From a virus (taxonomy: Duplodnaviria > Caudoviricetes), in the IMG/VR virus record IMGVR_UViG_3300031786_000007, positions 1 through 50,544 of that record: a stretch of 50,544 nucleotides of DNA. One strand, given 5' to 3'. The notes beneath the pieces were generated by a model that worked only from the letters and a program-made list of their open reading frames with translations, had not been told where the DNA came from and did not search any database. A program made the position numbers and the translations under genes. Positions within the stretch are counted from its first letter, which is position 1. Each line of letters begins with the position of its first letter. Shown here one piece after another: positions 1 through 50,544 of the stretch.

Positions 1-1
1 T

Positions 2-205
2 ATGATCTATAGATCGAGAATAGACGGAAAAAGAATAATCACAATTGATAACATTTCTTATAAAGTTTCAGAGACTGACCATTTAGGTCTATGTGAAATT
101 TATGAAGTTATCCAGTCTCTTGAAAACTTTAGAGCCTTTGAAAAAATAGTTATCAATTCATCGTATGGTGCATCAATCGAAACTTTTAATTTATTAACTA
201 TATAA
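2..205 (+). CDS. hypothetical protein (may be truncated at window start)
   Basis: 67-aa ORF ending 6 nt before the clamp loader gene; no motif recognised. Confidence 0.45.
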   Translation: MIYRSRIDGKRIITIDNISYKVSETDHLGLCEIYEVIQSLENFRAFEKIVINSSYGASIETFNLLTI

Positions 206-211
206 CAGCAT

Positions 212-1165
212 ATGTCAAAAAATAGATTACTCACAGAGGTCTTAAGACCTAAGAAAATTGATCAGCTCATCTTACCACCACGTATTAGAGCTATTTTTGG
301 AGATGGAACTCTCAAACAAAATTATTTACTCTACGGAGGACCTGGACTAGGAAAAACATCTGCTGCCAAGGTTTTAGCTGGAGCGTATCCTTACATTTAC
401 ATTAACTGTTCAGATGAAACAGGTGTAGAAACAGTTAGAAATAAGATTAATACTTTCTGTTCTACTATTTCTGTCATGGATGGAGCTGAAGCTGTTAAAG
501 TAGTTATACTTGATGAGATTGACGGTGTTTCTGAACAATTCTTTAAAGCTCTTCGTGGAACTATTGAAAAGTTTGCAGATCAAGCTAGATTTATTGGAAC
601 TTGTAATTATTTCAATAAAATACCAGATCATATGCACTCAAGATTTACTTTGGTGAATTTTGATTTTTTAGATACTGAAGAAGAGTCTTTTGTTTATAAT
701 GAACAAGTTAAAAGAGCTTCTACTGTATTGAGTAAATTAAATATTACATTTACTGAGGAAGCTGTTGAAGAATTAGTTAAACGTTGTTTACCTGATATGA
801 GAAAACTTTTCAACAGAATACAAACAATGCAGATAAGTGGAATAACAGAGCTTACTAGAGAATCTATCATGAAGACTGAATGGTCTTTTGAAGATGTATT
901 CGAGATATGCACTTCTGCTCCAGATCCTTATAAAAATTATACTTTTATGATAAATCAATATGGATCTAGAGTCGATGATGTCTTAAGTGCTTTTGGTGAT
1001 GAATTTCCTAAATGGTTATCTGAGAAACAACCAGCTAAAACTTCAAATATTCCAATGATCATAGTTGAAATAGCTAAACATCAAGCTCAAAGAACTCAGG
1101 TTATAGATCCAGCTGTTACAATGTTATCATGTGTCTTTACTATACAATCAATTCTAAATAAATAA
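212..1165 (+). CDS. sliding clamp loader ATPase subunit (T4 gp44 / RFC small subunit-like)
   Basis: N-terminal LRPKKIDQLILP, Walker A GGPGLGKTS, Walker B VILDEID, SRF (SRC-motif position). Confidence 0.92.
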   Translation: MSKNRLLTEVLRPKKIDQLILPPRIRAIFGDGTLKQNYLLYGGPGLGKTSAAKVLAGAYPYIYINCSDETGVETVRNKINTFCSTISVMDGAEAVKVVILDEIDGVSEQFFKALRGTIEKFADQARFIGTCNYFNKIPDHMHSRFTLVNFDFLDTEEESFVYNEQVKRASTVLSKLNITFTEEAVEELVKRCLPDMRKLFNRIQTMQISGITELTRESIMKTEWSFEDVFEICTSAPDPYKNYTFMINQYGSRVDDVLSAFGDEFPKWLSEKQPAKTSNIPMIIVEIAKHQAQRTQVIDPAVTMLSCVFTIQSILNK

Positions 1166-1168
1166 AAA

Positions 1169-1735
1169 ATGTCGACAATTAATTTACCAGAACCTAGAAA
1201 TAGAAATTTATATCTAGCTAAACAAGTAGATCAGGATAGTATCAATAGTATATCTAGAGCTATTATAGAGATCAATGAATCGGATGAAAAAAATAAAAAG
1301 ATCTATAAAGCTTATGGATTAAAATATAAATCAGAAGCGATTAATTTATATATCGATTCATACGGAGGTCAAGTTTACCAATGTCTAGGCTTGCTAGGAA
1401 TCATGGGTGCTTCAAAAGTGCCTGTTCATACAATTGTTACAGGATGTGCAATGTCATGTGCATTTTTAATTTCTATCACTGGACACAAGAGATTCGGTTA
1501 TCCTGGAAGTACCTATTTGTACCACCAAGTTAGCAGCGGTATGATAGGTAAAGCTAAAGATATTGAAGAAAAAGTTATCGAAGTTAAGAGATTGCAATCT
1601 AAAATAGAAGAACATACTACAGCTCTAACAAAGATTACCAAAGAACAGTTACAAAAAATCTACAAAAGAAAAATAGATTGGTATATTGATTCTAAGAAAG
1701 CTATCAAGCTTGGAATAATAGATGAAATTATCTAA
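1169..1735 (+). CDS. clpP: ClpP-family serine protease
   Basis: INLYIDSYGG, TIVTGCAMSCA (catalytic Ser), YLYHQ (His), RKIDWY (Asp), C-terminal AIKLGIIDEII. Confidence 0.9.
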   Translation: MSTINLPEPRNRNLYLAKQVDQDSINSISRAIIEINESDEKNKKIYKAYGLKYKSEAINLYIDSYGGQVYQCLGLLGIMGASKVPVHTIVTGCAMSCAFLISITGHKRFGYPGSTYLYHQVSSGMIGKAKDIEEKVIEVKRLQSKIEEHTTALTKITKEQLQKIYKRKIDWYIDSKKAIKLGIIDEII

Positions 1736-1756
1736 TTTTCCATTTAATAATTTTTT

Positions 1757-1786
1757 AAAAGTCGGTAAAAAAATACCGACTTTTTT
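1757..1786 (+). terminator. intrinsic terminator
   Basis: AAAAGTCGGT-loop-ACCGACTTTTTT just after clpP. Confidence 0.85.
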
Positions 1787-1861
1787 AGTGCATGAATCCT
1801 TTTTTAACATTCTCTAGATATATAAAATTAGAGATAGCCAAGTAAAAATTCTTTTAAAAAA

Positions 1862-2056
1862 ATGGAACGTAAATCTAATATAGAAAGATTAAAATTTCTA
1901 GCAGAAGAAATCTCCAAAAAAGAGGACACTGTATGCTTGATTAAAGAAGAAACTATTTCTTGTTTATCAAAGATAAAAGATCTTTTAACTAAACCTAGAA
2001 TGAATAAAAAAAATGTCATAGATGAGGTTGAGAAATTGATCAGTAAACTATCATAA
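1862..2056 (+). CDS. hypothetical protein
   Basis: 64-aa ORF with A-rich leader, downstream of GATATATAA motif (1817-1825). Confidence 0.55.
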   Translation: MERKSNIERLKFLAEEISKKEDTVCLIKEETISCLSKIKDLLTKPRMNKKNVIDEVEKLISKLS

Positions 2057-2074
2057 AAAAAACTTATTCTTAGG

Positions 2075-2401
2075 ATGTCAGATCAAAATGGATGGAATGA
2101 GTATTCTAGACTCGTTCTTAAAGAACTAGAAACTTTAGCTATTGGAATTTCAAATCTTAACGCTGAAATTCAAGACGTTAAAAAAGAAATAGCGCTGATC
2201 AAGGACCGCGAAGATAAAGTAGATAAGCTAACTGATTGGAAAGAAAAAGTTAGTGATATAGTTTCTCCTAGTCAGTTGAACGGTATGGTCACTGAAATCA
2301 AAGAACTTAAAGAGTTTAAGACTAAATCTATTACTATTTTCGCAGTTGTTCAATTTATTATGGGAATAGTAATGTGGTGGTTAAATTATTCAGGTAAGTA
2401 A
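2075..2401 (+). CDS. coiled-coil protein with C-terminal TM helix (holin/XhlA-like architecture)
   Basis: heptad-rich N-terminus then ITIFAVVQFIMGIVMWWL; function is inference. Confidence 0.55.
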   Translation: MSDQNGWNEYSRLVLKELETLAIGISNLNAEIQDVKKEIALIKDREDKVDKLTDWKEKVSDIVSPSQLNGMVTEIKELKEFKTKSITIFAVVQFIMGIVMWWLNYSGK

Positions 2402-2410
2402 TTTGGTTGA

Positions 2411-2435
2411 GAACTTTGAGTTCTTTATCATATAA
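2411..2435 (+). promoter_or_regulatory. putative ECF-type (middle) promoter GAACT-N15-TATAA
   Basis: recurrent intergenic motif; just upstream of the gp62-like gene. Confidence 0.5.
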
Positions 2436-2440
2436 ATTAC

Positions 2441-2869
2441 ATGATACAATTATTTGACTATATTAAGCTTGTTTTTTCAAGAGATGAGAAATCTTGGAAA
2501 TCGCTAAAGAACACTGACAAATCTAGAAATTTTTTTATGCTCAATCGATTTATGAGCATAAAATATCCTGTGCAAGCTAACATGCTGTCTCATTATAAGA
2601 TCAACCCTGAAGCAGTGTCTGATTATTGGCATAGAAATATGTCATCGTTACATTCTGGAACTCCAGTATGGGTATATGCAAAAACTGTCAAAAAGAAAGA
2701 TGTTGAGAAAAAACTTGATCTACCTTCTCCTGAAATGATAAAATGGTATTGCGATCAGAATGAAATCTCAAAAAGAGATTTTGACGAAAATGTTAAATTC
2801 TTTGGAGATAATTTTTTATCAGATATTCGTTCTTTAGAAAAAATACTAAAATCACAAAATGCTCTATAG
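2441..2869 (+). CDS. probable clamp loader small subunit (T4 gp62-like)
   Basis: LFDYIK start, FFMLNRFMS motif, W..AK..KK segment, size 142 aa, near gp44-like gene. Confidence 0.6.
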   Translation: MIQLFDYIKLVFSRDEKSWKSLKNTDKSRNFFMLNRFMSIKYPVQANMLSHYKINPEAVSDYWHRNMSSLHSGTPVWVYAKTVKKKDVEKKLDLPSPEMIKWYCDQNEISKRDFDENVKFFGDNFLSDIRSLEKILKSQNAL

Positions 2870-3688
2870 ACCAAATTTATTCGAAGTATTTCTAATTCTA
2901 GCTATATTATTGAAATAATCTAACATCATGGTTTGAAAAAATTTCACTATGAATAGAGATTCAGAATTTGATGAACTATAGTTATAGCCCTCATTCAAAA
3001 CATGATTAATAAGTCTAAAAGGTTCTTTTAGACTTTTTGGATGTTTAACAACTCCCCATCTTCCTTCAGATCCAAATAATGAATTTGATAATTTTTCCAT
3101 TGTACCCTGTACTACCCATTCATCTTTGATACATTTTTTTCCAATGCAAATGTTAGCATTTGCAAATATAGAATCTTTATTAGTAAATGGATCTACAATT
3201 TCTTGAGACGACCATTGTAAAATTATTAAATGCTTACAACGATTAGAATCTCCATATTTATCTAAAAAGGATGCATCAACGTCTGAAATCTTTCTGGCCC
3301 ATTTTAATTGACTTTTTACTAATTCTTCACTAGGGTTTTGTCGAAAAAACTCTAGTAAACTTCCATTAGGCAATAATGTATTTCGTGCTTCCATTGCTAA
3401 TTTAATTCCACTTATAGCAGAATACAATTGCATCGGTCTTACATCAAAAATTTTCATATATTTTTTTTCAGATTTATTAAAAAATAGATGATGACTGATT
3501 GCATTAATATATTTTTCAAGTGTATAAAAATGCGTCAGATTAAATGATAGTTGATTAATTTTTTTATCTAATTCGATAATTTCTCGTATCATATCCAATT
3601 TCGCTTTATGTTCATCGTGAGCTTTGATAGATTCTCTTAATGAATTTTGAAGTTCTTTTTCAAGTTTTGCATAGTCTTTATAGTTCAT
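2864..3688 (-). CDS. hypothetical protein with C-terminal KFGL tag; only convincing minus-strand gene
   Basis: 274-aa ORF filling a gap with no + strand gene; TAAATTTG box upstream on the minus strand (3706-3713). Confidence 0.8.
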   Translation of the reverse strand: MNYKDYAKLEKELQNSLRESIKAHDEHKAKLDMIREIIELDKKINQLSFNLTHFYTLEKYINAISHHLFFNKSEKKYMKIFDVRPMQLYSAISGIKLAMEARNTLLPNGSLLEFFRQNPSEELVKSQLKWARKISDVDASFLDKYGDSNRCKHLIILQWSSQEIVDPFTNKDSIFANANICIGKKCIKDEWVVQGTMEKLSNSLFGSEGRWGVVKHPKSLKEPFRLINHVLNEGYNYSSSNSESLFIVKFFQTMMLDYFNNIARIRNTSNKFGL

Positions 3689-3705
3689 AATTATTTGATT
3701 TTATA

Positions 3706-3713
3706 CAAATTTA
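3706..3713 (-). promoter_or_regulatory. Bacteroidota-type -7 promoter element TAnnTTTG
   Basis: TAAATTTG on the minus strand 17 nt upstream of the ATG at 3688. Confidence 0.5.
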
Positions 3714-3750
3714 ATATTTAAAGATATTACATTTAAATGTGAGGCCATCT

Positions 3751-3759
3751 GATATATAG
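3751..3759 (+). promoter_or_regulatory. putative late promoter GATATATAG
   Basis: recurrent motif upstream of structural genes. Confidence 0.75.
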
Positions 3760-3775
3760 ATAAAGAAAAAAACAG

Positions 3776-6043
3776 ATGAGCAGTATTTCTACTTACACTT
3801 TATACACGGCAGGAGAATACGTAGTTCTAGCCAATAAAGATGCGTACTGTAATGTAGAAAAAATTACAGGAATAGAAGAGTGTTTTCAGGATACCGGAAA
3901 TGGTACTATCTTGAAAAAAGAATTTAGGTATTCTATAGATAGTACAACTTTTTCAGAATTCCAAGAGATTACAGAAGATAATCTTTTAGCTGTAGGTTCT
4001 CATGATGCAGTATGGTTCCAATTTAGATACATACTTCTAAGTGGAGGACCAGTGACATTTCAAAAAGTAGCTCCTGTATATACGCAGAAATACTCTGATC
4101 CTTATACTGGTTACGTAACTCCTAGAATAGAAAATCAAGATAAAGTATACGCATTCCCTGTAACTTATAAATCTAATTTCTTATGGGAACCTTATAAGAT
4201 GAATAGAGCTATTCGTCTCTATAAGGATCTAAATTTGATGGTAAATAGCATGTTTGGGCATGATACTATTTATTACAGAGCTCTACCTTACGGAAGAAGT
4301 AAAGATGTTTTCTTAATGGAACATTCTCTTTTTGAACATGATGAAGGGCAATGTGTCAAAATAGTAGTTCCAGATAATGCGTTCCCCGATAATAAATTAA
4401 GCATGGGACCGTTTGGTGTAGACTTTGAAATGCCATTTGAAGTTCAAGTAGATAAAGATTATTTCCAGAAAATTTTTGGTGACGGAACTGGACCTCAGAA
4501 AAGAGACGTGATCTACTTTCCTAGAACAAATAGGGTGTATGAAGTTTCTAGCGCTTACATGTTTAGAGACTTTATGAATGAGCCGCTTTATTTTAAAGTG
4601 ACACTAATCAAATGGTTACCAAAAACTAATGTTGAAAACTCAGAAACTTTAGAAACTTTAGAAAGCTTTACTGTTAGTGCAGGTAAACTTTTCGGAGAAG
4701 AACAAAAAGCTGAAGAGATTAAAGTTACTAATCCTCAGCAGTTTGAAGTAGCTACTACTAAAGAAGATCCTGTAAGATCTTACTTATCAAGTAATCAAGA
4801 AGTTAAAGAAGAGAAAGTTTTAAATTACCACACTGTTATTTCCGAATTTAATTATAATATGGCATCTCTTTTAGATTCGTCAGAAATAAAAGTGAAAATT
4901 TCTACAGACTTGGTCAAAGATAAAACTTATTTTGCTAGGTTAGATCCTTCATCTTCTCAGCCAGATCCTCAATTTTATTTCTCTATCAAGAAGTTTAAAT
5001 TTCTTGGAAAAGATTCAAAAGGATATAGTATCTTCAAGTTTTCTCCAGGAAGCTCTCAAGCTGAAAGCAATTTTAGTTATTCGCAAATATTCACATTAGG
5101 TTCTATATTTTCTTTATATGAAAATGAGTATACTGGGTCTGTTGATTCTCCTTTAGTTTCATGCGATGTAGTCGATGCTAATTATTATACTGAGAAAATT
5201 GTAGCATATAAAGCCTCTTCAAATTTCCCATCAACTGAAGATCGAGCATTTTCTGCATGGTTTAGAATAAAAGAAAGTGTTTTTCCTAAAAACAGTATAG
5301 ACTCTTTTACCTTTGACGTTCATTTTAGAGAAATTCAAGTGCAGTTATCTAGAAAAGCTTTGTTATTTGTAGGAGATAATATAGAAATAACTAGATCTTC
5401 TAGTTCAGAATTTATGTTATTTGGAACTGTTACAAGAGTACTTTCTTCGCAAATAGTTACTGTAGAGATTCCTCAATATGTCTTAGATTTTGTTCAATTT
5501 AGTTTTAGCTCTTGGCAAAATTATGTTGATTTACAAATTCAAAAGAGTGCACCACGTGTATTCTTAGACTCATTGGATAACAATAAAGGTATTAAAATAG
5601 AATTATATGGCCAACGACATTTTAAAGTACTGTCGAATTCAGATGAGTTTTATTTCAGTTTACCTAACTCAATACCTTCTCTAGCAAAGAATAAATGGTA
5701 TGCTATTTTTGTCAATTTCAGTAACATTTTTAAACAACTTACTCTAAATATTTGGAAAATCCAATGGGATTCTGTCACTAATTTACCAGCTACAACAGAT
5801 CTTGTTTTAGTTTTAAATAAGACAGTTTCTATAAACAAAGAAGATCGTAGTTCAGGAATAGATTATTATCTTCGCCCATCTTCTATGGATTTGACGAATA
5901 TTAGGCTATTCAACAGAGTAGCTGAAACTGATAAACAGACTATCATCTTAAATCAGAATATCGTGAAAGATGCACATATAGCATTAATCATAGACAATGC
6001 ATTGCCACCATCTAAAATGCCGTATATTGGATACACTAGATAA
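3776..6043 (+). CDS. virion neck/head-completion protein (T4 gp14-like core) with extra domains
   Basis: FGHDTIYY, FGVDFEMPFEVQVDK, GPQKRDVIYFPRTNRVYEV resemble gp14; C-terminal AFSAWF / KWYAIFVNF / TNIRLFN resemble a ConA/LamG fold. Confidence 0.6.
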   Translation: MSSISTYTLYTAGEYVVLANKDAYCNVEKITGIEECFQDTGNGTILKKEFRYSIDSTTFSEFQEITEDNLLAVGSHDAVWFQFRYILLSGGPVTFQKVAPVYTQKYSDPYTGYVTPRIENQDKVYAFPVTYKSNFLWEPYKMNRAIRLYKDLNLMVNSMFGHDTIYYRALPYGRSKDVFLMEHSLFEHDEGQCVKIVVPDNAFPDNKLSMGPFGVDFEMPFEVQVDKDYFQKIFGDGTGPQKRDVIYFPRTNRVYEVSSAYMFRDFMNEPLYFKVTLIKWLPKTNVENSETLETLESFTVSAGKLFGEEQKAEEIKVTNPQQFEVATTKEDPVRSYLSSNQEVKEEKVLNYHTVISEFNYNMASLLDSSEIKVKISTDLVKDKTYFARLDPSSSQPDPQFYFSIKKFKFLGKDSKGYSIFKFSPGSSQAESNFSYSQIFTLGSIFSLYENEYTGSVDSPLVSCDVVDANYYTEKIVAYKASSNFPSTEDRAFSAWFRIKESVFPKNSIDSFTFDVHFREIQVQLSRKALLFVGDNIEITRSSSSEFMLFGTVTRVLSSQIVTVEIPQYVLDFVQFSFSSWQNYVDLQIQKSAPRVFLDSLDNNKGIKIELYGQRHFKVLSNSDEFYFSLPNSIPSLAKNKWYAIFVNFSNIFKQLTLNIWKIQWDSVTNLPATTDLVLVLNKTVSINKEDRSSGIDYYLRPSSMDLTNIRLFNRVAETDKQTIILNQNIVKDAHIALIIDNALPPSKMPYIGYTR

Positions 6044-6044
6044 T

Positions 6045-6416
6045 ATGAAAACTTTTGAACAATTTTTAAATGAGCAGATCTATACAGCTAAAGAGATTTG
6101 CGATTATATGACAGAAATTTCTGATACACCGGAAACAGATATTCCTGATTATTATATGGATGTTATAAAGAACGCTAACGCTAAATTTGAATTAAAAACT
6201 TTAAAAATTGACGATCTTCTTGCTCAAGATGAATCTTTGAAAGAATATGTAATGAGTGGAGAAGATAGATACGAAGATTCAGATTATGAGCCGTCTTGGG
6301 AAGAATTGCAAAATCCTATAGTAGTATACAAAGGTGAAGTGATAGACGGATATAATAGGACAGCTGTTCTTTATAGATCAGGAGAAAAAGAAATACAAGC
6401 TTACGTATCAATATGA
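6045..6416 (+). CDS. ParB/Srx-like domain protein with capsid-targeting-like N-terminus
   Basis: start moved to ATG 6045 (MKTFEQFLNE); PIVVYKGEVIDGYNR...GEKEIQAYV. Confidence 0.65.
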   Translation: MKTFEQFLNEQIYTAKEICDYMTEISDTPETDIPDYYMDVIKNANAKFELKTLKIDDLLAQDESLKEYVMSGEDRYEDSDYEPSWEELQNPIVVYKGEVIDGYNRTAVLYRSGEKEIQAYVSI

Positions 6417-7111
6417 TAAAGAACTATAAAAACTGGCTCTTTGAAAAAGCCACATCTGATCTTAATAGAAAACAAACTATATGGTGTAATATATGGCTAG
6501 GAGATCGATGGAAAGCTGTGGATAGTAATAGAGATACTCTAATAGAAGTTAGAGGAGATGTGACTATTAAAAATTCACAAACATTTTCTCTTCCTGTGAA
6601 ATTTGCCGATCATCGTTCAAATTTTACTATCGAAAGATGTCAAAATCTTGGAACACTTAAAGGTTGTCCAGAATCTTCAGAAGAATTTAGGCTCAAAGAT
6701 TGCCCTAATATTCAAACTTTAGAAGGAGGACCAAAAGAAGTTAGAGAATATCATGTACAAAATCTAGGCATTAAAAATCTTATAGGATCACCTGAGATAG
6801 TTACTAAAGTTTTTAATTGTGGAAATAATAATTTATTAGAATCATTTGAAGGTGCACCTTCAAAAATAGAAGGAGAAAGTATATTTTTTGCTCAACATTG
6901 TCCAAATGTGAAGACTATTTTAGGGGCTCCCATAGCTAAAGCTTATTTTATAACTACTGAGTGGATAGAAAATGCTACTGAAAAAGAGTGGTTATCAGAC
7001 CCGGATCAAAATTTAGATCTAATTCATAAATGGCTTAATTCTAAGTTAACTATAGAAGAATTTCTCATTGAAAAAAGAGGAATCATAACTGGAAAGAAAT
7101 ACGGACTATAA
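6413..7111 (+). CDS. LRR-like repeat protein with C-terminal KKYGL
   Basis: repeats LKGCPE, LEGGPK, LIGSPE, FEGAPS, ILGAPI about 22 aa apart. Confidence 0.65.
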   Translation: MIKNYKNWLFEKATSDLNRKQTIWCNIWLGDRWKAVDSNRDTLIEVRGDVTIKNSQTFSLPVKFADHRSNFTIERCQNLGTLKGCPESSEEFRLKDCPNIQTLEGGPKEVREYHVQNLGIKNLIGSPEIVTKVFNCGNNNLLESFEGAPSKIEGESIFFAQHCPNVKTILGAPIAKAYFITTEWIENATEKEWLSDPDQNLDLIHKWLNSKLTIEEFLIEKRGIITGKKYGL

Positions 7112-7115
7112 TTTT

Positions 7116-7124
7116 GATATATAG
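7116..7124 (+). promoter_or_regulatory. putative late promoter GATATATAG
   Basis: recurrent motif; upstream of terminase genes. Confidence 0.75.
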
Positions 7125-7199
7125 AAAAATAATGCTTGATTAAGCGTTGTGTCATGTGATAGAGACAAAATAGCTAAATCATAGAAAAAACCACAGGTT

Positions 7200-7856
7200 A
7201 TGAATAAGAAAGAAATGGAGAACCTAAAAAAACAAGCTAAAGATCTTGAAGACATCTTATTAGGTGTTAATAATGAAGGTATTCAAGCTGTAGCTGGTGA
7301 AGATGTTCTACCAAAATTAAAATCTATCGCTCCTTTAAATTATGATGAGGTTAAAACTGAAACTGACAGGAAAGCTACTGATATAGTAGAATCTGTCATT
7401 CTTATGTATTTACCAGCAGAATTTGTAAAAGAACAAGATTATGTTTATCAAAAAATGGAAGTTGATAAATTGACTGTTTCCAATTTGTTATTTCAAATGA
7501 GAACTGCAGAGCATGCTATCAAAAAACTTCTTGAAGAGATTGACAGCGGAAGTCCTCAGGCTAGACACTTTGAAGTTTTAGCGTCTCTTCAAAAATCAAA
7601 AATGGAAATAGTTAAACATTTAGCAGCTTTCATGGTTACTATGGAAAGTAATTACAAGAACTTAACTTTCGATTGGAAAAATGTTATAGACAAAACACAA
7701 GACATTCTTCCTGAAAGCACAGATGTCCCAGATGAGCATTCCACTAAATTCAGAGGAACAAAAGGATTAATGTCATTAGTTCAAGGTTACATGGATGAAG
7801 CTAAAAATAAGAAATTAGATGACCCTTTCGAAGACCTCACAAACAAAGACGAATAA
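7200..7856 (+). CDS. probable terminase small subunit
   Basis: helical protein directly upstream of and overlapping TerL; ARHFEVLASL and KFRGTKGL segments resemble T4 gp16-type proteins. Confidence 0.6.
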   Translation: MNKKEMENLKKQAKDLEDILLGVNNEGIQAVAGEDVLPKLKSIAPLNYDEVKTETDRKATDIVESVILMYLPAEFVKEQDYVYQKMEVDKLTVSNLLFQMRTAEHAIKKLLEEIDSGSPQARHFEVLASLQKSKMEIVKHLAAFMVTMESNYKNLTFDWKNVIDKTQDILPESTDVPDEHSTKFRGTKGLMSLVQGYMDEAKNKKLDDPFEDLTNKDE

Positions 7857-9621
7857 TTCTCATAACAGGGTATGGAATTCAGAAAGAGTTTCTGAATGTA
7901 TTAGAATAATAGAAGAAACTGGAGATGCTCCAATGGGAGGAACTCCTTTCCATGAAGGTGATCCTAGTTGGAAAGCAGCCGATATTGTTTACGAGTACTC
8001 TGAATTTGAATTACAAGAAATTGCTAGATGTGCAGCAGATGTAGTGTATTTTGCTAATAATTACTGTATGGCAATGACTGATTACGGTATACAGAAAATT
8101 ACTCTTCGTCCTTATCAAGAAGATGTTCTTAGGTCTTTCCAAGATAATCGTTTTAATGTCTTTTTAGCATCTAGACAGATAGGAAAAACTGTTACTTCTG
8201 CAATTTTTATTACATGGTATCTATTATTCAATGTAGATAAAAATGTAATAGTTCTAGCAAACAAAGGTGCTACTGCAGCAGAAATCTTAGATAAGATAAA
8301 ATCTGTATTCAAAGGATTGCCATTTTTCTTAAAACCTGGAATCGTAACAAATAATGTTATGACTATGAAATTCGATAACGGTTGCAGAGTAATGGGGCAG
8401 GCTACTACTAAAACAGCAGCTATCGGTTTTACCATCCATCTTGCTTACATGGATGAGTTTGCTCATATTCAACCCAGTTTCATAGAGCCTTTCTATCGTT
8501 CAGTTTATCCTACTATTGCAGCTTCTCTGATATCAAAAGTTATAATTACTAGCACTCCTAACGGAAGAAATAAATTCTTTGAGATCTATAATGGTGCGGT
8601 AGAAAAGAAAAATGAATACACTCCTATAAGAGTAGACTGGTGGCAAGTTCCAGGAAGAGATGAGAAGTGGAAAGCCAGAGAAATTGCAAACTTAGGCTCA
8701 GAAGAGCTTTTTAACCAGGAATATGGTAATCAATTCTTAGCAGGAGATACTCTTCTTTTAGGCGGAGATGCTTTGAGAGCTATGAAGAAGATTGTTAGAA
8801 ACTATAAATGGGATCAGATACAGGATTTTGAATATTCTGATTTAGATTACAAAAGCTTAAAATGGGACCCTAACTTTAGTTTTTATGATATTGATACCGA
8901 TGATAAGTTTGTACTTTCGATAGATATAGCAGATGGAGCTGGTAAAGATTACAGTGTCATAAACATTTTCAAGGTTGAAAAAATGAGTAAAGCTGCTATA
9001 AGAAAGCTTAGAAGAGATAGAATAGAGAGCGAAGCTAGTTTTTTCAGACTTAGACAAGTAGGAATGTACAGATCTAACAAATCTAGTGCAGAAGAGCTTT
9101 CTAAAATCTCAGAAGTTTTGATATTTAAGTTTTTCAATCCAGACAATGTAAGAGTATCTCTAGAGATCAATTTCAAAGGAGATTATTTTATTGAAAAGAT
9201 TTCAAAAAATGCAGAGTATTACGAAGACATCTTTTTACATACTAGACATAATGAAAAAACTAAGACCTATTCATTAGGCATAAAGCTGCATAAACATAAT
9301 AAAATGTTCTTTTGTAGAGAGTTTAGAAAACTTGTAATGGAAAAAAGAATTATCCTAAACGAGCAAGTAACTTTTGAAGAAATGAACGATTTTGGTATAA
9401 ATAACAAAGGAACTTATTCTTCTCAATCTGGTCATGATGATGTAGCAATGTCATGTGTGAATTTGGTTCCAATGTTCCAATCTGATACATTTTCAGATAT
9501 AGTAGAAGAAATGTACGATTTACTTGAAGAAGATACTAAAGATCTTATTCAAAAGAGACTGGCTGAAGCTGAAATCGATAAAGATGATAATACTTTTTCA
9601 TTTTTAAAAAATATTCTATGA
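7819..9621 (+). CDS. terminase large subunit (T4 gp17-like)
   Basis: LRPYQ, ASRQIGKT, YMDEFAH, ITSTPNG, FNQEY, nuclease SIDIADG.GKDYS and HDDVAMS. Confidence 0.96.
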   Translation: MTLSKTSQTKTNNSHNRVWNSERVSECIRIIEETGDAPMGGTPFHEGDPSWKAADIVYEYSEFELQEIARCAADVVYFANNYCMAMTDYGIQKITLRPYQEDVLRSFQDNRFNVFLASRQIGKTVTSAIFITWYLLFNVDKNVIVLANKGATAAEILDKIKSVFKGLPFFLKPGIVTNNVMTMKFDNGCRVMGQATTKTAAIGFTIHLAYMDEFAHIQPSFIEPFYRSVYPTIAASLISKVIITSTPNGRNKFFEIYNGAVEKKNEYTPIRVDWWQVPGRDEKWKAREIANLGSEELFNQEYGNQFLAGDTLLLGGDALRAMKKIVRNYKWDQIQDFEYSDLDYKSLKWDPNFSFYDIDTDDKFVLSIDIADGAGKDYSVINIFKVEKMSKAAIRKLRRDRIESEASFFRLRQVGMYRSNKSSAEELSKISEVLIFKFFNPDNVRVSLEINFKGDYFIEKISKNAEYYEDIFLHTRHNEKTKTYSLGIKLHKHNKMFFCREFRKLVMEKRIILNEQVTFEEMNDFGINNKGTYSSQSGHDDVAMSCVNLVPMFQSDTFSDIVEEMYDLLEEDTKDLIQKRLAEAEIDKDDNTFSFLKNIL

Positions 9622-9641
9622 GAAATTATGAAAATGTTTAA

Positions 9642-9650
9642 GATATATAG
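9642..9650 (+). promoter_or_regulatory. putative late promoter GATATATAG
   Basis: recurrent motif; upstream of sheath gene. Confidence 0.75.
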
Positions 9651-9685
9651 TAAAAGAAAAGAAGAAATAAAAAACACGTTCTAGC

Positions 9686-12600
9686 ATGGCAAAAATAAGA
9701 TTAGATCTGAGCCAATTTAAAGCATCAGGTATATATACTGTAGAATTTGATGCTTCAGAAAGCATTGTTATCAATACTCAGACAACAAGATTAGTAGTAG
9801 GTTTCTCTAAGAAGGGGCCTATTAACGCACCGGTTTTCTGTAATGATGTTAAGACTGCAAGAAGAATTTTCGGAGACATAGATAAAGATCTTGAAAACAA
9901 AGGTTCTTTTTTCCATAGAAGTTTATTCACTTGTTTGGAAACAGGACCATGTTTCGCATTGAACTTAATGCCTTTGAATAACGACGTTACAACAGCTAAT
10001 GCAGATTATGTCAAGTATAAAAGTTTCTCATTAAGTTCTACTGAAGCTAATGGTACTGAAGAATCAGTTTTATTCAGTTCTTTCTTTAACAAAGAAAGAT
10101 TCTACTTTCCTGATACTTCATATTTTCTTGCTAACGTAAACTCTTCAACTTCACCTAACCAAGGGAAGTTATTTAATTTTGTAAACTTGGGGCAAACACC
10201 TTACAGTGTAATAATTAGAAAGACGGGAAGTTTACCTGGTTTTGATGTAACAGCAAGAGATTGGTTTGGACCTGGAAATGTTCCAGAATTTATAAAAGAA
10301 TTCGATTTCATATCTGATTACTTTGTTAGTATTGATATAGTAGGAGGAAACTGGACAGATTTTTCTACATTAAGCGCAGATCCTAGCTTTTCACAGTATT
10401 TTGATACTAGAGGAATTATCAAATCTAAATTGAATGATTTCTTGAACAACGCGCAAATTACAAGACTTGGATCTTTTCAAGGATCTATCATTCCCGATTT
10501 AGTAGATAACAATGGAGTAAACTATAGTATAGATACTATCATAAACTCAGCTATAGCTACTACAGGTCTTTTCTGTGCTCTTAATAGAGATGCATTAAAT
10601 GATTATGATGCTACTAGTACTGCAATATCGGGTAGAGTAGATATGATAGGTCACTCATTAATTAATTCAACTAATAGTTCTATTAATTTCCTTTCTTATA
10701 ACTTTACTTCTAAAGAATATGAAGATTTTACTGGAGTATCAACTCATACTCTAACTAATAATACTTATCAATACGATTTAGGTACTGCTGCTACAACAAA
10801 TTTACCAGCAGGAGCTGGTTATTTGCCTGCTACTAATGGTTACTATAGAAACGTACCATCTAAGGCTGCTTATCTTACAAGTTACTATGGTACAGGTAAT
10901 GAAGGTAAATTCAATAATATCTTAGTATTAAGAAAAGAATTTTTCAGCGCAACACAATACGCCGAATTATCTTCTCTTAAATCTGGATCATCTTTAGCAT
11001 TTGAAGGTGTTTCAGGTACAAAATTAGCTACGATAACTTCTGTCAATGAAGTTACAGTAGGATCTGATATTAGATTAAAGTTAGCAATTTCACATCCTGA
11101 TAAACAGACTGAAGGGACTACTGCCGGAAAAAATGCTCAGGTAATTTCAAAAACTAGTTCGACTATAGTAGTTAGTGGTGCAGGAGCTCTTGGAGATCTT
11201 AATCCTGGAAACTGGATTCTTGCAGAAAATACTGGTTTAAGATATTACTTTAGAGTAGTATCAGTTGCAGCATCAGGATCTGATACGGAGATTACAGTAG
11301 ATACAACAAATGCTGAATTCGAAGGAGCTACTAATATTGGATACATTAACACATTCTTTAAAGTTTACTGGGAGGCTACTTCAGGTAATGAAGGATCTTT
11401 ATTTGATGTAATAGATACCAATAGTACTATTACAACATTCAAAGTTGTTAAACAACCTGACGTATTTAAACATGTAGTAGTATCAGGACAACAAAGCTAT
11501 TATACAGGATATGAATTCTCTCCAGCTTATGTAGACTTCAATACCGGTATTTTATCTGATTCTGATATAGCTTATATAGCAGGACCTACTCCTCTTTATT
11601 TATCAGCATCTTTTGGATTTGACACTGATGCAGTTAAAACTGTTACTATCAAAGCTTACATCGATCCTTCTTTAACTATTGGATACACTGGAAGCTGGAC
11701 ATTTGCTGATATTAAAGATTCTTCAGGATCTTCTACAGGTTCTGATTTAAGAATTTACTCTTTAGTTGGAGATTATGCATCTACTGTTACTGCAACAGGT
11801 TTTAACACTACAAGAACTACTTGTTATGTATCAGCTATAGATGAAAGTAAAATACAAGTTGGACAATATTTAGTAGCTGATCCATTAAATTCAGGAAATA
11901 TATCTGATTATATTTTAACTAGAGTTATAAGTAAGAAGAAAATTTCTTCAGGTACTTATAGTGGATACTATGAAATAAATGTTAACCAGAGGCTAGCTAA
12001 TTATGGATCTGATATCATTAGATATAAATCTGTTGACCAAGCTACACCTGGATATCAACCTACTTACTTACCAGGATTTAAAATTACTAGCTATCATTTA
12101 CCTAACGGTTCAAATTCTCAACTAGCAAAAATCTTAGGTATGTTAGATGAAGCTAATTCAAACTTACCTGAAGCTTTATCAAGTAGACATATTATAGCTT
12201 TTAGATACATTATAGATACTTTCAACGGTGGATTGAATACGCAATCTTATCCAAAAAATATTGTAACTAAACTTGCTAAGAAAAGACAGAAATGTTTAGC
12301 TATCATGAATGCTCCATCAATTTCGCAATTTGTGGCAAGCACTGATCCTAGATTTACTGAATTACCATCTCAAACTGATCCAAAACCGTTACTTAAGACT
12401 CAATACATTGCAGACGGAGGTAACTTAACACTTGGACCTTCATTCACGTATTCTTTACCTGATGAAGATAACGGAGCAAAATTCTCAGGTTTCTTTGCAC
12501 CATTCTTAGTGATCAGAGAAAACAACAAGAATTTCAGTATTCCACCGGCTGCAGATGTTTCAAATAATTTTATCCGTAAATTTATCAACGGACAACCTTA

Positions 12601-13123
12601 TTCAATTGTAGCAGGTCCAAGACGAGGTGTTCTTTCAAATCCTAAACTTGTAGGTTTAGAATATGATTTCTCTGATAAAGATAGAGATTATTTAGAGCCG
12701 ATGGGTTGGAACCCGATAGTATTCAGAAGAGGAATTGGATTCATGATTCATGGTAATCAATCTGCATACCAGAAAACTCCTTCAGCATTCAATAATTTAC
12801 ACGTTAGAGATTTGTTAATCACTGTAGAAGAAGCTGTAGAAGATGTATTAGCTAATTTCTTATTCGAATTCAACGATGCTTCTACAAGATTGCAAATTAA
12901 ATCAATTGTAGATGCTTACTTAGATGGAGTAAGATCAGGTGGAGGAATTTACGATTTTGCTACTATCATGGATGAATCTAATAACACTCCAGATATTATC
13001 GATCAAAATTTCGCTATCCTAGACATTGGTATAGAACCTGCAAGAGGAGCACAGAAATTTATCAACAGAGTAACTGTTCTTAAAACTGGAGGAATTGCGT
13101 CAGGAGGATTTACTATAGCATAA
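9686..13123 (+). CDS. contractile tail sheath protein (gp18-like)
   Basis: SGIYTVEFD, VVGFSKKGPIN, AGPRRG, NNLHVRDLL, FEFND, MDESNNTPDIID. Confidence 0.93.
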   Translation: MAKIRLDLSQFKASGIYTVEFDASESIVINTQTTRLVVGFSKKGPINAPVFCNDVKTARRIFGDIDKDLENKGSFFHRSLFTCLETGPCFALNLMPLNNDVTTANADYVKYKSFSLSSTEANGTEESVLFSSFFNKERFYFPDTSYFLANVNSSTSPNQGKLFNFVNLGQTPYSVIIRKTGSLPGFDVTARDWFGPGNVPEFIKEFDFISDYFVSIDIVGGNWTDFSTLSADPSFSQYFDTRGIIKSKLNDFLNNAQITRLGSFQGSIIPDLVDNNGVNYSIDTIINSAIATTGLFCALNRDALNDYDATSTAISGRVDMIGHSLINSTNSSINFLSYNFTSKEYEDFTGVSTHTLTNNTYQYDLGTAATTNLPAGAGYLPATNGYYRNVPSKAAYLTSYYGTGNEGKFNNILVLRKEFFSATQYAELSSLKSGSSLAFEGVSGTKLATITSVNEVTVGSDIRLKLAISHPDKQTEGTTAGKNAQVISKTSSTIVVSGAGALGDLNPGNWILAENTGLRYYFRVVSVAASGSDTEITVDTTNAEFEGATNIGYINTFFKVYWEATSGNEGSLFDVIDTNSTITTFKVVKQPDVFKHVVVSGQQSYYTGYEFSPAYVDFNTGILSDSDIAYIAGPTPLYLSASFGFDTDAVKTVTIKAYIDPSLTIGYTGSWTFADIKDSSGSSTGSDLRIYSLVGDYASTVTATGFNTTRTTCYVSAIDESKIQVGQYLVADPLNSGNISDYILTRVISKKKISSGTYSGYYEINVNQRLANYGSDIIRYKSVDQATPGYQPTYLPGFKITSYHLPNGSNSQLAKILGMLDEANSNLPEALSSRHIIAFRYIIDTFNGGLNTQSYPKNIVTKLAKKRQKCLAIMNAPSISQFVASTDPRFTELPSQTDPKPLLKTQYIADGGNLTLGPSFTYSLPDEDNGAKFSGFFAPFLVIRENNKNFSIPPAADVSNNFIRKFINGQPYSIVAGPRRGVLSNPKLVGLEYDFSDKDRDYLEPMGWNPIVFRRGIGFMIHGNQSAYQKTPSAFNNLHVRDLLITVEEAVEDVLANFLFEFNDASTRLQIKSIVDAYLDGVRSGGGIYDFATIMDESNNTPDIIDQNFAILDIGIEPARGAQKFINRVTVLKTGGIASGGFTIA

Positions 13124-13180
13124 TCTAGTAAAAACTAACTTTTGAAAAGATAAATAAAAAAGATAAAAAACTTTAATAGT

Positions 13181-13747
13181 ATGGCAAAGTTACCACATTA
13201 CAAAAATTCAAAGGCTTCTATGGAGAAGTACGAACCGGTTTACCTTAACTTGTTTGAGATTACTATTCAACCTCCTAAAGGTCTTCCAAACTGGACTACT
13301 CCATTGTTAATGGAACAAGTTATCAAAGTTGGTGGTCTTGATGTAGATAAAACTCCTCCTGCAGGCGTGCAACAAACTTACAAAGGGTGGACAAGATCTT
13401 ACGCAAACTCTAAGCTAGATCAAACTTTTGTGGACATCACGATAGATTTTGAGGTCAACTTAGACGATGCCAACTCTATGTATATGTATAAAGGTTTAAA
13501 AGCTTGGTGTAACAGAATATTCGACCCATTGACAGGTGCTATGAGTTTGAAGAAAGATTACGCTGGTGGACCTATGGTTTTAGAAGCTTATACACGTGTA
13601 GGTGATGTGTTCAGAAGATACACTTTTGATGTAGTATGGCCAACAACTAATATCAACGCTATCGAATTTGACTACGCATCAACGGATAAGTATACAATAT
13701 CAGGTTTCACGTTCAGAGCAGATTACTGGAACGATACTACTGCATAA
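13181..13747 (+). CDS. tail tube protein (gp19-like)
   Basis: follows sheath; NLFEITI, YTFDVVWPTTNI, FRADYW; 188 aa. Confidence 0.85.
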   Translation: MAKLPHYKNSKASMEKYEPVYLNLFEITIQPPKGLPNWTTPLLMEQVIKVGGLDVDKTPPAGVQQTYKGWTRSYANSKLDQTFVDITIDFEVNLDDANSMYMYKGLKAWCNRIFDPLTGAMSLKKDYAGGPMVLEAYTRVGDVFRRYTFDVVWPTTNINAIEFDYASTDKYTISGFTFRADYWNDTTA

Positions 13748-13766
13748 TTTTTATAAATTTTTTACC

Positions 13767-13796
13767 GAAAAGGAGCTCTATTCAGAGCTCCTTTTC
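13767..13796 (+). terminator. intrinsic terminator
   Basis: GAAAAGGAGCTCT-ATTC-AGAGCTCCTTTTC. Confidence 0.85.
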
Positions 13797-13885
13797 TGTT
13801 TATCAGAACCCTTTTAAAGACTATCTAAAATAATTATCTCGCAGTAGTCTAAAAAGAGAGAGATAAATAAAAAAACTTACAAAAA

Positions 13886-14851
13886 ATGGATCAAAATCAG
13901 AATGACTTTCAAGATGAGGCTAGACGCTTAATCGAAGAGAGAGAAAAAAATCTAAGTGTAATTCCTGAAGAATCTGAAGAATCTGAAAGAAAAAGTCTTG
14001 GAAAAGTTCATCTTTTCGAAGAAGAGAAAACAGTTATAGAAGATATCGGTTGGATTAGAGTTAAACTAGATTCGCTGCCTTCTCAAGGTATTTTTTACCC
14101 AGACGGAACCGAAATAACTATTAGAGCTGCTATGGCTGCAGAGATTCGTCACTGGTCTACTATAGATGAAGAGGATTTATTAAGCTTAGATGATGCTTTA
14201 AATAGAATAGTAGATAAATGTTGTAAAATAAGATTTCCTAGACAAATGGGAAATTTTAAAGATCTTAAAGAGATTGATAGATTTTTCATCGTTTTTGCTA
14301 TTAGAGAATATACATTCAAAAAAGGAGAGAATGCATTAAATGTTTCTTTTGACTGTAAAAATTGTGGTAAACAAGATACACGTCCTATCGTAAAAGAAAT
14401 GTTATCTTATTATACTCCAGCTGATGAATTACAACCTAGATTTTCTGAAGAAGAACGTTGTTTCCATTTGAGACTACAAAACGGAGAAGAAATAAAACTT
14501 TATTTACCTACTTTAGGTACGATGTCTTTTATTAAAACATACTTAAGAGAAAAAGCTCAGACTAAAGAAGATTACGACAAAGCCTTTTTAAGATGGGCGC
14601 CGTTTGTTTTCCCTGACTGGAGACTGTTAAATTCAGCTTCTTATCATAAAACTCTTCAAGATTCTTATGCATGGTCATTAGACAAAATTTCAGTTGTTGA
14701 CTGGTTTGTTGATAAAATGCAAAAGACAGTTAATGCAAATTTAAAAAATGAATGTTCAGGGTGCGGCACGGAGGTAGAGGCACCCCTTAACTTTCGAGGC
14801 GGAGTCAAAAGTCTTTTCCTTGTTTCAGATATCTCTTCAAAACTTTTATGA
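13886..14851 (+). CDS. baseplate hub / tail assembly protein (T4 gp26-like)
   Basis: LPSQGIFY, DRFFIVFAIRE, CKNCG and CSGCG pairs; located between tube and tape measure. Confidence 0.7.
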   Translation: MDQNQNDFQDEARRLIEEREKNLSVIPEESEESERKSLGKVHLFEEEKTVIEDIGWIRVKLDSLPSQGIFYPDGTEITIRAAMAAEIRHWSTIDEEDLLSLDDALNRIVDKCCKIRFPRQMGNFKDLKEIDRFFIVFAIREYTFKKGENALNVSFDCKNCGKQDTRPIVKEMLSYYTPADELQPRFSEEERCFHLRLQNGEEIKLYLPTLGTMSFIKTYLREKAQTKEDYDKAFLRWAPFVFPDWRLLNSASYHKTLQDSYAWSLDKISVVDWFVDKMQKTVNANLKNECSGCGTEVEAPLNFRGGVKSLFLVSDISSKLL

Positions 14852-15107
14852 TCTTAGAGCAGCACTTCTTAAGTATTCGCATTTACAGCCATCTGAAATG
14901 GACAAGATGGCCTTCTATGAATTAGAAGAATTGGTGGATAGTTTAAAAATGCTAGCTGAAAAAGAAGAAGAAGATAGAAAGAAAAAGGAAGGAAATGGCG
15001 GAAACAACAGTTTCAATATGAGCCAAATGCAAAGACAAATGAAAAGCATGTCACCGAACATGCCAAGTATGCCAAACATGCCTTCGTTTCCTAACATGAA
15101 TTTTTAA
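14820..15107 (+). CDS. small baseplate/tail assembly chaperone-like ORF (start uncertain, possible frameshift product)
   Basis: SLQNFYDL...SEMDKMAFYELE resembles the small ORF following gp26-like genes; only a TTG start upstream of this segment; overlaps previous gene in +1 frame. Confidence 0.55.
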   Translation: MFQISLQNFYDLRAALLKYSHLQPSEMDKMAFYELEELVDSLKMLAEKEEEDRKKKEGNGGNNSFNMSQMQRQMKSMSPNMPSMPNMPSFPNMNF

Positions 15108-15147
15108 TTCTAGGAAAGAATATATAGAAAAATGATTTTCTAGAGTT

Positions 15148-18100
15148 TTGAACGACAAGCAATTTGATATTCTGATAGGGATTTCTCGTAACATGGAGAA
15201 ATCCCTATCAGCTATCCAATCTGGATTGGATAAAAAATCCGATAAAGCCGACAAGAAAGTCGGCAAAGCAGGAGCTATTTTAGGAGGATTAGGTTCTTCT
15301 CTAGAATCTCTTATCGCTTCTGTTGCGGTCATGTCATTTGACGCAAAGAAAGGTGAAGATGTAATCGTATTTTCTGAGAAATTAGTAGAAGTGGCTAATA
15401 AAGTCACTAGTTCTGCAGCGAAAGATTTTGGTGAATTTGCAAAAGGATTAGGTGATGCTTTTGACGTGTTATTAAAAGTGATGACACCTATGAAACTTTT
15501 GAAGTTAAAATTAGCTTCAAAAATATTATTCGAAGGCAAAAAACCTCTTCTAGCTAGACTTATTGGAGGTATGCAAGATGCGTTTAAAGATTTAGACAGC
15601 AAAAAGTCAGCAGAGGGAGCAAAAGCTCTCAAAAATACAGCAGAAGGTTTATTATCACTAACTAAAGCACTAGGAGGGTTAATTCTAATGGGATTAGCAG
15701 CTCCATTAGTTCTCTTGGGAGCTCTGGTAGCTAGAGGTGTGGCTGCTCTTTTCGTAGGAATAGGAGCTAAAGCTGAACAACTAGAAGACGGTGCTAAAGC
15801 TTTTAAAACAATGGGTAAAGGGATACTGTGGTTGACTGCGGGTCTTGCTGCATTAACTTTAGCAATAATGGCTATTGGACCGGGTAAAATTCTCGAAGGT
15901 GTAGCAGTTATAAGTGCATTTGCTCTAGTCTTTACTGCAATAGGTTTAGCATCTAAACAGATAACTAAAGGTGCTAAAGCTCTTGGAATGATAGGGTTAG
16001 GGTTATTAGCGTTTTCCATGGGTCTTGCTTCACTTATGCTAGCTGTAATAATATCTACACCAGCACTTATCTTACAAGGTATGCTTATGATAGCTGGATT
16101 TGGATTAGTATTTGCTATTCTAGGTTTAGCCGATAAATACATAGCAACAGGCGCATTACTACTTATTGGAATGTCAATAGCATTATTCTTGTTTTCAGGA
16201 GGATTAATGATATTTGGATTAGCATTACAGCTTTTTGATTATGAAACAGCTTTATTAGGTGGAATTGTAATTGCTGGTCTAGGAGGAGCTTTATGGTTAA
16301 TAGGCAAACTAGATAGTAAAGGCTGGGTATCCAGAGGCTCTATTGCTTTAGCTGAAATGGGAGTTGCGTTAGGTTTATTCTCAGTTGGTTTAGCTATCTT
16401 TGGTTTAGCTATCAAACTTTTTGATTTTGAAACTGTTATATTAGGAGCGTTTACTATTGCTGCTCTAGGAACTGCAGTAGGTTTGTTAGGTCTAATGTCT
16501 GGATCAATAATACCAGGAGCTTTTGCTTTAGCCGAAATAGGAGTTGCTTTATTAACATTCAGTATAGGTGTATTAGCTTATGGGGTAGCTATTAAGCTTT
16601 TACAATTTATATTTGATGATCTATCACAAGCTGGTAAAGTCGCAGGTGGAATCATACTGGGGATAGGATTAGCTTTTGCTGTTGTGGGTAGTATGTCAGG
16701 TGCTATTATCCCTGGAGCTGCCGCTGTCACTGCAATAGGAGGAGCCCTATTCTCTTTTAGTATTGGGATACTAGTATTTGGTGTCGCAATTAGATTATTG
16801 CAGACTATGTTTGATGATCTAACAGAAGCTGGTAAAATAGCCGGAAGTATCATTATAGGATTAGGATTAGCATTCTCTATAATAGGAGCACTTTCAGCGC
16901 CTATAATTTTAGGAGCAGGCGCAATAGCTCTAATGGGAGTGTCTTTAGTTATATTCTCAGCAGGTATTATGGTATTTGCTGGAGCTATTAAACTGATACA
17001 AACTATTTTTGATGATCTTTCAGAAGCTGGTAAAATAGCCGGCGGAATTATTTTAGGATTAGGTTTAGCTTATAGTACTATAGGTCTAATGTCACCTCTT
17101 GTCATACTAGGTTCAGTTGCAATGACTTTGATTGGGACTACTTTATTAGTATATTCAATAGGACTTGCTGTTTTTGCTGGAGCTGTTAAATTAGCTACAA
17201 TGGCTGTAGGTTCAGATGTAGATACACTAGGAGATAAATTTTCAGGCATTATTACAGGAATTGGATGGGCTATATCTGAAATGGGTCTTTTAATTGTACC
17301 TATATCATTAGGTACAGCTTCTTTAGCTCTCATGGGCACTTCATTGGCATTCGCAGGAGCAGGCATACTAGCATTCGGAGGAGCTTTATCGGTATTAAAT
17401 TCTCAAGGTCTTTTAATAGAGGGAAAAGATGGAGAAACTATCAAAGGATTAGGAGTTCTGCAATCAATAGCTACTGCTATGGCAGGAGTAGGTTGGACAT
17501 TCTTAACTGAACCTTGGACTTTACTAGGTATTTCTAGCTCCATAGGCATGGGAGCCTCTTTATTAGTTTTAGGTGGAGGTTTATACATGGCAGCAGAAGC
17601 TTTGGCAAAGATACCTGACATGTCAAGGTTTGTAGAAGATTTGTTTTCTGAAAAAGGATTAATTCCAGTAATGGCAGAAGCTTTTGCTAATATAGGTAAT
17701 AAGTATTCTGGAGGAGTTTTAGGTTTCTTAGCTGGTATTGTAGGTGCAGATCCAGTATCTAGAGGTATGAGAACCGTTTCTGGATTAGGTGAAGCTTTGA
17801 AACAGATTGCAGGCGGTATAGTTGCTTTTTCAGATTTTACAGCTTTTCCTGTACTTGCACCAAATCCTAAAGATCCTTCTAAGCTCATATATAGTACAGT
17901 AGATATATTCGGCCAAGTTATCCCTAATATTCAAACTTTCTTGCCGCCGATGTTGACCGCGTTGGCTAACGTCTTTGCGGATATCGGTAATTTATACGGA
18001 GGTTCCGATGGTGGCTGGTTTAAACCTAATGATCCTAGCCCTGTTAGAAAAGGTATAGATGCTATAAGTGGTCTAGGTGGAGTTTTACAAGAAATTGCAG

Positions 18101-20025
18101 GTAGTATAGTTGCATTCGCTAATTTTGATGCATTTCCTATTAAAGTACCAGATCCTAAAGATCCTTCTAAATTAGTTTATCAATCTGTAAACCTTTGGGA
18201 TGTTATTCCTAAGATAAAGGATACTTTATTAGGTGGTGGAGAAGTTGGAAGTGGAGGTTTAATATTTGCTTTAGCTGATGTATTTGCTGAAATAGGACGC
18301 AGATACGGAGGAAAAGAAGGTGGATGGTTTACTGCAGATGACCCTAGCCCAGTTAGAAAAGGTATAGATGCAATCTCTGGATTAGGAAATGAATTACAAT
18401 CCCTAGTTGGAGCTATAGTCAAGTTTGCTAACTTTGAATCATTTCCTATTCAGATACCGGACGCTAATGATCCTTCTAAATTAGTTTATAAATCTGTCAA
18501 TTTAAGTGAAGTTATCCCTAAAATGCAAAAAACATTATTAGGTGATGGTAGCATAGCCGGCGGAGGTCTTATATTATCTCTTGCGGATATGTTCGCTAAA
18601 ATTGGAGAAAGATATGGAGGCACTGAAGGTGGATGGTTTACTTCAGGCTCAGAGAGTCCTGTTAGAAAAGGTATAGATGCTATATCAGGTTTAGGTAAAG
18701 AGCTTGAATCTGTGGTTGGTGCTGTTATCAAATTTGCAAACTTTGAAACTTTTCCTGTACAAGTTCCAGACCCTAAAAATCCATCTAAATTAATTTATCA
18801 ATCAGTTAATTTATTAGATGTTATACCAAAAATGCAGAATATCTTAGTAGGAGATATGAGTGTTAATGGTAAAGTTTCCGGAAAAGAAGGTTTATTAATG
18901 TCTTTAGCTAAAATATTTTCTAATATAGGAGCTAAGTACGGAGCAGATGGATTTGTATCTCAAAATGGCGTCAAAGAAGGTATACAAGCCGTGTCAGGAA
19001 TTGGTAAAGTATTAAGTGATATCGCAGGAGGTATCTTAGCATTTGGAGAAATAGAAAGAGGAATCCCAATATACAATGAAAAAGGTAAAATAAAAGAATA
19101 TCGTCCGTTTGATATGGTTAAGATCGAAACTACGATCAAAAACGTATTAACTATGATACCTAAAGTTTTTCAAGGTCTTGATATCGATCAAATAGAAAAA
19201 GCTAATGAGATTGCAGATAAAGCTAAGCCTTTAGCTCAAACTATAGGAAAGATAGCCGAAACTTTCCAAAAATTAATGGTAGAAGATAACAAGAAAAAGA
19301 AAAGTGTTATAGGAGATCTAGGTCCTGCTCTAAAACAATTTATCACTGACACAAAAGATTTACAGATAGACGATGAAAAAACTAAGTCTCTAGATAAATT
19401 TGCAAATGTTTTAGAAAAATTGTCTAAAACTGGTAAAGGATTAGGAGAATTTGCAGATAGTTTATCTAAGACTTCTAAATCTTTCAACTTGTTTACTCCA
19501 GCATTCGAGAAATTTTCTACTAACTTAGATAAGTTTGCTAGATTTGAAACTTCATTTTCAAATCTCGTTAAAAATCAAAGCCATTACAGATTTGATCTTT
19601 TTGCTAAATCTATGGGTACTTTAAAAGAGCACGTTAATACTTTTAATGTTGAAAATTTAAAGGTAACTGATTCATTGATGAAGTCACTGGCGATACTTTC
19701 GAAGTCACCAGATACACTAGGAGAACAGATTAAAGAATCCATTGGTGAAGCATTTGATGGCCTTGTGGAAGCTTTAAAGAAACTAGTTAAAGAAATGGCA
19801 CCATCACCACAAGTAGTTGTATCGAATGGAGGAGGGGCTGAGGAGAAAAAGACTGATGAGAAATCTGATAAAACTCAAAATAAAGTAGTCCATCATCAAC
19901 AAACTATTCACCAACCACCTGTTCAACAACAATTAACGACGAGTCAGATATCAGCTGCATTTGTAGATGCATTAAATACATTTGCAAACAGTAAGAAAAA
20001 AATATCAGTTGATCCAACTCCGTAA
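15148..20025 (+). CDS. tape measure protein
   Basis: 1625 aa, Ala/Gly-rich hydrophobic repeats, position after tube and hub; TTG start after AATATATAG motif (15119-15127). Confidence 0.85.
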   Translation: MNDKQFDILIGISRNMEKSLSAIQSGLDKKSDKADKKVGKAGAILGGLGSSLESLIASVAVMSFDAKKGEDVIVFSEKLVEVANKVTSSAAKDFGEFAKGLGDAFDVLLKVMTPMKLLKLKLASKILFEGKKPLLARLIGGMQDAFKDLDSKKSAEGAKALKNTAEGLLSLTKALGGLILMGLAAPLVLLGALVARGVAALFVGIGAKAEQLEDGAKAFKTMGKGILWLTAGLAALTLAIMAIGPGKILEGVAVISAFALVFTAIGLASKQITKGAKALGMIGLGLLAFSMGLASLMLAVIISTPALILQGMLMIAGFGLVFAILGLADKYIATGALLLIGMSIALFLFSGGLMIFGLALQLFDYETALLGGIVIAGLGGALWLIGKLDSKGWVSRGSIALAEMGVALGLFSVGLAIFGLAIKLFDFETVILGAFTIAALGTAVGLLGLMSGSIIPGAFALAEIGVALLTFSIGVLAYGVAIKLLQFIFDDLSQAGKVAGGIILGIGLAFAVVGSMSGAIIPGAAAVTAIGGALFSFSIGILVFGVAIRLLQTMFDDLTEAGKIAGSIIIGLGLAFSIIGALSAPIILGAGAIALMGVSLVIFSAGIMVFAGAIKLIQTIFDDLSEAGKIAGGIILGLGLAYSTIGLMSPLVILGSVAMTLIGTTLLVYSIGLAVFAGAVKLATMAVGSDVDTLGDKFSGIITGIGWAISEMGLLIVPISLGTASLALMGTSLAFAGAGILAFGGALSVLNSQGLLIEGKDGETIKGLGVLQSIATAMAGVGWTFLTEPWTLLGISSSIGMGASLLVLGGGLYMAAEALAKIPDMSRFVEDLFSEKGLIPVMAEAFANIGNKYSGGVLGFLAGIVGADPVSRGMRTVSGLGEALKQIAGGIVAFSDFTAFPVLAPNPKDPSKLIYSTVDIFGQVIPNIQTFLPPMLTALANVFADIGNLYGGSDGGWFKPNDPSPVRKGIDAISGLGGVLQEIAGSIVAFANFDAFPIKVPDPKDPSKLVYQSVNLWDVIPKIKDTLLGGGEVGSGGLIFALADVFAEIGRRYGGKEGGWFTADDPSPVRKGIDAISGLGNELQSLVGAIVKFANFESFPIQIPDANDPSKLVYKSVNLSEVIPKMQKTLLGDGSIAGGGLILSLADMFAKIGERYGGTEGGWFTSGSESPVRKGIDAISGLGKELESVVGAVIKFANFETFPVQVPDPKNPSKLIYQSVNLLDVIPKMQNILVGDMSVNGKVSGKEGLLMSLAKIFSNIGAKYGADGFVSQNGVKEGIQAVSGIGKVLSDIAGGILAFGEIERGIPIYNEKGKIKEYRPFDMVKIETTIKNVLTMIPKVFQGLDIDQIEKANEIADKAKPLAQTIGKIAETFQKLMVEDNKKKKSVIGDLGPALKQFITDTKDLQIDDEKTKSLDKFANVLEKLSKTGKGLGEFADSLSKTSKSFNLFTPAFEKFSTNLDKFARFETSFSNLVKNQSHYRFDLFAKSMGTLKEHVNTFNVENLKVTDSLMKSLAILSKSPDTLGEQIKESIGEAFDGLVEALKKLVKEMAPSPQVVVSNGGGAEEKKTDEKSDKTQNKVVHHQQTIHQPPVQQQLTTSQISAAFVDALNTFANSKKKISVDPTP
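17750..19040 (+). repeat. ~103-aa internal repeats of tape measure protein
   Basis: GTTAGAAAAGGTATAGATGC at 18043, 18352, 18661 (exact 309-nt period); SPVRKGIDAISGLG and DPSKL.Y.SVNL units with degenerate flanking copies. Confidence 0.85.
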
Positions 20026-20039
20026 AAATTAATAGATTT

Positions 20040-20240
20040 ATGAAATTGATAGATTTTAAACTATTTGAAAAAGATACTGAGAAATACAAAGCACCTGAGT
20101 ATGTTGTGCAACCAGCTGCCAATGATAAAGGTTTCTTTATGTTTAAAGCGCAGTTTGACTCATTACATGGGAAGAAAAAAGATAAAACTAAACAAAAATT
20201 TTCTCCTAGTATTAAATGGAAGTTTGCTGATGAGATCTGA
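20040..20240 (+). CDS. small hypothetical protein with capsid-targeting-like N-terminus
   Basis: MKLIDFKLFEK start; follows tape measure gene. Confidence 0.55.
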   Translation: MKLIDFKLFEKDTEKYKAPEYVVQPAANDKGFFMFKAQFDSLHGKKKDKTKQKFSPSIKWKFADEI

Positions 20241-20243
20241 TCA

Positions 20244-20268
20244 GAACTTTTTTCTGGCTGCCATATTA
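20244..20268 (+). promoter_or_regulatory. putative ECF-type promoter GAACT-N15-TATTA
   Basis: recurrent motif; upstream of ORF 20292 and the sigma gene. Confidence 0.5.
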
Positions 20269-20291
20269 TTTCTATAAAAAAGATCTTCAGT

Positions 20292-20522
20292 ATGGAAGAC
20301 AGCAGCAAGGAAAGTTTAGAAGTGAACGGGCAATTAATTAAAAAACCTATATGTGCTAACGATAGAGCAGAAATCTTTAAAGATTCTGTCATCTTGAGTG
20401 TAGCTACAAACACTACGTTTAATATCGATTTTAATCTTTATTTCTTATGCGGTCATCGAAATTCTTTAAAAGAATTTTTTCTGTACGATGTTTCTTTTTT
20501 ATTTAAGATTTTGTTATCTTAA
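20292..20522 (+). CDS. hypothetical protein
   Basis: 76-aa ORF after a GAACT promoter motif. Confidence 0.45.
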   Translation: MEDSSKESLEVNGQLIKKPICANDRAEIFKDSVILSVATNTTFNIDFNLYFLCGHRNSLKEFFLYDVSFLFKILLS

Positions 20523-20553
20523 ATTAGACAGAAAAAGAAAAGACAGACAGAAT

Positions 20554-21474
20554 ATGATACAACAACAAAAATCGTTGCAACAGCTTGCGCTTGATTTCGT
20601 AGATAGCCGTTGTGAAAAATCTTTTACCCTGCTTCATAATAGACTGAAGCCTGGGCTCAAAAAATTCATCCAAAAATACCATCAAGACCCAGAGGTTGTC
20701 GATGAAATATTAGCCATCACTTTATCGAAGGCGTATGTTTATGCGGACAAGTACGATTCTCAATGGAATTTTAGTACATGGATATACAAAATTTGCCAAA
20801 ATGAATGTCTTATGGAAATCAGAAGGCAGAATTCTCTATACTCTCTAGATAGTATGGTAGACAATAAAATTCCAATTAAAGCTGTCAATGACGATGATTG
20901 GAAAATGGAAGATGATTATGAATTTTTCGGTGATGAAGAAACTATCCAGTCTGATTCATTATACTCTGAAGTTTTACAAGAGATAAAAAATCTTCCTGCT
21001 CATTACAAAGAAATTATTGAAGATAGAATTGTAGAAAAAATGAAATACAAGGATATCGCAGAGAAGAGAGGCTTGAAAATTAACACTATTCGTAGTAGAA
21101 TACATTCAGCAAAAAAAATAATCAAAAATCTCTGGATAGAGAAAAAGATTAAAGGAGGTTGTAGTAAAACTATCAACATTTTAGGTGTTACTATACTTCA
21201 ATTATTGGATGATGATAAGAAAAAATCTAAAAAACAAGAAAAACCTACTGTTATCGATCTGGTAATAACTAAAGCCAAGTATGGTTCTGGTATGGATTGG
21301 ATAGATGTGACTGAAAAAGCTTCTAAAATTTATTCTGAAAGATTTGAAGTAAAAGCTTCAAATAGATTAGGAGGAGACCCATGTTATGGTAGATCAAAAG
21401 CTCTAGTGATAGAATATACAAGAGAAGGAAAAGATTACGTTGAAGAAATCAGAGAAGGAAAATTCTTTAAATGA
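20554..21474 (+). CDS. ECF-type RNA polymerase sigma factor with C-terminal SUEL-lectin/DUF3395-like domain
   Basis: start moved to ATG 20554; region 2 KYDSQWNFSTWIYKICQNECL; region 4 LPAHYKEII...MKYKDIAE...INTIRSRIHSAKK; C-terminal AKYG...DVT...ASNRLGGDPCYGRSKALVIEY. Confidence 0.85.
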   Translation: MIQQQKSLQQLALDFVDSRCEKSFTLLHNRLKPGLKKFIQKYHQDPEVVDEILAITLSKAYVYADKYDSQWNFSTWIYKICQNECLMEIRRQNSLYSLDSMVDNKIPIKAVNDDDWKMEDDYEFFGDEETIQSDSLYSEVLQEIKNLPAHYKEIIEDRIVEKMKYKDIAEKRGLKINTIRSRIHSAKKIIKNLWIEKKIKGGCSKTINILGVTILQLLDDDKKKSKKQEKPTVIDLVITKAKYGSGMDWIDVTEKASKIYSERFEVKASNRLGGDPCYGRSKALVIEYTREGKDYVEEIREGKFFK

Positions 21475-21674
21475 GAATTGATTCACATACCCCTTGTAAT
21501 TTAGACCATAATGGAGAATGTCTAGTATGTGATTGCTGGATATCAGCCTGTGGTTGGAAAAGGTTGCTAGAAAATGATTTCAAATGGGAATCTAAAGAAC
21601 AACTGTTAGAAATATTTAAAGACTTTTTAAAGAATCATCCCAAAAAAAATGAAATAGAAAATGGAAAAAATTAA
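21471..21674 (+). CDS. small Cys-rich hypothetical protein
   Basis: C-x6-C-x2-C-x-C-x4-C cluster; ATGA overlap with sigma gene. Confidence 0.6.
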   Translation: MRIDSHTPCNLDHNGECLVCDCWISACGWKRLLENDFKWESKEQLLEIFKDFLKNHPKKNEIENGKN

Positions 21675-21885
21675 AAAAATGATAATTGATATCGCCACTA
21701 CGTTAATAACTATTTATATAGTAGTCAAAGGTTCAATGTTATTGACTGAAATGTACACTAAACCTCTGACTATAGAAACAATGCTTTTTGGGGTTTTAGG
21801 AATTGTAGTTCTGTTACCAGCTTTTAATGCTTGGAGAAGTATCCTAAATTACGAGAAAAAAGAAGAGAATTCAGAAGAGAACTAA
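21661..21885 (+). CDS. small two-TM membrane protein
   Basis: two hydrophobic segments. Confidence 0.6.
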   Translation: MEKIKKMIIDIATTLITIYIVVKGSMLLTEMYTKPLTIETMLFGVLGIVVLLPAFNAWRSILNYEKKEENSEEN

Positions 21886-21904
21886 ACATCAATTACTCAT
21901 ATAA
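21879..21904 (+). promoter_or_regulatory. putative ECF-type promoter GAACT-N16-TATAA
   Basis: recurrent motif upstream of ORF 21910. Confidence 0.5.
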
Positions 21905-21909
21905 ACAAC

Positions 21910-22323
21910 ATGAACAGGACAAAGAAAATTTTCAGAGAAATAAAAAACTATTTTTTCTTAAGAAGAGTTTTGAGTAAAGAATCTAATGCTCCTGATTCTA
22001 GATGGCAGACTTACAAACTTAGAAAAAATTGGTTCGGTAGAATCTATACTGTAATATCTCTAAGAGAAGAAGAAGCTGGTGAAGAAGAGATGGTGAAAAA
22101 TTGGTTAGCTATGGAAAGAATGAAGCCTATAAATGAGTACTTGACTGATCTAGGTGTTCATGAAATAATTTTTCCTAGCATAGAAAAAATTGAAAATTCT
22201 AGATCTTATTTAGTAGTATACTCTCCTCTATTCAGAGAAACTACCTTGAAATGGTTTTTTTGGAGAATTGTTTTGCTAGTTATTACTGCATTAGCTTTAA
22301 ATTATCTAAAAAATATCATTTAA
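21910..22323 (+). CDS. hypothetical protein with C-terminal TM helix
   Basis: 137-aa ORF; WFFWRIVLLVITALAL. Confidence 0.7.
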   Translation: MNRTKKIFREIKNYFFLRRVLSKESNAPDSRWQTYKLRKNWFGRIYTVISLREEEAGEEEMVKNWLAMERMKPINEYLTDLGVHEIIFPSIEKIENSRSYLVVYSPLFRETTLKWFFWRIVLLVITALALNYLKNII

Positions 22324-23096
22324 TGGGAAAAAAGAAAAAGATCTTACAGAGAATTGATACGCCTAGTGGCAGAGCATATGCTCTGTTATGTGAAAATCAA
22401 AAAGCATTATTCTTACCATCAGTGACTTCAGTGTTATCACTTAAACATTCTAGTCATTTAGCTGAGCTTGAAGAAAAAATTGGAAAAGAAGATCTTCAAA
22501 AGATATCGGAGAGAGCCGCTAAAAGAGGTACAGCTATGCACTTATTTTTGGAAAATTATATGATATGTATGAAACAGAAAGGGGATTCTGATTCATGTTT
22601 ATTATATACACAACGTAAAAGTACAGATGCCCTTTTACATGAAATGGATAAAGATCGTGTAGACGTGGGAAGATCTTTATTCTATAACGTTTATCACTCA
22701 GGCCTTTTCGATAAAATCAAAAAAGTTATATTTACAGAGAAATTTTTACATTCAGAAAGATTTCTTTTTGCTGGTACAACTGATTTTGGTTTTCTTGATA
22801 TCGATGATTATATCGTGATAACAGATTTTAAAAGTGCATCAACACCTAGAGACGAAGAAACTATAGATAAGTACAAATGTCAAGTTGCTGCTTACGCTAT
22901 AGCTTTTGAAGAAATGTATCAGAAACCTGTTCATAGAGGAGAAGTTTGGATATCTCATACGGATGGAATACAATGTATAGAAGTTCTAGGAGAAGAAATG
23001 GAAGAGAAGAAAAAAGAGTTCATAAGCCTTTGTGATTCATATCATTCTATGTGGGACACAAAACCATTTGAAGACTATCTTGCTCTAGATATATAG
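22323..23096 (+). CDS. PD-(D/E)XK exonuclease (Cas4-like/phage exonuclease family)
   Basis: start moved to ATG 22323 (TAATG coupling); LPSVTSVL, RGTAMH, FAGTTD, ITDFKS, QVAAYAIAFEE. Confidence 0.88.
   Translation: MGKKKKILQRIDTPSGRAYALLCENQKALFLPSVTSVLSLKHSSHLAELEEKIGKEDLQKISERAAKRGTAMHLFLENYMICMKQKGDSDSCLLYTQRKSTDALLHEMDKDRVDVGRSLFYNVYHSGLFDKIKKVIFTEKFLHSERFLFAGTTDFGFLDIDDYIVITDFKSASTPRDEETIDKYKCQVAAYAIAFEEMYQKPVHRGEVWISHTDGIQCIEVLGEEMEEKKKEFISLCDSYHSMWDTKPFEDYLALDI
23088..23096 (+). promoter_or_regulatory. putative late promoter GATATATAG
   Basis: motif overlaps upstream stop codon TAG. Confidence 0.7.
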
Positions 23097-23117
23097 TAAA
23101 CATAAAAACAACATAAA

Positions 23118-23630
23118 ATGGAAACACCTGCGACAGCAAACAACGAAAAATCATTAAATGATTTTCAAAGAGAATCGCTAATCAAAGCGGAAAATGAATT
23201 AAACGCTCTTAGAGAAGAGTTAGCTAACAAAAAGTATTTAATAGATTTAAACAAATCAGACATTAAATTACTTAATGATTTTAACAAAAATGATGCGACT
23301 TGGAAATTTACAGAGTGTCTAGGAGTAGTTGAGATTGAGAAAGAGCTTAAAGATGCTCTAAAGACTGGAAAACTTTACATTGGTGCTATGCCAATTGAAG
23401 CTATTTATTACTACTTGAGCAAAGTTGAAGGTAACGGAAAAAATACTAACACTACTACTTTCGAAACAGTAGATGACTATATCCGTGTACTGAAAGCTAT
23501 GACAGGAGGTATGGAAAGAGTTAAAGCTGATAATGATAAGATCAGAAATCAGGAATTCGTAGTAGCTTCTAGACGTGAAGGTATTGAACCAGATTCTTCT
23601 ATCGAGAACAATAACGAAAACAATAACTAA
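23118..23630 (+). CDS. hypothetical late protein
   Basis: 170-aa ORF between late motif and terminator. Confidence 0.75.
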   Translation: METPATANNEKSLNDFQRESLIKAENELNALREELANKKYLIDLNKSDIKLLNDFNKNDATWKFTECLGVVEIEKELKDALKTGKLYIGAMPIEAIYYYLSKVEGNGKNTNTTTFETVDDYIRVLKAMTGGMERVKADNDKIRNQEFVVASRREGIEPDSSIENNNENNN

Positions 23631-23637
23631 GAAAGAT

Positions 23638-23671
23638 AAAAGAGCCTCTTTCTTAGAAGAGAGGCTCTTTT
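23638..23671 (+). terminator. intrinsic terminator
   Basis: AAAAGAGCCTCT-loop-AGAGGCTCTTTT. Confidence 0.8.
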
Positions 23672-23696
23672 GTTTTATAAGCAGGAAAAACACTAT

Positions 23697-24017
23697 ATGG
23701 AAAAAATGAAACCTTTAATAGAATTTATTAAGACACATGCTGTCAAAATATTATCAGTACTTTTGATATTTGCATATATAGGGTCTTGTAATAAAGGAAG
23801 ACGTTTAAGAAGAATTGAAAAACAAAATATTGTACTAGTTTCTCAAGTAGACAGTTTAAAAAACGTTACTGTAAATTTTAAAGAAACTTTAAGAAAAGAA
23901 AAACTAAAGATTCACCAAGAATACGATCTCTGGATATCAAATAAAGATAGAGGAGAACAACTAATGGATTTACATACTAATTTTGTAAAGCCAAAGATAC
24001 AAGAACTTAGTAGATAA
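23697..24017 (+). CDS. membrane-anchored coiled-coil protein (spanin-like architecture possible)
   Basis: start moved to ATG 23697; ILSVLLIFAYIGSC then coiled coil. Confidence 0.55.
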   Translation: MEKMKPLIEFIKTHAVKILSVLLIFAYIGSCNKGRRLRRIEKQNIVLVSQVDSLKNVTVNFKETLRKEKLKIHQEYDLWISNKDRGEQLMDLHTNFVKPKIQELSR

Positions 24018-24044
24018 GTTTCTTGATTAAAATTAATTTATGTT

Positions 24045-24809
24045 ATGAAAAAAATTCTTTCAAGATTAAGAAATATTGAAAGAGCAACTGTTATTAAGAA
24101 TTCATTTTTACTACCGATTCTGTCGGTAGTAGTGATGTCTATATCTCATGTTATCAGTTGGTACGATTTAGGAAACCCTTTTTCGTGGGCAATTTATCTT
24201 TCTGTTGCAGTAGAAGTTTTCGCTTTAGCTTCAGTGTCTGCTGCTAGTATTAAAATAAAGAAAGGCTCTATTTGGCTTTTATTCTGTTTGGTAACTTTGA
24301 TCCAAATAGTCGGAAATGTATTTTTCACATTTCAGGATATTAATGTTGGTGGTTATCAGTTTACAAGTTGGGTAGAATTGTTACAACCTTGGTTTGAAGA
24401 TTGGACACCGACAGATCATAAAAGATTATTAGCTCTTATACAAGGAGGGACTTTACCTTTCATGTCTTTAATAGCTCTTCATTTTTACATTAAGTTCAAT
24501 GAAAACTTACAGTCTGGAGAAGATCTAGTAGAAACTAAAGATCCTATAGAACCAATTTCACCTATCGTTCCAGTATTGGATGATAATCTTCTGGATGAAG
24601 ATACTGTCAAAGAAGATATCACTGACGCCAATGAAACTGAACAAGAAGATTTAGGTGAATCTGAAACTGTGAAAGATGAGATAAGTGAACCTGAAATTCT
24701 TGAAGAAACAGAAATCACAGAAGAATCGGAAGAAGTTGAGAAAAAACCTGAAGACGATCAAATACATATAAAGGGTGATCGTAGAAGATTGCACCCTGCA
24801 AGATATTAA
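24045..24809 (+). CDS. multi-pass membrane protein with acidic C-terminal tail
   Basis: four hydrophobic segments, then E/D-rich low-complexity tail. Confidence 0.75.
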   Translation: MKKILSRLRNIERATVIKNSFLLPILSVVVMSISHVISWYDLGNPFSWAIYLSVAVEVFALASVSAASIKIKKGSIWLLFCLVTLIQIVGNVFFTFQDINVGGYQFTSWVELLQPWFEDWTPTDHKRLLALIQGGTLPFMSLIALHFYIKFNENLQSGEDLVETKDPIEPISPIVPVLDDNLLDEDTVKEDITDANETEQEDLGESETVKDEISEPEILEETEITEESEEVEKKPEDDQIHIKGDRRRLHPARY

Positions 24810-24824
24810 AAAAAATTCTATACA

Positions 24825-26801
24825 GTGGCAGTTCCTAATCAGCCTTGTGGCTTAACTAATTTTGACAGTAGATTAGTATCAAAATGTCCTCCGAATCCCA
24901 ATGCTATTAGATCGATAGTGTTCTCAAGAGATAACTTATCTGTCGTAAACGGTGCTTCAACAGAGATTCAAATTTCTATGTTGCCTTTGTTTATTCCTGT
25001 ACAGAATGCTGCTAGAACTAACATTTCAATACCTGGAAGCGTAGTTAATGTACCTTATCCCGTGTATAAATTAGACTTAGCAGGATTAGATACAGATGAA
25101 AAAGTTAAATTTTTAGGCCTTTTACCGACATATGGAACTTCTTCGGTATCATCTTCACTTTGCAGTGGAGCTACTGTAACAAGTTCTACTACGGAATTTA
25201 TGGAATGGGCATTTATTGATGACATTGAAAAAGGTCAACTTTATGATAAACCTTCATTGGGTCCTTCAGGTGAAACTTCATTTGATATCTCAGCCATAAA
25301 TAAATTAGAGTTTTCATGGGGTGGATATGTCAATGCTACTGGTGCATCAGGCTCTCTGTGGGTTGCAACAGATGGAGGTTTACTTAAATGGGATAATAAT
25401 GATATGAAGTTGTGGAATACTTTAAACAGTAACTCTCCTTCTGATTATATCAATACATTATTTGTAGATTCATACAATTCTTTATGGGTAGGATCTGATA
25501 ATGGTCTTTCTAAATTCTCTGAAACTGAAGGTTTTTCTAAAATATGGAATACACAAAATTCAGAAATTCTTTCGAATAACGTTATTTCATTAGAAATGTA
25601 TGCTCCTGGACAATTAGCTATAGGAACTGATAACGGTCTATCTTTATACGATACTAATGCTAATACTTGGAAAAATTTCAACATTTATAATACAGCAGCT
25701 TTACATCATAATCAAATTCTAGATCTAGCTTATGAGAATTTAATCATTTTTGCTGCAACAAATGGAGGTGTTTACGCTTATGAGTATTCTACTAACCAAT
25801 GGAGTGTTTTTAATTCTTCTACCCCAGGCTGGTCTGCACCAGATATTGTAAGATGCATAGAAGTATATAATGGTAATGTCTATGCTGGTACTACCGGTGG
25901 ACTAGTGATAGTTCCTTATATGGGAGGTACTGCTTCTACTATTGCAGCAGGCGCTTCAGGACCAGGATCTAATTATTACATGTCTTCTAGATCTGCTGAT
26001 ATTGCAGGAGAAAGAAAGATATATTTTGGTCATGATGATGCTTACTCTATTTATAATGTAGATACAGATACTTGGTCTAGTGAGAATTCTTTATCATTTT
26101 CTTATTTAGGTTCAGGAGTAAAAGATCTAATAGTAGATAATTTATCTAATTCTGCATCTGAGACAATTTATTTTGGATCTCAAGATCCTGAGAAAGGACT
26201 GTATAGAATATTCACAGGAACTGGAAATTTTTCTATAGTACCTGAAGATGATAAATTGACCAATATTCTTTTATCTGTTCCATTGAATCCTAATAACACA
26301 CCACTGTCTACAAAAATAGGAACACCTGGACAGTGGAGTCAAGTTTTAAATTCTACTAATGTAGATTCTAGTCAACTTTACGCTAATCACCAGCCGTTTT
26401 ATTTCCTTTTTTCTAAAGATATGACAACGTTGTCTTCTTCTGATTTTTACTCTAATACTGTAATATCAGAAGGATTGGAAGGAAGCTCAAATATTGTATC
26501 TGGCTCGTGGTCTTCAGATTTGACTGGTAAAGTTTTAACTTTCATGCCTGATGATCCATTAACTAAAGCTTCACCATATAATTTAAAAGTTATGCAAGGT
26601 TCTGTTGCTGCAGATGGATCAAATTTGAAGGAAAAGATTAATGTAGGTTTTTATACGGAAAATATAGTTCCCATCTTAGGATGGAAAGTCATGGGTAAAA
26701 TGTTAGTCCACACAGGCGCCGAGAATAACTATACACAAGGTTTATACCTCCGTAATCCTCAAAGCACTGGAGTTAACATTACTACCCTTATAGGTAAATA
26801 A
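24825..26801 (+). CDS. probable virion protein with beta-propeller (Reg_prop-like) repeats and Ig-like domain
   Basis: LWVATDGGL, LWVGSDNGL, LAIGTDNGL, IFAATNGGV, VYAGTTGGL; KVLTFMP..PL..ASPYNLKV Ig-like (Big_5-like) segment; GTG start. Confidence 0.7.
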   Translation: MAVPNQPCGLTNFDSRLVSKCPPNPNAIRSIVFSRDNLSVVNGASTEIQISMLPLFIPVQNAARTNISIPGSVVNVPYPVYKLDLAGLDTDEKVKFLGLLPTYGTSSVSSSLCSGATVTSSTTEFMEWAFIDDIEKGQLYDKPSLGPSGETSFDISAINKLEFSWGGYVNATGASGSLWVATDGGLLKWDNNDMKLWNTLNSNSPSDYINTLFVDSYNSLWVGSDNGLSKFSETEGFSKIWNTQNSEILSNNVISLEMYAPGQLAIGTDNGLSLYDTNANTWKNFNIYNTAALHHNQILDLAYENLIIFAATNGGVYAYEYSTNQWSVFNSSTPGWSAPDIVRCIEVYNGNVYAGTTGGLVIVPYMGGTASTIAAGASGPGSNYYMSSRSADIAGERKIYFGHDDAYSIYNVDTDTWSSENSLSFSYLGSGVKDLIVDNLSNSASETIYFGSQDPEKGLYRIFTGTGNFSIVPEDDKLTNILLSVPLNPNNTPLSTKIGTPGQWSQVLNSTNVDSSQLYANHQPFYFLFSKDMTTLSSSDFYSNTVISEGLEGSSNIVSGSWSSDLTGKVLTFMPDDPLTKASPYNLKVMQGSVAADGSNLKEKINVGFYTENIVPILGWKVMGKMLVHTGAENNYTQGLYLRNPQSTGVNITTLIGK

Positions 26802-26820
26802 TTAAATAAACAAAAAAAAG

Positions 26821-27354
26821 ATGGCAAATATAACTGCAACTCAGATAGTTCCAATAGATGTAGCAAAAGGCGCTTCTGCAACAGACTACACAGCCGCTGA
26901 TAACATTTGTCCTATACTTTCATTTACATGTATAGGTTCAAGTGGAAATGGTGACGTTAAAATCACTCCTTACAGTTCTACTAAAGCAGAAATAGGCGGT
27001 GATGGCGCTGGAGGTAGAATAAGAATAGCTACTAATTCTAAAGGTGTAATAACTACTGCAGAGATCGCATCAGCAGGTTCAGGATATTCAAATGGGCCTG
27101 TTCCTATTACTTTAATTGACAACTATGGATCTGGAGCAGTCTTATCTTGCACAGCTTCAGGTGGCTCATTATCAGCAATATCTATCGTGTCAGGTGGATT
27201 AAATTATTCAGGTTATGTTACTATGGACGTTTCAGACTTTATAGAAGGTGTTACTTATGAAATAGTTCCACGTTTTATCGAGCAAACTTCAGGCACAGGA
27301 GTACTTAGGCTTTTTGGAAACAGATTAGCGTTTAGACCTTATCAAGTTTTCTAA
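26821..27354 (+). CDS. probable structural protein with Gly-rich GSGYS repeats
   Basis: GDGAGGR...SAGSGYS...GSGAVL...SGGLNYS, typical of T4-like baseplate/tail-fibre repeats. Confidence 0.6.
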   Translation: MANITATQIVPIDVAKGASATDYTAADNICPILSFTCIGSSGNGDVKITPYSSTKAEIGGDGAGGRIRIATNSKGVITTAEIASAGSGYSNGPVPITLIDNYGSGAVLSCTASGGSLSAISIVSGGLNYSGYVTMDVSDFIEGVTYEIVPRFIEQTSGTGVLRLFGNRLAFRPYQVF

Positions 27355-27389
27355 AAAGTGTTTTTTTATCTTGAACTAATTAATTTCAA

Positions 27390-27398
27390 GATATATAG
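27390..27398 (+). promoter_or_regulatory. putative late promoter GATATATAG
   Basis: recurrent motif; GAACT at 27373 also upstream. Confidence 0.7.
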
Positions 27399-27441
27399 AA
27401 AGAACAGAGGACGCTTCAAAAAACAAAAAAAACTTGAAATC

Positions 27442-27882
27442 ATGAAAGCTAACTATGAGAAGATGATCCAGGAAGTAGTTAAATCTATCAATTGGAACAG
27501 AATAAAATACTTTCATCAAGTCTTTAAAATTAAATGGCAATTCGAAGAAAAAGATGGCCATATAACAGAGAGATTTCCAACTATAGCTGAACTTAAAGAG
27601 GAACTGAGAGCTTTATTAAAATTCGCTATTAGTAAAAACACTAAAAGTTTAGATTATGGGAATTGGTTGATTTTTTGGACAGATGAAGAAAGAGCTTCAA
27701 GAGAAGGACTATCGTCAGCAAGGTTAGAAGCTATATTTTCATTAGAAGAGACTTTCGTAATAGATAACGGAGAAAATGACGCCGTTCAAATCCTAGAAAA
27801 TAAATTAGAGGATGCTATCAAGAATGAAAGATACGAAGAAGCGGCTAAGCTTAGAGATAAGATAAAAGAAAGGAAAAAATAA
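27442..27882 (+). CDS. protein with C-terminal UVR (UvrB/UvrC) motif
   Basis: start moved to ATG 27442; LENKLEDAIKNERYEEAAKLRDKIK. Confidence 0.8.
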   Translation: MKANYEKMIQEVVKSINWNRIKYFHQVFKIKWQFEEKDGHITERFPTIAELKEELRALLKFAISKNTKSLDYGNWLIFWTDEERASREGLSSARLEAIFSLEETFVIDNGENDAVQILENKLEDAIKNERYEEAAKLRDKIKERKK

Positions 27883-27886
27883 CATC

Positions 27887-27918
27887 AAAAAGGATGCTTT
27901 TAAAAGCATCCTTTTTTT
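27887..27918 (+). terminator. intrinsic terminator
   Basis: AAAAAGGATGCTTT-TA-AAAGCATCCTTTTTTT. Confidence 0.85.
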
Positions 27919-27973
27919 ATGCAAAAACTAGAACTTATCAGTTTTGGTGCTATTAGCTTATAAACACATAAAA

Positions 27974-29191
27974 ATGAGTAAAACTTTAGGGTTAAGCATG
28001 ATAGTTAAGAATGAATCTCATGTCATTCTTAGATTACTAAATTCAGTAGTCCCAATAATTGATTATTGGGTTATTGCAGACACTGGCTCAACAGATGGTA
28101 CGCAAGAAATAATACAGAAGTTTTTTGAAGAGAAGGGTATACCTGGTAAACTTTTACAAATAGACTGGATAGATGATTTTTCTTATGCTAGAAATCAATC
28201 ATTGAATGAAATAGAAAAACATGTAGATTATGGAATGTGGATAGATGCCGATGAAGAGCTTATCATTAACAGCTCTTTCAATAAAGAAGAAATGTTGAAG
28301 CAAGAGTTTCATTCAATATCCATTGAAACTATTTACGGAAAAGTAAATTACACTAGAAAAAATATCTGGAAAACAGGTATGAATTTCTACTGGGAAGGTC
28401 CTATTCATGAGTTGTTATCGTCAAAAGAAGAGACTATCGGTGGTCTAGCAAAAGGTTTAAGCGTAGTAGTTAGAGCTGAAGGTAGTTCTTGGGGAAATAT
28501 CATAGAGAAATACCTAGGTCATGCTAAAATATTACAAGCACATGCTGAAAAAACTAATGATCCTAGATGGGTATTTTACACAGCACAATCTTACAGAGAT
28601 GCACAAGAATACCCGACATCTATAGAATGGTACAAGAAAAGAGCTGAAATGACAGAAGGTTTTTATGAAGAAACTTTCATATCTAAATTAATGGTTGCAA
28701 AATTATCTGAAATTATCGGTAAAAGTAAGAATGAGTGTACTATTTTATACCAAGAAGCAAATTCGTCCGACCCTGCAAGAGGAGAAGCTATTAAGAATTT
28801 AATTCAGATGTACCATAGACTCAATGACTGGGAAAATGCGTACGTATTCTCTTTGTACGGATTAAAATACAACAAAAATAATCCTTATCCTCATAGAGTT
28901 CTTTTCTTAGATACTGCATTGTATGACTTTGAAATGTTAGAATTACATTCTCTTTCATGTTTTTATACTAATAGGATAGAAGAAGGCTCTAGATGCTATT
29001 GGATGATGAGACAACAACTTCTTGAACTAGGTCCAGATTATTTACCACAAGAAGCTATGCAAAGAGTATTAAACAATGAGCAATACTTTCCGATAACTCA
29101 TGCTACTGGTATTGTAAGCCCTCAGAAAAAAACTTTAAAGCCTTCTTTTCCTGCACACGGAGGATCGAAGAAAAATAGAAAAAAGAGGTAG
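27974..29191 (+). CDS. GT2 glycosyltransferase with TPR-like repeats
   Basis: start moved to ATG 27974; LSMIVKNE, DTGSTDGT, DFSYARN, IDADE, GPIHE; helical FYTAQSYRD repeats. Confidence 0.9.
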   Translation: MSKTLGLSMIVKNESHVILRLLNSVVPIIDYWVIADTGSTDGTQEIIQKFFEEKGIPGKLLQIDWIDDFSYARNQSLNEIEKHVDYGMWIDADEELIINSSFNKEEMLKQEFHSISIETIYGKVNYTRKNIWKTGMNFYWEGPIHELLSSKEETIGGLAKGLSVVVRAEGSSWGNIIEKYLGHAKILQAHAEKTNDPRWVFYTAQSYRDAQEYPTSIEWYKKRAEMTEGFYEETFISKLMVAKLSEIIGKSKNECTILYQEANSSDPARGEAIKNLIQMYHRLNDWENAYVFSLYGLKYNKNNPYPHRVLFLDTALYDFEMLELHSLSCFYTNRIEEGSRCYWMMRQQLLELGPDYLPQEAMQRVLNNEQYFPITHATGIVSPQKKTLKPSFPAHGGSKKNRKKR

Positions 29192-29199
29192 ATATATAG
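29191..29199 (+). promoter_or_regulatory. putative late promoter GATATATAG
   Basis: recurrent motif 15 nt upstream of ATG 29215. Confidence 0.72.
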
Positions 29200-29214
29200 A
29201 CAAATAATGTTTAT

Positions 29215-29652
29215 ATGCCAATTCTAGCAAAAAGCACAGGTAGAAATTTACCCGGCAGGGGACTAATCAATCCAGCGTTCACTATAAAAATAGTGCCTGC
29301 TACGGATGATATGCAGCAAAACCCTAGTACCGGTAGAGATAATCAAGTCAATGATTATTTAGATAATTTAAAAGTTGGAACAGACGTTATAGCAGACATG
29401 AAACATGGTGAAATCATGGGAACTGTTCAACGTATTGAGAAGAATGAACTTGGAGATGGTGTATTTGTTATCATTAAAGACAAGAAAGGAAAAGACTATA
29501 AAGTAGAAGGTAGTAGAATCAAAAGAGTTTCTAAACCTAGTGTAGATGATGATAAAGCTAGAGTGGTATCATCTCCTGCTCTTTTTGCAGAGTCTAAATT
29601 TTTGTCTTATGAAAGTTTTTCTAAAGCTGTATTAGAAAACAAATCTAAATAA
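29215..29652 (+). CDS. hypothetical late protein (SH3/KOW-like beta domain possible)
   Basis: 145-aa ORF; C-terminal FAESKFLSYESF resembles the capsid-targeting motif. Confidence 0.65.
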   Translation: MPILAKSTGRNLPGRGLINPAFTIKIVPATDDMQQNPSTGRDNQVNDYLDNLKVGTDVIADMKHGEIMGTVQRIEKNELGDGVFVIIKDKKGKDYKVEGSRIKRVSKPSVDDDKARVVSSPALFAESKFLSYESFSKAVLENKSK

Positions 29653-29672
29653 ACCATTTCTATTTTCTTTCT

Positions 29673-29918
29673 ATGACTAGCATCTTCCCATTAATAAAAA
29701 GATTCCAAGATATAAAAAAATCTCCAAATTCTGTGATATTGACAGAAGAGGTCACTATACATGAAAAATGTTTCAGAAGCGGAACAGTTTTTCAGATACT
29801 AGGTTGGAGAGAAATAAATGATAGAGCATATCTAGTTTTAGCCAAAGGAAGCTGGGAAGGTTTAACAGATTACGAAGATTTTTCTAAAAAAATCGAAGCT
29901 ATTGAAGGCATAGGATAA
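29673..29918 (+). CDS. hypothetical protein
   Basis: 81-aa ORF. Confidence 0.55.
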   Translation: MTSIFPLIKRFQDIKKSPNSVILTEEVTIHEKCFRSGTVFQILGWREINDRAYLVLAKGSWEGLTDYEDFSKKIEAIEGIG

Positions 29919-29952
29919 TTGTCAGGCATTATAAATATCATTCCTTTTTTGT

Positions 29953-29960
29953 TAAATTTG
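29953..29960 (+). promoter_or_regulatory. Bacteroidota-type -7 promoter element TAnnTTTG
   Basis: TTTGT-TAAATTTG 15 nt upstream of ATG 29976. Confidence 0.55.
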
Positions 29961-29975
29961 TAAAAAAGGAATATT

Positions 29976-30638
29976 ATGGACATACCTGTAACAGTTTTCC
30001 GAGGGTTAAGATTCACCTCGCCAAAAGAACAAACTACTTTAGAAAAAGTATTAAACGACATCAAATCCGATAAATGGAAAGATAGAGTTTTAAAATGTCA
30101 CAATGACATTAAGCACAAGGACTGGCTTCCTTGTTTCACTCCCACTGGTTCATTTACCCATAGGTCTATCAAAGGTTTAGAATACTATAATGGCATTATC
30201 TGTTTAGATATTGATCATGTAGAAAATCCATCCGACCTTAAACAAGAAGTCAAAAAACTTCCATGGGTTCATGCAGCATTCACTACACCATCTAGTAAAG
30301 GTCTAAAAGTTATTGTTCGAACTAATTCAACACCAGAAAATTACAGGAGAACGGAAGAAAAAGTTGCGGCAATGTTTAGAGATGCAGTTAATTTTGTTAG
30401 AGATAATCACTGTAAAGATATTGCTAGAATCCAGTTTATTTCTTACGATCCTGATCTGTATTATAATCCTGAGTCGGAAGTTATTGAACAGGAAAGAATG
30501 TCTCTCGAAGAAGCTTATAAAATTGCTGAAAAGAATAAAATGACTCATATTCTAGAAGATTTCTTAAAAGAGAGCCCAGGAATGGCAACAAGTGACATAA
30601 TCGAAGATTTTATGTTACATTATAATTTACGATCATGA
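29976..30638 (+). CDS. BT4734/BF3469-family (VirE N-terminal, AEP primase-polymerase-like) protein
   Basis: LPCFTPTGSF, GIICLDIDH, TPSSKGLKVIV, KDIARIQFISYDPDLYYN. Confidence 0.85.
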   Translation: MDIPVTVFRGLRFTSPKEQTTLEKVLNDIKSDKWKDRVLKCHNDIKHKDWLPCFTPTGSFTHRSIKGLEYYNGIICLDIDHVENPSDLKQEVKKLPWVHAAFTTPSSKGLKVIVRTNSTPENYRRTEEKVAAMFRDAVNFVRDNHCKDIARIQFISYDPDLYYNPESEVIEQERMSLEEAYKIAEKNKMTHILEDFLKESPGMATSDIIEDFMLHYNLRS

Positions 30639-31030
30639 TAAAAGTATTCGAAACCAATTTACTCAAGCCTATTGACAAAGAGTTAGTCAAAATAGCAGAT
30701 GAGTTTGGATATAAGGGTATTTCAGTTTGCGTGCTAGATCCTAAAATTAAACAGAGTATTTATTGGTCTACAACAAATGTAAAATTTTTGGTCGGAGAAC
30801 CTGATGAAAGAACTAAAAACAAAGGAAGAGATTCTGACGGTTGGCCAGGAGTGTGGAGAATTACAGAAAAACTTGGCGGAGGTGCAGGTTGTGGAAATCA
30901 TCAACAACGACAGTTAACTCATGACCATAAGTTTTCAGAAGTTTCTTATTTGAAAATAAAAGGCGTGTGGTACATATCAAATGGAATAGAAAATATAACA
31001 AAAAGTATTAACGAAAAATTTAATTTATGA
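30635..31030 (+). CDS. hypothetical protein with C-terminal KFNL
   Basis: 131-aa ORF coupled to neighbours by ATGA overlaps. Confidence 0.65.
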   Translation: MIKVFETNLLKPIDKELVKIADEFGYKGISVCVLDPKIKQSIYWSTTNVKFLVGEPDERTKNKGRDSDGWPGVWRITEKLGGGAGCGNHQQRQLTHDHKFSEVSYLKIKGVWYISNGIENITKSINEKFNL

Positions 31031-31935
31031 GTCTAAATTTAGGATATGCTTGTATCAATATGAACCTCTCAGAGAAAGGAATTTCTACTAATAGAGGTAT
31101 GATTAAGAAAACTTTCTTAACTAAAGGAAAAGATTATGCAGCAGATCTAGCTCTTAAAAATCTAGAAGATCTTAAAACTATTATAAAATGGAACTCTGAA
31201 AATGGTATATTCATATACAGAATGAGTTCATGTTTGTTCCCTTGGATGTCAGAATATGATTTTAAAGATCTTTATAACTATGATGCAATTTTGAAATCTT
31301 GTAAAGAAATTGGAAAATTAGCTAGCGATCATGGACAACGATTAAGTTTTCATCCCGGACATTTTGATATTCTAGCTACTAGCAACCCAGATGTTTTAAG
31401 AAGGACTGTTTTGGATCTTAATCAACATGCTCAGATCATGGATATGATGGAGCTCAGAGAAGATGGCTATAATACTATAAATATACACGTAGGTGGTGCT
31501 TATGGTGATAAAGCTTCTGCTTTGAAAAGATTCTGTGAAAATTTTGGTTTATTACAACTTAGTGCTAGAAAAAGGCTCACCGTTGAAAACGATGACAAAG
31601 CTAGTATGTATTCTGTTAATGACTTGTACAACGGTGTCTACAAAGAAATTAAAATACCAATTATTTTTGATTTCCATCATCATAGAATGTGTGACGGTGG
31701 TTTAACGGAGAGAGCTGCTCTCCAGCTTGCAGCCTCTACATGGCCCTCTGGAATTCGCCCCCTTACACATTATTCGAGTTCTAAGAAGCTTAATGAAGAT
31801 TCTAGCGTAAATCATCAAGCTCATGCAGAGTACTTATATGAACAAATAAATACTTACGGATTAGATATCGATATAGAACTAGAAGCTAAAGCAAAAGAAC
31901 TGGCATTAGTAAAATACAGAAAAGATTATGAATAA
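31027..31935 (+). CDS. uvsE: UV DNA damage endonuclease (UVDE)
   Basis: LGYACIN, YRMSS.LFP, RLSFHPGHF, INIHVGG, VENDDK, FDFHHH, ELEAKAKE. Confidence 0.95.
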   Translation: MSLNLGYACINMNLSEKGISTNRGMIKKTFLTKGKDYAADLALKNLEDLKTIIKWNSENGIFIYRMSSCLFPWMSEYDFKDLYNYDAILKSCKEIGKLASDHGQRLSFHPGHFDILATSNPDVLRRTVLDLNQHAQIMDMMELREDGYNTINIHVGGAYGDKASALKRFCENFGLLQLSARKRLTVENDDKASMYSVNDLYNGVYKEIKIPIIFDFHHHRMCDGGLTERAALQLAASTWPSGIRPLTHYSSSKKLNEDSSVNHQAHAEYLYEQINTYGLDIDIELEAKAKELALVKYRKDYE

Positions 31936-32122
31936 AAAAGAAGAAATTGTAAAGATTGTTGAAGAATTAAAAGATGACAAGATTACAGTAGATGAAGCTG
32001 AGCAATTGTTATTAGATTTATTTAAAGCCTCTAAAACAAGATGGAGAGGATATTGCAGTTCAGAAACATTAACAGGAAAAAGATGTAAAGAGTTATGTGA
32101 TAAATCTCAATGCGGATGGTAA
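31928..32122 (+). CDS. small hypothetical protein
   Basis: 64-aa ORF with C-terminal Cys cluster. Confidence 0.55.
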   Translation: MNKKEEIVKIVEELKDDKITVDEAEQLLLDLFKASKTRWRGYCSSETLTGKRCKELCDKSQCGW

Positions 32123-32152
32123 CAAAATAGAGATTATTTGTTATTTTTATAC

Positions 32153-32713
32153 ATGAATATTTTTGTTTTAGATACTGACGTAAAAAAATGTGCAGCTTAT
32201 CATTGCGATCGTCATTTAATTAAAATGATCACTGAGCATAACCAAATACTTGGATCTATAGCACACACATCCAGAGGAATTAGTAAAAAGTCTGAAATTA
32301 CTCCTGAATACATTATTGAAAATTTTAAAGGATTTCCACGTGTCAATGAAAATAGAGATATTTCTCCATACGGAATAGGATATAAAACTCATCCTTGTAC
32401 TCAATGGGCTAAAGCTAGTTCACAGAATTATGAATGGGTATGTTCTTTAACAGAAGAGATGTGTAAAGAATACACTCGTAGGTATAAAAAGATTCATGCC
32501 GGAGAAGCTGTAATTAACTGGTACAGATATCATCAACCTCAATTACCTAGTCATGGCATGACACCGTTTGCTCAAGCTATGCCAGAATACCTTAAATCAG
32601 AAAATGCTGTACATTCGTATAGGTTATATTACGTAAAGCATAAGTCTAATTTTGCTACCTGGAAAAACGGAGAACCTGAATGGTGGAACAAATACATGTT
32701 ATTGGAAGTATAA
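32153..32713 (+). CDS. pyrimidine-dimer DNA glycosylase / endonuclease V-like family protein
   Basis: start moved to ATG 32153; MNIFVLD, HCDRHLIKM, HPCTQWA, EYTRRYKKIH, FAQAMP, YRLYY. Confidence 0.8.
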   Translation: MNIFVLDTDVKKCAAYHCDRHLIKMITEHNQILGSIAHTSRGISKKSEITPEYIIENFKGFPRVNENRDISPYGIGYKTHPCTQWAKASSQNYEWVCSLTEEMCKEYTRRYKKIHAGEAVINWYRYHQPQLPSHGMTPFAQAMPEYLKSENAVHSYRLYYVKHKSNFATWKNGEPEWWNKYMLLEV

Positions 32714-32731
32714 ATTTCCATACAGATAACT

Positions 32732-32762
32732 AAAAAACCTGAGAAGCTTCTCAGGTTTTTTT
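32732..32762 (+). terminator. intrinsic terminator
   Basis: AAAAAACCTGAGAAGCTTCTCAGGTTTTTTT perfect inverted repeat. Confidence 0.88.
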
Positions 32763-32794
32763 ATGCTTACTTGAGTAGTTTTCATTAGTGAAAA

Positions 32795-32803
32795 GATATA
32801 TAG
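32795..32803 (+). promoter_or_regulatory. putative late promoter GATATATAG
   Basis: recurrent motif 17 nt upstream of ATG 32821. Confidence 0.72.
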
Positions 32804-32820
32804 AAGAAAAACAAGGTATC

Positions 32821-33267
32821 ATGAAACATGACATCAATAAATTTTCTTTTGCACAGCTAACATCAAATAACAACGGAAAAACATCCGGAAGCGGAACTAT
32901 GGGAGTGCTTATAACTACTATCGGTACATTATGTTTTATTCTAGGATGTATAGATAAAGTATTCATAAATCAGGATACAGATGTTATTACACAATCTATA
33001 GTATTTGTAGGTATTGGAACAGCTTTATTAGCTCACAGAAATCATATTCGAAGAAGTGAAGAAGTGATAGTTTCACAAATTGATAGTGCAGTCAATGACC
33101 AAATTACCGATGCAGTGACACAATCAAATAATGTTTCTACACCTGTTGCTCTGACTACTCCTATTGCAGATACTACACCACCTGTTCAACAAAATGCTAC
33201 ACCAGAAGCTAAAATTTGTGCTACATGTGGAAATCCAACATGTGGATGTAACGTTTTAAATTCTTGA
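32821..33267 (+). CDS. two-TM late membrane protein (holin-like architecture)
   Basis: start moved to ATG 32821; NNNGKTSGSG then two TM helices; C-terminal CATC..PTCGC. Confidence 0.55.
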   Translation: MKHDINKFSFAQLTSNNNGKTSGSGTMGVLITTIGTLCFILGCIDKVFINQDTDVITQSIVFVGIGTALLAHRNHIRRSEEVIVSQIDSAVNDQITDAVTQSNNVSTPVALTTPIADTTPPVQQNATPEAKICATCGNPTCGCNVLNS

Positions 33268-33337
33268 GAAAAATCTGAAAACTCACAAATATATAGTAAT
33301 AGAAAAGGACCTTTGAGAAAAGGCTTATTTTGTAGTT

Positions 33338-33346
33338 GATATATAG
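33338..33346 (+). promoter_or_regulatory. putative late promoter GATATATAG (tandem with AATATATAG at 33288-33296)
   Basis: upstream of protease/capsid operon. Confidence 0.75.
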
Positions 33347-33363
33347 AAAAATCCAAACGGAAA

Positions 33364-35211
33364 ATGAATAATGACAAGAAACTAGTTTTAATCCTTGAAA
33401 GATCTTCAGCAAACCTGGACATCACTAAGGACGGTAACGAGATAGTTCTAGAGGGCATTTTTGCACAATTCGGTGTTGTAAATAACAACGATAGAATTTA
33501 TGAAGAGGACGAATACCTTCCTCACCTTGACTATCTTACAAAGAAAATCAAGGATAAAAGACTTTTAGGTGAGTTAGATCACCCTGAAAAGTTTGACGTT
33601 TCTCTTAGCAAAGTCTCTCACGTCATTGAAAAACTTGAATATGACAAAGAAAAAAGACAAGTTCGAGGAAGAGTAAGATTATTAGATACTCCTTCTGGAA
33701 GAATTGCTAAAGAACTTGTAGAAGGTGGAGTTCCTGTTGCAATTTCATCTAGAGCCGCAGGTCTTGTAGAGTCTAACAAGAAAGTAAAAATCAAAAAAAT
33801 CTTCACATACGATTTAGTAGCTGATCCAGGGTTTGAGAACGCAGTTCTCACCAAAATGAACGAGAGTTTAGGTATCATCAACGAAAACGTAGCAATTTAC
33901 GACGTTTCTAATAGCTATCCTGATCTATTGGAAGATTTAGAAGATAAAACAACATCAAAAGATAAAAATAGTTCAGATAATATGGAATATGTTACTTCAG
34001 AAGAACTGAATACGTATTCTTTGATCTTAAAAGAAGAGGTCGAAGAAATCCACAGAAAACTTGCTACACTTTCGGAAAACTCTGAATTGGCCGGAAAAAT
34101 CCACGAAATGGGAGAAACTATTGAAAAAATGCAAAATTTTGTAGATAGTTTAGCAACTACGGTTGATTCTTCTATTAAGTATGGTGATTATGTAGCTGAA
34201 AAACTTGATAAAGTTATTGACTATACAGATTATGTAGCAAAAACTTTGGATGAAAGTATCCAGTATTCTAATTATATCGCAGAAAAAACTGATAAATCTA
34301 TTCAGTATGGAGAGTATTTAAAAGAGCAAATTGAAAAAGGAATTGCTTATAGCGAGTACTTAAAAGAATGTTTAGAAAAAAGTGTTTCTTACACTGAATA
34401 TGTAGCTGAAAAAGCTGATAAAACTATCCAGTATTCAGAGTACGTTGCTGAACAAGCATCTAAAGGAATTGCTTATACAGAATATGTTGCTGAACAAGCA
34501 ACTAAAGAATTAGAGACTTTAACTGAAAAAGCTAATAACGCAATTAAATATTCAGAATATATTGGAGAAAACTTAAACGATACTATCCAATACGCTGATT
34601 ATTTAGGCGAATCTCTTAACAAAGGAATTGCATATACTGAATATGTAGGAGAGCAAACACAAAGTTTAGCTGACTACACAGAATTTATGTTAAACGAATC
34701 TGGAAATGCTCCAGTAAAAACTGAACCTGTAAAGAATACAGATTACAATTCTTTAACTGGTAAAGTTGATCAATTACTAGAATCTATTCAAAAACAAAAA
34801 ATAGATGATGCTGATTTATCAATCAATGAAGCTAGAAAACAAAAAGTTTCAGAAGGATTAGATGGTCGCAACCAAAAGACAACCGGATCTGCATTAAGAA
34901 GTTTAATCGGTGAATCTAACACAGAAATCATAGAAGATAAATGGTTAACAGAAGCTCCTGAAGAGTATAAAACTTTATGGGAATCTCTTGAACCAACTAT
35001 CAAAGCGCAAATCAATGCACAATCTAAGTTTTACAAGTTAGAAAGCGATTATCAAATTAAAAACTTCTGGCAAACTCGTAACCTTAATGCATCTTCAACA
35101 TTTGCATCGGTAAATGAAAATGTTAATACTAACAATTCAATGCCAACATTAGGTTATAGTGAAGCTTACTTAGAAGCTATTAAGAATAACTTAAGCAGAT
35201 TTAACAAATAA
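33364..35211 (+). CDS. prohead protease (gp21-like) fused to scaffold/core domain
   Basis: LEGIF, NNNDRIY, LLGELDHP, LLDTPSG, ISSRAAG, TYDLVADPGF; central coiled-coil repeats; directly upstream of MCP. Confidence 0.9.
   Translation: MNNDKKLVLILERSSANLDITKDGNEIVLEGIFAQFGVVNNNDRIYEEDEYLPHLDYLTKKIKDKRLLGELDHPEKFDVSLSKVSHVIEKLEYDKEKRQVRGRVRLLDTPSGRIAKELVEGGVPVAISSRAAGLVESNKKVKIKKIFTYDLVADPGFENAVLTKMNESLGIINENVAIYDVSNSYPDLLEDLEDKTTSKDKNSSDNMEYVTSEELNTYSLILKEEVEEIHRKLATLSENSELAGKIHEMGETIEKMQNFVDSLATTVDSSIKYGDYVAEKLDKVIDYTDYVAKTLDESIQYSNYIAEKTDKSIQYGEYLKEQIEKGIAYSEYLKECLEKSVSYTEYVAEKADKTIQYSEYVAEQASKGIAYTEYVAEQATKELETLTEKANNAIKYSEYIGENLNDTIQYADYLGESLNKGIAYTEYVGEQTQSLADYTEFMLNESGNAPVKTEPVKNTDYNSLTGKVDQLLESIQKQKIDDADLSINEARKQKVSEGLDGRNQKTTGSALRSLIGESNTEIIEDKWLTEAPEEYKTLWESLEPTIKAQINAQSKFYKLESDYQIKNFWQTRNLNASSTFASVNENVNTNNSMPTLGYSEAYLEAIKNNLSRFNK
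34171..34700 (+). repeat. 14-aa Y-x-E-Y-V-A-E coiled-coil repeats (~12 copies)
   Basis: SIKYGDYVAE, VIDYTDYVAK, SIQYSNYIAE, GIAYSEYLKE, GIAYTEYVAE etc. at 42-nt period. Confidence 0.9.
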
Positions 35212-35237
35212 TTTTAAACTAAAAAAATAGAATAGCG

Positions 35238-36908
35238 ATGCATATTAATGAATCACAAATTTTTGAAACATGGGCTCCAATTATCGAGTCTAAAACAGGG
35301 ATCAATGAATCTACTAAACTAGGATGGTTATCTAAATATTGCCACTACCATAGTTTAAATGAATCTTTCAACGGATCTTACGCTCAAGTAGGTGTTCCAC
35401 CAGCTGGAAACTTAGGAGGGTTAATGGGTAACGTATCTACTCCAGGTGCAAACTTAGGTGTATACGGTGACCAAGGATCTGGTGATAAATTCCCATCTTT
35501 ATTACCTTTAGCAATTCAAGTTGCTGCAAGAACTATCGGTTTTGATATCGTTAACGTTATCCCAATGTCTGGACCAACAGGTGTTCTTACATACTTGGAT
35601 TATGTTTATGCAGGTGGTAATCTTGATACAAACATTAAGCCTACATTAATTAAATTAAGCACTACTACTGCTTTCACTTCAAGTGTTGCTGCTGGTGCTG
35701 ATTATCAATTAGGTACTACAACTTCTTATTTATCTTTGAAATTTGTAGGATACTCAAGAATTGATGGACAACCAATCTTCCGTGTAACTAACGCAGATAG
35801 TGGTACTGCTCCAACAATCGCTGCAGCTGCTGCTACAGGTGGTTTAGTTGCTGGTCTTACTTCAACTGGTGCTTCTGCATTCGGTGGTATTACTCCTTCT
35901 TTAGTTAAAGCACTTGAAGATCATATTCAAGGTTTTGCTGGTTCAGGTGATACTGATTCTAATGCTTTTGCAGGACCATACGCAAATGGTACAGATGAAG
36001 CTGGTGCAATGCAAAGAGGTACAGGTGAGAACAATTATTACCGTCAAATGGGTCTTAAAGCTTATACAAAATTTGTTGAAGCTAAGACTTTCCAAGTTGC
36101 TGCTTCAGTTACTACTGAGCAAATCCAAGACCTTAACAAACAATACGGTATCGATGTAGTTTCTATGATCGAGAACGCATTAGTTAATGAGGTTTCACAA
36201 TCTATCAACAAAAACATCCTTTCTAAAGCATTCTCTTTAGGATGGTTGAATAACTTCCAAATGAACAAATCTGAAGGTGTTACTCTTAACATGACTTTAG
36301 ACCCATCTTTAGGTTCTGCAGGTTCTGCTACTTACCTTGTTCCAGATGCATCATCTACACCTCTTGGAACTGCTACAGTTGCTATTCCTGTTCCTGTATT
36401 CTCTGCTTTTGCTGGAACTGGTGGTGTTACTAACGAAAACTTGTACACTGTACAAAGAAGAATCTTATCTAAGATCCTTGCTGCTGGTAACGTTATTGCA
36501 CAAAGAGGTAGAAGAGGTCCAGCTAACTTTGTTGTTACTAACTTACAATTAGCTACTGCTATCCAAGACAACGCACAATTCACAGCTGCTCCTTTAACTA
36601 ACGCTATCAACCAAAACAACGGTTCATTATATCCAGTTGGAACTATCGCTGGTATGACTGTATACGTAGATCCTAACATGAGATACGATGATACAAGAAT
36701 CCTTGTAGGTAGAAAAGGTGCTGATGAAGAGCCAGGATTGAAATTCATGCCTTACATGATGGCTGAATCTATTCAAACTATAGCTGAAGGTACAATGTCT
36801 CCGAAAATTGCTGTAAAATCAAGATACGCTCTTGTTGAAGCAGGTCAATTACCACAGACACAGTACTATACAATTCACGTTAGAGTTGGTGGTATTTCTA
36901 TCATCTAA
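35238..36908 (+). CDS. major capsid protein (T4 gp23-like)
   Basis: VIPMSGPTG, EVSQSINKNI, GRRGPANFVV, GTIAGMTVYVDP, FMPY, PKIAVKSRYALV; several I/L-N-E-S processing sites at N-terminus. Confidence 0.95.
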   Translation: MHINESQIFETWAPIIESKTGINESTKLGWLSKYCHYHSLNESFNGSYAQVGVPPAGNLGGLMGNVSTPGANLGVYGDQGSGDKFPSLLPLAIQVAARTIGFDIVNVIPMSGPTGVLTYLDYVYAGGNLDTNIKPTLIKLSTTTAFTSSVAAGADYQLGTTTSYLSLKFVGYSRIDGQPIFRVTNADSGTAPTIAAAAATGGLVAGLTSTGASAFGGITPSLVKALEDHIQGFAGSGDTDSNAFAGPYANGTDEAGAMQRGTGENNYYRQMGLKAYTKFVEAKTFQVAASVTTEQIQDLNKQYGIDVVSMIENALVNEVSQSINKNILSKAFSLGWLNNFQMNKSEGVTLNMTLDPSLGSAGSATYLVPDASSTPLGTATVAIPVPVFSAFAGTGGVTNENLYTVQRRILSKILAAGNVIAQRGRRGPANFVVTNLQLATAIQDNAQFTAAPLTNAINQNNGSLYPVGTIAGMTVYVDPNMRYDDTRILVGRKGADEEPGLKFMPYMMAESIQTIAEGTMSPKIAVKSRYALVEAGQLPQTQYYTIHVRVGGISII

Positions 36909-36927
36909 TAGAAAATAAAATAATTTC

Positions 36928-36961
36928 AAAGAGGCTGATGATATCATCAGCCTCTTTTTTT
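36928..36961 (+). terminator. intrinsic terminator after MCP
   Basis: AAAGAGGCTGATG-ATAT-CATCAGCCTCTTTTTT. Confidence 0.9.
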
Positions 36962-37004
36962 GAACTATTGCATCATTTTTATATATAGAATAAATATATG
37001 AGAC

Positions 37005-38711
37005 ATGGATCTATCAACTCTTAGAAATAACATTACACAAAAACGTATAGACAATAAAAATATAATCTCTGAATTTAACGAACTTAAGAGAAATAAAAAA
37101 CTTTTAGAAGAAGTTTCATTACTATTTCCATTTATAGATGTTTCAGACGTTGGTAAACTTTTGTATCATTTAAGAGACAATTTAAGTGTTCAAAAATGTA
37201 ACTGTGGAAAAGAAAAAAAGTTTATTTCTTTTAGTAAAGGATATTTTAAAACATGTGGAAACAAAAAATGTGTAGACGATACTCGGTTAAATTCAATTAA
37301 AGAAACAACCAAAGAAAAATATGGTGTAGAGCATACATCACAATTAGAGACTACTAAGAAAAAGCATAAACAAACTATGACTGGCAAATATGGTTGCAGT
37401 CATAATTTTACAGGTAAACTAAGAGATGCTATATATGAAAAAAATGAAAAGGAATGGGGAGTAAAACATGCTTTACAACGAAAAGAATCTAAATTGAAAA
37501 AAGAAGAGACTATGTTAAATAGATACGGTTCTTTAGATATGTTCTCTAATGAAAAAACGATAAAAACTAACATAGAAAAATATGGGAATAAAAATCCCAT
37601 GAAATCTGAAGAAATTGCTAATAAAGTATCAGAGTCTTTAAAAAGAACATTTACACATAGACAAATAGAAAAATTGCACAAATTTGATATACTATTATTA
37701 GAGTATAATAATCTAAATCAATATTATAATGTGTTATGTAATAAATGTAATATTGAATCTGTAGTTGCTGGCGCTACAATGAATTCTAAGTTAAGATCTG
37801 ATGTATCTCCTTGTCCAATATGCAACCCTTATATACCTTCTTATGTTTCAAATTTAGAAATAGAATTTAAAGAATGGTTACAAAGCTTGGGTGAAATATT
37901 GCAATCATCTGTTAAAACTATAGTTCCTAAAAATGAATTAGATATTTATTTACCAAACAGAAAAATCGGATTTGAGTTTAATGGAATTTATTGGCATTCT
38001 GAGCTATACAAAGATTGCAATTATCATTATAAAAAATCTATGAAATTTTTGGAAAAAGGTGTAAAGATTTTTCATATATGGGAAGATGATTGGGTAGAAA
38101 AAAAAGAGATCGTCAAGAAACGCATACTTTCATTATTAAATAAGTCTGAAAAAACTGACGCTAGGAAATGTGAAATATTAAGTATAGATTTTAAAACAGC
38201 TTCAAAGTTTATAAATGACAATCATTTAGATGGGAACTTTAAAGCTAAAATATATCTAGGAGCTTATGAAAATGAGAAGCTAATAGGAGTGATGTCTTTT
38301 TCTCATTCAAGATTTAGTAAAAATAAAGATGAATGGGAAATTATAAGATTTTGCACTTCAAAAAATGTAAGAGGTTTAGCTTCTAAATTTATATCTAGAT
38401 TTAAAAAAATTATAGATCCTAATAAAATTATATCTTTTTCAAAAATAGATTGGAATTCTTCTTATGAAAATTCAGTATATTACAAAATAGGGTTTTCATT
38501 AGATAGTATATCCCCTCCTTCTTCTTATTGGAATATAAACGGAAAACGAATACATAGGCTCAATTTTATTAAAAGCAAAATATCCAATGAAGAAAATAAA
38601 CACATGAGTGCTGTGGAAATAATGCATAGTAAAAATTATTACAGAGTATGGGATTGTGGAAATTGGAAATTTAGTTGGAATAAAAGTTTATGTGACGCAA
38701 AAGATATATAG
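37005..38711 (+). mobile_element. free-standing homing endonuclease-like gene (Hef/Vsr-like PD-(D/E)XK domain, KYG repeats, C-terminal GNAT/Mom-like domain)
   Basis: EKYGV/GKYG/RYG repeats; CNKC..CPIC; ELDIYLP..GFEFNGIYWHS, HIWEDDW; ARKC..NHL.G..IGVMSF..WEIIRFC..YYKIGF; visibly more AT-rich than neighbours; inserted right after MCP terminator. Confidence 0.75.
38703..38711 (+). promoter_or_regulatory. putative late promoter GATATATAG
   Basis: overlaps upstream stop codon; 18 nt before ATG 38730. Confidence 0.72.
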
Positions 38712-38729
38712 ATAAACAAGAAAAACGTA

Positions 38730-39938
38730 ATGAAGTTTAAAGATTGGAAACTCATGATCAGAGAAAGCACATCTGTTGATATGCTGTCATCTTTGGCTAA
38801 AATGATGAAACCTGAACTTGAAAAATCTCTTGGTAAACTATATGTTATACCAGATTTTGACACTTTTGAAAGAGAAGGTGAACCTATTCAACAATCTAAT
38901 CTTTTTACTAATAAAGATCTTAATACATTTGCTATTAATTACGCCGACAATGGTAAGTTATATAGCATAGATTTCTGGAAACCTACTGATAAAGTTAGTA
39001 AACCTACAGTTACTATGTATTATCATGGAGGTAGCGTAAAACAACTTCTTAAGATAATTCCTTTATTAGCTAAAAAACCTGATCCAAATTTTGATATTCA
39101 ATCAGTTCTTGATCAAGAACCTGAATTAATAGAAGCTGAAAATTCTAATATAGACGTTACTATATCCTCTGCAAAACCGATTAAGAGTAATGATCCTGCA
39201 GTAAAAAGTGCAGAAAAGAAAATAGATGATTATGATTACGGCGATCCTGATACCATATTTGAAGACCTTAAAACTTACATCAAAATGGTTATCTCTGGAA
39301 AACAGCCTTCTTTACTTATTACGGGATCTCCGGGTGTAGGAAAAACATATTTAGTAACAGAGCAATTAAAGAAATCTGGAGCAGACTATGTTCATATAAA
39401 AGGTAGAAGTACAGCAGCTGGTATGTATACATCTTTATGGGAAAATAATGGAAAAATTGTTCTTTTCGATGACTGTGATAGTGTTTTCGGTTCAGATGAC
39501 GCTGTCAATGTATTAAAAGGTGCTCTAGATTCTTATGGCGAAAGAAGCATTTCTTGGTTAGCAGGAAGACCTCTTAAAACATCTAATAATGAAAAAGTTC
39601 CAAATACTTTCGTATTTACGGGTAGAGTTATTTTTATAAGCAATTTACCTCAAAGAAAGATTGATGATGCTATCAAATCTAGAAGTTTTGTTATAGAAGT
39701 AGCTTTAACACCTGAAGATATGATAGCTAAAATGAGAAAAGAACTTCCTAACGTATTACCTGAAACTGCTAATTACTTAAAGAAGACCGCTCTAAATTTT
39801 ATAGAGCGTACGGCTAGTAAAACAGACTCTTTAGAGTTAAACATGAGAACTTTGATAAAAGCTATAAAAATTATCGAAGAAGTTGATGATTTATCAGTAG
39901 CTGAGAGGTTAATTATGCAACAATGTAGTTATAAATAA
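38730..39938 (+). CDS. AAA+ ATPase with capsid-targeting-like N-terminus
   Basis: LLITGSPGVGKT, VLFDDCD, VIFISN, AIKSR; start MKFKDWKLMIRES. Confidence 0.85.
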   Translation: MKFKDWKLMIRESTSVDMLSSLAKMMKPELEKSLGKLYVIPDFDTFEREGEPIQQSNLFTNKDLNTFAINYADNGKLYSIDFWKPTDKVSKPTVTMYYHGGSVKQLLKIIPLLAKKPDPNFDIQSVLDQEPELIEAENSNIDVTISSAKPIKSNDPAVKSAEKKIDDYDYGDPDTIFEDLKTYIKMVISGKQPSLLITGSPGVGKTYLVTEQLKKSGADYVHIKGRSTAAGMYTSLWENNGKIVLFDDCDSVFGSDDAVNVLKGALDSYGERSISWLAGRPLKTSNNEKVPNTFVFTGRVIFISNLPQRKIDDAIKSRSFVIEVALTPEDMIAKMRKELPNVLPETANYLKKTALNFIERTASKTDSLELNMRTLIKAIKIIEEVDDLSVAERLIMQQCSYK

Positions 39939-39947
39939 AAGATCATA

Positions 39948-41438
39948 ATGAAATTTGAAGATTTTAAAAAGTACAAAAAAATAGCTGAATCTCAAGATTT
40001 TGAGGCTCTTCAAGAATTCCCTGAAGCGGAAAAAGTGTACAATTGGATGGAAGAAACCGGAAGAATAGATGAAGGATTCTGGGGAGCTATATGGAGTTGG
40101 TTAAAAAAGAATCTTTCTCCTACTGCTAGAAAGATACACAGTTTAGCCAACGAATACGAGAAAGAATTAGAATCAGAAATGCAAGCCGAATACGGTAAAT
40201 TGAAAAATTCTAAAGATTTAGATGCTAAATTCAGAAGGAGTTTTGCAGGTCGTGTTGCTGAAGATATAGAAGAAAAAATGCAAATCGTAGCAGGTGACGA
40301 TGATGACTATAGAGAATTAGTAAAAACTCTTGTGAATAAAAAGAATTTAGCTGTTAAGAAAAGACTTTTAAAAGAGCTTATAGGTAAAGCCGATCCTGAT
40401 GATGAAGAAGTGTTCAATGGAACTAGAGATTGGTTAGCTGGGCAAGAAGCTGAAGCGGAAAAAAGCTACAAATCTGCGTTAGATAAAACTATGCATCAGA
40501 ATCCTAACGCTTTTAAAGAATCTACAGAAATTCTAAGAAAAAAAATCACTGGAAACAAAGATTTCATAGAAATGGGATATGATACTAGCGAAAAAGTACA
40601 GAAAATAGTACAGAAATTGCTAGTTTATCAAAATGGATTATCTGATCAAGGAAAAGCTGATTTTACAGTAAAAGCTATAGAAACTACATTGAAAAATTTC
40701 AAAGAGTTTATTATATCTGGAGCTAAAAAATTAGAAAGTAGTAAAGTTTCGTATAAACAAGCTTTAGCTGCTATAGTTGAAGCTACAGAAAAAAGATTAG
40801 TTAGTAATAAACCTGTAGTTTTTAGCAAGATGCAATCAGAAGTTTTTAGAGAAGCTGAAAATAAAATTAAAGCTTCGACAACTTCCACAAAACCTGAAGC
40901 TACTTCTACAGATGTCGAAAAAGAAGTCGAAAAGGAAGTTACAGGCCCTTTAACTGGAGAAATAATAGAACCTGAAGAAGTTGAAAAAACTATTCATAAA
41001 GCAGCTACTGAAACTGGTTCAAAAAAGCCTTCTGAGGAAGAAATTATAGATGAACTCAATGATGCAGTTAAAACTTATTTTGAAAACAACTTGAAATTCT
41101 TTGTCGAAGAAATTACTAAAAGAGTAGAAAGTTTTAATAAATTATCAGAAACAGAAAGGAATGCACAAAAAGGTGAATTTGACTATATCTTAAATGCTGA
41201 TAATAAACTAGAAACACCTGAAGAAGAAAATGTAAAAGCTTTATATAAAAATCTACTTCAAGTTGCAGGAAAAATAGTCCCTTTCTATAATCTAGAAAAA
41301 GGTAAAAGATCTAAAGCATTTTATATAGTACTAGATTTTATGTTTGAAATATATGCTATTAAGAAGAATTCTTCTGGAGATCTATCAAGCAAAGACATAG
41401 AAACTTTAGTAGAAAATATAAAAGAGAAATACGACTAG
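39948..41438 (+). CDS. large helical protein, probable internal head protein
   Basis: MKFEDFKKYKKIAES; RIDE-GFWGAIWSWLKK. Confidence 0.7.
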   Translation: MKFEDFKKYKKIAESQDFEALQEFPEAEKVYNWMEETGRIDEGFWGAIWSWLKKNLSPTARKIHSLANEYEKELESEMQAEYGKLKNSKDLDAKFRRSFAGRVAEDIEEKMQIVAGDDDDYRELVKTLVNKKNLAVKKRLLKELIGKADPDDEEVFNGTRDWLAGQEAEAEKSYKSALDKTMHQNPNAFKESTEILRKKITGNKDFIEMGYDTSEKVQKIVQKLLVYQNGLSDQGKADFTVKAIETTLKNFKEFIISGAKKLESSKVSYKQALAAIVEATEKRLVSNKPVVFSKMQSEVFREAENKIKASTTSTKPEATSTDVEKEVEKEVTGPLTGEIIEPEEVEKTIHKAATETGSKKPSEEEIIDELNDAVKTYFENNLKFFVEEITKRVESFNKLSETERNAQKGEFDYILNADNKLETPEEENVKALYKNLLQVAGKIVPFYNLEKGKRSKAFYIVLDFMFEIYAIKKNSSGDLSSKDIETLVENIKEKYD

Positions 41439-41439
41439 G

Positions 41440-42000
41440 ATGGTTACATTTGATGAGTTCAAGAACGGACAAGGAGCTGACACAATGAATGAAGGATTAT
41501 TTGATAAATTAATTGGAATGTTCTCCAGAATCACTGGTTTATTCAAAGACCCTGCTAAACTTGACAAAAGTATAGAAAGCACTATGGATCAGCTGGGCGA
41601 AGGGAAGACTAAAAAATTTATTCCTAAACAAGCTAAACCTAACGAATCCTTCATAGTTCAAATGGGAGATCCTAAAAAGCCAGAGTCTAGATATACAATG
41701 GCTTTAACAAAATTAGCAGATTTACCAGATGGCTCAGGATTATTTCAAATAACGGGAACTACTAGTAAAGAAATGTTAAAAGCTCTGACAGGATCAGAAA
41801 AATTAGAAGATCTTGGAAAAAATAGCATAATGGCTATGATGCCAGTAGGAGGTATAGAAAAGGGCAAAGTTATTACTATGAAATTACTAAAAAATGTCAT
41901 TCCTGGTGGAAAAGATTACATAACAAAAGTTCCAGTTATAGGCACAGTGCCAAGTAAAGACGTGGAAATGAATATTACTAAAACTAAATCAGTTAAATAA
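41440..42000 (+). CDS. probable internal head protein
   Basis: MVTFDEF...MNE-GLFDKLIGMF. Confidence 0.7.
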   Translation: MVTFDEFKNGQGADTMNEGLFDKLIGMFSRITGLFKDPAKLDKSIESTMDQLGEGKTKKFIPKQAKPNESFIVQMGDPKKPESRYTMALTKLADLPDGSGLFQITGTTSKEMLKALTGSEKLEDLGKNSIMAMMPVGGIEKGKVITMKLLKNVIPGGKDYITKVPVIGTVPSKDVEMNITKTKSVK

Positions 42001-42359
42001 TGAGCCATATTTTTACATTTAACGAATTCTTAAACGAAAACTCTGAAGAAACTAATCGAATTAATTGGTCTGAAATGGAGTTTGAAACTCCAGGTGAAAA
42101 AGCTGTTCATGATATAGCTGAAGAAACTTTGATCAGAAAAGATTTAATCATCATTTGCGAAGGAGATTATCTATACACTAAACTTGAACAGATCATTTCT
42201 TCTAATATAAGAAAACCGATTTTAGAAATTTCTGGAGTTAGACTTTATCTTTATAATTCTCCTTTTGAATTTATAAAATGGGATACTATTGGAGCATCAC
42301 CAGACGAAGTTATAGAAACTTGTTACATTTTATCAGGAGAAAATTTGAAAAAAATCTAA
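42000..42359 (+). CDS. probable internal head protein
   Basis: MSHIFTFNEFLNE start; TAATG coupling. Confidence 0.7.
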   Translation: MSHIFTFNEFLNENSEETNRINWSEMEFETPGEKAVHDIAEETLIRKDLIIICEGDYLYTKLEQIISSNIRKPILEISGVRLYLYNSPFEFIKWDTIGASPDEVIETCYILSGENLKKI

Positions 42360-42366
42360 TTTGGCA

Positions 42367-42393
42367 GAACTTTCGCTCCAAAGTTGAATATAA
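42367..42393 (+). promoter_or_regulatory. putative ECF-type promoter GAACT-N17-TATAA
   Basis: recurrent motif, here followed by non-coding structured sequence. Confidence 0.45.
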
Positions 42394-42464
42394 CCAATAT
42401 CAAGTTGTTGGAGTGGAAAAAGACTGGTAAGCTTAGATATAGGCAGCTAAACGAAACTAACGGC

Positions 42465-42496
42465 ATCTCGAGACAAAGATCTCGAGATTGTTTTTG
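42465..42496 (+). terminator. probable intrinsic terminator
   Basis: ATCTCGAGA-CAAAGA-TCTCGAGAT-TGTTTTT. Confidence 0.65.
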
Positions 42497-42522
42497 TAAA
42501 GACTTATTTGTTACATTTTATT

Positions 42523-42729
42523 ATGGAATTTGAAATTATAGCAATCACATTATTGTACGTATATGGGATACTCGGATCTTTATCTTTTATGAAAAATATT
42601 TGGAAGAACGGTATAGCTAAAAATTATACGTTACATTTAACAATATGTTTCATTCCAGTGTTGAATACTCTTATAGCTCTCACTAATAATTACATAGATT
42701 ACATAACTGCAAAAATGAAAAGAAAATGA
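42523..42729 (+). CDS. small two-TM membrane protein
   Basis: start moved to ATG 42523; two hydrophobic segments, FIPVLN. Confidence 0.6.
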   Translation: MEFEIIAITLLYVYGILGSLSFMKNIWKNGIAKNYTLHLTICFIPVLNTLIALTNNYIDYITAKMKRK

Positions 42730-44081
42730 AAAATAATGTAGGAATACTTATATTTGGAGATCCAACCAGAGGAGGTACAATTGCATCAGAAGTTAAATTC
42801 TTGAAAAGTTTATACGAATCAAATAATCATGATTCCGATTTTTATATCGTCACTGTTAACGATTCAGTTACAAAGAAAATAATCAAAGAAAAGGAAACTA
42901 CTTATGATTTTCCGCATGAAATTGTTCAAATTTTTGGAGAAAGTGATCTTTATAAATTAGATCATTTTTCATGTTTAGTAACTTATCCTGGACATTCAAA
43001 CTTTTTTGGAGGTTACTTAAATGATAATATTGTTAAAATGTACAAAATTATCTCTAAGTTCACAAATGATTTAAAAAGACCTGTGTTTGTCAGAATTAAT
43101 GATTCTGAAATTAAAGTTAGAGATTACAGAAGATTATCGAAACAGAGATTAGACGCTGGTTATTTAGCAAGAGAAGAAGGTAAACCTGATTCAGCATTTA
43201 TGAGAGATCCTATCAATGTAGGTAAAGCTGAAGATATAGTATCTTGGAAAGAATGGGATTACTCATTAGTTTATTGGTTTGCTAACGGATCTAAAGAAGC
43301 TTGTGATTGGGTTTCTGAAACTATGTACGATAGAGAAGATGAATACTTTAGAATGACAACTCCTGAACAATTCAGAGAGAATACAATTTATGTTTCCGAT
43401 GATATTTTCTTTTTAGTTAAGAAAAATTACCAGCGTTTTAACAAACGATACTCTGAACAAGTAGGGTTGGAAAATAAATTTTGCTATATTGGATTTTTTG
43501 ATACAGTCAATGTAGCAAGAGCAAAAGCTTTTAATAATTTATTCAAAGAAAATGTTCATAAAGTTCCGTTAAAAATATTTGGAAAGGGAACTGAAATTCT
43601 TACAAAATTCAAAGATAAGACAAATGTAGATATCGAAGAAGGTTTTATTAAAGGAGACTCTGAAGAATACTTTGATTTTTTAAATAAACATTTAGCTTAC
43701 GTGTTCATAGGCAAAGGTCAAAGTGAATCAAGATATATTGGTAAAACTGTATATGATGCAATCGTAGCAAGAACTCCTATAGTTGTTTACAAGAAATGTG
43801 ATTCTAAAATGATTACATTCAAAAACCCTGAATTCTATTTTGAAAATGAAGAAGAGCTTAAAGCTATTTTTGATAAACTTCAGGATAGTGAAACAAGAGA
43901 TCGATGGATTAGTGAACAATATAATGATATTATGAGTAAACTTCCACCTTCTACTTTTAAGTTTACTAATTACTGTAATATTTTGGGTTCTCTTCCAGAA
44001 GAATTACATTTTAAAGGATATCCTCAAAAAGAAGTTAAACCTAAGAAAGCTCAAACTATTAAAACTGTAGAACTTTTTTAA
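42726..44081 (+). CDS. DNA glycosyltransferase, T4 beta-glucosyltransferase (BGT)-like GT-B
   Basis: TIASEVKFL, SNFFGG, VRINDSE, CYIGFF, AYVFIG, FYFENEEEL align with recalled T4 BGT PSSETIYL, INFFGG, LFTDIR, IYGGSF, ALIIG, FYVNNRAEL. Confidence 0.75.
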   Translation: MKNNVGILIFGDPTRGGTIASEVKFLKSLYESNNHDSDFYIVTVNDSVTKKIIKEKETTYDFPHEIVQIFGESDLYKLDHFSCLVTYPGHSNFFGGYLNDNIVKMYKIISKFTNDLKRPVFVRINDSEIKVRDYRRLSKQRLDAGYLAREEGKPDSAFMRDPINVGKAEDIVSWKEWDYSLVYWFANGSKEACDWVSETMYDREDEYFRMTTPEQFRENTIYVSDDIFFLVKKNYQRFNKRYSEQVGLENKFCYIGFFDTVNVARAKAFNNLFKENVHKVPLKIFGKGTEILTKFKDKTNVDIEEGFIKGDSEEYFDFLNKHLAYVFIGKGQSESRYIGKTVYDAIVARTPIVVYKKCDSKMITFKNPEFYFENEEELKAIFDKLQDSETRDRWISEQYNDIMSKLPPSTFKFTNYCNILGSLPEELHFKGYPQKEVKPKKAQTIKTVELF

Positions 44082-44082
44082 T

Positions 44083-44268
44083 ATGAACTACACAAAGGAA
44101 GAAATAGAATCTAGATTAAAAGAACTATTATATGATCTTTTAAGATCTGGTAATCAAGAAGGGTCTATCCTTTCATTGAACTATAATGAAAAGAAACAAG
44201 AATGCAATGTCACTTTAACAGTTAATATAATTGAAGAAGACGATTACATAGGATTTGATGGATACTAA
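44083..44268 (+). CDS. hypothetical protein
   Basis: 61-aa ORF in tightly packed operon. Confidence 0.55.
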   Translation: MNYTKEEIESRLKELLYDLLRSGNQEGSILSLNYNEKKQECNVTLTVNIIEEDDYIGFDGY

Positions 44269-44482
44269 AATAAGAAAAAAAATGGGAATAGTCAAAACAT
44301 TCAGAGAAGTAGAATATAATGGTAAGATATTTGAAGCTAAAGACAATATGGTTGTAGAAACAAGGACTGGAAAAAATTCTGTTAGTTTAACAGCTCCAAT
44401 AGATTTCGTAGATGGAATGTTAAAAGATTACGTCAATGAAAATGTTAAAGTTACTATATCCGTTCAAATAGAAAAAATATGA
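44255..44482 (+). CDS. hypothetical protein
   Basis: 75-aa ORF overlapping neighbours (ATG 44258 likely start). Confidence 0.55.
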   Translation: MMDTKIRKKMGIVKTFREVEYNGKIFEAKDNMVVETRTGKNSVSLTAPIDFVDGMLKDYVNENVKVTISVQIEKI

Positions 44483-44889
44483 TAAAAAGATTAGCAGAAA
44501 TCAATGCATCTGGTGACAGTATTACTACTGAAGAATTCTTAGAAAGAAAGGCTATTGTAGATTCTTTACATAAAGAAGGAATTATCGAACTGGGTGTAGG
44601 AGGAAATTTCTTATTCACTAGTGCAAAAAGCCAAGAAGAGTACGTAGAAGCTTTTGATAAGAAAAAAATGGATATTTCTAGAGAAGCTACGATGAAGATG
44701 GAAGGGATTTATTTTCTAGTAAAATGGCCTGAATCTCAACTTTTGATGGATGAGGATTGGTTTGATAAAGAATGCCATTTAGCTGAAATGGAAAAAGATC
44801 CTGAAATTGGAAACTCAGCTTATTTCATCCCAGTTAAGAGGATGATTATTCTAGAAGAAAAATTAAATGCTATAGCTAATGAAGGTTAA
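44479..44889 (+). CDS. hypothetical protein
   Basis: 136-aa ORF, YFLVKWPESQ.LM..WF motif; function unknown. Confidence 0.65.
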   Translation: MIKRLAEINASGDSITTEEFLERKAIVDSLHKEGIIELGVGGNFLFTSAKSQEEYVEAFDKKKMDISREATMKMEGIYFLVKWPESQLLMDEDWFDKECHLAEMEKDPEIGNSAYFIPVKRMIILEEKLNAIANEG

Positions 44890-46069
44890 TGTTATACAAT
44901 TTGACCCTGTGATAGGCGGGGAAACTACTCTTACTAATGCTTTAGTAGCTATCTTGAAAAAAGCACATGATGTTAGGATTATTCATCCTGTTCATGCTGG
45001 AAAATCGGGAAAACTGAAAATTAACAAAGCTTGGGGTAAAGTTGAAGGTGAAGAATTTCTCACTTATTCTCAAACCGCAGAAGCTTGTGAAGATGTAGAT
45101 TTTATTTTCTGTGTTAACGCTAAACACGTTAAAGGATCTGTGAAATCTGACAAAAGAGAACAGGCTCAAGCAGATTCAGATGCGTTCTTTGGCCAATTTC
45201 ACGATAAAGATTTTATCTTCTATGAGCATGGATTTCATACATGGAGGCTTTATAATTACGAGAATCTATTTGAAAAGTTGATGAAAAATGATAACACTAT
45301 CAGAGTTCTGACTAACACTAATATGGCTATCGAGTTTTACAAAACCAAGAATTATAATGCATATTTGTGTCGTCAACCTTTCAACACTGATCTTTATAAG
45401 CCACTTAAAGAGAAAAAAACTTTTACGGATTTTGATCCATACAATATGGCTCACCAATACGTCGGGGAAGCTCCTGTTAAAATCTGTTTTAATTCTAGGT
45501 ATAGTTCTACAAAAGGACCTCATGTGATCATAAAAGATTTTATGCAATTCTTTAATAAAGATTTGAATTTCAAATTGCAATTCAGAGGTAACATTAGTGA
45601 TCCAGTTTCAGTGTGGCATAATATCGATGGAGTTCTTTTGAAAGATGTAGTTAGATCTAAAAAAGAGATAGTTTTCTTGGATTTTGCCGATGATATATCT
45701 GACATCTATCAAGATCAAGATTACTGTGTCTATGCAGGGTATTTAACAAGAGAAGAAAGAGGAAAAATAGAGTATGCTGTTCTAGAACCTATCTTTTACG
45801 GTATCCCTTTGATTGTTCATCCTGATGTTTTTGCTTATTTTAAATACGAAGAGTATGGTGTATCAGAAGAACAATTGAGAAAATGTTTCATAGAATTAAC
45901 TCCTGAAAACATACAGAAAATTATAAATAGGGAATTTGATCCTTCTGAATATATTAGAAATGCTAAAATAATTCTAGAAGATTTCTTGCCTGAAAAAATC
46001 TTGGAAAGATTTGACGCATGTTCATCTTCTCCTGCTTCTAAAGGTCGTAAAAAAGTTGAATTATTTTAG
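44879..46069 (+). CDS. DNA glycosyltransferase, T4 alpha-glucosyltransferase (AGT)-like GT-B
   Basis: IGGETT, FIFYEHG, RQPFN, SRYSSTKG, KIEYAVLE..YG align with recalled T4 AGT GCGVTK, VVYQHD, FQPPM, GRTTTWKG, SLEYTHLE..CG. Confidence 0.7.
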   Translation: MKVNVIQFDPVIGGETTLTNALVAILKKAHDVRIIHPVHAGKSGKLKINKAWGKVEGEEFLTYSQTAEACEDVDFIFCVNAKHVKGSVKSDKREQAQADSDAFFGQFHDKDFIFYEHGFHTWRLYNYENLFEKLMKNDNTIRVLTNTNMAIEFYKTKNYNAYLCRQPFNTDLYKPLKEKKTFTDFDPYNMAHQYVGEAPVKICFNSRYSSTKGPHVIIKDFMQFFNKDLNFKLQFRGNISDPVSVWHNIDGVLLKDVVRSKKEIVFLDFADDISDIYQDQDYCVYAGYLTREERGKIEYAVLEPIFYGIPLIVHPDVFAYFKYEEYGVSEEQLRKCFIELTPENIQKIINREFDPSEYIRNAKIILEDFLPEKILERFDACSSSPASKGRKKVELF

Positions 46070-46071
46070 AC

Positions 46072-46269
46072 ATGGTTGAATTATTTGGATATTTTTCAAT
46101 GATCTTAGTTTTAGTTTCCATGCTAATGAAAGATATGTGGATGCTAAGATTACTTAATAGCATAGCTTGCGGATGTTTTGTAGTTTATGGGTATATGATA
46201 GGATCTTTTCCTATTATAGTAATGAATATTTTAGTCATTTTTATAAATGTGTATAAAATGAGGAAATAG
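46072..46269 (+). CDS. small 3-TM membrane protein (YgjV-like)
   Basis: GY.SMILVLVSMLMK..LRLLN..C..FVVYG..I...PII..N...IFINVY. Confidence 0.7.
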   Translation: MVELFGYFSMILVLVSMLMKDMWMLRLLNSIACGCFVVYGYMIGSFPIIVMNILVIFINVYKMRK

Positions 46270-46274
46270 ATACT

Positions 46275-46283
46275 GATATATAG
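46275..46283 (+). promoter_or_regulatory. putative late promoter GATATATAG
   Basis: recurrent motif 16 nt upstream of ATG 46300. Confidence 0.75.
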
Positions 46284-46299
46284 AAAAAATTCTATACAC

Positions 46300-46815
46300 A
46301 TGAAGTATTTTAAAACTTTTGAGTCTTTTACAGACGAGTCTTATAAATTTGTCTTAAATGACAAGAATTTTGATAATCAAATTCGACGTATAGAACTACC
46401 TATTGAAGGTAAAATTGCTCTAAGTATAGAAGTTCATAAAGATCGTGAAGAAGAAGCTAAAAAAGCATTTCTTGATAATGATACTACAAAGCCTGATATG
46501 TATCGTCTGAGATGCCAAAATTATCCCCCTGAAACAGGGATATATGGTAAATCAACATGGTTTGAGTTAGATGAAAACAGCAATTTCTATAATGATGCTA
46601 ATTCTTATCCAGGAGGATTTAATTTTCCTAATCCAAAAAAATATGATGAATTAGATATTTTCTATAGACTTCAAGAGTTCATGGAGAACCTACCGAGTCA
46701 ATATAGAGCAAATTGTAAAGAAGTATTATCTTGGCCTATCTTTTCAAGATGGTTTGAACACTGTAAAGAGAAATACAGAGTAAAAATTATTGGTAGAAAA
46801 TACGGTTTATCTTAA
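46300..46815 (+). CDS. probable capsid-packaged protein with C-terminal RKYGL
   Basis: MKYFKTFESFTDES start, GRKYGLS end; own promoter and terminator. Confidence 0.75.
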   Translation: MKYFKTFESFTDESYKFVLNDKNFDNQIRRIELPIEGKIALSIEVHKDREEEAKKAFLDNDTTKPDMYRLRCQNYPPETGIYGKSTWFELDENSNFYNDANSYPGGFNFPNPKKYDELDIFYRLQEFMENLPSQYRANCKEVLSWPIFSRWFEHCKEKYRVKIIGRKYGLS

Positions 46816-46822
46816 TTGATTT

Positions 46823-46850
46823 AAAAAGGAACTCTATGGTTCCTTTTTTT
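46823..46850 (+). terminator. intrinsic terminator
   Basis: AAAAAGGAAC-TCTATG-GTTCCTTTTTTT. Confidence 0.85.
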
Positions 46851-46854
46851 ATGA

Positions 46855-46880
46855 GAACTATTTATAATCCCTTCATAAAA
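46855..46880 (+). promoter_or_regulatory. putative ECF-type promoter GAACT-N16-TAAAA
   Basis: recurrent motif upstream of kinase/hydroxymethylase pair. Confidence 0.5.
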
Positions 46881-46885
46881 TAATT

Positions 46886-47470
46886 ATGAAGTTACTAATT
46901 ATAGAAGGGCCCGATCGCTGCGGGAAAAATACATTAATCAAAAGTTTGACATCTCAAGCTGAAAATTATGTAGTTCGCCATTTTGGAACAGCTAAAGGCG
47001 AAACTAATTTTGAAAAAAGAGATCATCAATTTCAATTTTTCAAAAAAGAATTTGAGCTAGCATCTCAAAGACGACAGTTTGAAATGCCCGATAAAATGAG
47101 ATATCCTAGAGATATTTGGATCTGGAACAGGGCTCATTTAGGTGAATTTGTATACGGGAAAATGTATAGAGAAACACATCCTGAAGAATGGGTGATGCAG
47201 ATGGAAAGTTTATTCGGCATGGATATAGATCCATCTGTATATCTTTTACTTCTTACAGCCGACCCAGGGTTTCTTTGTAAAAATGATGATGGGCAATCAT
47301 TCTCAGCAGATATTGAAAAGAAAAAAACTGAGCTTTATCAATTCGATGTAGCTTTTGATAAAAGTAAAATTTTGAATAAAATGAGATTAAATGTCAGTAA
47401 CGGAGATGAATCTTATTTAGATCAAGATATAATCTTAGATACAGTTAATAAATTCTTAAATTTTAAATAA
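46886..47470 (+). CDS. thymidylate-kinase-like dNMP kinase
   Basis: LIIEGPDRCGKNT P-loop; IWNRAHLGEFVYG (DR-motif position). Confidence 0.85.
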   Translation: MKLLIIEGPDRCGKNTLIKSLTSQAENYVVRHFGTAKGETNFEKRDHQFQFFKKEFELASQRRQFEMPDKMRYPRDIWIWNRAHLGEFVYGKMYRETHPEEWVMQMESLFGMDIDPSVYLLLLTADPGFLCKNDDGQSFSADIEKKKTELYQFDVAFDKSKILNKMRLNVSNGDESYLDQDIILDTVNKFLNFK

Positions 47471-48447
47471 TGAGTTACATCGAAAATGATTCGTTTGAAA
47501 CAGCATCAGATATTGGGTATAACCATATCAATTTACAAGTATTCCAACTTTTGGAAGATTTGGAAGCTGCAGGACAAACTTCTTCTCCTAGAGGATTAAA
47601 AACTAAGGAAGCTAACTTAGCTACTTTAGATATTGATCCATTGTACCCTGTCATAGATTTTAAATCTAGAAGATTCAATTGGAAATATTTTGCAGGTGAA
47701 CTTGCATGGTACTTAAAAGCAGATCCTTCTATCGATTTCATTAACAATTTTTCTTCTTTCTGGAAAGGGATAACTCCATCAGGAAAAGCTAATTCTAATT
47801 ATGGAAATTTGCTTTTTAGACCTCATCCTTCTTCAACTTCTAATATATCAAATCCACAAGGTGTTAATCAATTAGAATGGATTTACGATTCTCTAGTTAA
47901 AGATAAACACACTAGACAGGCTGTAGGTTTCTTTAATGCTCCATATTTTCAATATGAAGGAAATAAAGATTTTGTGTGTACAATGTATATTAATTTCTGG
48001 ATAAGAAAAGATCATCTTGAAATGAAAGTGCAAATGAGATCTAATGATATTTTCTTTGGTTTAACTTATGATGCACCTTGGTTTTCTTCAATTCACCAAA
48101 GTATGTACCTGAACCTAAAACAAGTTTATCCAGATTTGAAATTAGGAGTTTATTACCACTCAGCTGATAACATTCATTTTTACGAAAGACACTTTGAAGT
48201 AGCTGATAAAATTTTAGATGAAGGTATAGATACTACAATTAAATTGAGAATGATACATCCGTTATTTAGATTTATAGAAACGGTTACTCCCGGTAAGCAT
48301 AGTTTAGTCATTAATGAAAAAGCTGTAACTTATTTGAAAATTATAGATGATATAATTGATTCAGAAGATGATAATAAAGATAAAAATTTCTGGAAAAGTA
48401 CCCTTGGATATCTCTATGAGATCACAGGAGACAATCTGGATAAATAA
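47470..48447 (+). CDS. thymidylate-synthase-family enzyme with dCMP-type specificity residue (T4 gp42 dCMP hydroxymethylase-like)
   Basis: ELAWY, NSNYG, TRQA, KDFVCT, QMRSNDIFFGLTYDAPW (Asp in place of ThyA Asn177), HFYERHF. Confidence 0.85.
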   Translation: MSYIENDSFETASDIGYNHINLQVFQLLEDLEAAGQTSSPRGLKTKEANLATLDIDPLYPVIDFKSRRFNWKYFAGELAWYLKADPSIDFINNFSSFWKGITPSGKANSNYGNLLFRPHPSSTSNISNPQGVNQLEWIYDSLVKDKHTRQAVGFFNAPYFQYEGNKDFVCTMYINFWIRKDHLEMKVQMRSNDIFFGLTYDAPWFSSIHQSMYLNLKQVYPDLKLGVYYHSADNIHFYERHFEVADKILDEGIDTTIKLRMIHPLFRFIETVTPGKHSLVINEKAVTYLKIIDDIIDSEDDNKDKNFWKSTLGYLYEITGDNLDK

Positions 48448-48500
48448 TAGCACTAAAATATAGTATTTAATTAATAGGCAATTTAAGTAATCAGAATAAT

Positions 48501-49712
48501 ATGGAAACAACAACTATCACAAACACGGCTGACACGTTGAAAAAACTTGAAAAATTCAAGTTTGAAATTAGCCAAAAAACGGGCAGAGAAACTGTAACAT
48601 TCAATGTAGAGGACATTGATATAGAGAAAGACAAGATGTATGTCAACGGAGAACAACTCTCAGAGTCTGCTGTGAAAAAAGTACTTTCTCATTTAAGAGT
48701 GAAAAATAACTTTTTAGCTCTTTCAGAAACTATGACTCTTAATGATTGGGGCACAGTTAAAGAAGTACTGAAAAAACCTACTGCGTCTCAAGTAGTACAT
48801 GGACGTAGAGTTCCAAACGGAGATGAGAATGTTATTGATGACATTTTTATGGCTGCTCCAAAAGCTTCAGGACTAATAGATCCTAACATGATTTTTTCTG
48901 AGATTATAGATGCTATAGTTAGCACAGGCAAAGACATAAGCCTAAAATCTACTGAGTATTTAGAAGATAAAGATGAGATAGTTGTAACATTAATAGAAAA
49001 TGATAAAGTTTTAGATATTTTCGACGATGAAACAGAGCTATGGAAAATCGGAAAAAGAATAGTATGGAACGGAATGACCTTTGCTATCTTTGCGTATTAT
49101 GAAAGAGTAGAATGTCAAAGTGGCGTAACTGTTCCAAAATATGGATTCAGATCTAACATTTCTAACAATAAGTTCAATATGGACAAAATTAGAAAAGTAT
49201 TAGAATCTGAAATAACACTAGACGTTCAAGATTTAGATGCGTATTTGATAGATTCTATTATGCATTTGAATAGTATGAATATTTCAGTAAGAGAATTTTC
49301 TAGATACAGAAATCTTTTTCATGAAAAATTACACCCCGAAATAATTGAAAAATGGTTTGATGAAGATGCTATGAATAAAGCTTATAGCTGTATAGCAACT
49401 GACATGTCAGATTTATGGAAAATAACCGCAGATTCAGGAGAAAATGCTTTTGACTTTTTCAAAAAATTAATCTACATTGCTTCACATTCTCATGAAGCAA
49501 GCAAAGAAACTGTAGAAGAAATGATAGAAAAATACAAAGCTGAAGTTAAATTTGAAGAGTCTCTAGGCACATTGACAGTTGAAACTTCCACAGAAAAAGC
49601 TGCAAAGCTTACACCTCGTGAAAAATATGACTTAGAGATAAAAGCATCTGAGATTCTTTTCAAAAAAGAACTTGACTTAGAAACAATAGCCCCAAAAGTT
49701 AAATGGAAGTAA
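48501..49712 (+). CDS. hypothetical protein (DUF932-like RVxC.SG motif possible)
   Basis: 403-aa ORF; YYERVECQSG. Confidence 0.6.
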   Translation: METTTITNTADTLKKLEKFKFEISQKTGRETVTFNVEDIDIEKDKMYVNGEQLSESAVKKVLSHLRVKNNFLALSETMTLNDWGTVKEVLKKPTASQVVHGRRVPNGDENVIDDIFMAAPKASGLIDPNMIFSEIIDAIVSTGKDISLKSTEYLEDKDEIVVTLIENDKVLDIFDDETELWKIGKRIVWNGMTFAIFAYYERVECQSGVTVPKYGFRSNISNNKFNMDKIRKVLESEITLDVQDLDAYLIDSIMHLNSMNISVREFSRYRNLFHEKLHPEIIEKWFDEDAMNKAYSCIATDMSDLWKITADSGENAFDFFKKLIYIASHSHEASKETVEEMIEKYKAEVKFEESLGTLTVETSTEKAAKLTPREKYDLEIKASEILFKKELDLETIAPKVKWK

Positions 49713-50020
49713 ACATTAAAAACCCGTCTTCTAGACTAATTCTAGAAAAAGCTGACAATGGAGTTATTCTTTACGATGTAGGAGAGGATAACGTAGTATC
49801 TTCGAAAGTGCTGTATGAGACATACTTTAAAGATGGTATCATAGATTTTGAAAGCATAGCTACTTTAATGATAGAAGTTATGGAATCTTTAAAAATTCCT
49901 ACTGTCGAAGAAGAGACTAATAGATTCTTAGCTATTAGCGTCATGAAAATAGATCCAGAAAAACCAGCTTTAGGTGATGATGACTTTGAAGATGGCGAAG
50001 AAGATGACGATGATGAATAA
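49703..50020 (+). CDS. hypothetical protein with acidic tail
   Basis: LEKADNGVIL; D/E-rich C-terminus. Confidence 0.65.
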   Translation: MEVNIKNPSSRLILEKADNGVILYDVGEDNVVSSKVLYETYFKDGIIDFESIATLMIEVMESLKIPTVEEETNRFLAISVMKIDPEKPALGDDDFEDGEEDDDDE

Positions 50021-50408
50021 TTACGATTTAGAAAAAGGATCAATCTGGGAATTCTTTTATTTCACAAAAGAATCTTCTAATATTGATCCTTCACATGAAC
50101 AATATTTAGTAGATGAACAAACTAGAACTATCATGCAAGATAGTTTTAATCCTCCTGAAGGTCTTTCTCCTGCTGAATATTCTCAATTGTTCTTGCAACA
50201 TTTTTTAAAAACTAGAGAAAAATCTAAAGAGATTGTAGATGAAAATAATCAAAAAATTTCTAGATACAAAATTTTTTCTCAATTAGGAAATTTTGAATGT
50301 TTAAAAGAACTTTCAAAAATAGAAGCTGAAGAAAATTTTCATTCGTGGGAAAATGAATCGCTTTTAAATTATTTTAAACAGCTTTCAAACGAGTACATAA
50401 ATGGATGA
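50013..50408 (+). CDS. hypothetical protein
   Basis: start moved to ATG 50013 (or 50010), overlapping previous stop. Confidence 0.6.
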   Translation: MNNYDLEKGSIWEFFYFTKESSNIDPSHEQYLVDEQTRTIMQDSFNPPEGLSPAEYSQLFLQHFLKTREKSKEIVDENNQKISRYKIFSQLGNFECLKELSKIEAEENFHSWENESLLNYFKQLSNEYING

Positions 50409-50544
50409 TAAAAAAAAACTTTTAGTAACTGGTGCAGGAGGGCAATTAGCTAGAGAATACGAGTTGTCAGATCCAATGATGGACTGGGATTATATTTTTT
50501 TAAGTCGAAGCGATTTAGACATCTCTAATATAAATGCTATTAGA
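50401..50544 (+). CDS. rmlD: dTDP-4-dehydrorhamnose reductase, N-terminal fragment (runs off window; not in the ORF track)
   Basis: manual translation MDDKKKLLVTGAGGQLAREY...LSRSDLDISN; G-x-x-G-Q-L Rossmann motif plus R..LDI typical of RmlD/RfbD. Confidence 0.75.
   Translation, partial: MDDKKKLLVTGAGGQLAREYELSDPMMDWDYIFLSRSDLDISNINAIR

Follow-up and report, generated by a model that had tools for sequence, protein, structure and literature searches.

The phage gene described here encodes an ECF-like sigma factor that ends in a lectin-type domain, and this sigma-lectin architecture is real, conserved and apparently undescribed. The presence of the same lectin-type domain on a second, unrelated sigma factor in this phage clade is also new here and makes the case stronger than in the earlier note. 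The gene (20554..21474) lies in a window of 50,544 nucleotides, by which we mean the whole stretch of DNA that was analysed. By its terminase, sheath, gp23-type capsid and clamp-loader-like genes the window belongs to a large T4-like phage, of which it is a fragment, 16% complete by CheckV. The sigma factor is the product of a core gene of the phage lineage, and the synteny shows a fixed location for this gene after a tape-measure-like gene. The small ORFs adjoining it have no family match in Pfam.

Six public runs, two labelled as lake water and four as fungus metagenome, contained half or more of the sampled words; the window may derive from four of them. Positions 19000-24000 are unbroken in one public contig, which may also be the source of the same DNA. 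Three RNA runs contain small shares of the region, and the ECF sigma gene is on no contig among those listed for two runs. The gene is composed of the following parts:

20554..21474, + strand: ECF-like sigma factor with a putative permuted SUEL/RBL-type domain (ORF, 306 aa)
20635..20832, + strand: sigma region 2, residues 28-93 (PF04542, E 2.6e-8, over cut-off)
20968..21117, + strand: sigma region 4.2, residues 139-188 (PF08281, E 6.5e-9, over cut-off)
21169..21201, + strand: short predicted beta-hairpin after region 4, residues 206-216
21211..21246, + strand: Lys-rich low-confidence linker of variable length (pLDDT below 50 at residues 220-231)
21253..21471, + strand: domain of ~73 residues read as a circularly permuted SUEL/rhamnose-binding-lectin type (sequence profiles, predicted fold, residue conservation)

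The sigma factor and its C-terminal domain

An earlier note on this DNA had described a complete ECF sigma factor with regions 2 and 4, a Lys-rich linker and a C-terminal domain, and the ORF is built in just this way. PF04542 and PF08281 are the domain content of the ECF type (group 4), and in an NCBIfam scan of the 306-aa protein TIGR02937 (sigma70-ECF) reaches 63.9 bits with a cut-off of 42.9. Regions 1.2 and 3 gave no Pfam match in this protein. The best Foldseek matches are SigE/SigW, and the best NCBIfam match is a Bacteroidetes ECF subfamily, below its cut-off. The beta-hairpin at residues 206-216 predates the fusion, since unfused sister sigmas end in a similar segment. In the full-length model (pTM 0.33) the lectin domain itself is predicted well, and there is no fixed packing of it on the sigma core.

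For the last ~73 residues the best Pfam match is DnaJ-like_C11_C/DUF3395 (PF11875), with 20.3 bits against a cut-off of 27.1 (E 5e-4), a cut-off which multi-copy relatives of the domain do exceed. SUEL_Lectin (PF02140) follows with 12.7 bits against 31.4 (E 0.17). A phmmer search matched the domain to the solved rhamnose-binding lectin 5h4s at E 4.6e-7, and its profile matches 5h4s at E 3.6e-16 and CSL3 at E 2.3e-11. When the isolated domain was folded with 43 sequences the pLDDT was 94, and in a VIA structural search of 48,161 chains the top five matches were all RBL/SUEL domains (Z 4.7-5.7, rmsd 2.1-2.3, 58 residues). The best of them was CSL3 with Z 5.7 and rmsd 2.1 over 58 residues, which is a modest Z for a predicted model; Foldseek with the domain alone found no match in the PDB at E 0.001 or better. 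The CSL3 profile match and the five VIA matches thus uphold the lectin-like fold that had been proposed for the C-terminal ~70 residues.

The VIA alignment pairs residues 1-59 of the model with 18-96 of CSL3 and leaves model residues 60-73 and the first 17 residues of CSL3 unpaired, the latter including the binding Glu7. The profile places the terminal Glu-Gly of the model on Glu107-Gly108, where the next CSL3 repeat starts. From sequence and model we read the domain as a circularly permuted RBL fold in which the Glu turn has moved to the C-terminus. According to the accessible part of PMC3269628, CSL3 contacts its sugar through Glu7, Tyr27, Asn74, Asp79, Gly83 and Lys86. In our alignment these are matched by E301 (for Glu7, or Glu107 of the next repeat), Y243, N270, D275, G279 and K282, with identical spacing within the Asn-to-Lys segment. 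The Asn/Asp/Gly/Lys sugar-site motif claimed previously is therefore present in full, and the binding Glu that seemed to be missing would be supplied through the permutation by E301.

All six site residues are kept, by alignment, in 88 of 89 complete ECF-fused domains (two truncated rows were left out) and in 74 of 76 primary-like-fused domains. Copies on other proteins keep them in 130 of 317 cases; these copies are full-length, come from 50%-identity representatives and hence are more diverse, and three likely sigma fragments were left out of them. Asn, Asp, Gly and Glu occur together in 162 of the 165 sigma-fused domains at a mean identity of 38-51%. The Glu is never an Asp in the 165 sigma-fused domains reaching this position, and is one in 37 of 320 other copies. 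In the latrophilin RBL the corresponding exchange, E42D, lowers binding about 80-fold (PMC2430599, accessible part). The conservation of the residues alone is no proof of binding, because Tyr, Lys and Glu have a structural role as well, as a network that stabilises loop 2 in the latrophilin RBL (same source). Basic residues at both 267 and 271 (K267/R271 in the query) are found in 72/89 ECF-fused and 72/76 primary-like-fused domains and in 7/317 others, and this pair may reflect shared ancestry. Taking the sequence and the model together, we consider it probable that the domain binds sugar.

The permuted domain is not restricted to sigma factors, and 509 representatives match it at E up to 0.001. 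The non-sigma copies are mostly tandem repeats, with a signal-peptide-like start in 107 of 147 proteins by a crude score, and giant-virus methyltransferase-type fusions also contain the domain. A GH106 rhamnosidase segment accompanies it in one of 44 proteins scanned, and the GenBank phage collection gave no match to the domain. Among individual proteins, P0351, P0361, P0362 and P0377 contain the permuted domain, and its partners there are a BlaR1-type peptidase, a GH106 rhamnosidase segment, a methyltransferase and an ADP-ribosyltransferase. The circular permutation would tie DUF3395/DNAJC11-C to the rhamnose-binding lectins, and so offer a testable sugar site for an unassigned family.

Distribution of the fusion in two sigma factors

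The lectin-type domain is found in 91 of 122 listed ECF homologues, query included, in a set that holds the best 120 of 146; this rules out an assembly artefact or chance fusion. The domain is missing in 29 ECF sisters of 216-239 residues at ~50-60% identity, and one further listed homologue is a fragment. The ECF sigma P0086 (L047:2682-3899) is nested in the fused clade and has a different C-terminal domain of ~170 residues instead, with no Pfam match. This points to a later replacement of the lectin domain, and the function of the replacing domain may show the role of the C-terminal slot.

When 28 viral records were searched with the profile of the domain, G002 proved to have another copy, which terminates an unrelated sigma factor of 302 residues. 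This sigma is termed primary-like by the sources, and Pfam detects only regions 2 and 4 in it. In this family 76 of 122 listed members have the domain; 19 closely related sisters lack it, as do 27 more distant, cellular-like sigmas. Both sigmas of G002 are fused and lie on one contig, and in G005 and G007, which are one phage, both are unfused. For six further fused ECF/primary-like pairs the longest contigs of the two members have the same length, five of them on a recheck, and this suggests that the members of each pair lie on one contig. Between landmarks the linker is variable in both families: the spacing from H184 to Y243 is 52-69 residues among the 91 fused ECF homologues and the corresponding stretch of the primary-like sigmas is 30-47 residues, a spread of 17 residues in each.

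In the trees of both sigma cores a single branch divides fused from unfused proteins, with matching sub-branches and SH-aLRT values of 89 and 85; these are quick IQ-TREE runs on 41 (ECF) and 36 (primary-like) sampled rows with supports below 95. A larger FastTree agrees with the ECF split, and its primary-like tree is rooted within the fused group at low support. With the unfused outgroups the trees point to one domain gain in each sigma, both at the same node, and suggest that the two were gained jointly. As this is one evolutionary event, there is no correlation that could be counted.

When set against 60 sampled others, all 165 sigma-borne domains fall on one branch (FastTree 0.90) and are largely divided by sigma type within it, so the domain duplication must be old. 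Ongoing gene conversion between the two copies is not supported, as seven presumed same-genome pairs are 30-45% identical and the background is 38%. Across the sigma families only P0088 and P0089 group together with P0200. These three belong to the earliest-branching fused lineage and have a Cys-less variant of the domain, 51-53% identical across families; their likeness hints at local conversion or at slow change since the duplication.

The clamp-loader gene of G002 and G005 has the second sigma gene 4-5 kb upstream of it. The window begins at the clamp-loader gene, and among the viral contigs none overlaps the window upstream, where its second sigma would lie; beyond its right end the DNA continues in public contigs. 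The closest sigma matches in the GenBank phage collection are from Lak, other large uncultured and cr-series gut phages at 25-31%, and the best 80 of 98 matches in genome contigs are cellular sigmas at 21-35%, mostly of Bacteroidota. Two 402-residue frames (L039:2310-3518 and L040:9377-10585) contain two sigma-like segments in tandem.

Promoters, host polymerase and candidate DNA-glycosylation genes

The motif GATA(T/A)ATA precedes structural genes, and 11 of its 15 plus-strand copies fall in the 6% of the window that is intergenic (1817, 3751, 7116, 9642, 13149, 13862, 27390, 29191, 32795, 33338 and 46275). This late-like motif is conserved across the phage lineage, with promoters of the form GATATATA, and upstream of it there is no obvious consensus by eye. 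In all 13 distant loci with an ECF orthologue a less strict form of it also lies between genes, and we take the motif to resemble the T4 late element. From this co-conservation we infer that the ECF-like sigma would serve these late-like promoters. The motif is identical in fused and unfused phages and has no cytosine in its top strand; no promoter change tied to the fusion was found. A sigma-70 consensus scan near the ECF sigma gene stayed at chance level (10 versus 8.7).

An RNA polymerase beta gene was not found in any of five larger relatives (66-97% complete), with 14 of 14 controls detected. It seems therefore that the phage sigmas use the host RNA polymerase, in line with gp23-type jumbo phages, which use their own sigmas on host polymerase (PMC7824862, accessible part). 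The host is presumably one of the Bacteroidota. This is suggested by the NCBIfam subfamily (below cut-off), the cellular matches and the TAnnTTTG sites of the sister G005, where 30 of 54 plus-strand sites are intergenic. We take TAnnTTTG to be the Bacteroidota promoter element. Many small early-type genes follow a near-identical repeated host-type promoter block at G005:C1 ~47000-72000.

The genes of the window which might be involved in glycosylation are these:

27974..29191, + strand: family-2 glycosyltransferase, candidate protein glycosyltransferase (SunS-like match, E 7e-11, below cut-off)
42726..44081, + strand: predicted GT-B glycosyltransferase 1, candidate DNA glycosyltransferase (language-model features only)
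44879..46069, + strand: candidate glycosyltransferase 2 (gene position and earlier reading only)
46886..47470, + strand: nucleotide kinase (phrog_761, E 1.7e-8)
47470..48447, + strand: thymidylate-synthase homologue, predicted dCMP hydroxymethylase/hydroxylase (dCMP-specificity Asp, residue 201)
50401..50544, + strand: RmlD-like reductase, first 48 codons, cut by the contig end (TIGR01214, E 0.0066)

The run from the GT-like gene and candidate glycosyltransferase through the kinase and dCMP-type thymidylate synthase to the RmlD-like gene resembles known cytosine-glycosylation clusters, as these clusters and the dCMP-specificity Asp are described in the accessible part of PMC13326640. The earlier note had assigned cytosine-glycosylation enzymes and RmlD to the window. 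This holds for the dCMP-type thymidylate synthase, whose best PDB matches are the (d)CMP hydroxymethylases MilA (5b6d) and that of T4 (1b49). Glycosyltransferase 1 is predicted from features only, with an Atlas feature score of 0.96 to an alpha-glucosyltransferase cluster, equal to that for other GT clusters, and has no match in Pfam, PHROGs, the PDB or the phage collection. Candidate glycosyltransferase 2 has no informative match in Pfam, PHROGs, NCBIfam, the PDB or the phage collection, and it occurs only in the window, with no relative in the viral contigs or in 24 other records (fragments). The RmlD-like gene is a stub, 38% identical to the RmlD of an rml cluster.

The simple link between DNA-glycosylating enzymes and a sigma-borne reader, proposed in the earlier note, is weakened by the distribution of glycosyltransferase 1 and the thymidylate-synthase homologue. 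In G006, whose ECF sigma is unfused, glycosyltransferase 1 is found in the same place at 67% identity, and the unfused G019 and G026 have the thymidylate-synthase homologue at 58-59%. The dCMP-specificity Asp is present in all 78 thymidylate-synthase loci. None of 35 further records bearing this gene has the lectin-type domain, and eight of them have the ECF orthologue. It follows that the modification of cytosine predates the fusion and is more widespread, and that it does not depend on the reader. Among fused contigs the region of the glycosylation genes is spanned by the window alone. In G027 the 1.8 kb after glycosyltransferase 1 is filled by other genes. RmlD-family matches were found in one of 25 records (fragments), the unfused G023, and are possibly other NDP-sugar enzymes.

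Three further observations concern the gene content of the window. A 403-residue protein without a family match (48501-49712) is found downstream of the thymidylate synthase in 5 of 78 loci at 28-30%. A large homing-endonuclease-like gene with a weak Mom-family match (37005-38711) directly follows the major capsid gene. At 31027-32713 a UvdE UV endonuclease gene adjoins that of a pyrimidine-dimer glycosylase, giving two routes of UV repair.

Possible roles of the domain and comparison with known systems

Two unrelated sigmas gained one module at the same node, and the simplest explanation for this is a common ligand, that is, something which both sigmas would meet, such as DNA, the polymerase or a common regulator. 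Our leading proposal, which we hold tentatively, is that the domain is a flexible sugar-binding tether, by which the polymerase of the host would be kept at phage DNA with a predicted cytosine mark of the rhamnose or galactose type. The basic pair beside Asn270 would grip the phosphate next to the sugar, and a dense glycosylation of the genome would offset a millimolar affinity; the latrophilin RBL binds rhamnose with a Kd of 1.8 mM (PMC2430599, accessible part). The lectin domain might then be an add-on that favours self over host DNA and is not required for promoter recognition. A tether fits better than an allosteric switch because the linker is variable and of low confidence and the domain has no fixed packing in the predicted model.

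Against such a DNA-glycan tether stands the late-like motif, unchanged between fused and unfused phages and without top-strand cytosine. So does glycosyltransferase 1, for which the feature search ranks a glucosyltransferase cluster first, given that the latrophilin RBL does not bind glucose (PMC2430599, accessible part). Phage DNA glycans are diverse (bioRxiv 10.1101/2023.12.21.572611, accessible part), and rhamnose has no mention in the accessible text of the phage DNA glycan papers searched for the word, this one included. We are more doubtful still about the fuller scenario, in which a rhamnose-type cytosine glycan is written by this clade of large freshwater phages and read by a lectin domain that was grafted at one time onto both sigmas, thus steering the host polymerase to self DNA.

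It is unlikely, in our view, that the domain is instead a sensor of a soluble ligand (dTDP-rhamnose, another nucleotide-sugar or a sugar phosphate) which gates both sigmas on the supply of glycosylation donors for DNA or virion. The intact site, together with a basic pair that could hold a pyrophosphate, would suit such a ligand, the window contains an RmlD-like gene, and C-terminal extensions of ECF sigmas commonly regulate their activity (PMC7826278, accessible part). However, one and the same sensor would need to act on two sigma cores that are unrelated, and neither the model, with its lack of a fixed contact between domain and core, nor the 17-residue spread of linker lengths in each family speaks for this.

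Slightly less likely again is a use of the fold that is independent of sugar, as a module for protein interaction, dimerisation or nucleic-acid binding, with the residues kept for structure. The loop 2 network of Tyr, Glu and Lys in the latrophilin RBL would allow this, the nearest Pfam family is the C-terminal domain of DNAJC11, and according to structure titles latrophilin lectin domains have been solved in complex with the protein teneurin. But the near-constant quartet of Asn, Asp, Gly and Glu, with no change from Glu to Asp, argues for a sugar site, as do the secreted-like tandem repeats among the related permuted domains (by the crude signal-peptide score) and, weakly, the one relative that accompanies a GH106 segment.

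The least likely alternative is a glycosylated protein as the partner of the domain, such as the RNA polymerase of the host, a clamp or co-activator of the phage, or a regulator that a phage glycosyltransferase has tagged; this would help the sigmas to outcompete the host sigma. Polymerase is established as the common partner of both sigmas, the window has a family-2 glycosyltransferase, and T4 gp55 and gp33 share a C-terminal sliding-clamp tether on a variable linker (PMC2988020, accessible part), but this glycosyltransferase lies among structural genes and has a 53% counterpart in an unfused sister, and no glycosylated partner was found.

Phage DNA glycosylation has been treated mainly as armour against nucleases. 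If the tether on glycosylated DNA is true, the glycan would be a positive transcription signal, the domain would be the first DNA-glycan reader that is small and amenable to design, and a virus would possess an epigenetic writer-reader pair at transcription initiation. Whatever the ligand, one module on two unrelated sigmas points to an undescribed control of sigma factors, for which the unfused sisters are natural controls.

The fusion had been noted as unfamiliar among characterised sigma factors, and in the literature searched, subscription papers being outside its scope, we found no report of it. The literature on DUF3395 contains, by title, nothing on phages or sigma factors, and no related work was found among the matches listed for SUEL lectins in phages or for SUEL with sigma factors; for lectin-type extensions of phage ECF sigmas an unrelated review is the one match. 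The words lectin, SUEL and DUF3395 are absent from the accessible main text of the ECF re-classification, supplements aside (PMC7826278). The accessible part of PMC12619734 describes aquatic Bacteroidota phages that are large and possess a core sigma and glycosyltransferases, but has no lectin.

The sigma-borne domain shares with SUEL/RBL lectins (CSL3 2zx0, SUL-I 5h4s, latrophilin RBL; PF02140) the same predicted fold, the Asn-Asp-Pro-Cys-Gly-Lys segment and six site residues. In contrast to the canonical SUEL domain it is, as we read it, permuted in order, has ~73 instead of ~95 residues, contains one Cys in the query, lacks the four disulfides, and is without the long loop 1. It is also single-copy, cytoplasmic, placed on a sigma factor and below the Pfam cut-off. 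With DnaJ-like_C11_C/DUF3395 (PF11875) it shares the same permuted order. Most relatives there are secreted and tandemly repeated, or are fused to enzymes of giant viruses, whereas the sigma-borne copies add the basic pair and form their own branch. Extended ECF sigmas such as ECF41 (SnoaL), ECF42 (TPR), ECF238 (Cys-rich) and ECF52 likewise have an additional C-terminal domain behind regions 2 and 4; the present one differs in being phage-encoded, in its lectin-type extension and in the occurrence of the same extension on a primary-like sigma. Two T4 systems work in a similar way, with no homology shown, as far as their accessible descriptions go. T4 gp55 and gp33 are two transcription proteins with one C-terminal tether on a variable linker, whereas the tether of the phage studied here would be a folded lectin domain. 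Through T4 Alc, transcription can tell modified cytosine DNA from unmodified DNA, but this works by termination, whereas a sigma-borne lectin would act positively at initiation.

Follow-up and report, generated by a model that had tools for sequence, protein, structure and literature searches.

The closest described counterpart of the locus analysed here is the system of T4, which comprises gp42, gp1, gp56, an alpha-glucosyltransferase (AGT, PF11440) and a beta-glucosyltransferase (BGT, PF09198), with the alpha gene 11 kb from the beta gene and gene 42. A 2026 survey of 753 phages found alpha and beta enzymes together in just six, all of them T4 relatives with genomes 84-88% identical, and viewed the pairing as nearly unique to T4 and possibly recent (PMC13216743). 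Bacillus phage G, a jumbo phage like the one studied here and with a related synthase (33% identity), also has two GT-B DNA transferases, but these are two alpha-GT copies rather than one alpha and one beta (PMC13216743). The arabinosyl and galactosyl 5-hydroxycytosine clusters of RB69, DLP3 and RL38JI bring together a synthase, a thymidylate-kinase-like gene and several GT-B genes, as our cluster does, but their synthases are of the D169N type and they have their own sugar-nucleotide genes (PMC13326640). In the TET-associated GT53 and GT94 systems, 5-hydroxymethylcytosine (hmC) is likewise the substrate of divergent GT-B enzymes that resemble BGT and bear additional loops; there hmC is made after replication by a methylase plus TET and the sugars shown are heptose and Kdo (10.1101/2023.12.21.572611). 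In our cluster, hmC would instead arise before replication.

We followed up a cluster in a 50,544-nucleotide phage fragment (50.5 kb; the window). A sequence-only reading had placed four genes here, all on the + strand, and all four are found at those positions; its suggestion of a likely Bacteroidota host, which sets the phage apart from T4, also stood. The locus reads as follows.

42726..44081, +: GT1, a beta-glucosyltransferase-like GT-B enzyme of 451 aa (structure match, profile match)
44061..44078, +: KTVELF, the C-terminal end of GT1, predicted to bind the sliding clamp (putative function)
44083..44889, +: three small ORFs separating GT1 and GT2, a variable slot, without family matches
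44879..46069, +: GT2, an alpha-glucosyltransferase-like GT-B enzyme of 396 aa (structure match, residues)
46049..46066, +: KKVELF, the C-terminal end of GT2, predicted to bind the sliding clamp (putative function)
46072..46815, +: a 65-aa small membrane protein and a 171-aa ORF (Imp-YgjV match in this interval, E 2e-4)
46886..47470, +: P-loop nucleoside-monophosphate kinase of 194 aa (PHROG 761, thymidylate kinase, E 1.7e-8)
47470..48447, +: predicted dCMP hydroxymethylase of 325 aa (PDB matches MilA and T4 gp42; residue signature)

The transferases do lie near the kinase, as had been proposed, but they are not contiguous with it: five small unrelated ORFs intervene, and these vary among relatives. 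In relatives, the slot between the transferases holds a thioesterase or different small genes, and the ORFs at 46072..46815 are outside the conserved cluster, being missing from two relatives (L107 and L108) in which GT2 abuts the kinase. Unlike in T4, both transferases and a thymidylate-kinase-type kinase sit in one cluster. Since no sugar-nucleotide gene was found inside it, the host probably supplies the sugar nucleotide used as donor; UDP-glucose, the single most probable candidate, has about an even chance of being the one used. Counts of palindromes in the window failed to tell modified DNA from unmodified, and are uninformative because the T4 control likewise shows avoidance.

The protein encoded at 47470..48447 belongs to a family that databases label thymidylate synthase, and its best PDB matches are MilA (E 2e-14) and T4 gp42 (E 8e-11). 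DFVCT occupies residues 167-171 and MRSNDIFFGLTYDAPW residues 189-204. In alignment, D167, C170, D193 and D201 correspond to L143D, C146, D169 and N177D of ThyA, and D201 lines up with T4 gp42 'FRND' and MilA 'AVSD'. Asp at ThyA N177 confers dCMP specificity, Asp or Glu at L143 together with Asp at D169 marks a dCMP hydroxymethylase, and every tested 5hodCMP synthase has Asn at 169 (PMC13326640). The proposed dCMP specificity is thus borne out by D201, with the catalytic C170 also present. Our enzyme reads MRSND and not the MRSxN of the D169N, RB69 gp48 type, and since it keeps D169, where tested 5hodCMP synthases have Asn, the 5-hydroxycytosine product that had been offered as an option is disfavoured. 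The same signature occurs in 79 of the 81 other alignment rows and, by pattern, in 97 of 99 close homologues; D169N-type synthases are present in other loci. We therefore predict from these residues that the protein is a dCMP hydroxymethylase making hmdCMP, like gp42 of T4. The kinase stop and the hydroxymethylase start share one base (TAATG, 47468-47472), in line with the translational coupling noted earlier, and the kinase is predicted to phosphorylate hmdCMP.

In T4-like fashion, this pathway would be accompanied by a dCTPase and by ThyA or ThyX as a distinct enzyme. Pfam and PHROGs searches of the 50.5-kb window found none of these, nor a clamp gene, so that the expected companions came up only in more distant relatives with the same hydroxymethylase family: 6 of 9 encode a protein resembling T4 gp56 (adjoining a Pfam AGT gene in one, G007), and 3 of 4 records have ThyA or ThyX as a separate gene elsewhere.

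GT1 had been called BGT-like on motifs, and both profile and structure uphold this. A profile of 101 homologues found T4 beta-GT as its sole PDB matches below E 0.1 (E about 1e-4), and a broadened profile reached E 7e-7 against the same enzyme. The GT1 model matched T4 BGT (1c3j) best in VIA-align (Z 22.7, rmsd 3.7, 319 aligned), with the next match at Z 17.9 and AGT at Z 16.0, and BGT was also rank 1 in Foldseek; the first ESM Atlas match was AGT. The key residues are E22, NFFGG (92-96), D126, R265 and D344, of which D126 and G96 are conserved in 101 of 101 homologues and E22 in 99; E22 and NFFGG fall at what we take to be functional motif positions of the T4 beta-glucosyltransferase family. 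D126 is likely the catalytic base, judging from its register with T4 D100, described for BGT as the catalytic Asp; this register was read from the alignment, and MAFFT is a few columns off there. GT1 differs from BGT in an insertion of about 40 residues after D126 and in having T/K and D in place of T4 R269 and E272, at about 13% identity. It gave no Pfam match at E 1 and fell short of the PF09198 cut-off. GT1 is thus predicted to work like BGT, yet lies outside the current Pfam model.

The corresponding call of GT2 as AGT-like holds for the motifs, which are in register, while the assignment is weaker than that of GT1. VIA-align placed T4 AGT (1y6f) at the top (Z 24.2, rmsd 3.8, 343 aligned), above PimA (Z 21.8, a margin of 2.4 Z) and BGT (Z 15.4), and the top three ESM Atlas matches were PF11440 AGTs (0.98). 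Foldseek listed the GT4 enzymes PimA, GlgM and BshA first and AGT at rank 24, and BFVD returned mixed viral GTs. Profile comparison scored GT2 at E 0.0025 against alpha-GTs and at E 0.0022 against a GT4 control, and so did not tell the two apart; against T4 AGT alone or BGT alone it was not significant. GT2 carries GGE (13-15), YEH (115-117), R207, K212 and E298-Y-x3-E303. Its H117, R207, K212, E298, Y299 and E303 align with T4 AGT, each in 56 of 56 homologues; in that enzyme H114, R204, K209 and E306-Y-x3-E311 are presumably the important residues. No AGT match to Pfam appeared at E 1, the PF11440 cut-off was not reached, and there was a weak hit to Glyco_trans_1_4 (E 0.012). The models therefore sort reciprocally, GT1 best to T4 beta-GT and, less firmly, GT2 best to T4 alpha-GT, which suggests one BGT-fold and one AGT-fold enzyme in the cluster, as in T4, although structural alignment gives only 11-13% identity to the T4 enzymes and both fall below the Pfam models.

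As single sequences, GT1 and GT2 had no Pfam or PHROG match at E 0.01, no meaningful PDB match and nothing useful among 50,697 annotated phage records. Searches of five hydroxymethylase-bearing records with PF11440 matched one; the A1 search found nothing in five such records, and PF09198 found none in five records and none in controls, and was hence uninformative.

Both transferases end in Leu-Phe (LF), as do 85 of 101 aligned GT1 homologues and 55 of 56 aligned GT2 homologues; the T4 enzymes lack such tails. Among the 47 window ORFs of at least 100 aa, only GT1 and GT2 end this way; the ending is seen in 8 of 241 representatives of background families, and in no sequence from 12 other transferase-like families of the neighbourhood. 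C5 methylases, adenine methylases and Pfam AGT are among the families that share the tail. In T4, clamp-binding ends of the gp43, gp55 and gp33 type are short hydrophobic C-termini carried on a flexible linker; that of gp43 is given as SLDFLFG. From this pattern we predict that the tails, where model confidence is low, are sliding-clamp-binding motifs, a resemblance that points to DNA as the acceptor; a sliding clamp was searched for in five related records and none was found.

The two genes have a shared history. Of 8 close loci, 7 keep the GT1-GT2 order, and in all three that extend that far the kinase and hydroxymethylase come next. An equal-sized longest contig is shared with a GT1 homologue by 24 of 57 GT2 homologues (0.3 by chance), and the pairs co-diverge (Mantel r 0.78 for 23 pairs, 0 of 2000 permutations; r 0.67 with all 24) down to about 50% identity. 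The pair thus spans about 50% divergence, in contrast to the 84-88% identity among the six known carriers. Longest-contig sizes of hydroxymethylase homologues match both transferases in 11 of 99 cases. On the other side, GT1 and GT2 are both absent within 10 kb of the hydroxymethylase in all 75 viral loci retrieved with it. GT1 without GT2 precedes the kinase and hydroxymethylase in L079 and adjoins a dCMP hydroxymethylase in L080-L082, and so the beta-type enzyme can act without GT2. More distant GT1 and GT2 homologues occur in 5-hydroxycytosine clusters with sugar epimerases, beside D169N synthases, and in TET/inositol/amino-acid-transferase clusters. In a quick GT1 tree (36 rows), rows with and without GT2 are mixed (5 changes; 132 of 500 shuffles needed no more) and T4 BGT cannot be placed, being a long branch, and we therefore claim no order of gain or loss. 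Other glycan genes are numerous in these phages; L103, for one, encodes an RmlD-like reductase together with a UDP-glucose/GDP-mannose dehydrogenase a few genes downstream, and L079 has RmlD there.

Most likely, judging by the encoded enzymes, the cluster makes 5-hydroxymethyl-dCMP, which would replace cytosine in the phage DNA. The hydroxymethylase, by its signature, would convert dCMP, and the overlapping kinase would phosphorylate the product; the pools may be adjusted from elsewhere in the genome by enzymes seen in relatives, namely a dCTPase together with a distinct ThyA or ThyX. GT1 would then add a sugar to hmC in beta linkage and GT2 in alpha, both perhaps riding the sliding clamp by their conserved LF tails and competing for the same hmC bases. 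By analogy with T4, two linkages may hedge against linkage-specific host glycosylases and keep hmC hidden from type IV nucleases. We lean, by a modest balance of probability, towards such parallel glycosylation in two linkages, as a strategy like that of T4 but separate from it and older.

Alternatively, GT1 could add the primary sugar to hmC and GT2 extend it to a disaccharide, replacing the GT-A second-sugar enzyme of T2/T6. Such a division would agree with the occurrence of GT1 without GT2 (L079; GT1-only contig sizes in 12 of 99 hydroxymethylases), with the presence of GT1 at all seven informative close GT2 loci and with RB69 and DLP3, where GT-B enzymes add extra sugars (PMC13326640). In the 5-hydroxycytosine clade, moreover, a 438-aa gene without a database match but with GT-B-like motifs by eye adjoins the synthase; if it is the primary transferase, as it may be, the GT1 and GT2 homologues there would be secondary. 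However, the best whole-chain match of GT2 is a base-flipping primary enzyme, T4 AGT, with YQH-type and EYxxxE motifs; for 4 of 99 hydroxymethylases the contig size agrees with that of a GT2 homologue but of no GT1 homologue; and the clade's GT2 homologues are followed by a GT-A gene, itself a possible extender. We consider extension rather unlikely. Parallel action in which the two enzymes add different sugars, one or both of them other than glucose (such as rhamnose, fucose, GlcNAc or a uronic acid), would fit the position of both enzymes outside the Pfam AGT and BGT models and the GT1 insertion beside the catalytic Asp, since similar loops occur in BGT-like enzymes transferring Kdo and heptose (10.1101/2023.12.21.572611). 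The sugar genes downstream in L103 and L079 could supply such donors, but they accompany GT7, GT11 and GT6 transferases as a separate glycan cluster, and the L107/L108 core has no sugar-nucleotide gene from GT1 to the hydroxymethylase; two different sugars seem improbable.

GT4 enzymes have seven residues between their two Glu. GT2 has four, as AGT does, which argues against its being (alone or with GT1) a GT4-type enzyme for virion-protein or host-surface glycans that lies here by chance, despite its Foldseek and Glyco_trans_1_4 matches and the many glycan genes in these phages. Its LF tail is common to DNA-acting enzymes and absent from other transferase families, its position between GT1 and the kinase is fixed, and its homologues fill the slot of GT1 homologues in another base-modification cluster, so that a bystander role appears very unlikely. 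Least credible of all is that the synthase is a phage thymidylate synthase or a 5-hydroxy-dCMP synthase: the database label and the D169N synthases beside distant GT1 and GT2 homologues would allow it, but N177D, L143D and D169 all indicate hmdCMP, and relatives carry a separate ThyA or ThyX.

Returning to the two-linkage reading, it is likely that the phage covers its DNA with sugar joined through two kinds of linkage and so escapes host defences. A bolder version, possible but doubtful, is that a large, uncultured Bacteroidota jumbo phage clade uses two clamp-tethered transferases to place two different sugars or a new disaccharide on hmC, at least one of them not glucose, with alpha and beta genes as interchangeable modules that are also swapped onto 5-hydroxycytosine. 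The LF tail may mark DNA-acting transferases among jumbo-phage glycan genes, and the two new enzyme families could serve for hmC labelling. Altogether, the cluster suggests that the alpha and beta pairing also exists in a distant uncultured lineage, where it is old, stable and missed by standard profiles; if so, linkage-specific host defences against sugar-coated DNA would operate well beyond enterobacteria.

The cluster runs in one direction and, in order, reads:

42726..44081, plus strand: GT1, beta-glucosyltransferase-like
44879..46069, plus strand: GT2, alpha-glucosyltransferase-like
46886..47470, plus strand: kinase
47470..48447, plus strand: synthase, predicted dCMP hydroxymethylase

In a PDB sequence search, the best solved relatives of the synthase were MilA (E 2e-14) and T4 gp42 (E 8e-11), with ThyA behind both. 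By the ThyA-family rules set out in passages of PMC13326640, N177D denotes use of dCMP, L143D/E a non-methyl product and D169N formation of 5-hydroxy-dCMP. The window enzyme has D, C, D and D at ThyA positions 143, 146, 169 and 177, and we therefore predict that it makes hmdCMP. This signature is shared by 79 of 81 other aligned rows from viral loci, the exceptions being one gene fragment and one second paralogue, and by 97/99 close homologues in a pattern search. Asp177 and the ranking of MilA and gp42 above ThyA thus bear out the dCMP specificity proposed in the sequence-only reading. That reading left the product as hmC or 5-hydroxy-C; L143D and N177D point to 5-hydroxymethylcytosine (hmC), whereas the retained D169 argues against 5-hydroxy-C, and a base other than hmC is hardly credible. 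A dCTPase and a separate ThyA or ThyX, which it had thought worth seeking elsewhere in the genome, were absent from the 50,544-base window in family scans but were found in related records whose synthases are ~50% identical to the window's. ThyA or ThyX occurs in three of the four larger records holding the synthase family (five were searched; the fifth, a fragment without the synthase, is left out of the count). A protein like the T4 dCTPase gp56 (34% identical, E 4e-24) occurs in 6/9 records with the family, and in neither of two records from the D169N clade described below.

Structures predicted for GT1 (alignment with 101 homologues, pLDDT 92.5) and GT2 (56 homologues, pLDDT 88.2) were compared with 48,161 solved chains. 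GT1 matched T4 beta-glucosyltransferase (BGT) best (Z 22.7; next 17.9; alpha-glucosyltransferase, AGT, 16.0), Foldseek likewise put BGT at the top, and the GT1 profile found BGT by sequence (E 1e-4; 7e-7 in a second profile run). GT2 matched AGT best (Z 24.2; next PimA, 21.8; BGT 15.4), but Foldseek placed AGT only at rank 24, and the GT2 profile did not reach AGT and scored equally well against a GT4 control and against alpha-GTs. AGT clusters headed both ESM Atlas lists, that of GT2 (0.98) and that of GT1 (0.96), the lower rows of the latter being mixed. Key residues of both proteins are in register with the T4 enzymes and invariant or almost so among homologues. The motif resemblance to T4 BGT and AGT first noted from sequence thus holds in structural alignment, Foldseek rank and profile for GT1, which is very probably BGT-like, and in structural alignment but not by profile or Foldseek rank for GT2, which is probably AGT-like. 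One GT2 homologue (P0127, 84% identical) has a ~190-residue insertion between its two domains. This insertion has no Pfam match, and we take its motif to recall SLOG-type nucleotide-binding domains.

The cluster is real and conserved. Of 21 metagenome loci in the GT2 set, 8 are close (69-90%); GT1 lies a short way upstream of GT2 in seven of these, the eighth beginning inside GT2, and kinase and synthase follow in all three that are long enough. Two pairs (L103/L104 and L107/L108) look like same-genome repeats, so these represent about five independent cases. More indirectly, the longest contig was of exactly equal size for GT2 and GT1 matches in 24/57 GT2 matches, versus 0.3 expected, and pairs matched in this way co-diverge down to ~50% identity. 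Locus L079 has GT1, kinase and synthase and lacks GT2. The wider synthase family works with other transferases: across 75 loci, none has GT1 or GT2 near the synthase, and in four a Pfam-AGT-like gene is accompanied by genes for sugar nucleotides. In L001, L002, L007 and L037 (within roughly 1-10 kb of each locus), this synthase and kinase occur together with genes for an AGT-family protein, a nucleotidyltransferase, a HAD phosphatase and another GT-B, and with two C5-methylase-like genes in tandem whose products have C-terminal Leu-Phe (LF) ends. L080-L082 are small phages whose terminase is of a different type; in them a 58% identical GT1 directly precedes genes for a short dCMP hydroxymethylase and a MazG-like protein, which points to genes having passed between phage lineages.

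Both GT1 and GT2 end in VELF. An LF end is found in 85/101 GT1 homologues, 55/56 GT2 homologues and 8/241 background family representatives from the loci analysed; it is absent from 12 other transferase-like families nearby, and among 47 window ORFs of at least 100 aa only GT1 and GT2 have it. Among the families with LF ends are C5 methylase-like proteins, adenine methylases and Pfam AGT proteins, and one more that, by its motif, presumably resembles RNase HII. A GT2-family (GT-A) transferase distant from the cluster (window 27944-29191) has no LF tail. In T4, short hydrophobic C-termini mediate clamp binding by the polymerase and by gp55 and gp33 (passages of PMC2988020), and AGT and the clamp co-purify (passages of PMC13216743). 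By analogy, the LF tails may be clamp-binding motifs and may mark transferase action on DNA; a non-DNA role of the transferases seems very improbable. No sliding clamp gene was found in the window or in five related records.

The simplest reading, towards which we lean slightly, is T4-like: hmC would be made before replication and then glycosylated, in beta linkage by GT1 and in alpha linkage by GT2. Sequential action of GT1 and GT2 is unlikely, and the addition of two different sugars a little more so. There are no sugar genes inside the cluster, which favours a host sugar donor. Sugar-nucleotide genes do occur in relatives: L103 has a sugar dehydrogenase gene and an RmlD-like one a few genes downstream, and L079 also has RmlD, in a glycan cluster that falls just past the point matching the window's end and probably serves virion or host-surface glycans. 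It encodes an RmlD-like reductase, GT7, GT11, GT6, UDP-glucose/GDP-mannose dehydrogenase and NAD synthase (L103:8442-13486; L079:11329-15102).

The window is an entire virus record of 50,544 bases. Family scans recognised in it genes for a clamp loader and a sigma factor, along with head, tail and terminase genes of T4-like type. Its capsid protein is nearest to that of an uncultured 462-kb phage (46%), then to Prevotella Lak phages (44%), and its terminase is nearest to those of the 462-kb phage again, of phage PAU and of Tenacibaculum phages PTm1/5. A Shine-Dalgarno-like word accompanies 1/36 window genes examined, versus a 10% background, and this word is reported absent in Bacteroidetes (passages of PMC7797042 and PMC3155529). 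A Bacteroidota host is therefore likely, as the sequence-only reading had supposed. Adjoining UvdE endonuclease and pyrimidine-dimer glycosylase genes (31027-32713) relate to UV repair. A gene resembling homing endonucleases (37005-38711), which also gave a weak match to Mom-family acetyltransferases, is inserted after the capsid gene and is absent from the same place in L104. The word GATATATA occurs 11 times in the window (1817, 3751, 7116, 9642, 23088, 27390, 29191, 32795, 33338, 38703 and 46275), mostly 20-45 bases 5' of gene starts, including those of structural genes, and is a probable late promoter element.

According to passages of PMC13216743, whose PSI-BLAST survey spanned GenBank viruses, AGT and BGT occur together in only 6/753 GT-bearing phage genomes, all Tequatrovirus, and the T4 pair enables escape from Brig1 plus restriction. 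GT1 and GT2 had no match in the annotated phage collection searched (50,697 records). The main text of the Pyle preprint, which mined ~25,000 metagenomic GT contigs, mentions that GT-B genes occur next to thymidylate synthases; contigs of the present clade may figure in its supplementary tables, and the literature searched held no paper on the GT1-GT2-kinase-synthase cluster. We regard the window cluster as a new variant of the T4 glucosyl-hmC system that belongs to a distant lineage and whose transferases form new families.

A second, separate jumbo-phage clade has a D169N synthase, kinase, two sugar epimerases and a 438-aa probable GT-B, plus one variable slot:

L091:5474-10535: D169N-clade cluster, BGT-like gene in the slot
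L100:5276-12035: D169N-clade cluster, AGT-like gene in the slot

The slot holds a GT1 homologue in L091 and L092 and a GT2 homologue in L100, L101, L109, L110, L113, L114, L117, L121 and L122; several of the latter are near-repeats, and the pattern missed L109 and L117, L109 being assigned from the alignment. Each of two large records checked has one homologue or the other. The L101 cluster additionally has a GDP-mannose dehydratase. Distant GT1 homologues (30-39%; L086:87-4851, L089, L090:4140-12249, L093-L095) neighbour inositol-1-phosphate synthase, amino-acid:DNA transferase, TET/JBP, hmdU kinase or C5-methylase-like genes. The product in the D169N clade would likely be a non-glucose glycosyl-5-hydroxycytosine. 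With either homologue in one slot, GT1 and GT2 thus behave like alternative modules of base-modification clusters, as do the T-even alpha-gt and beta-gt genes, and their families may tolerate other bases too and probably other sugars.
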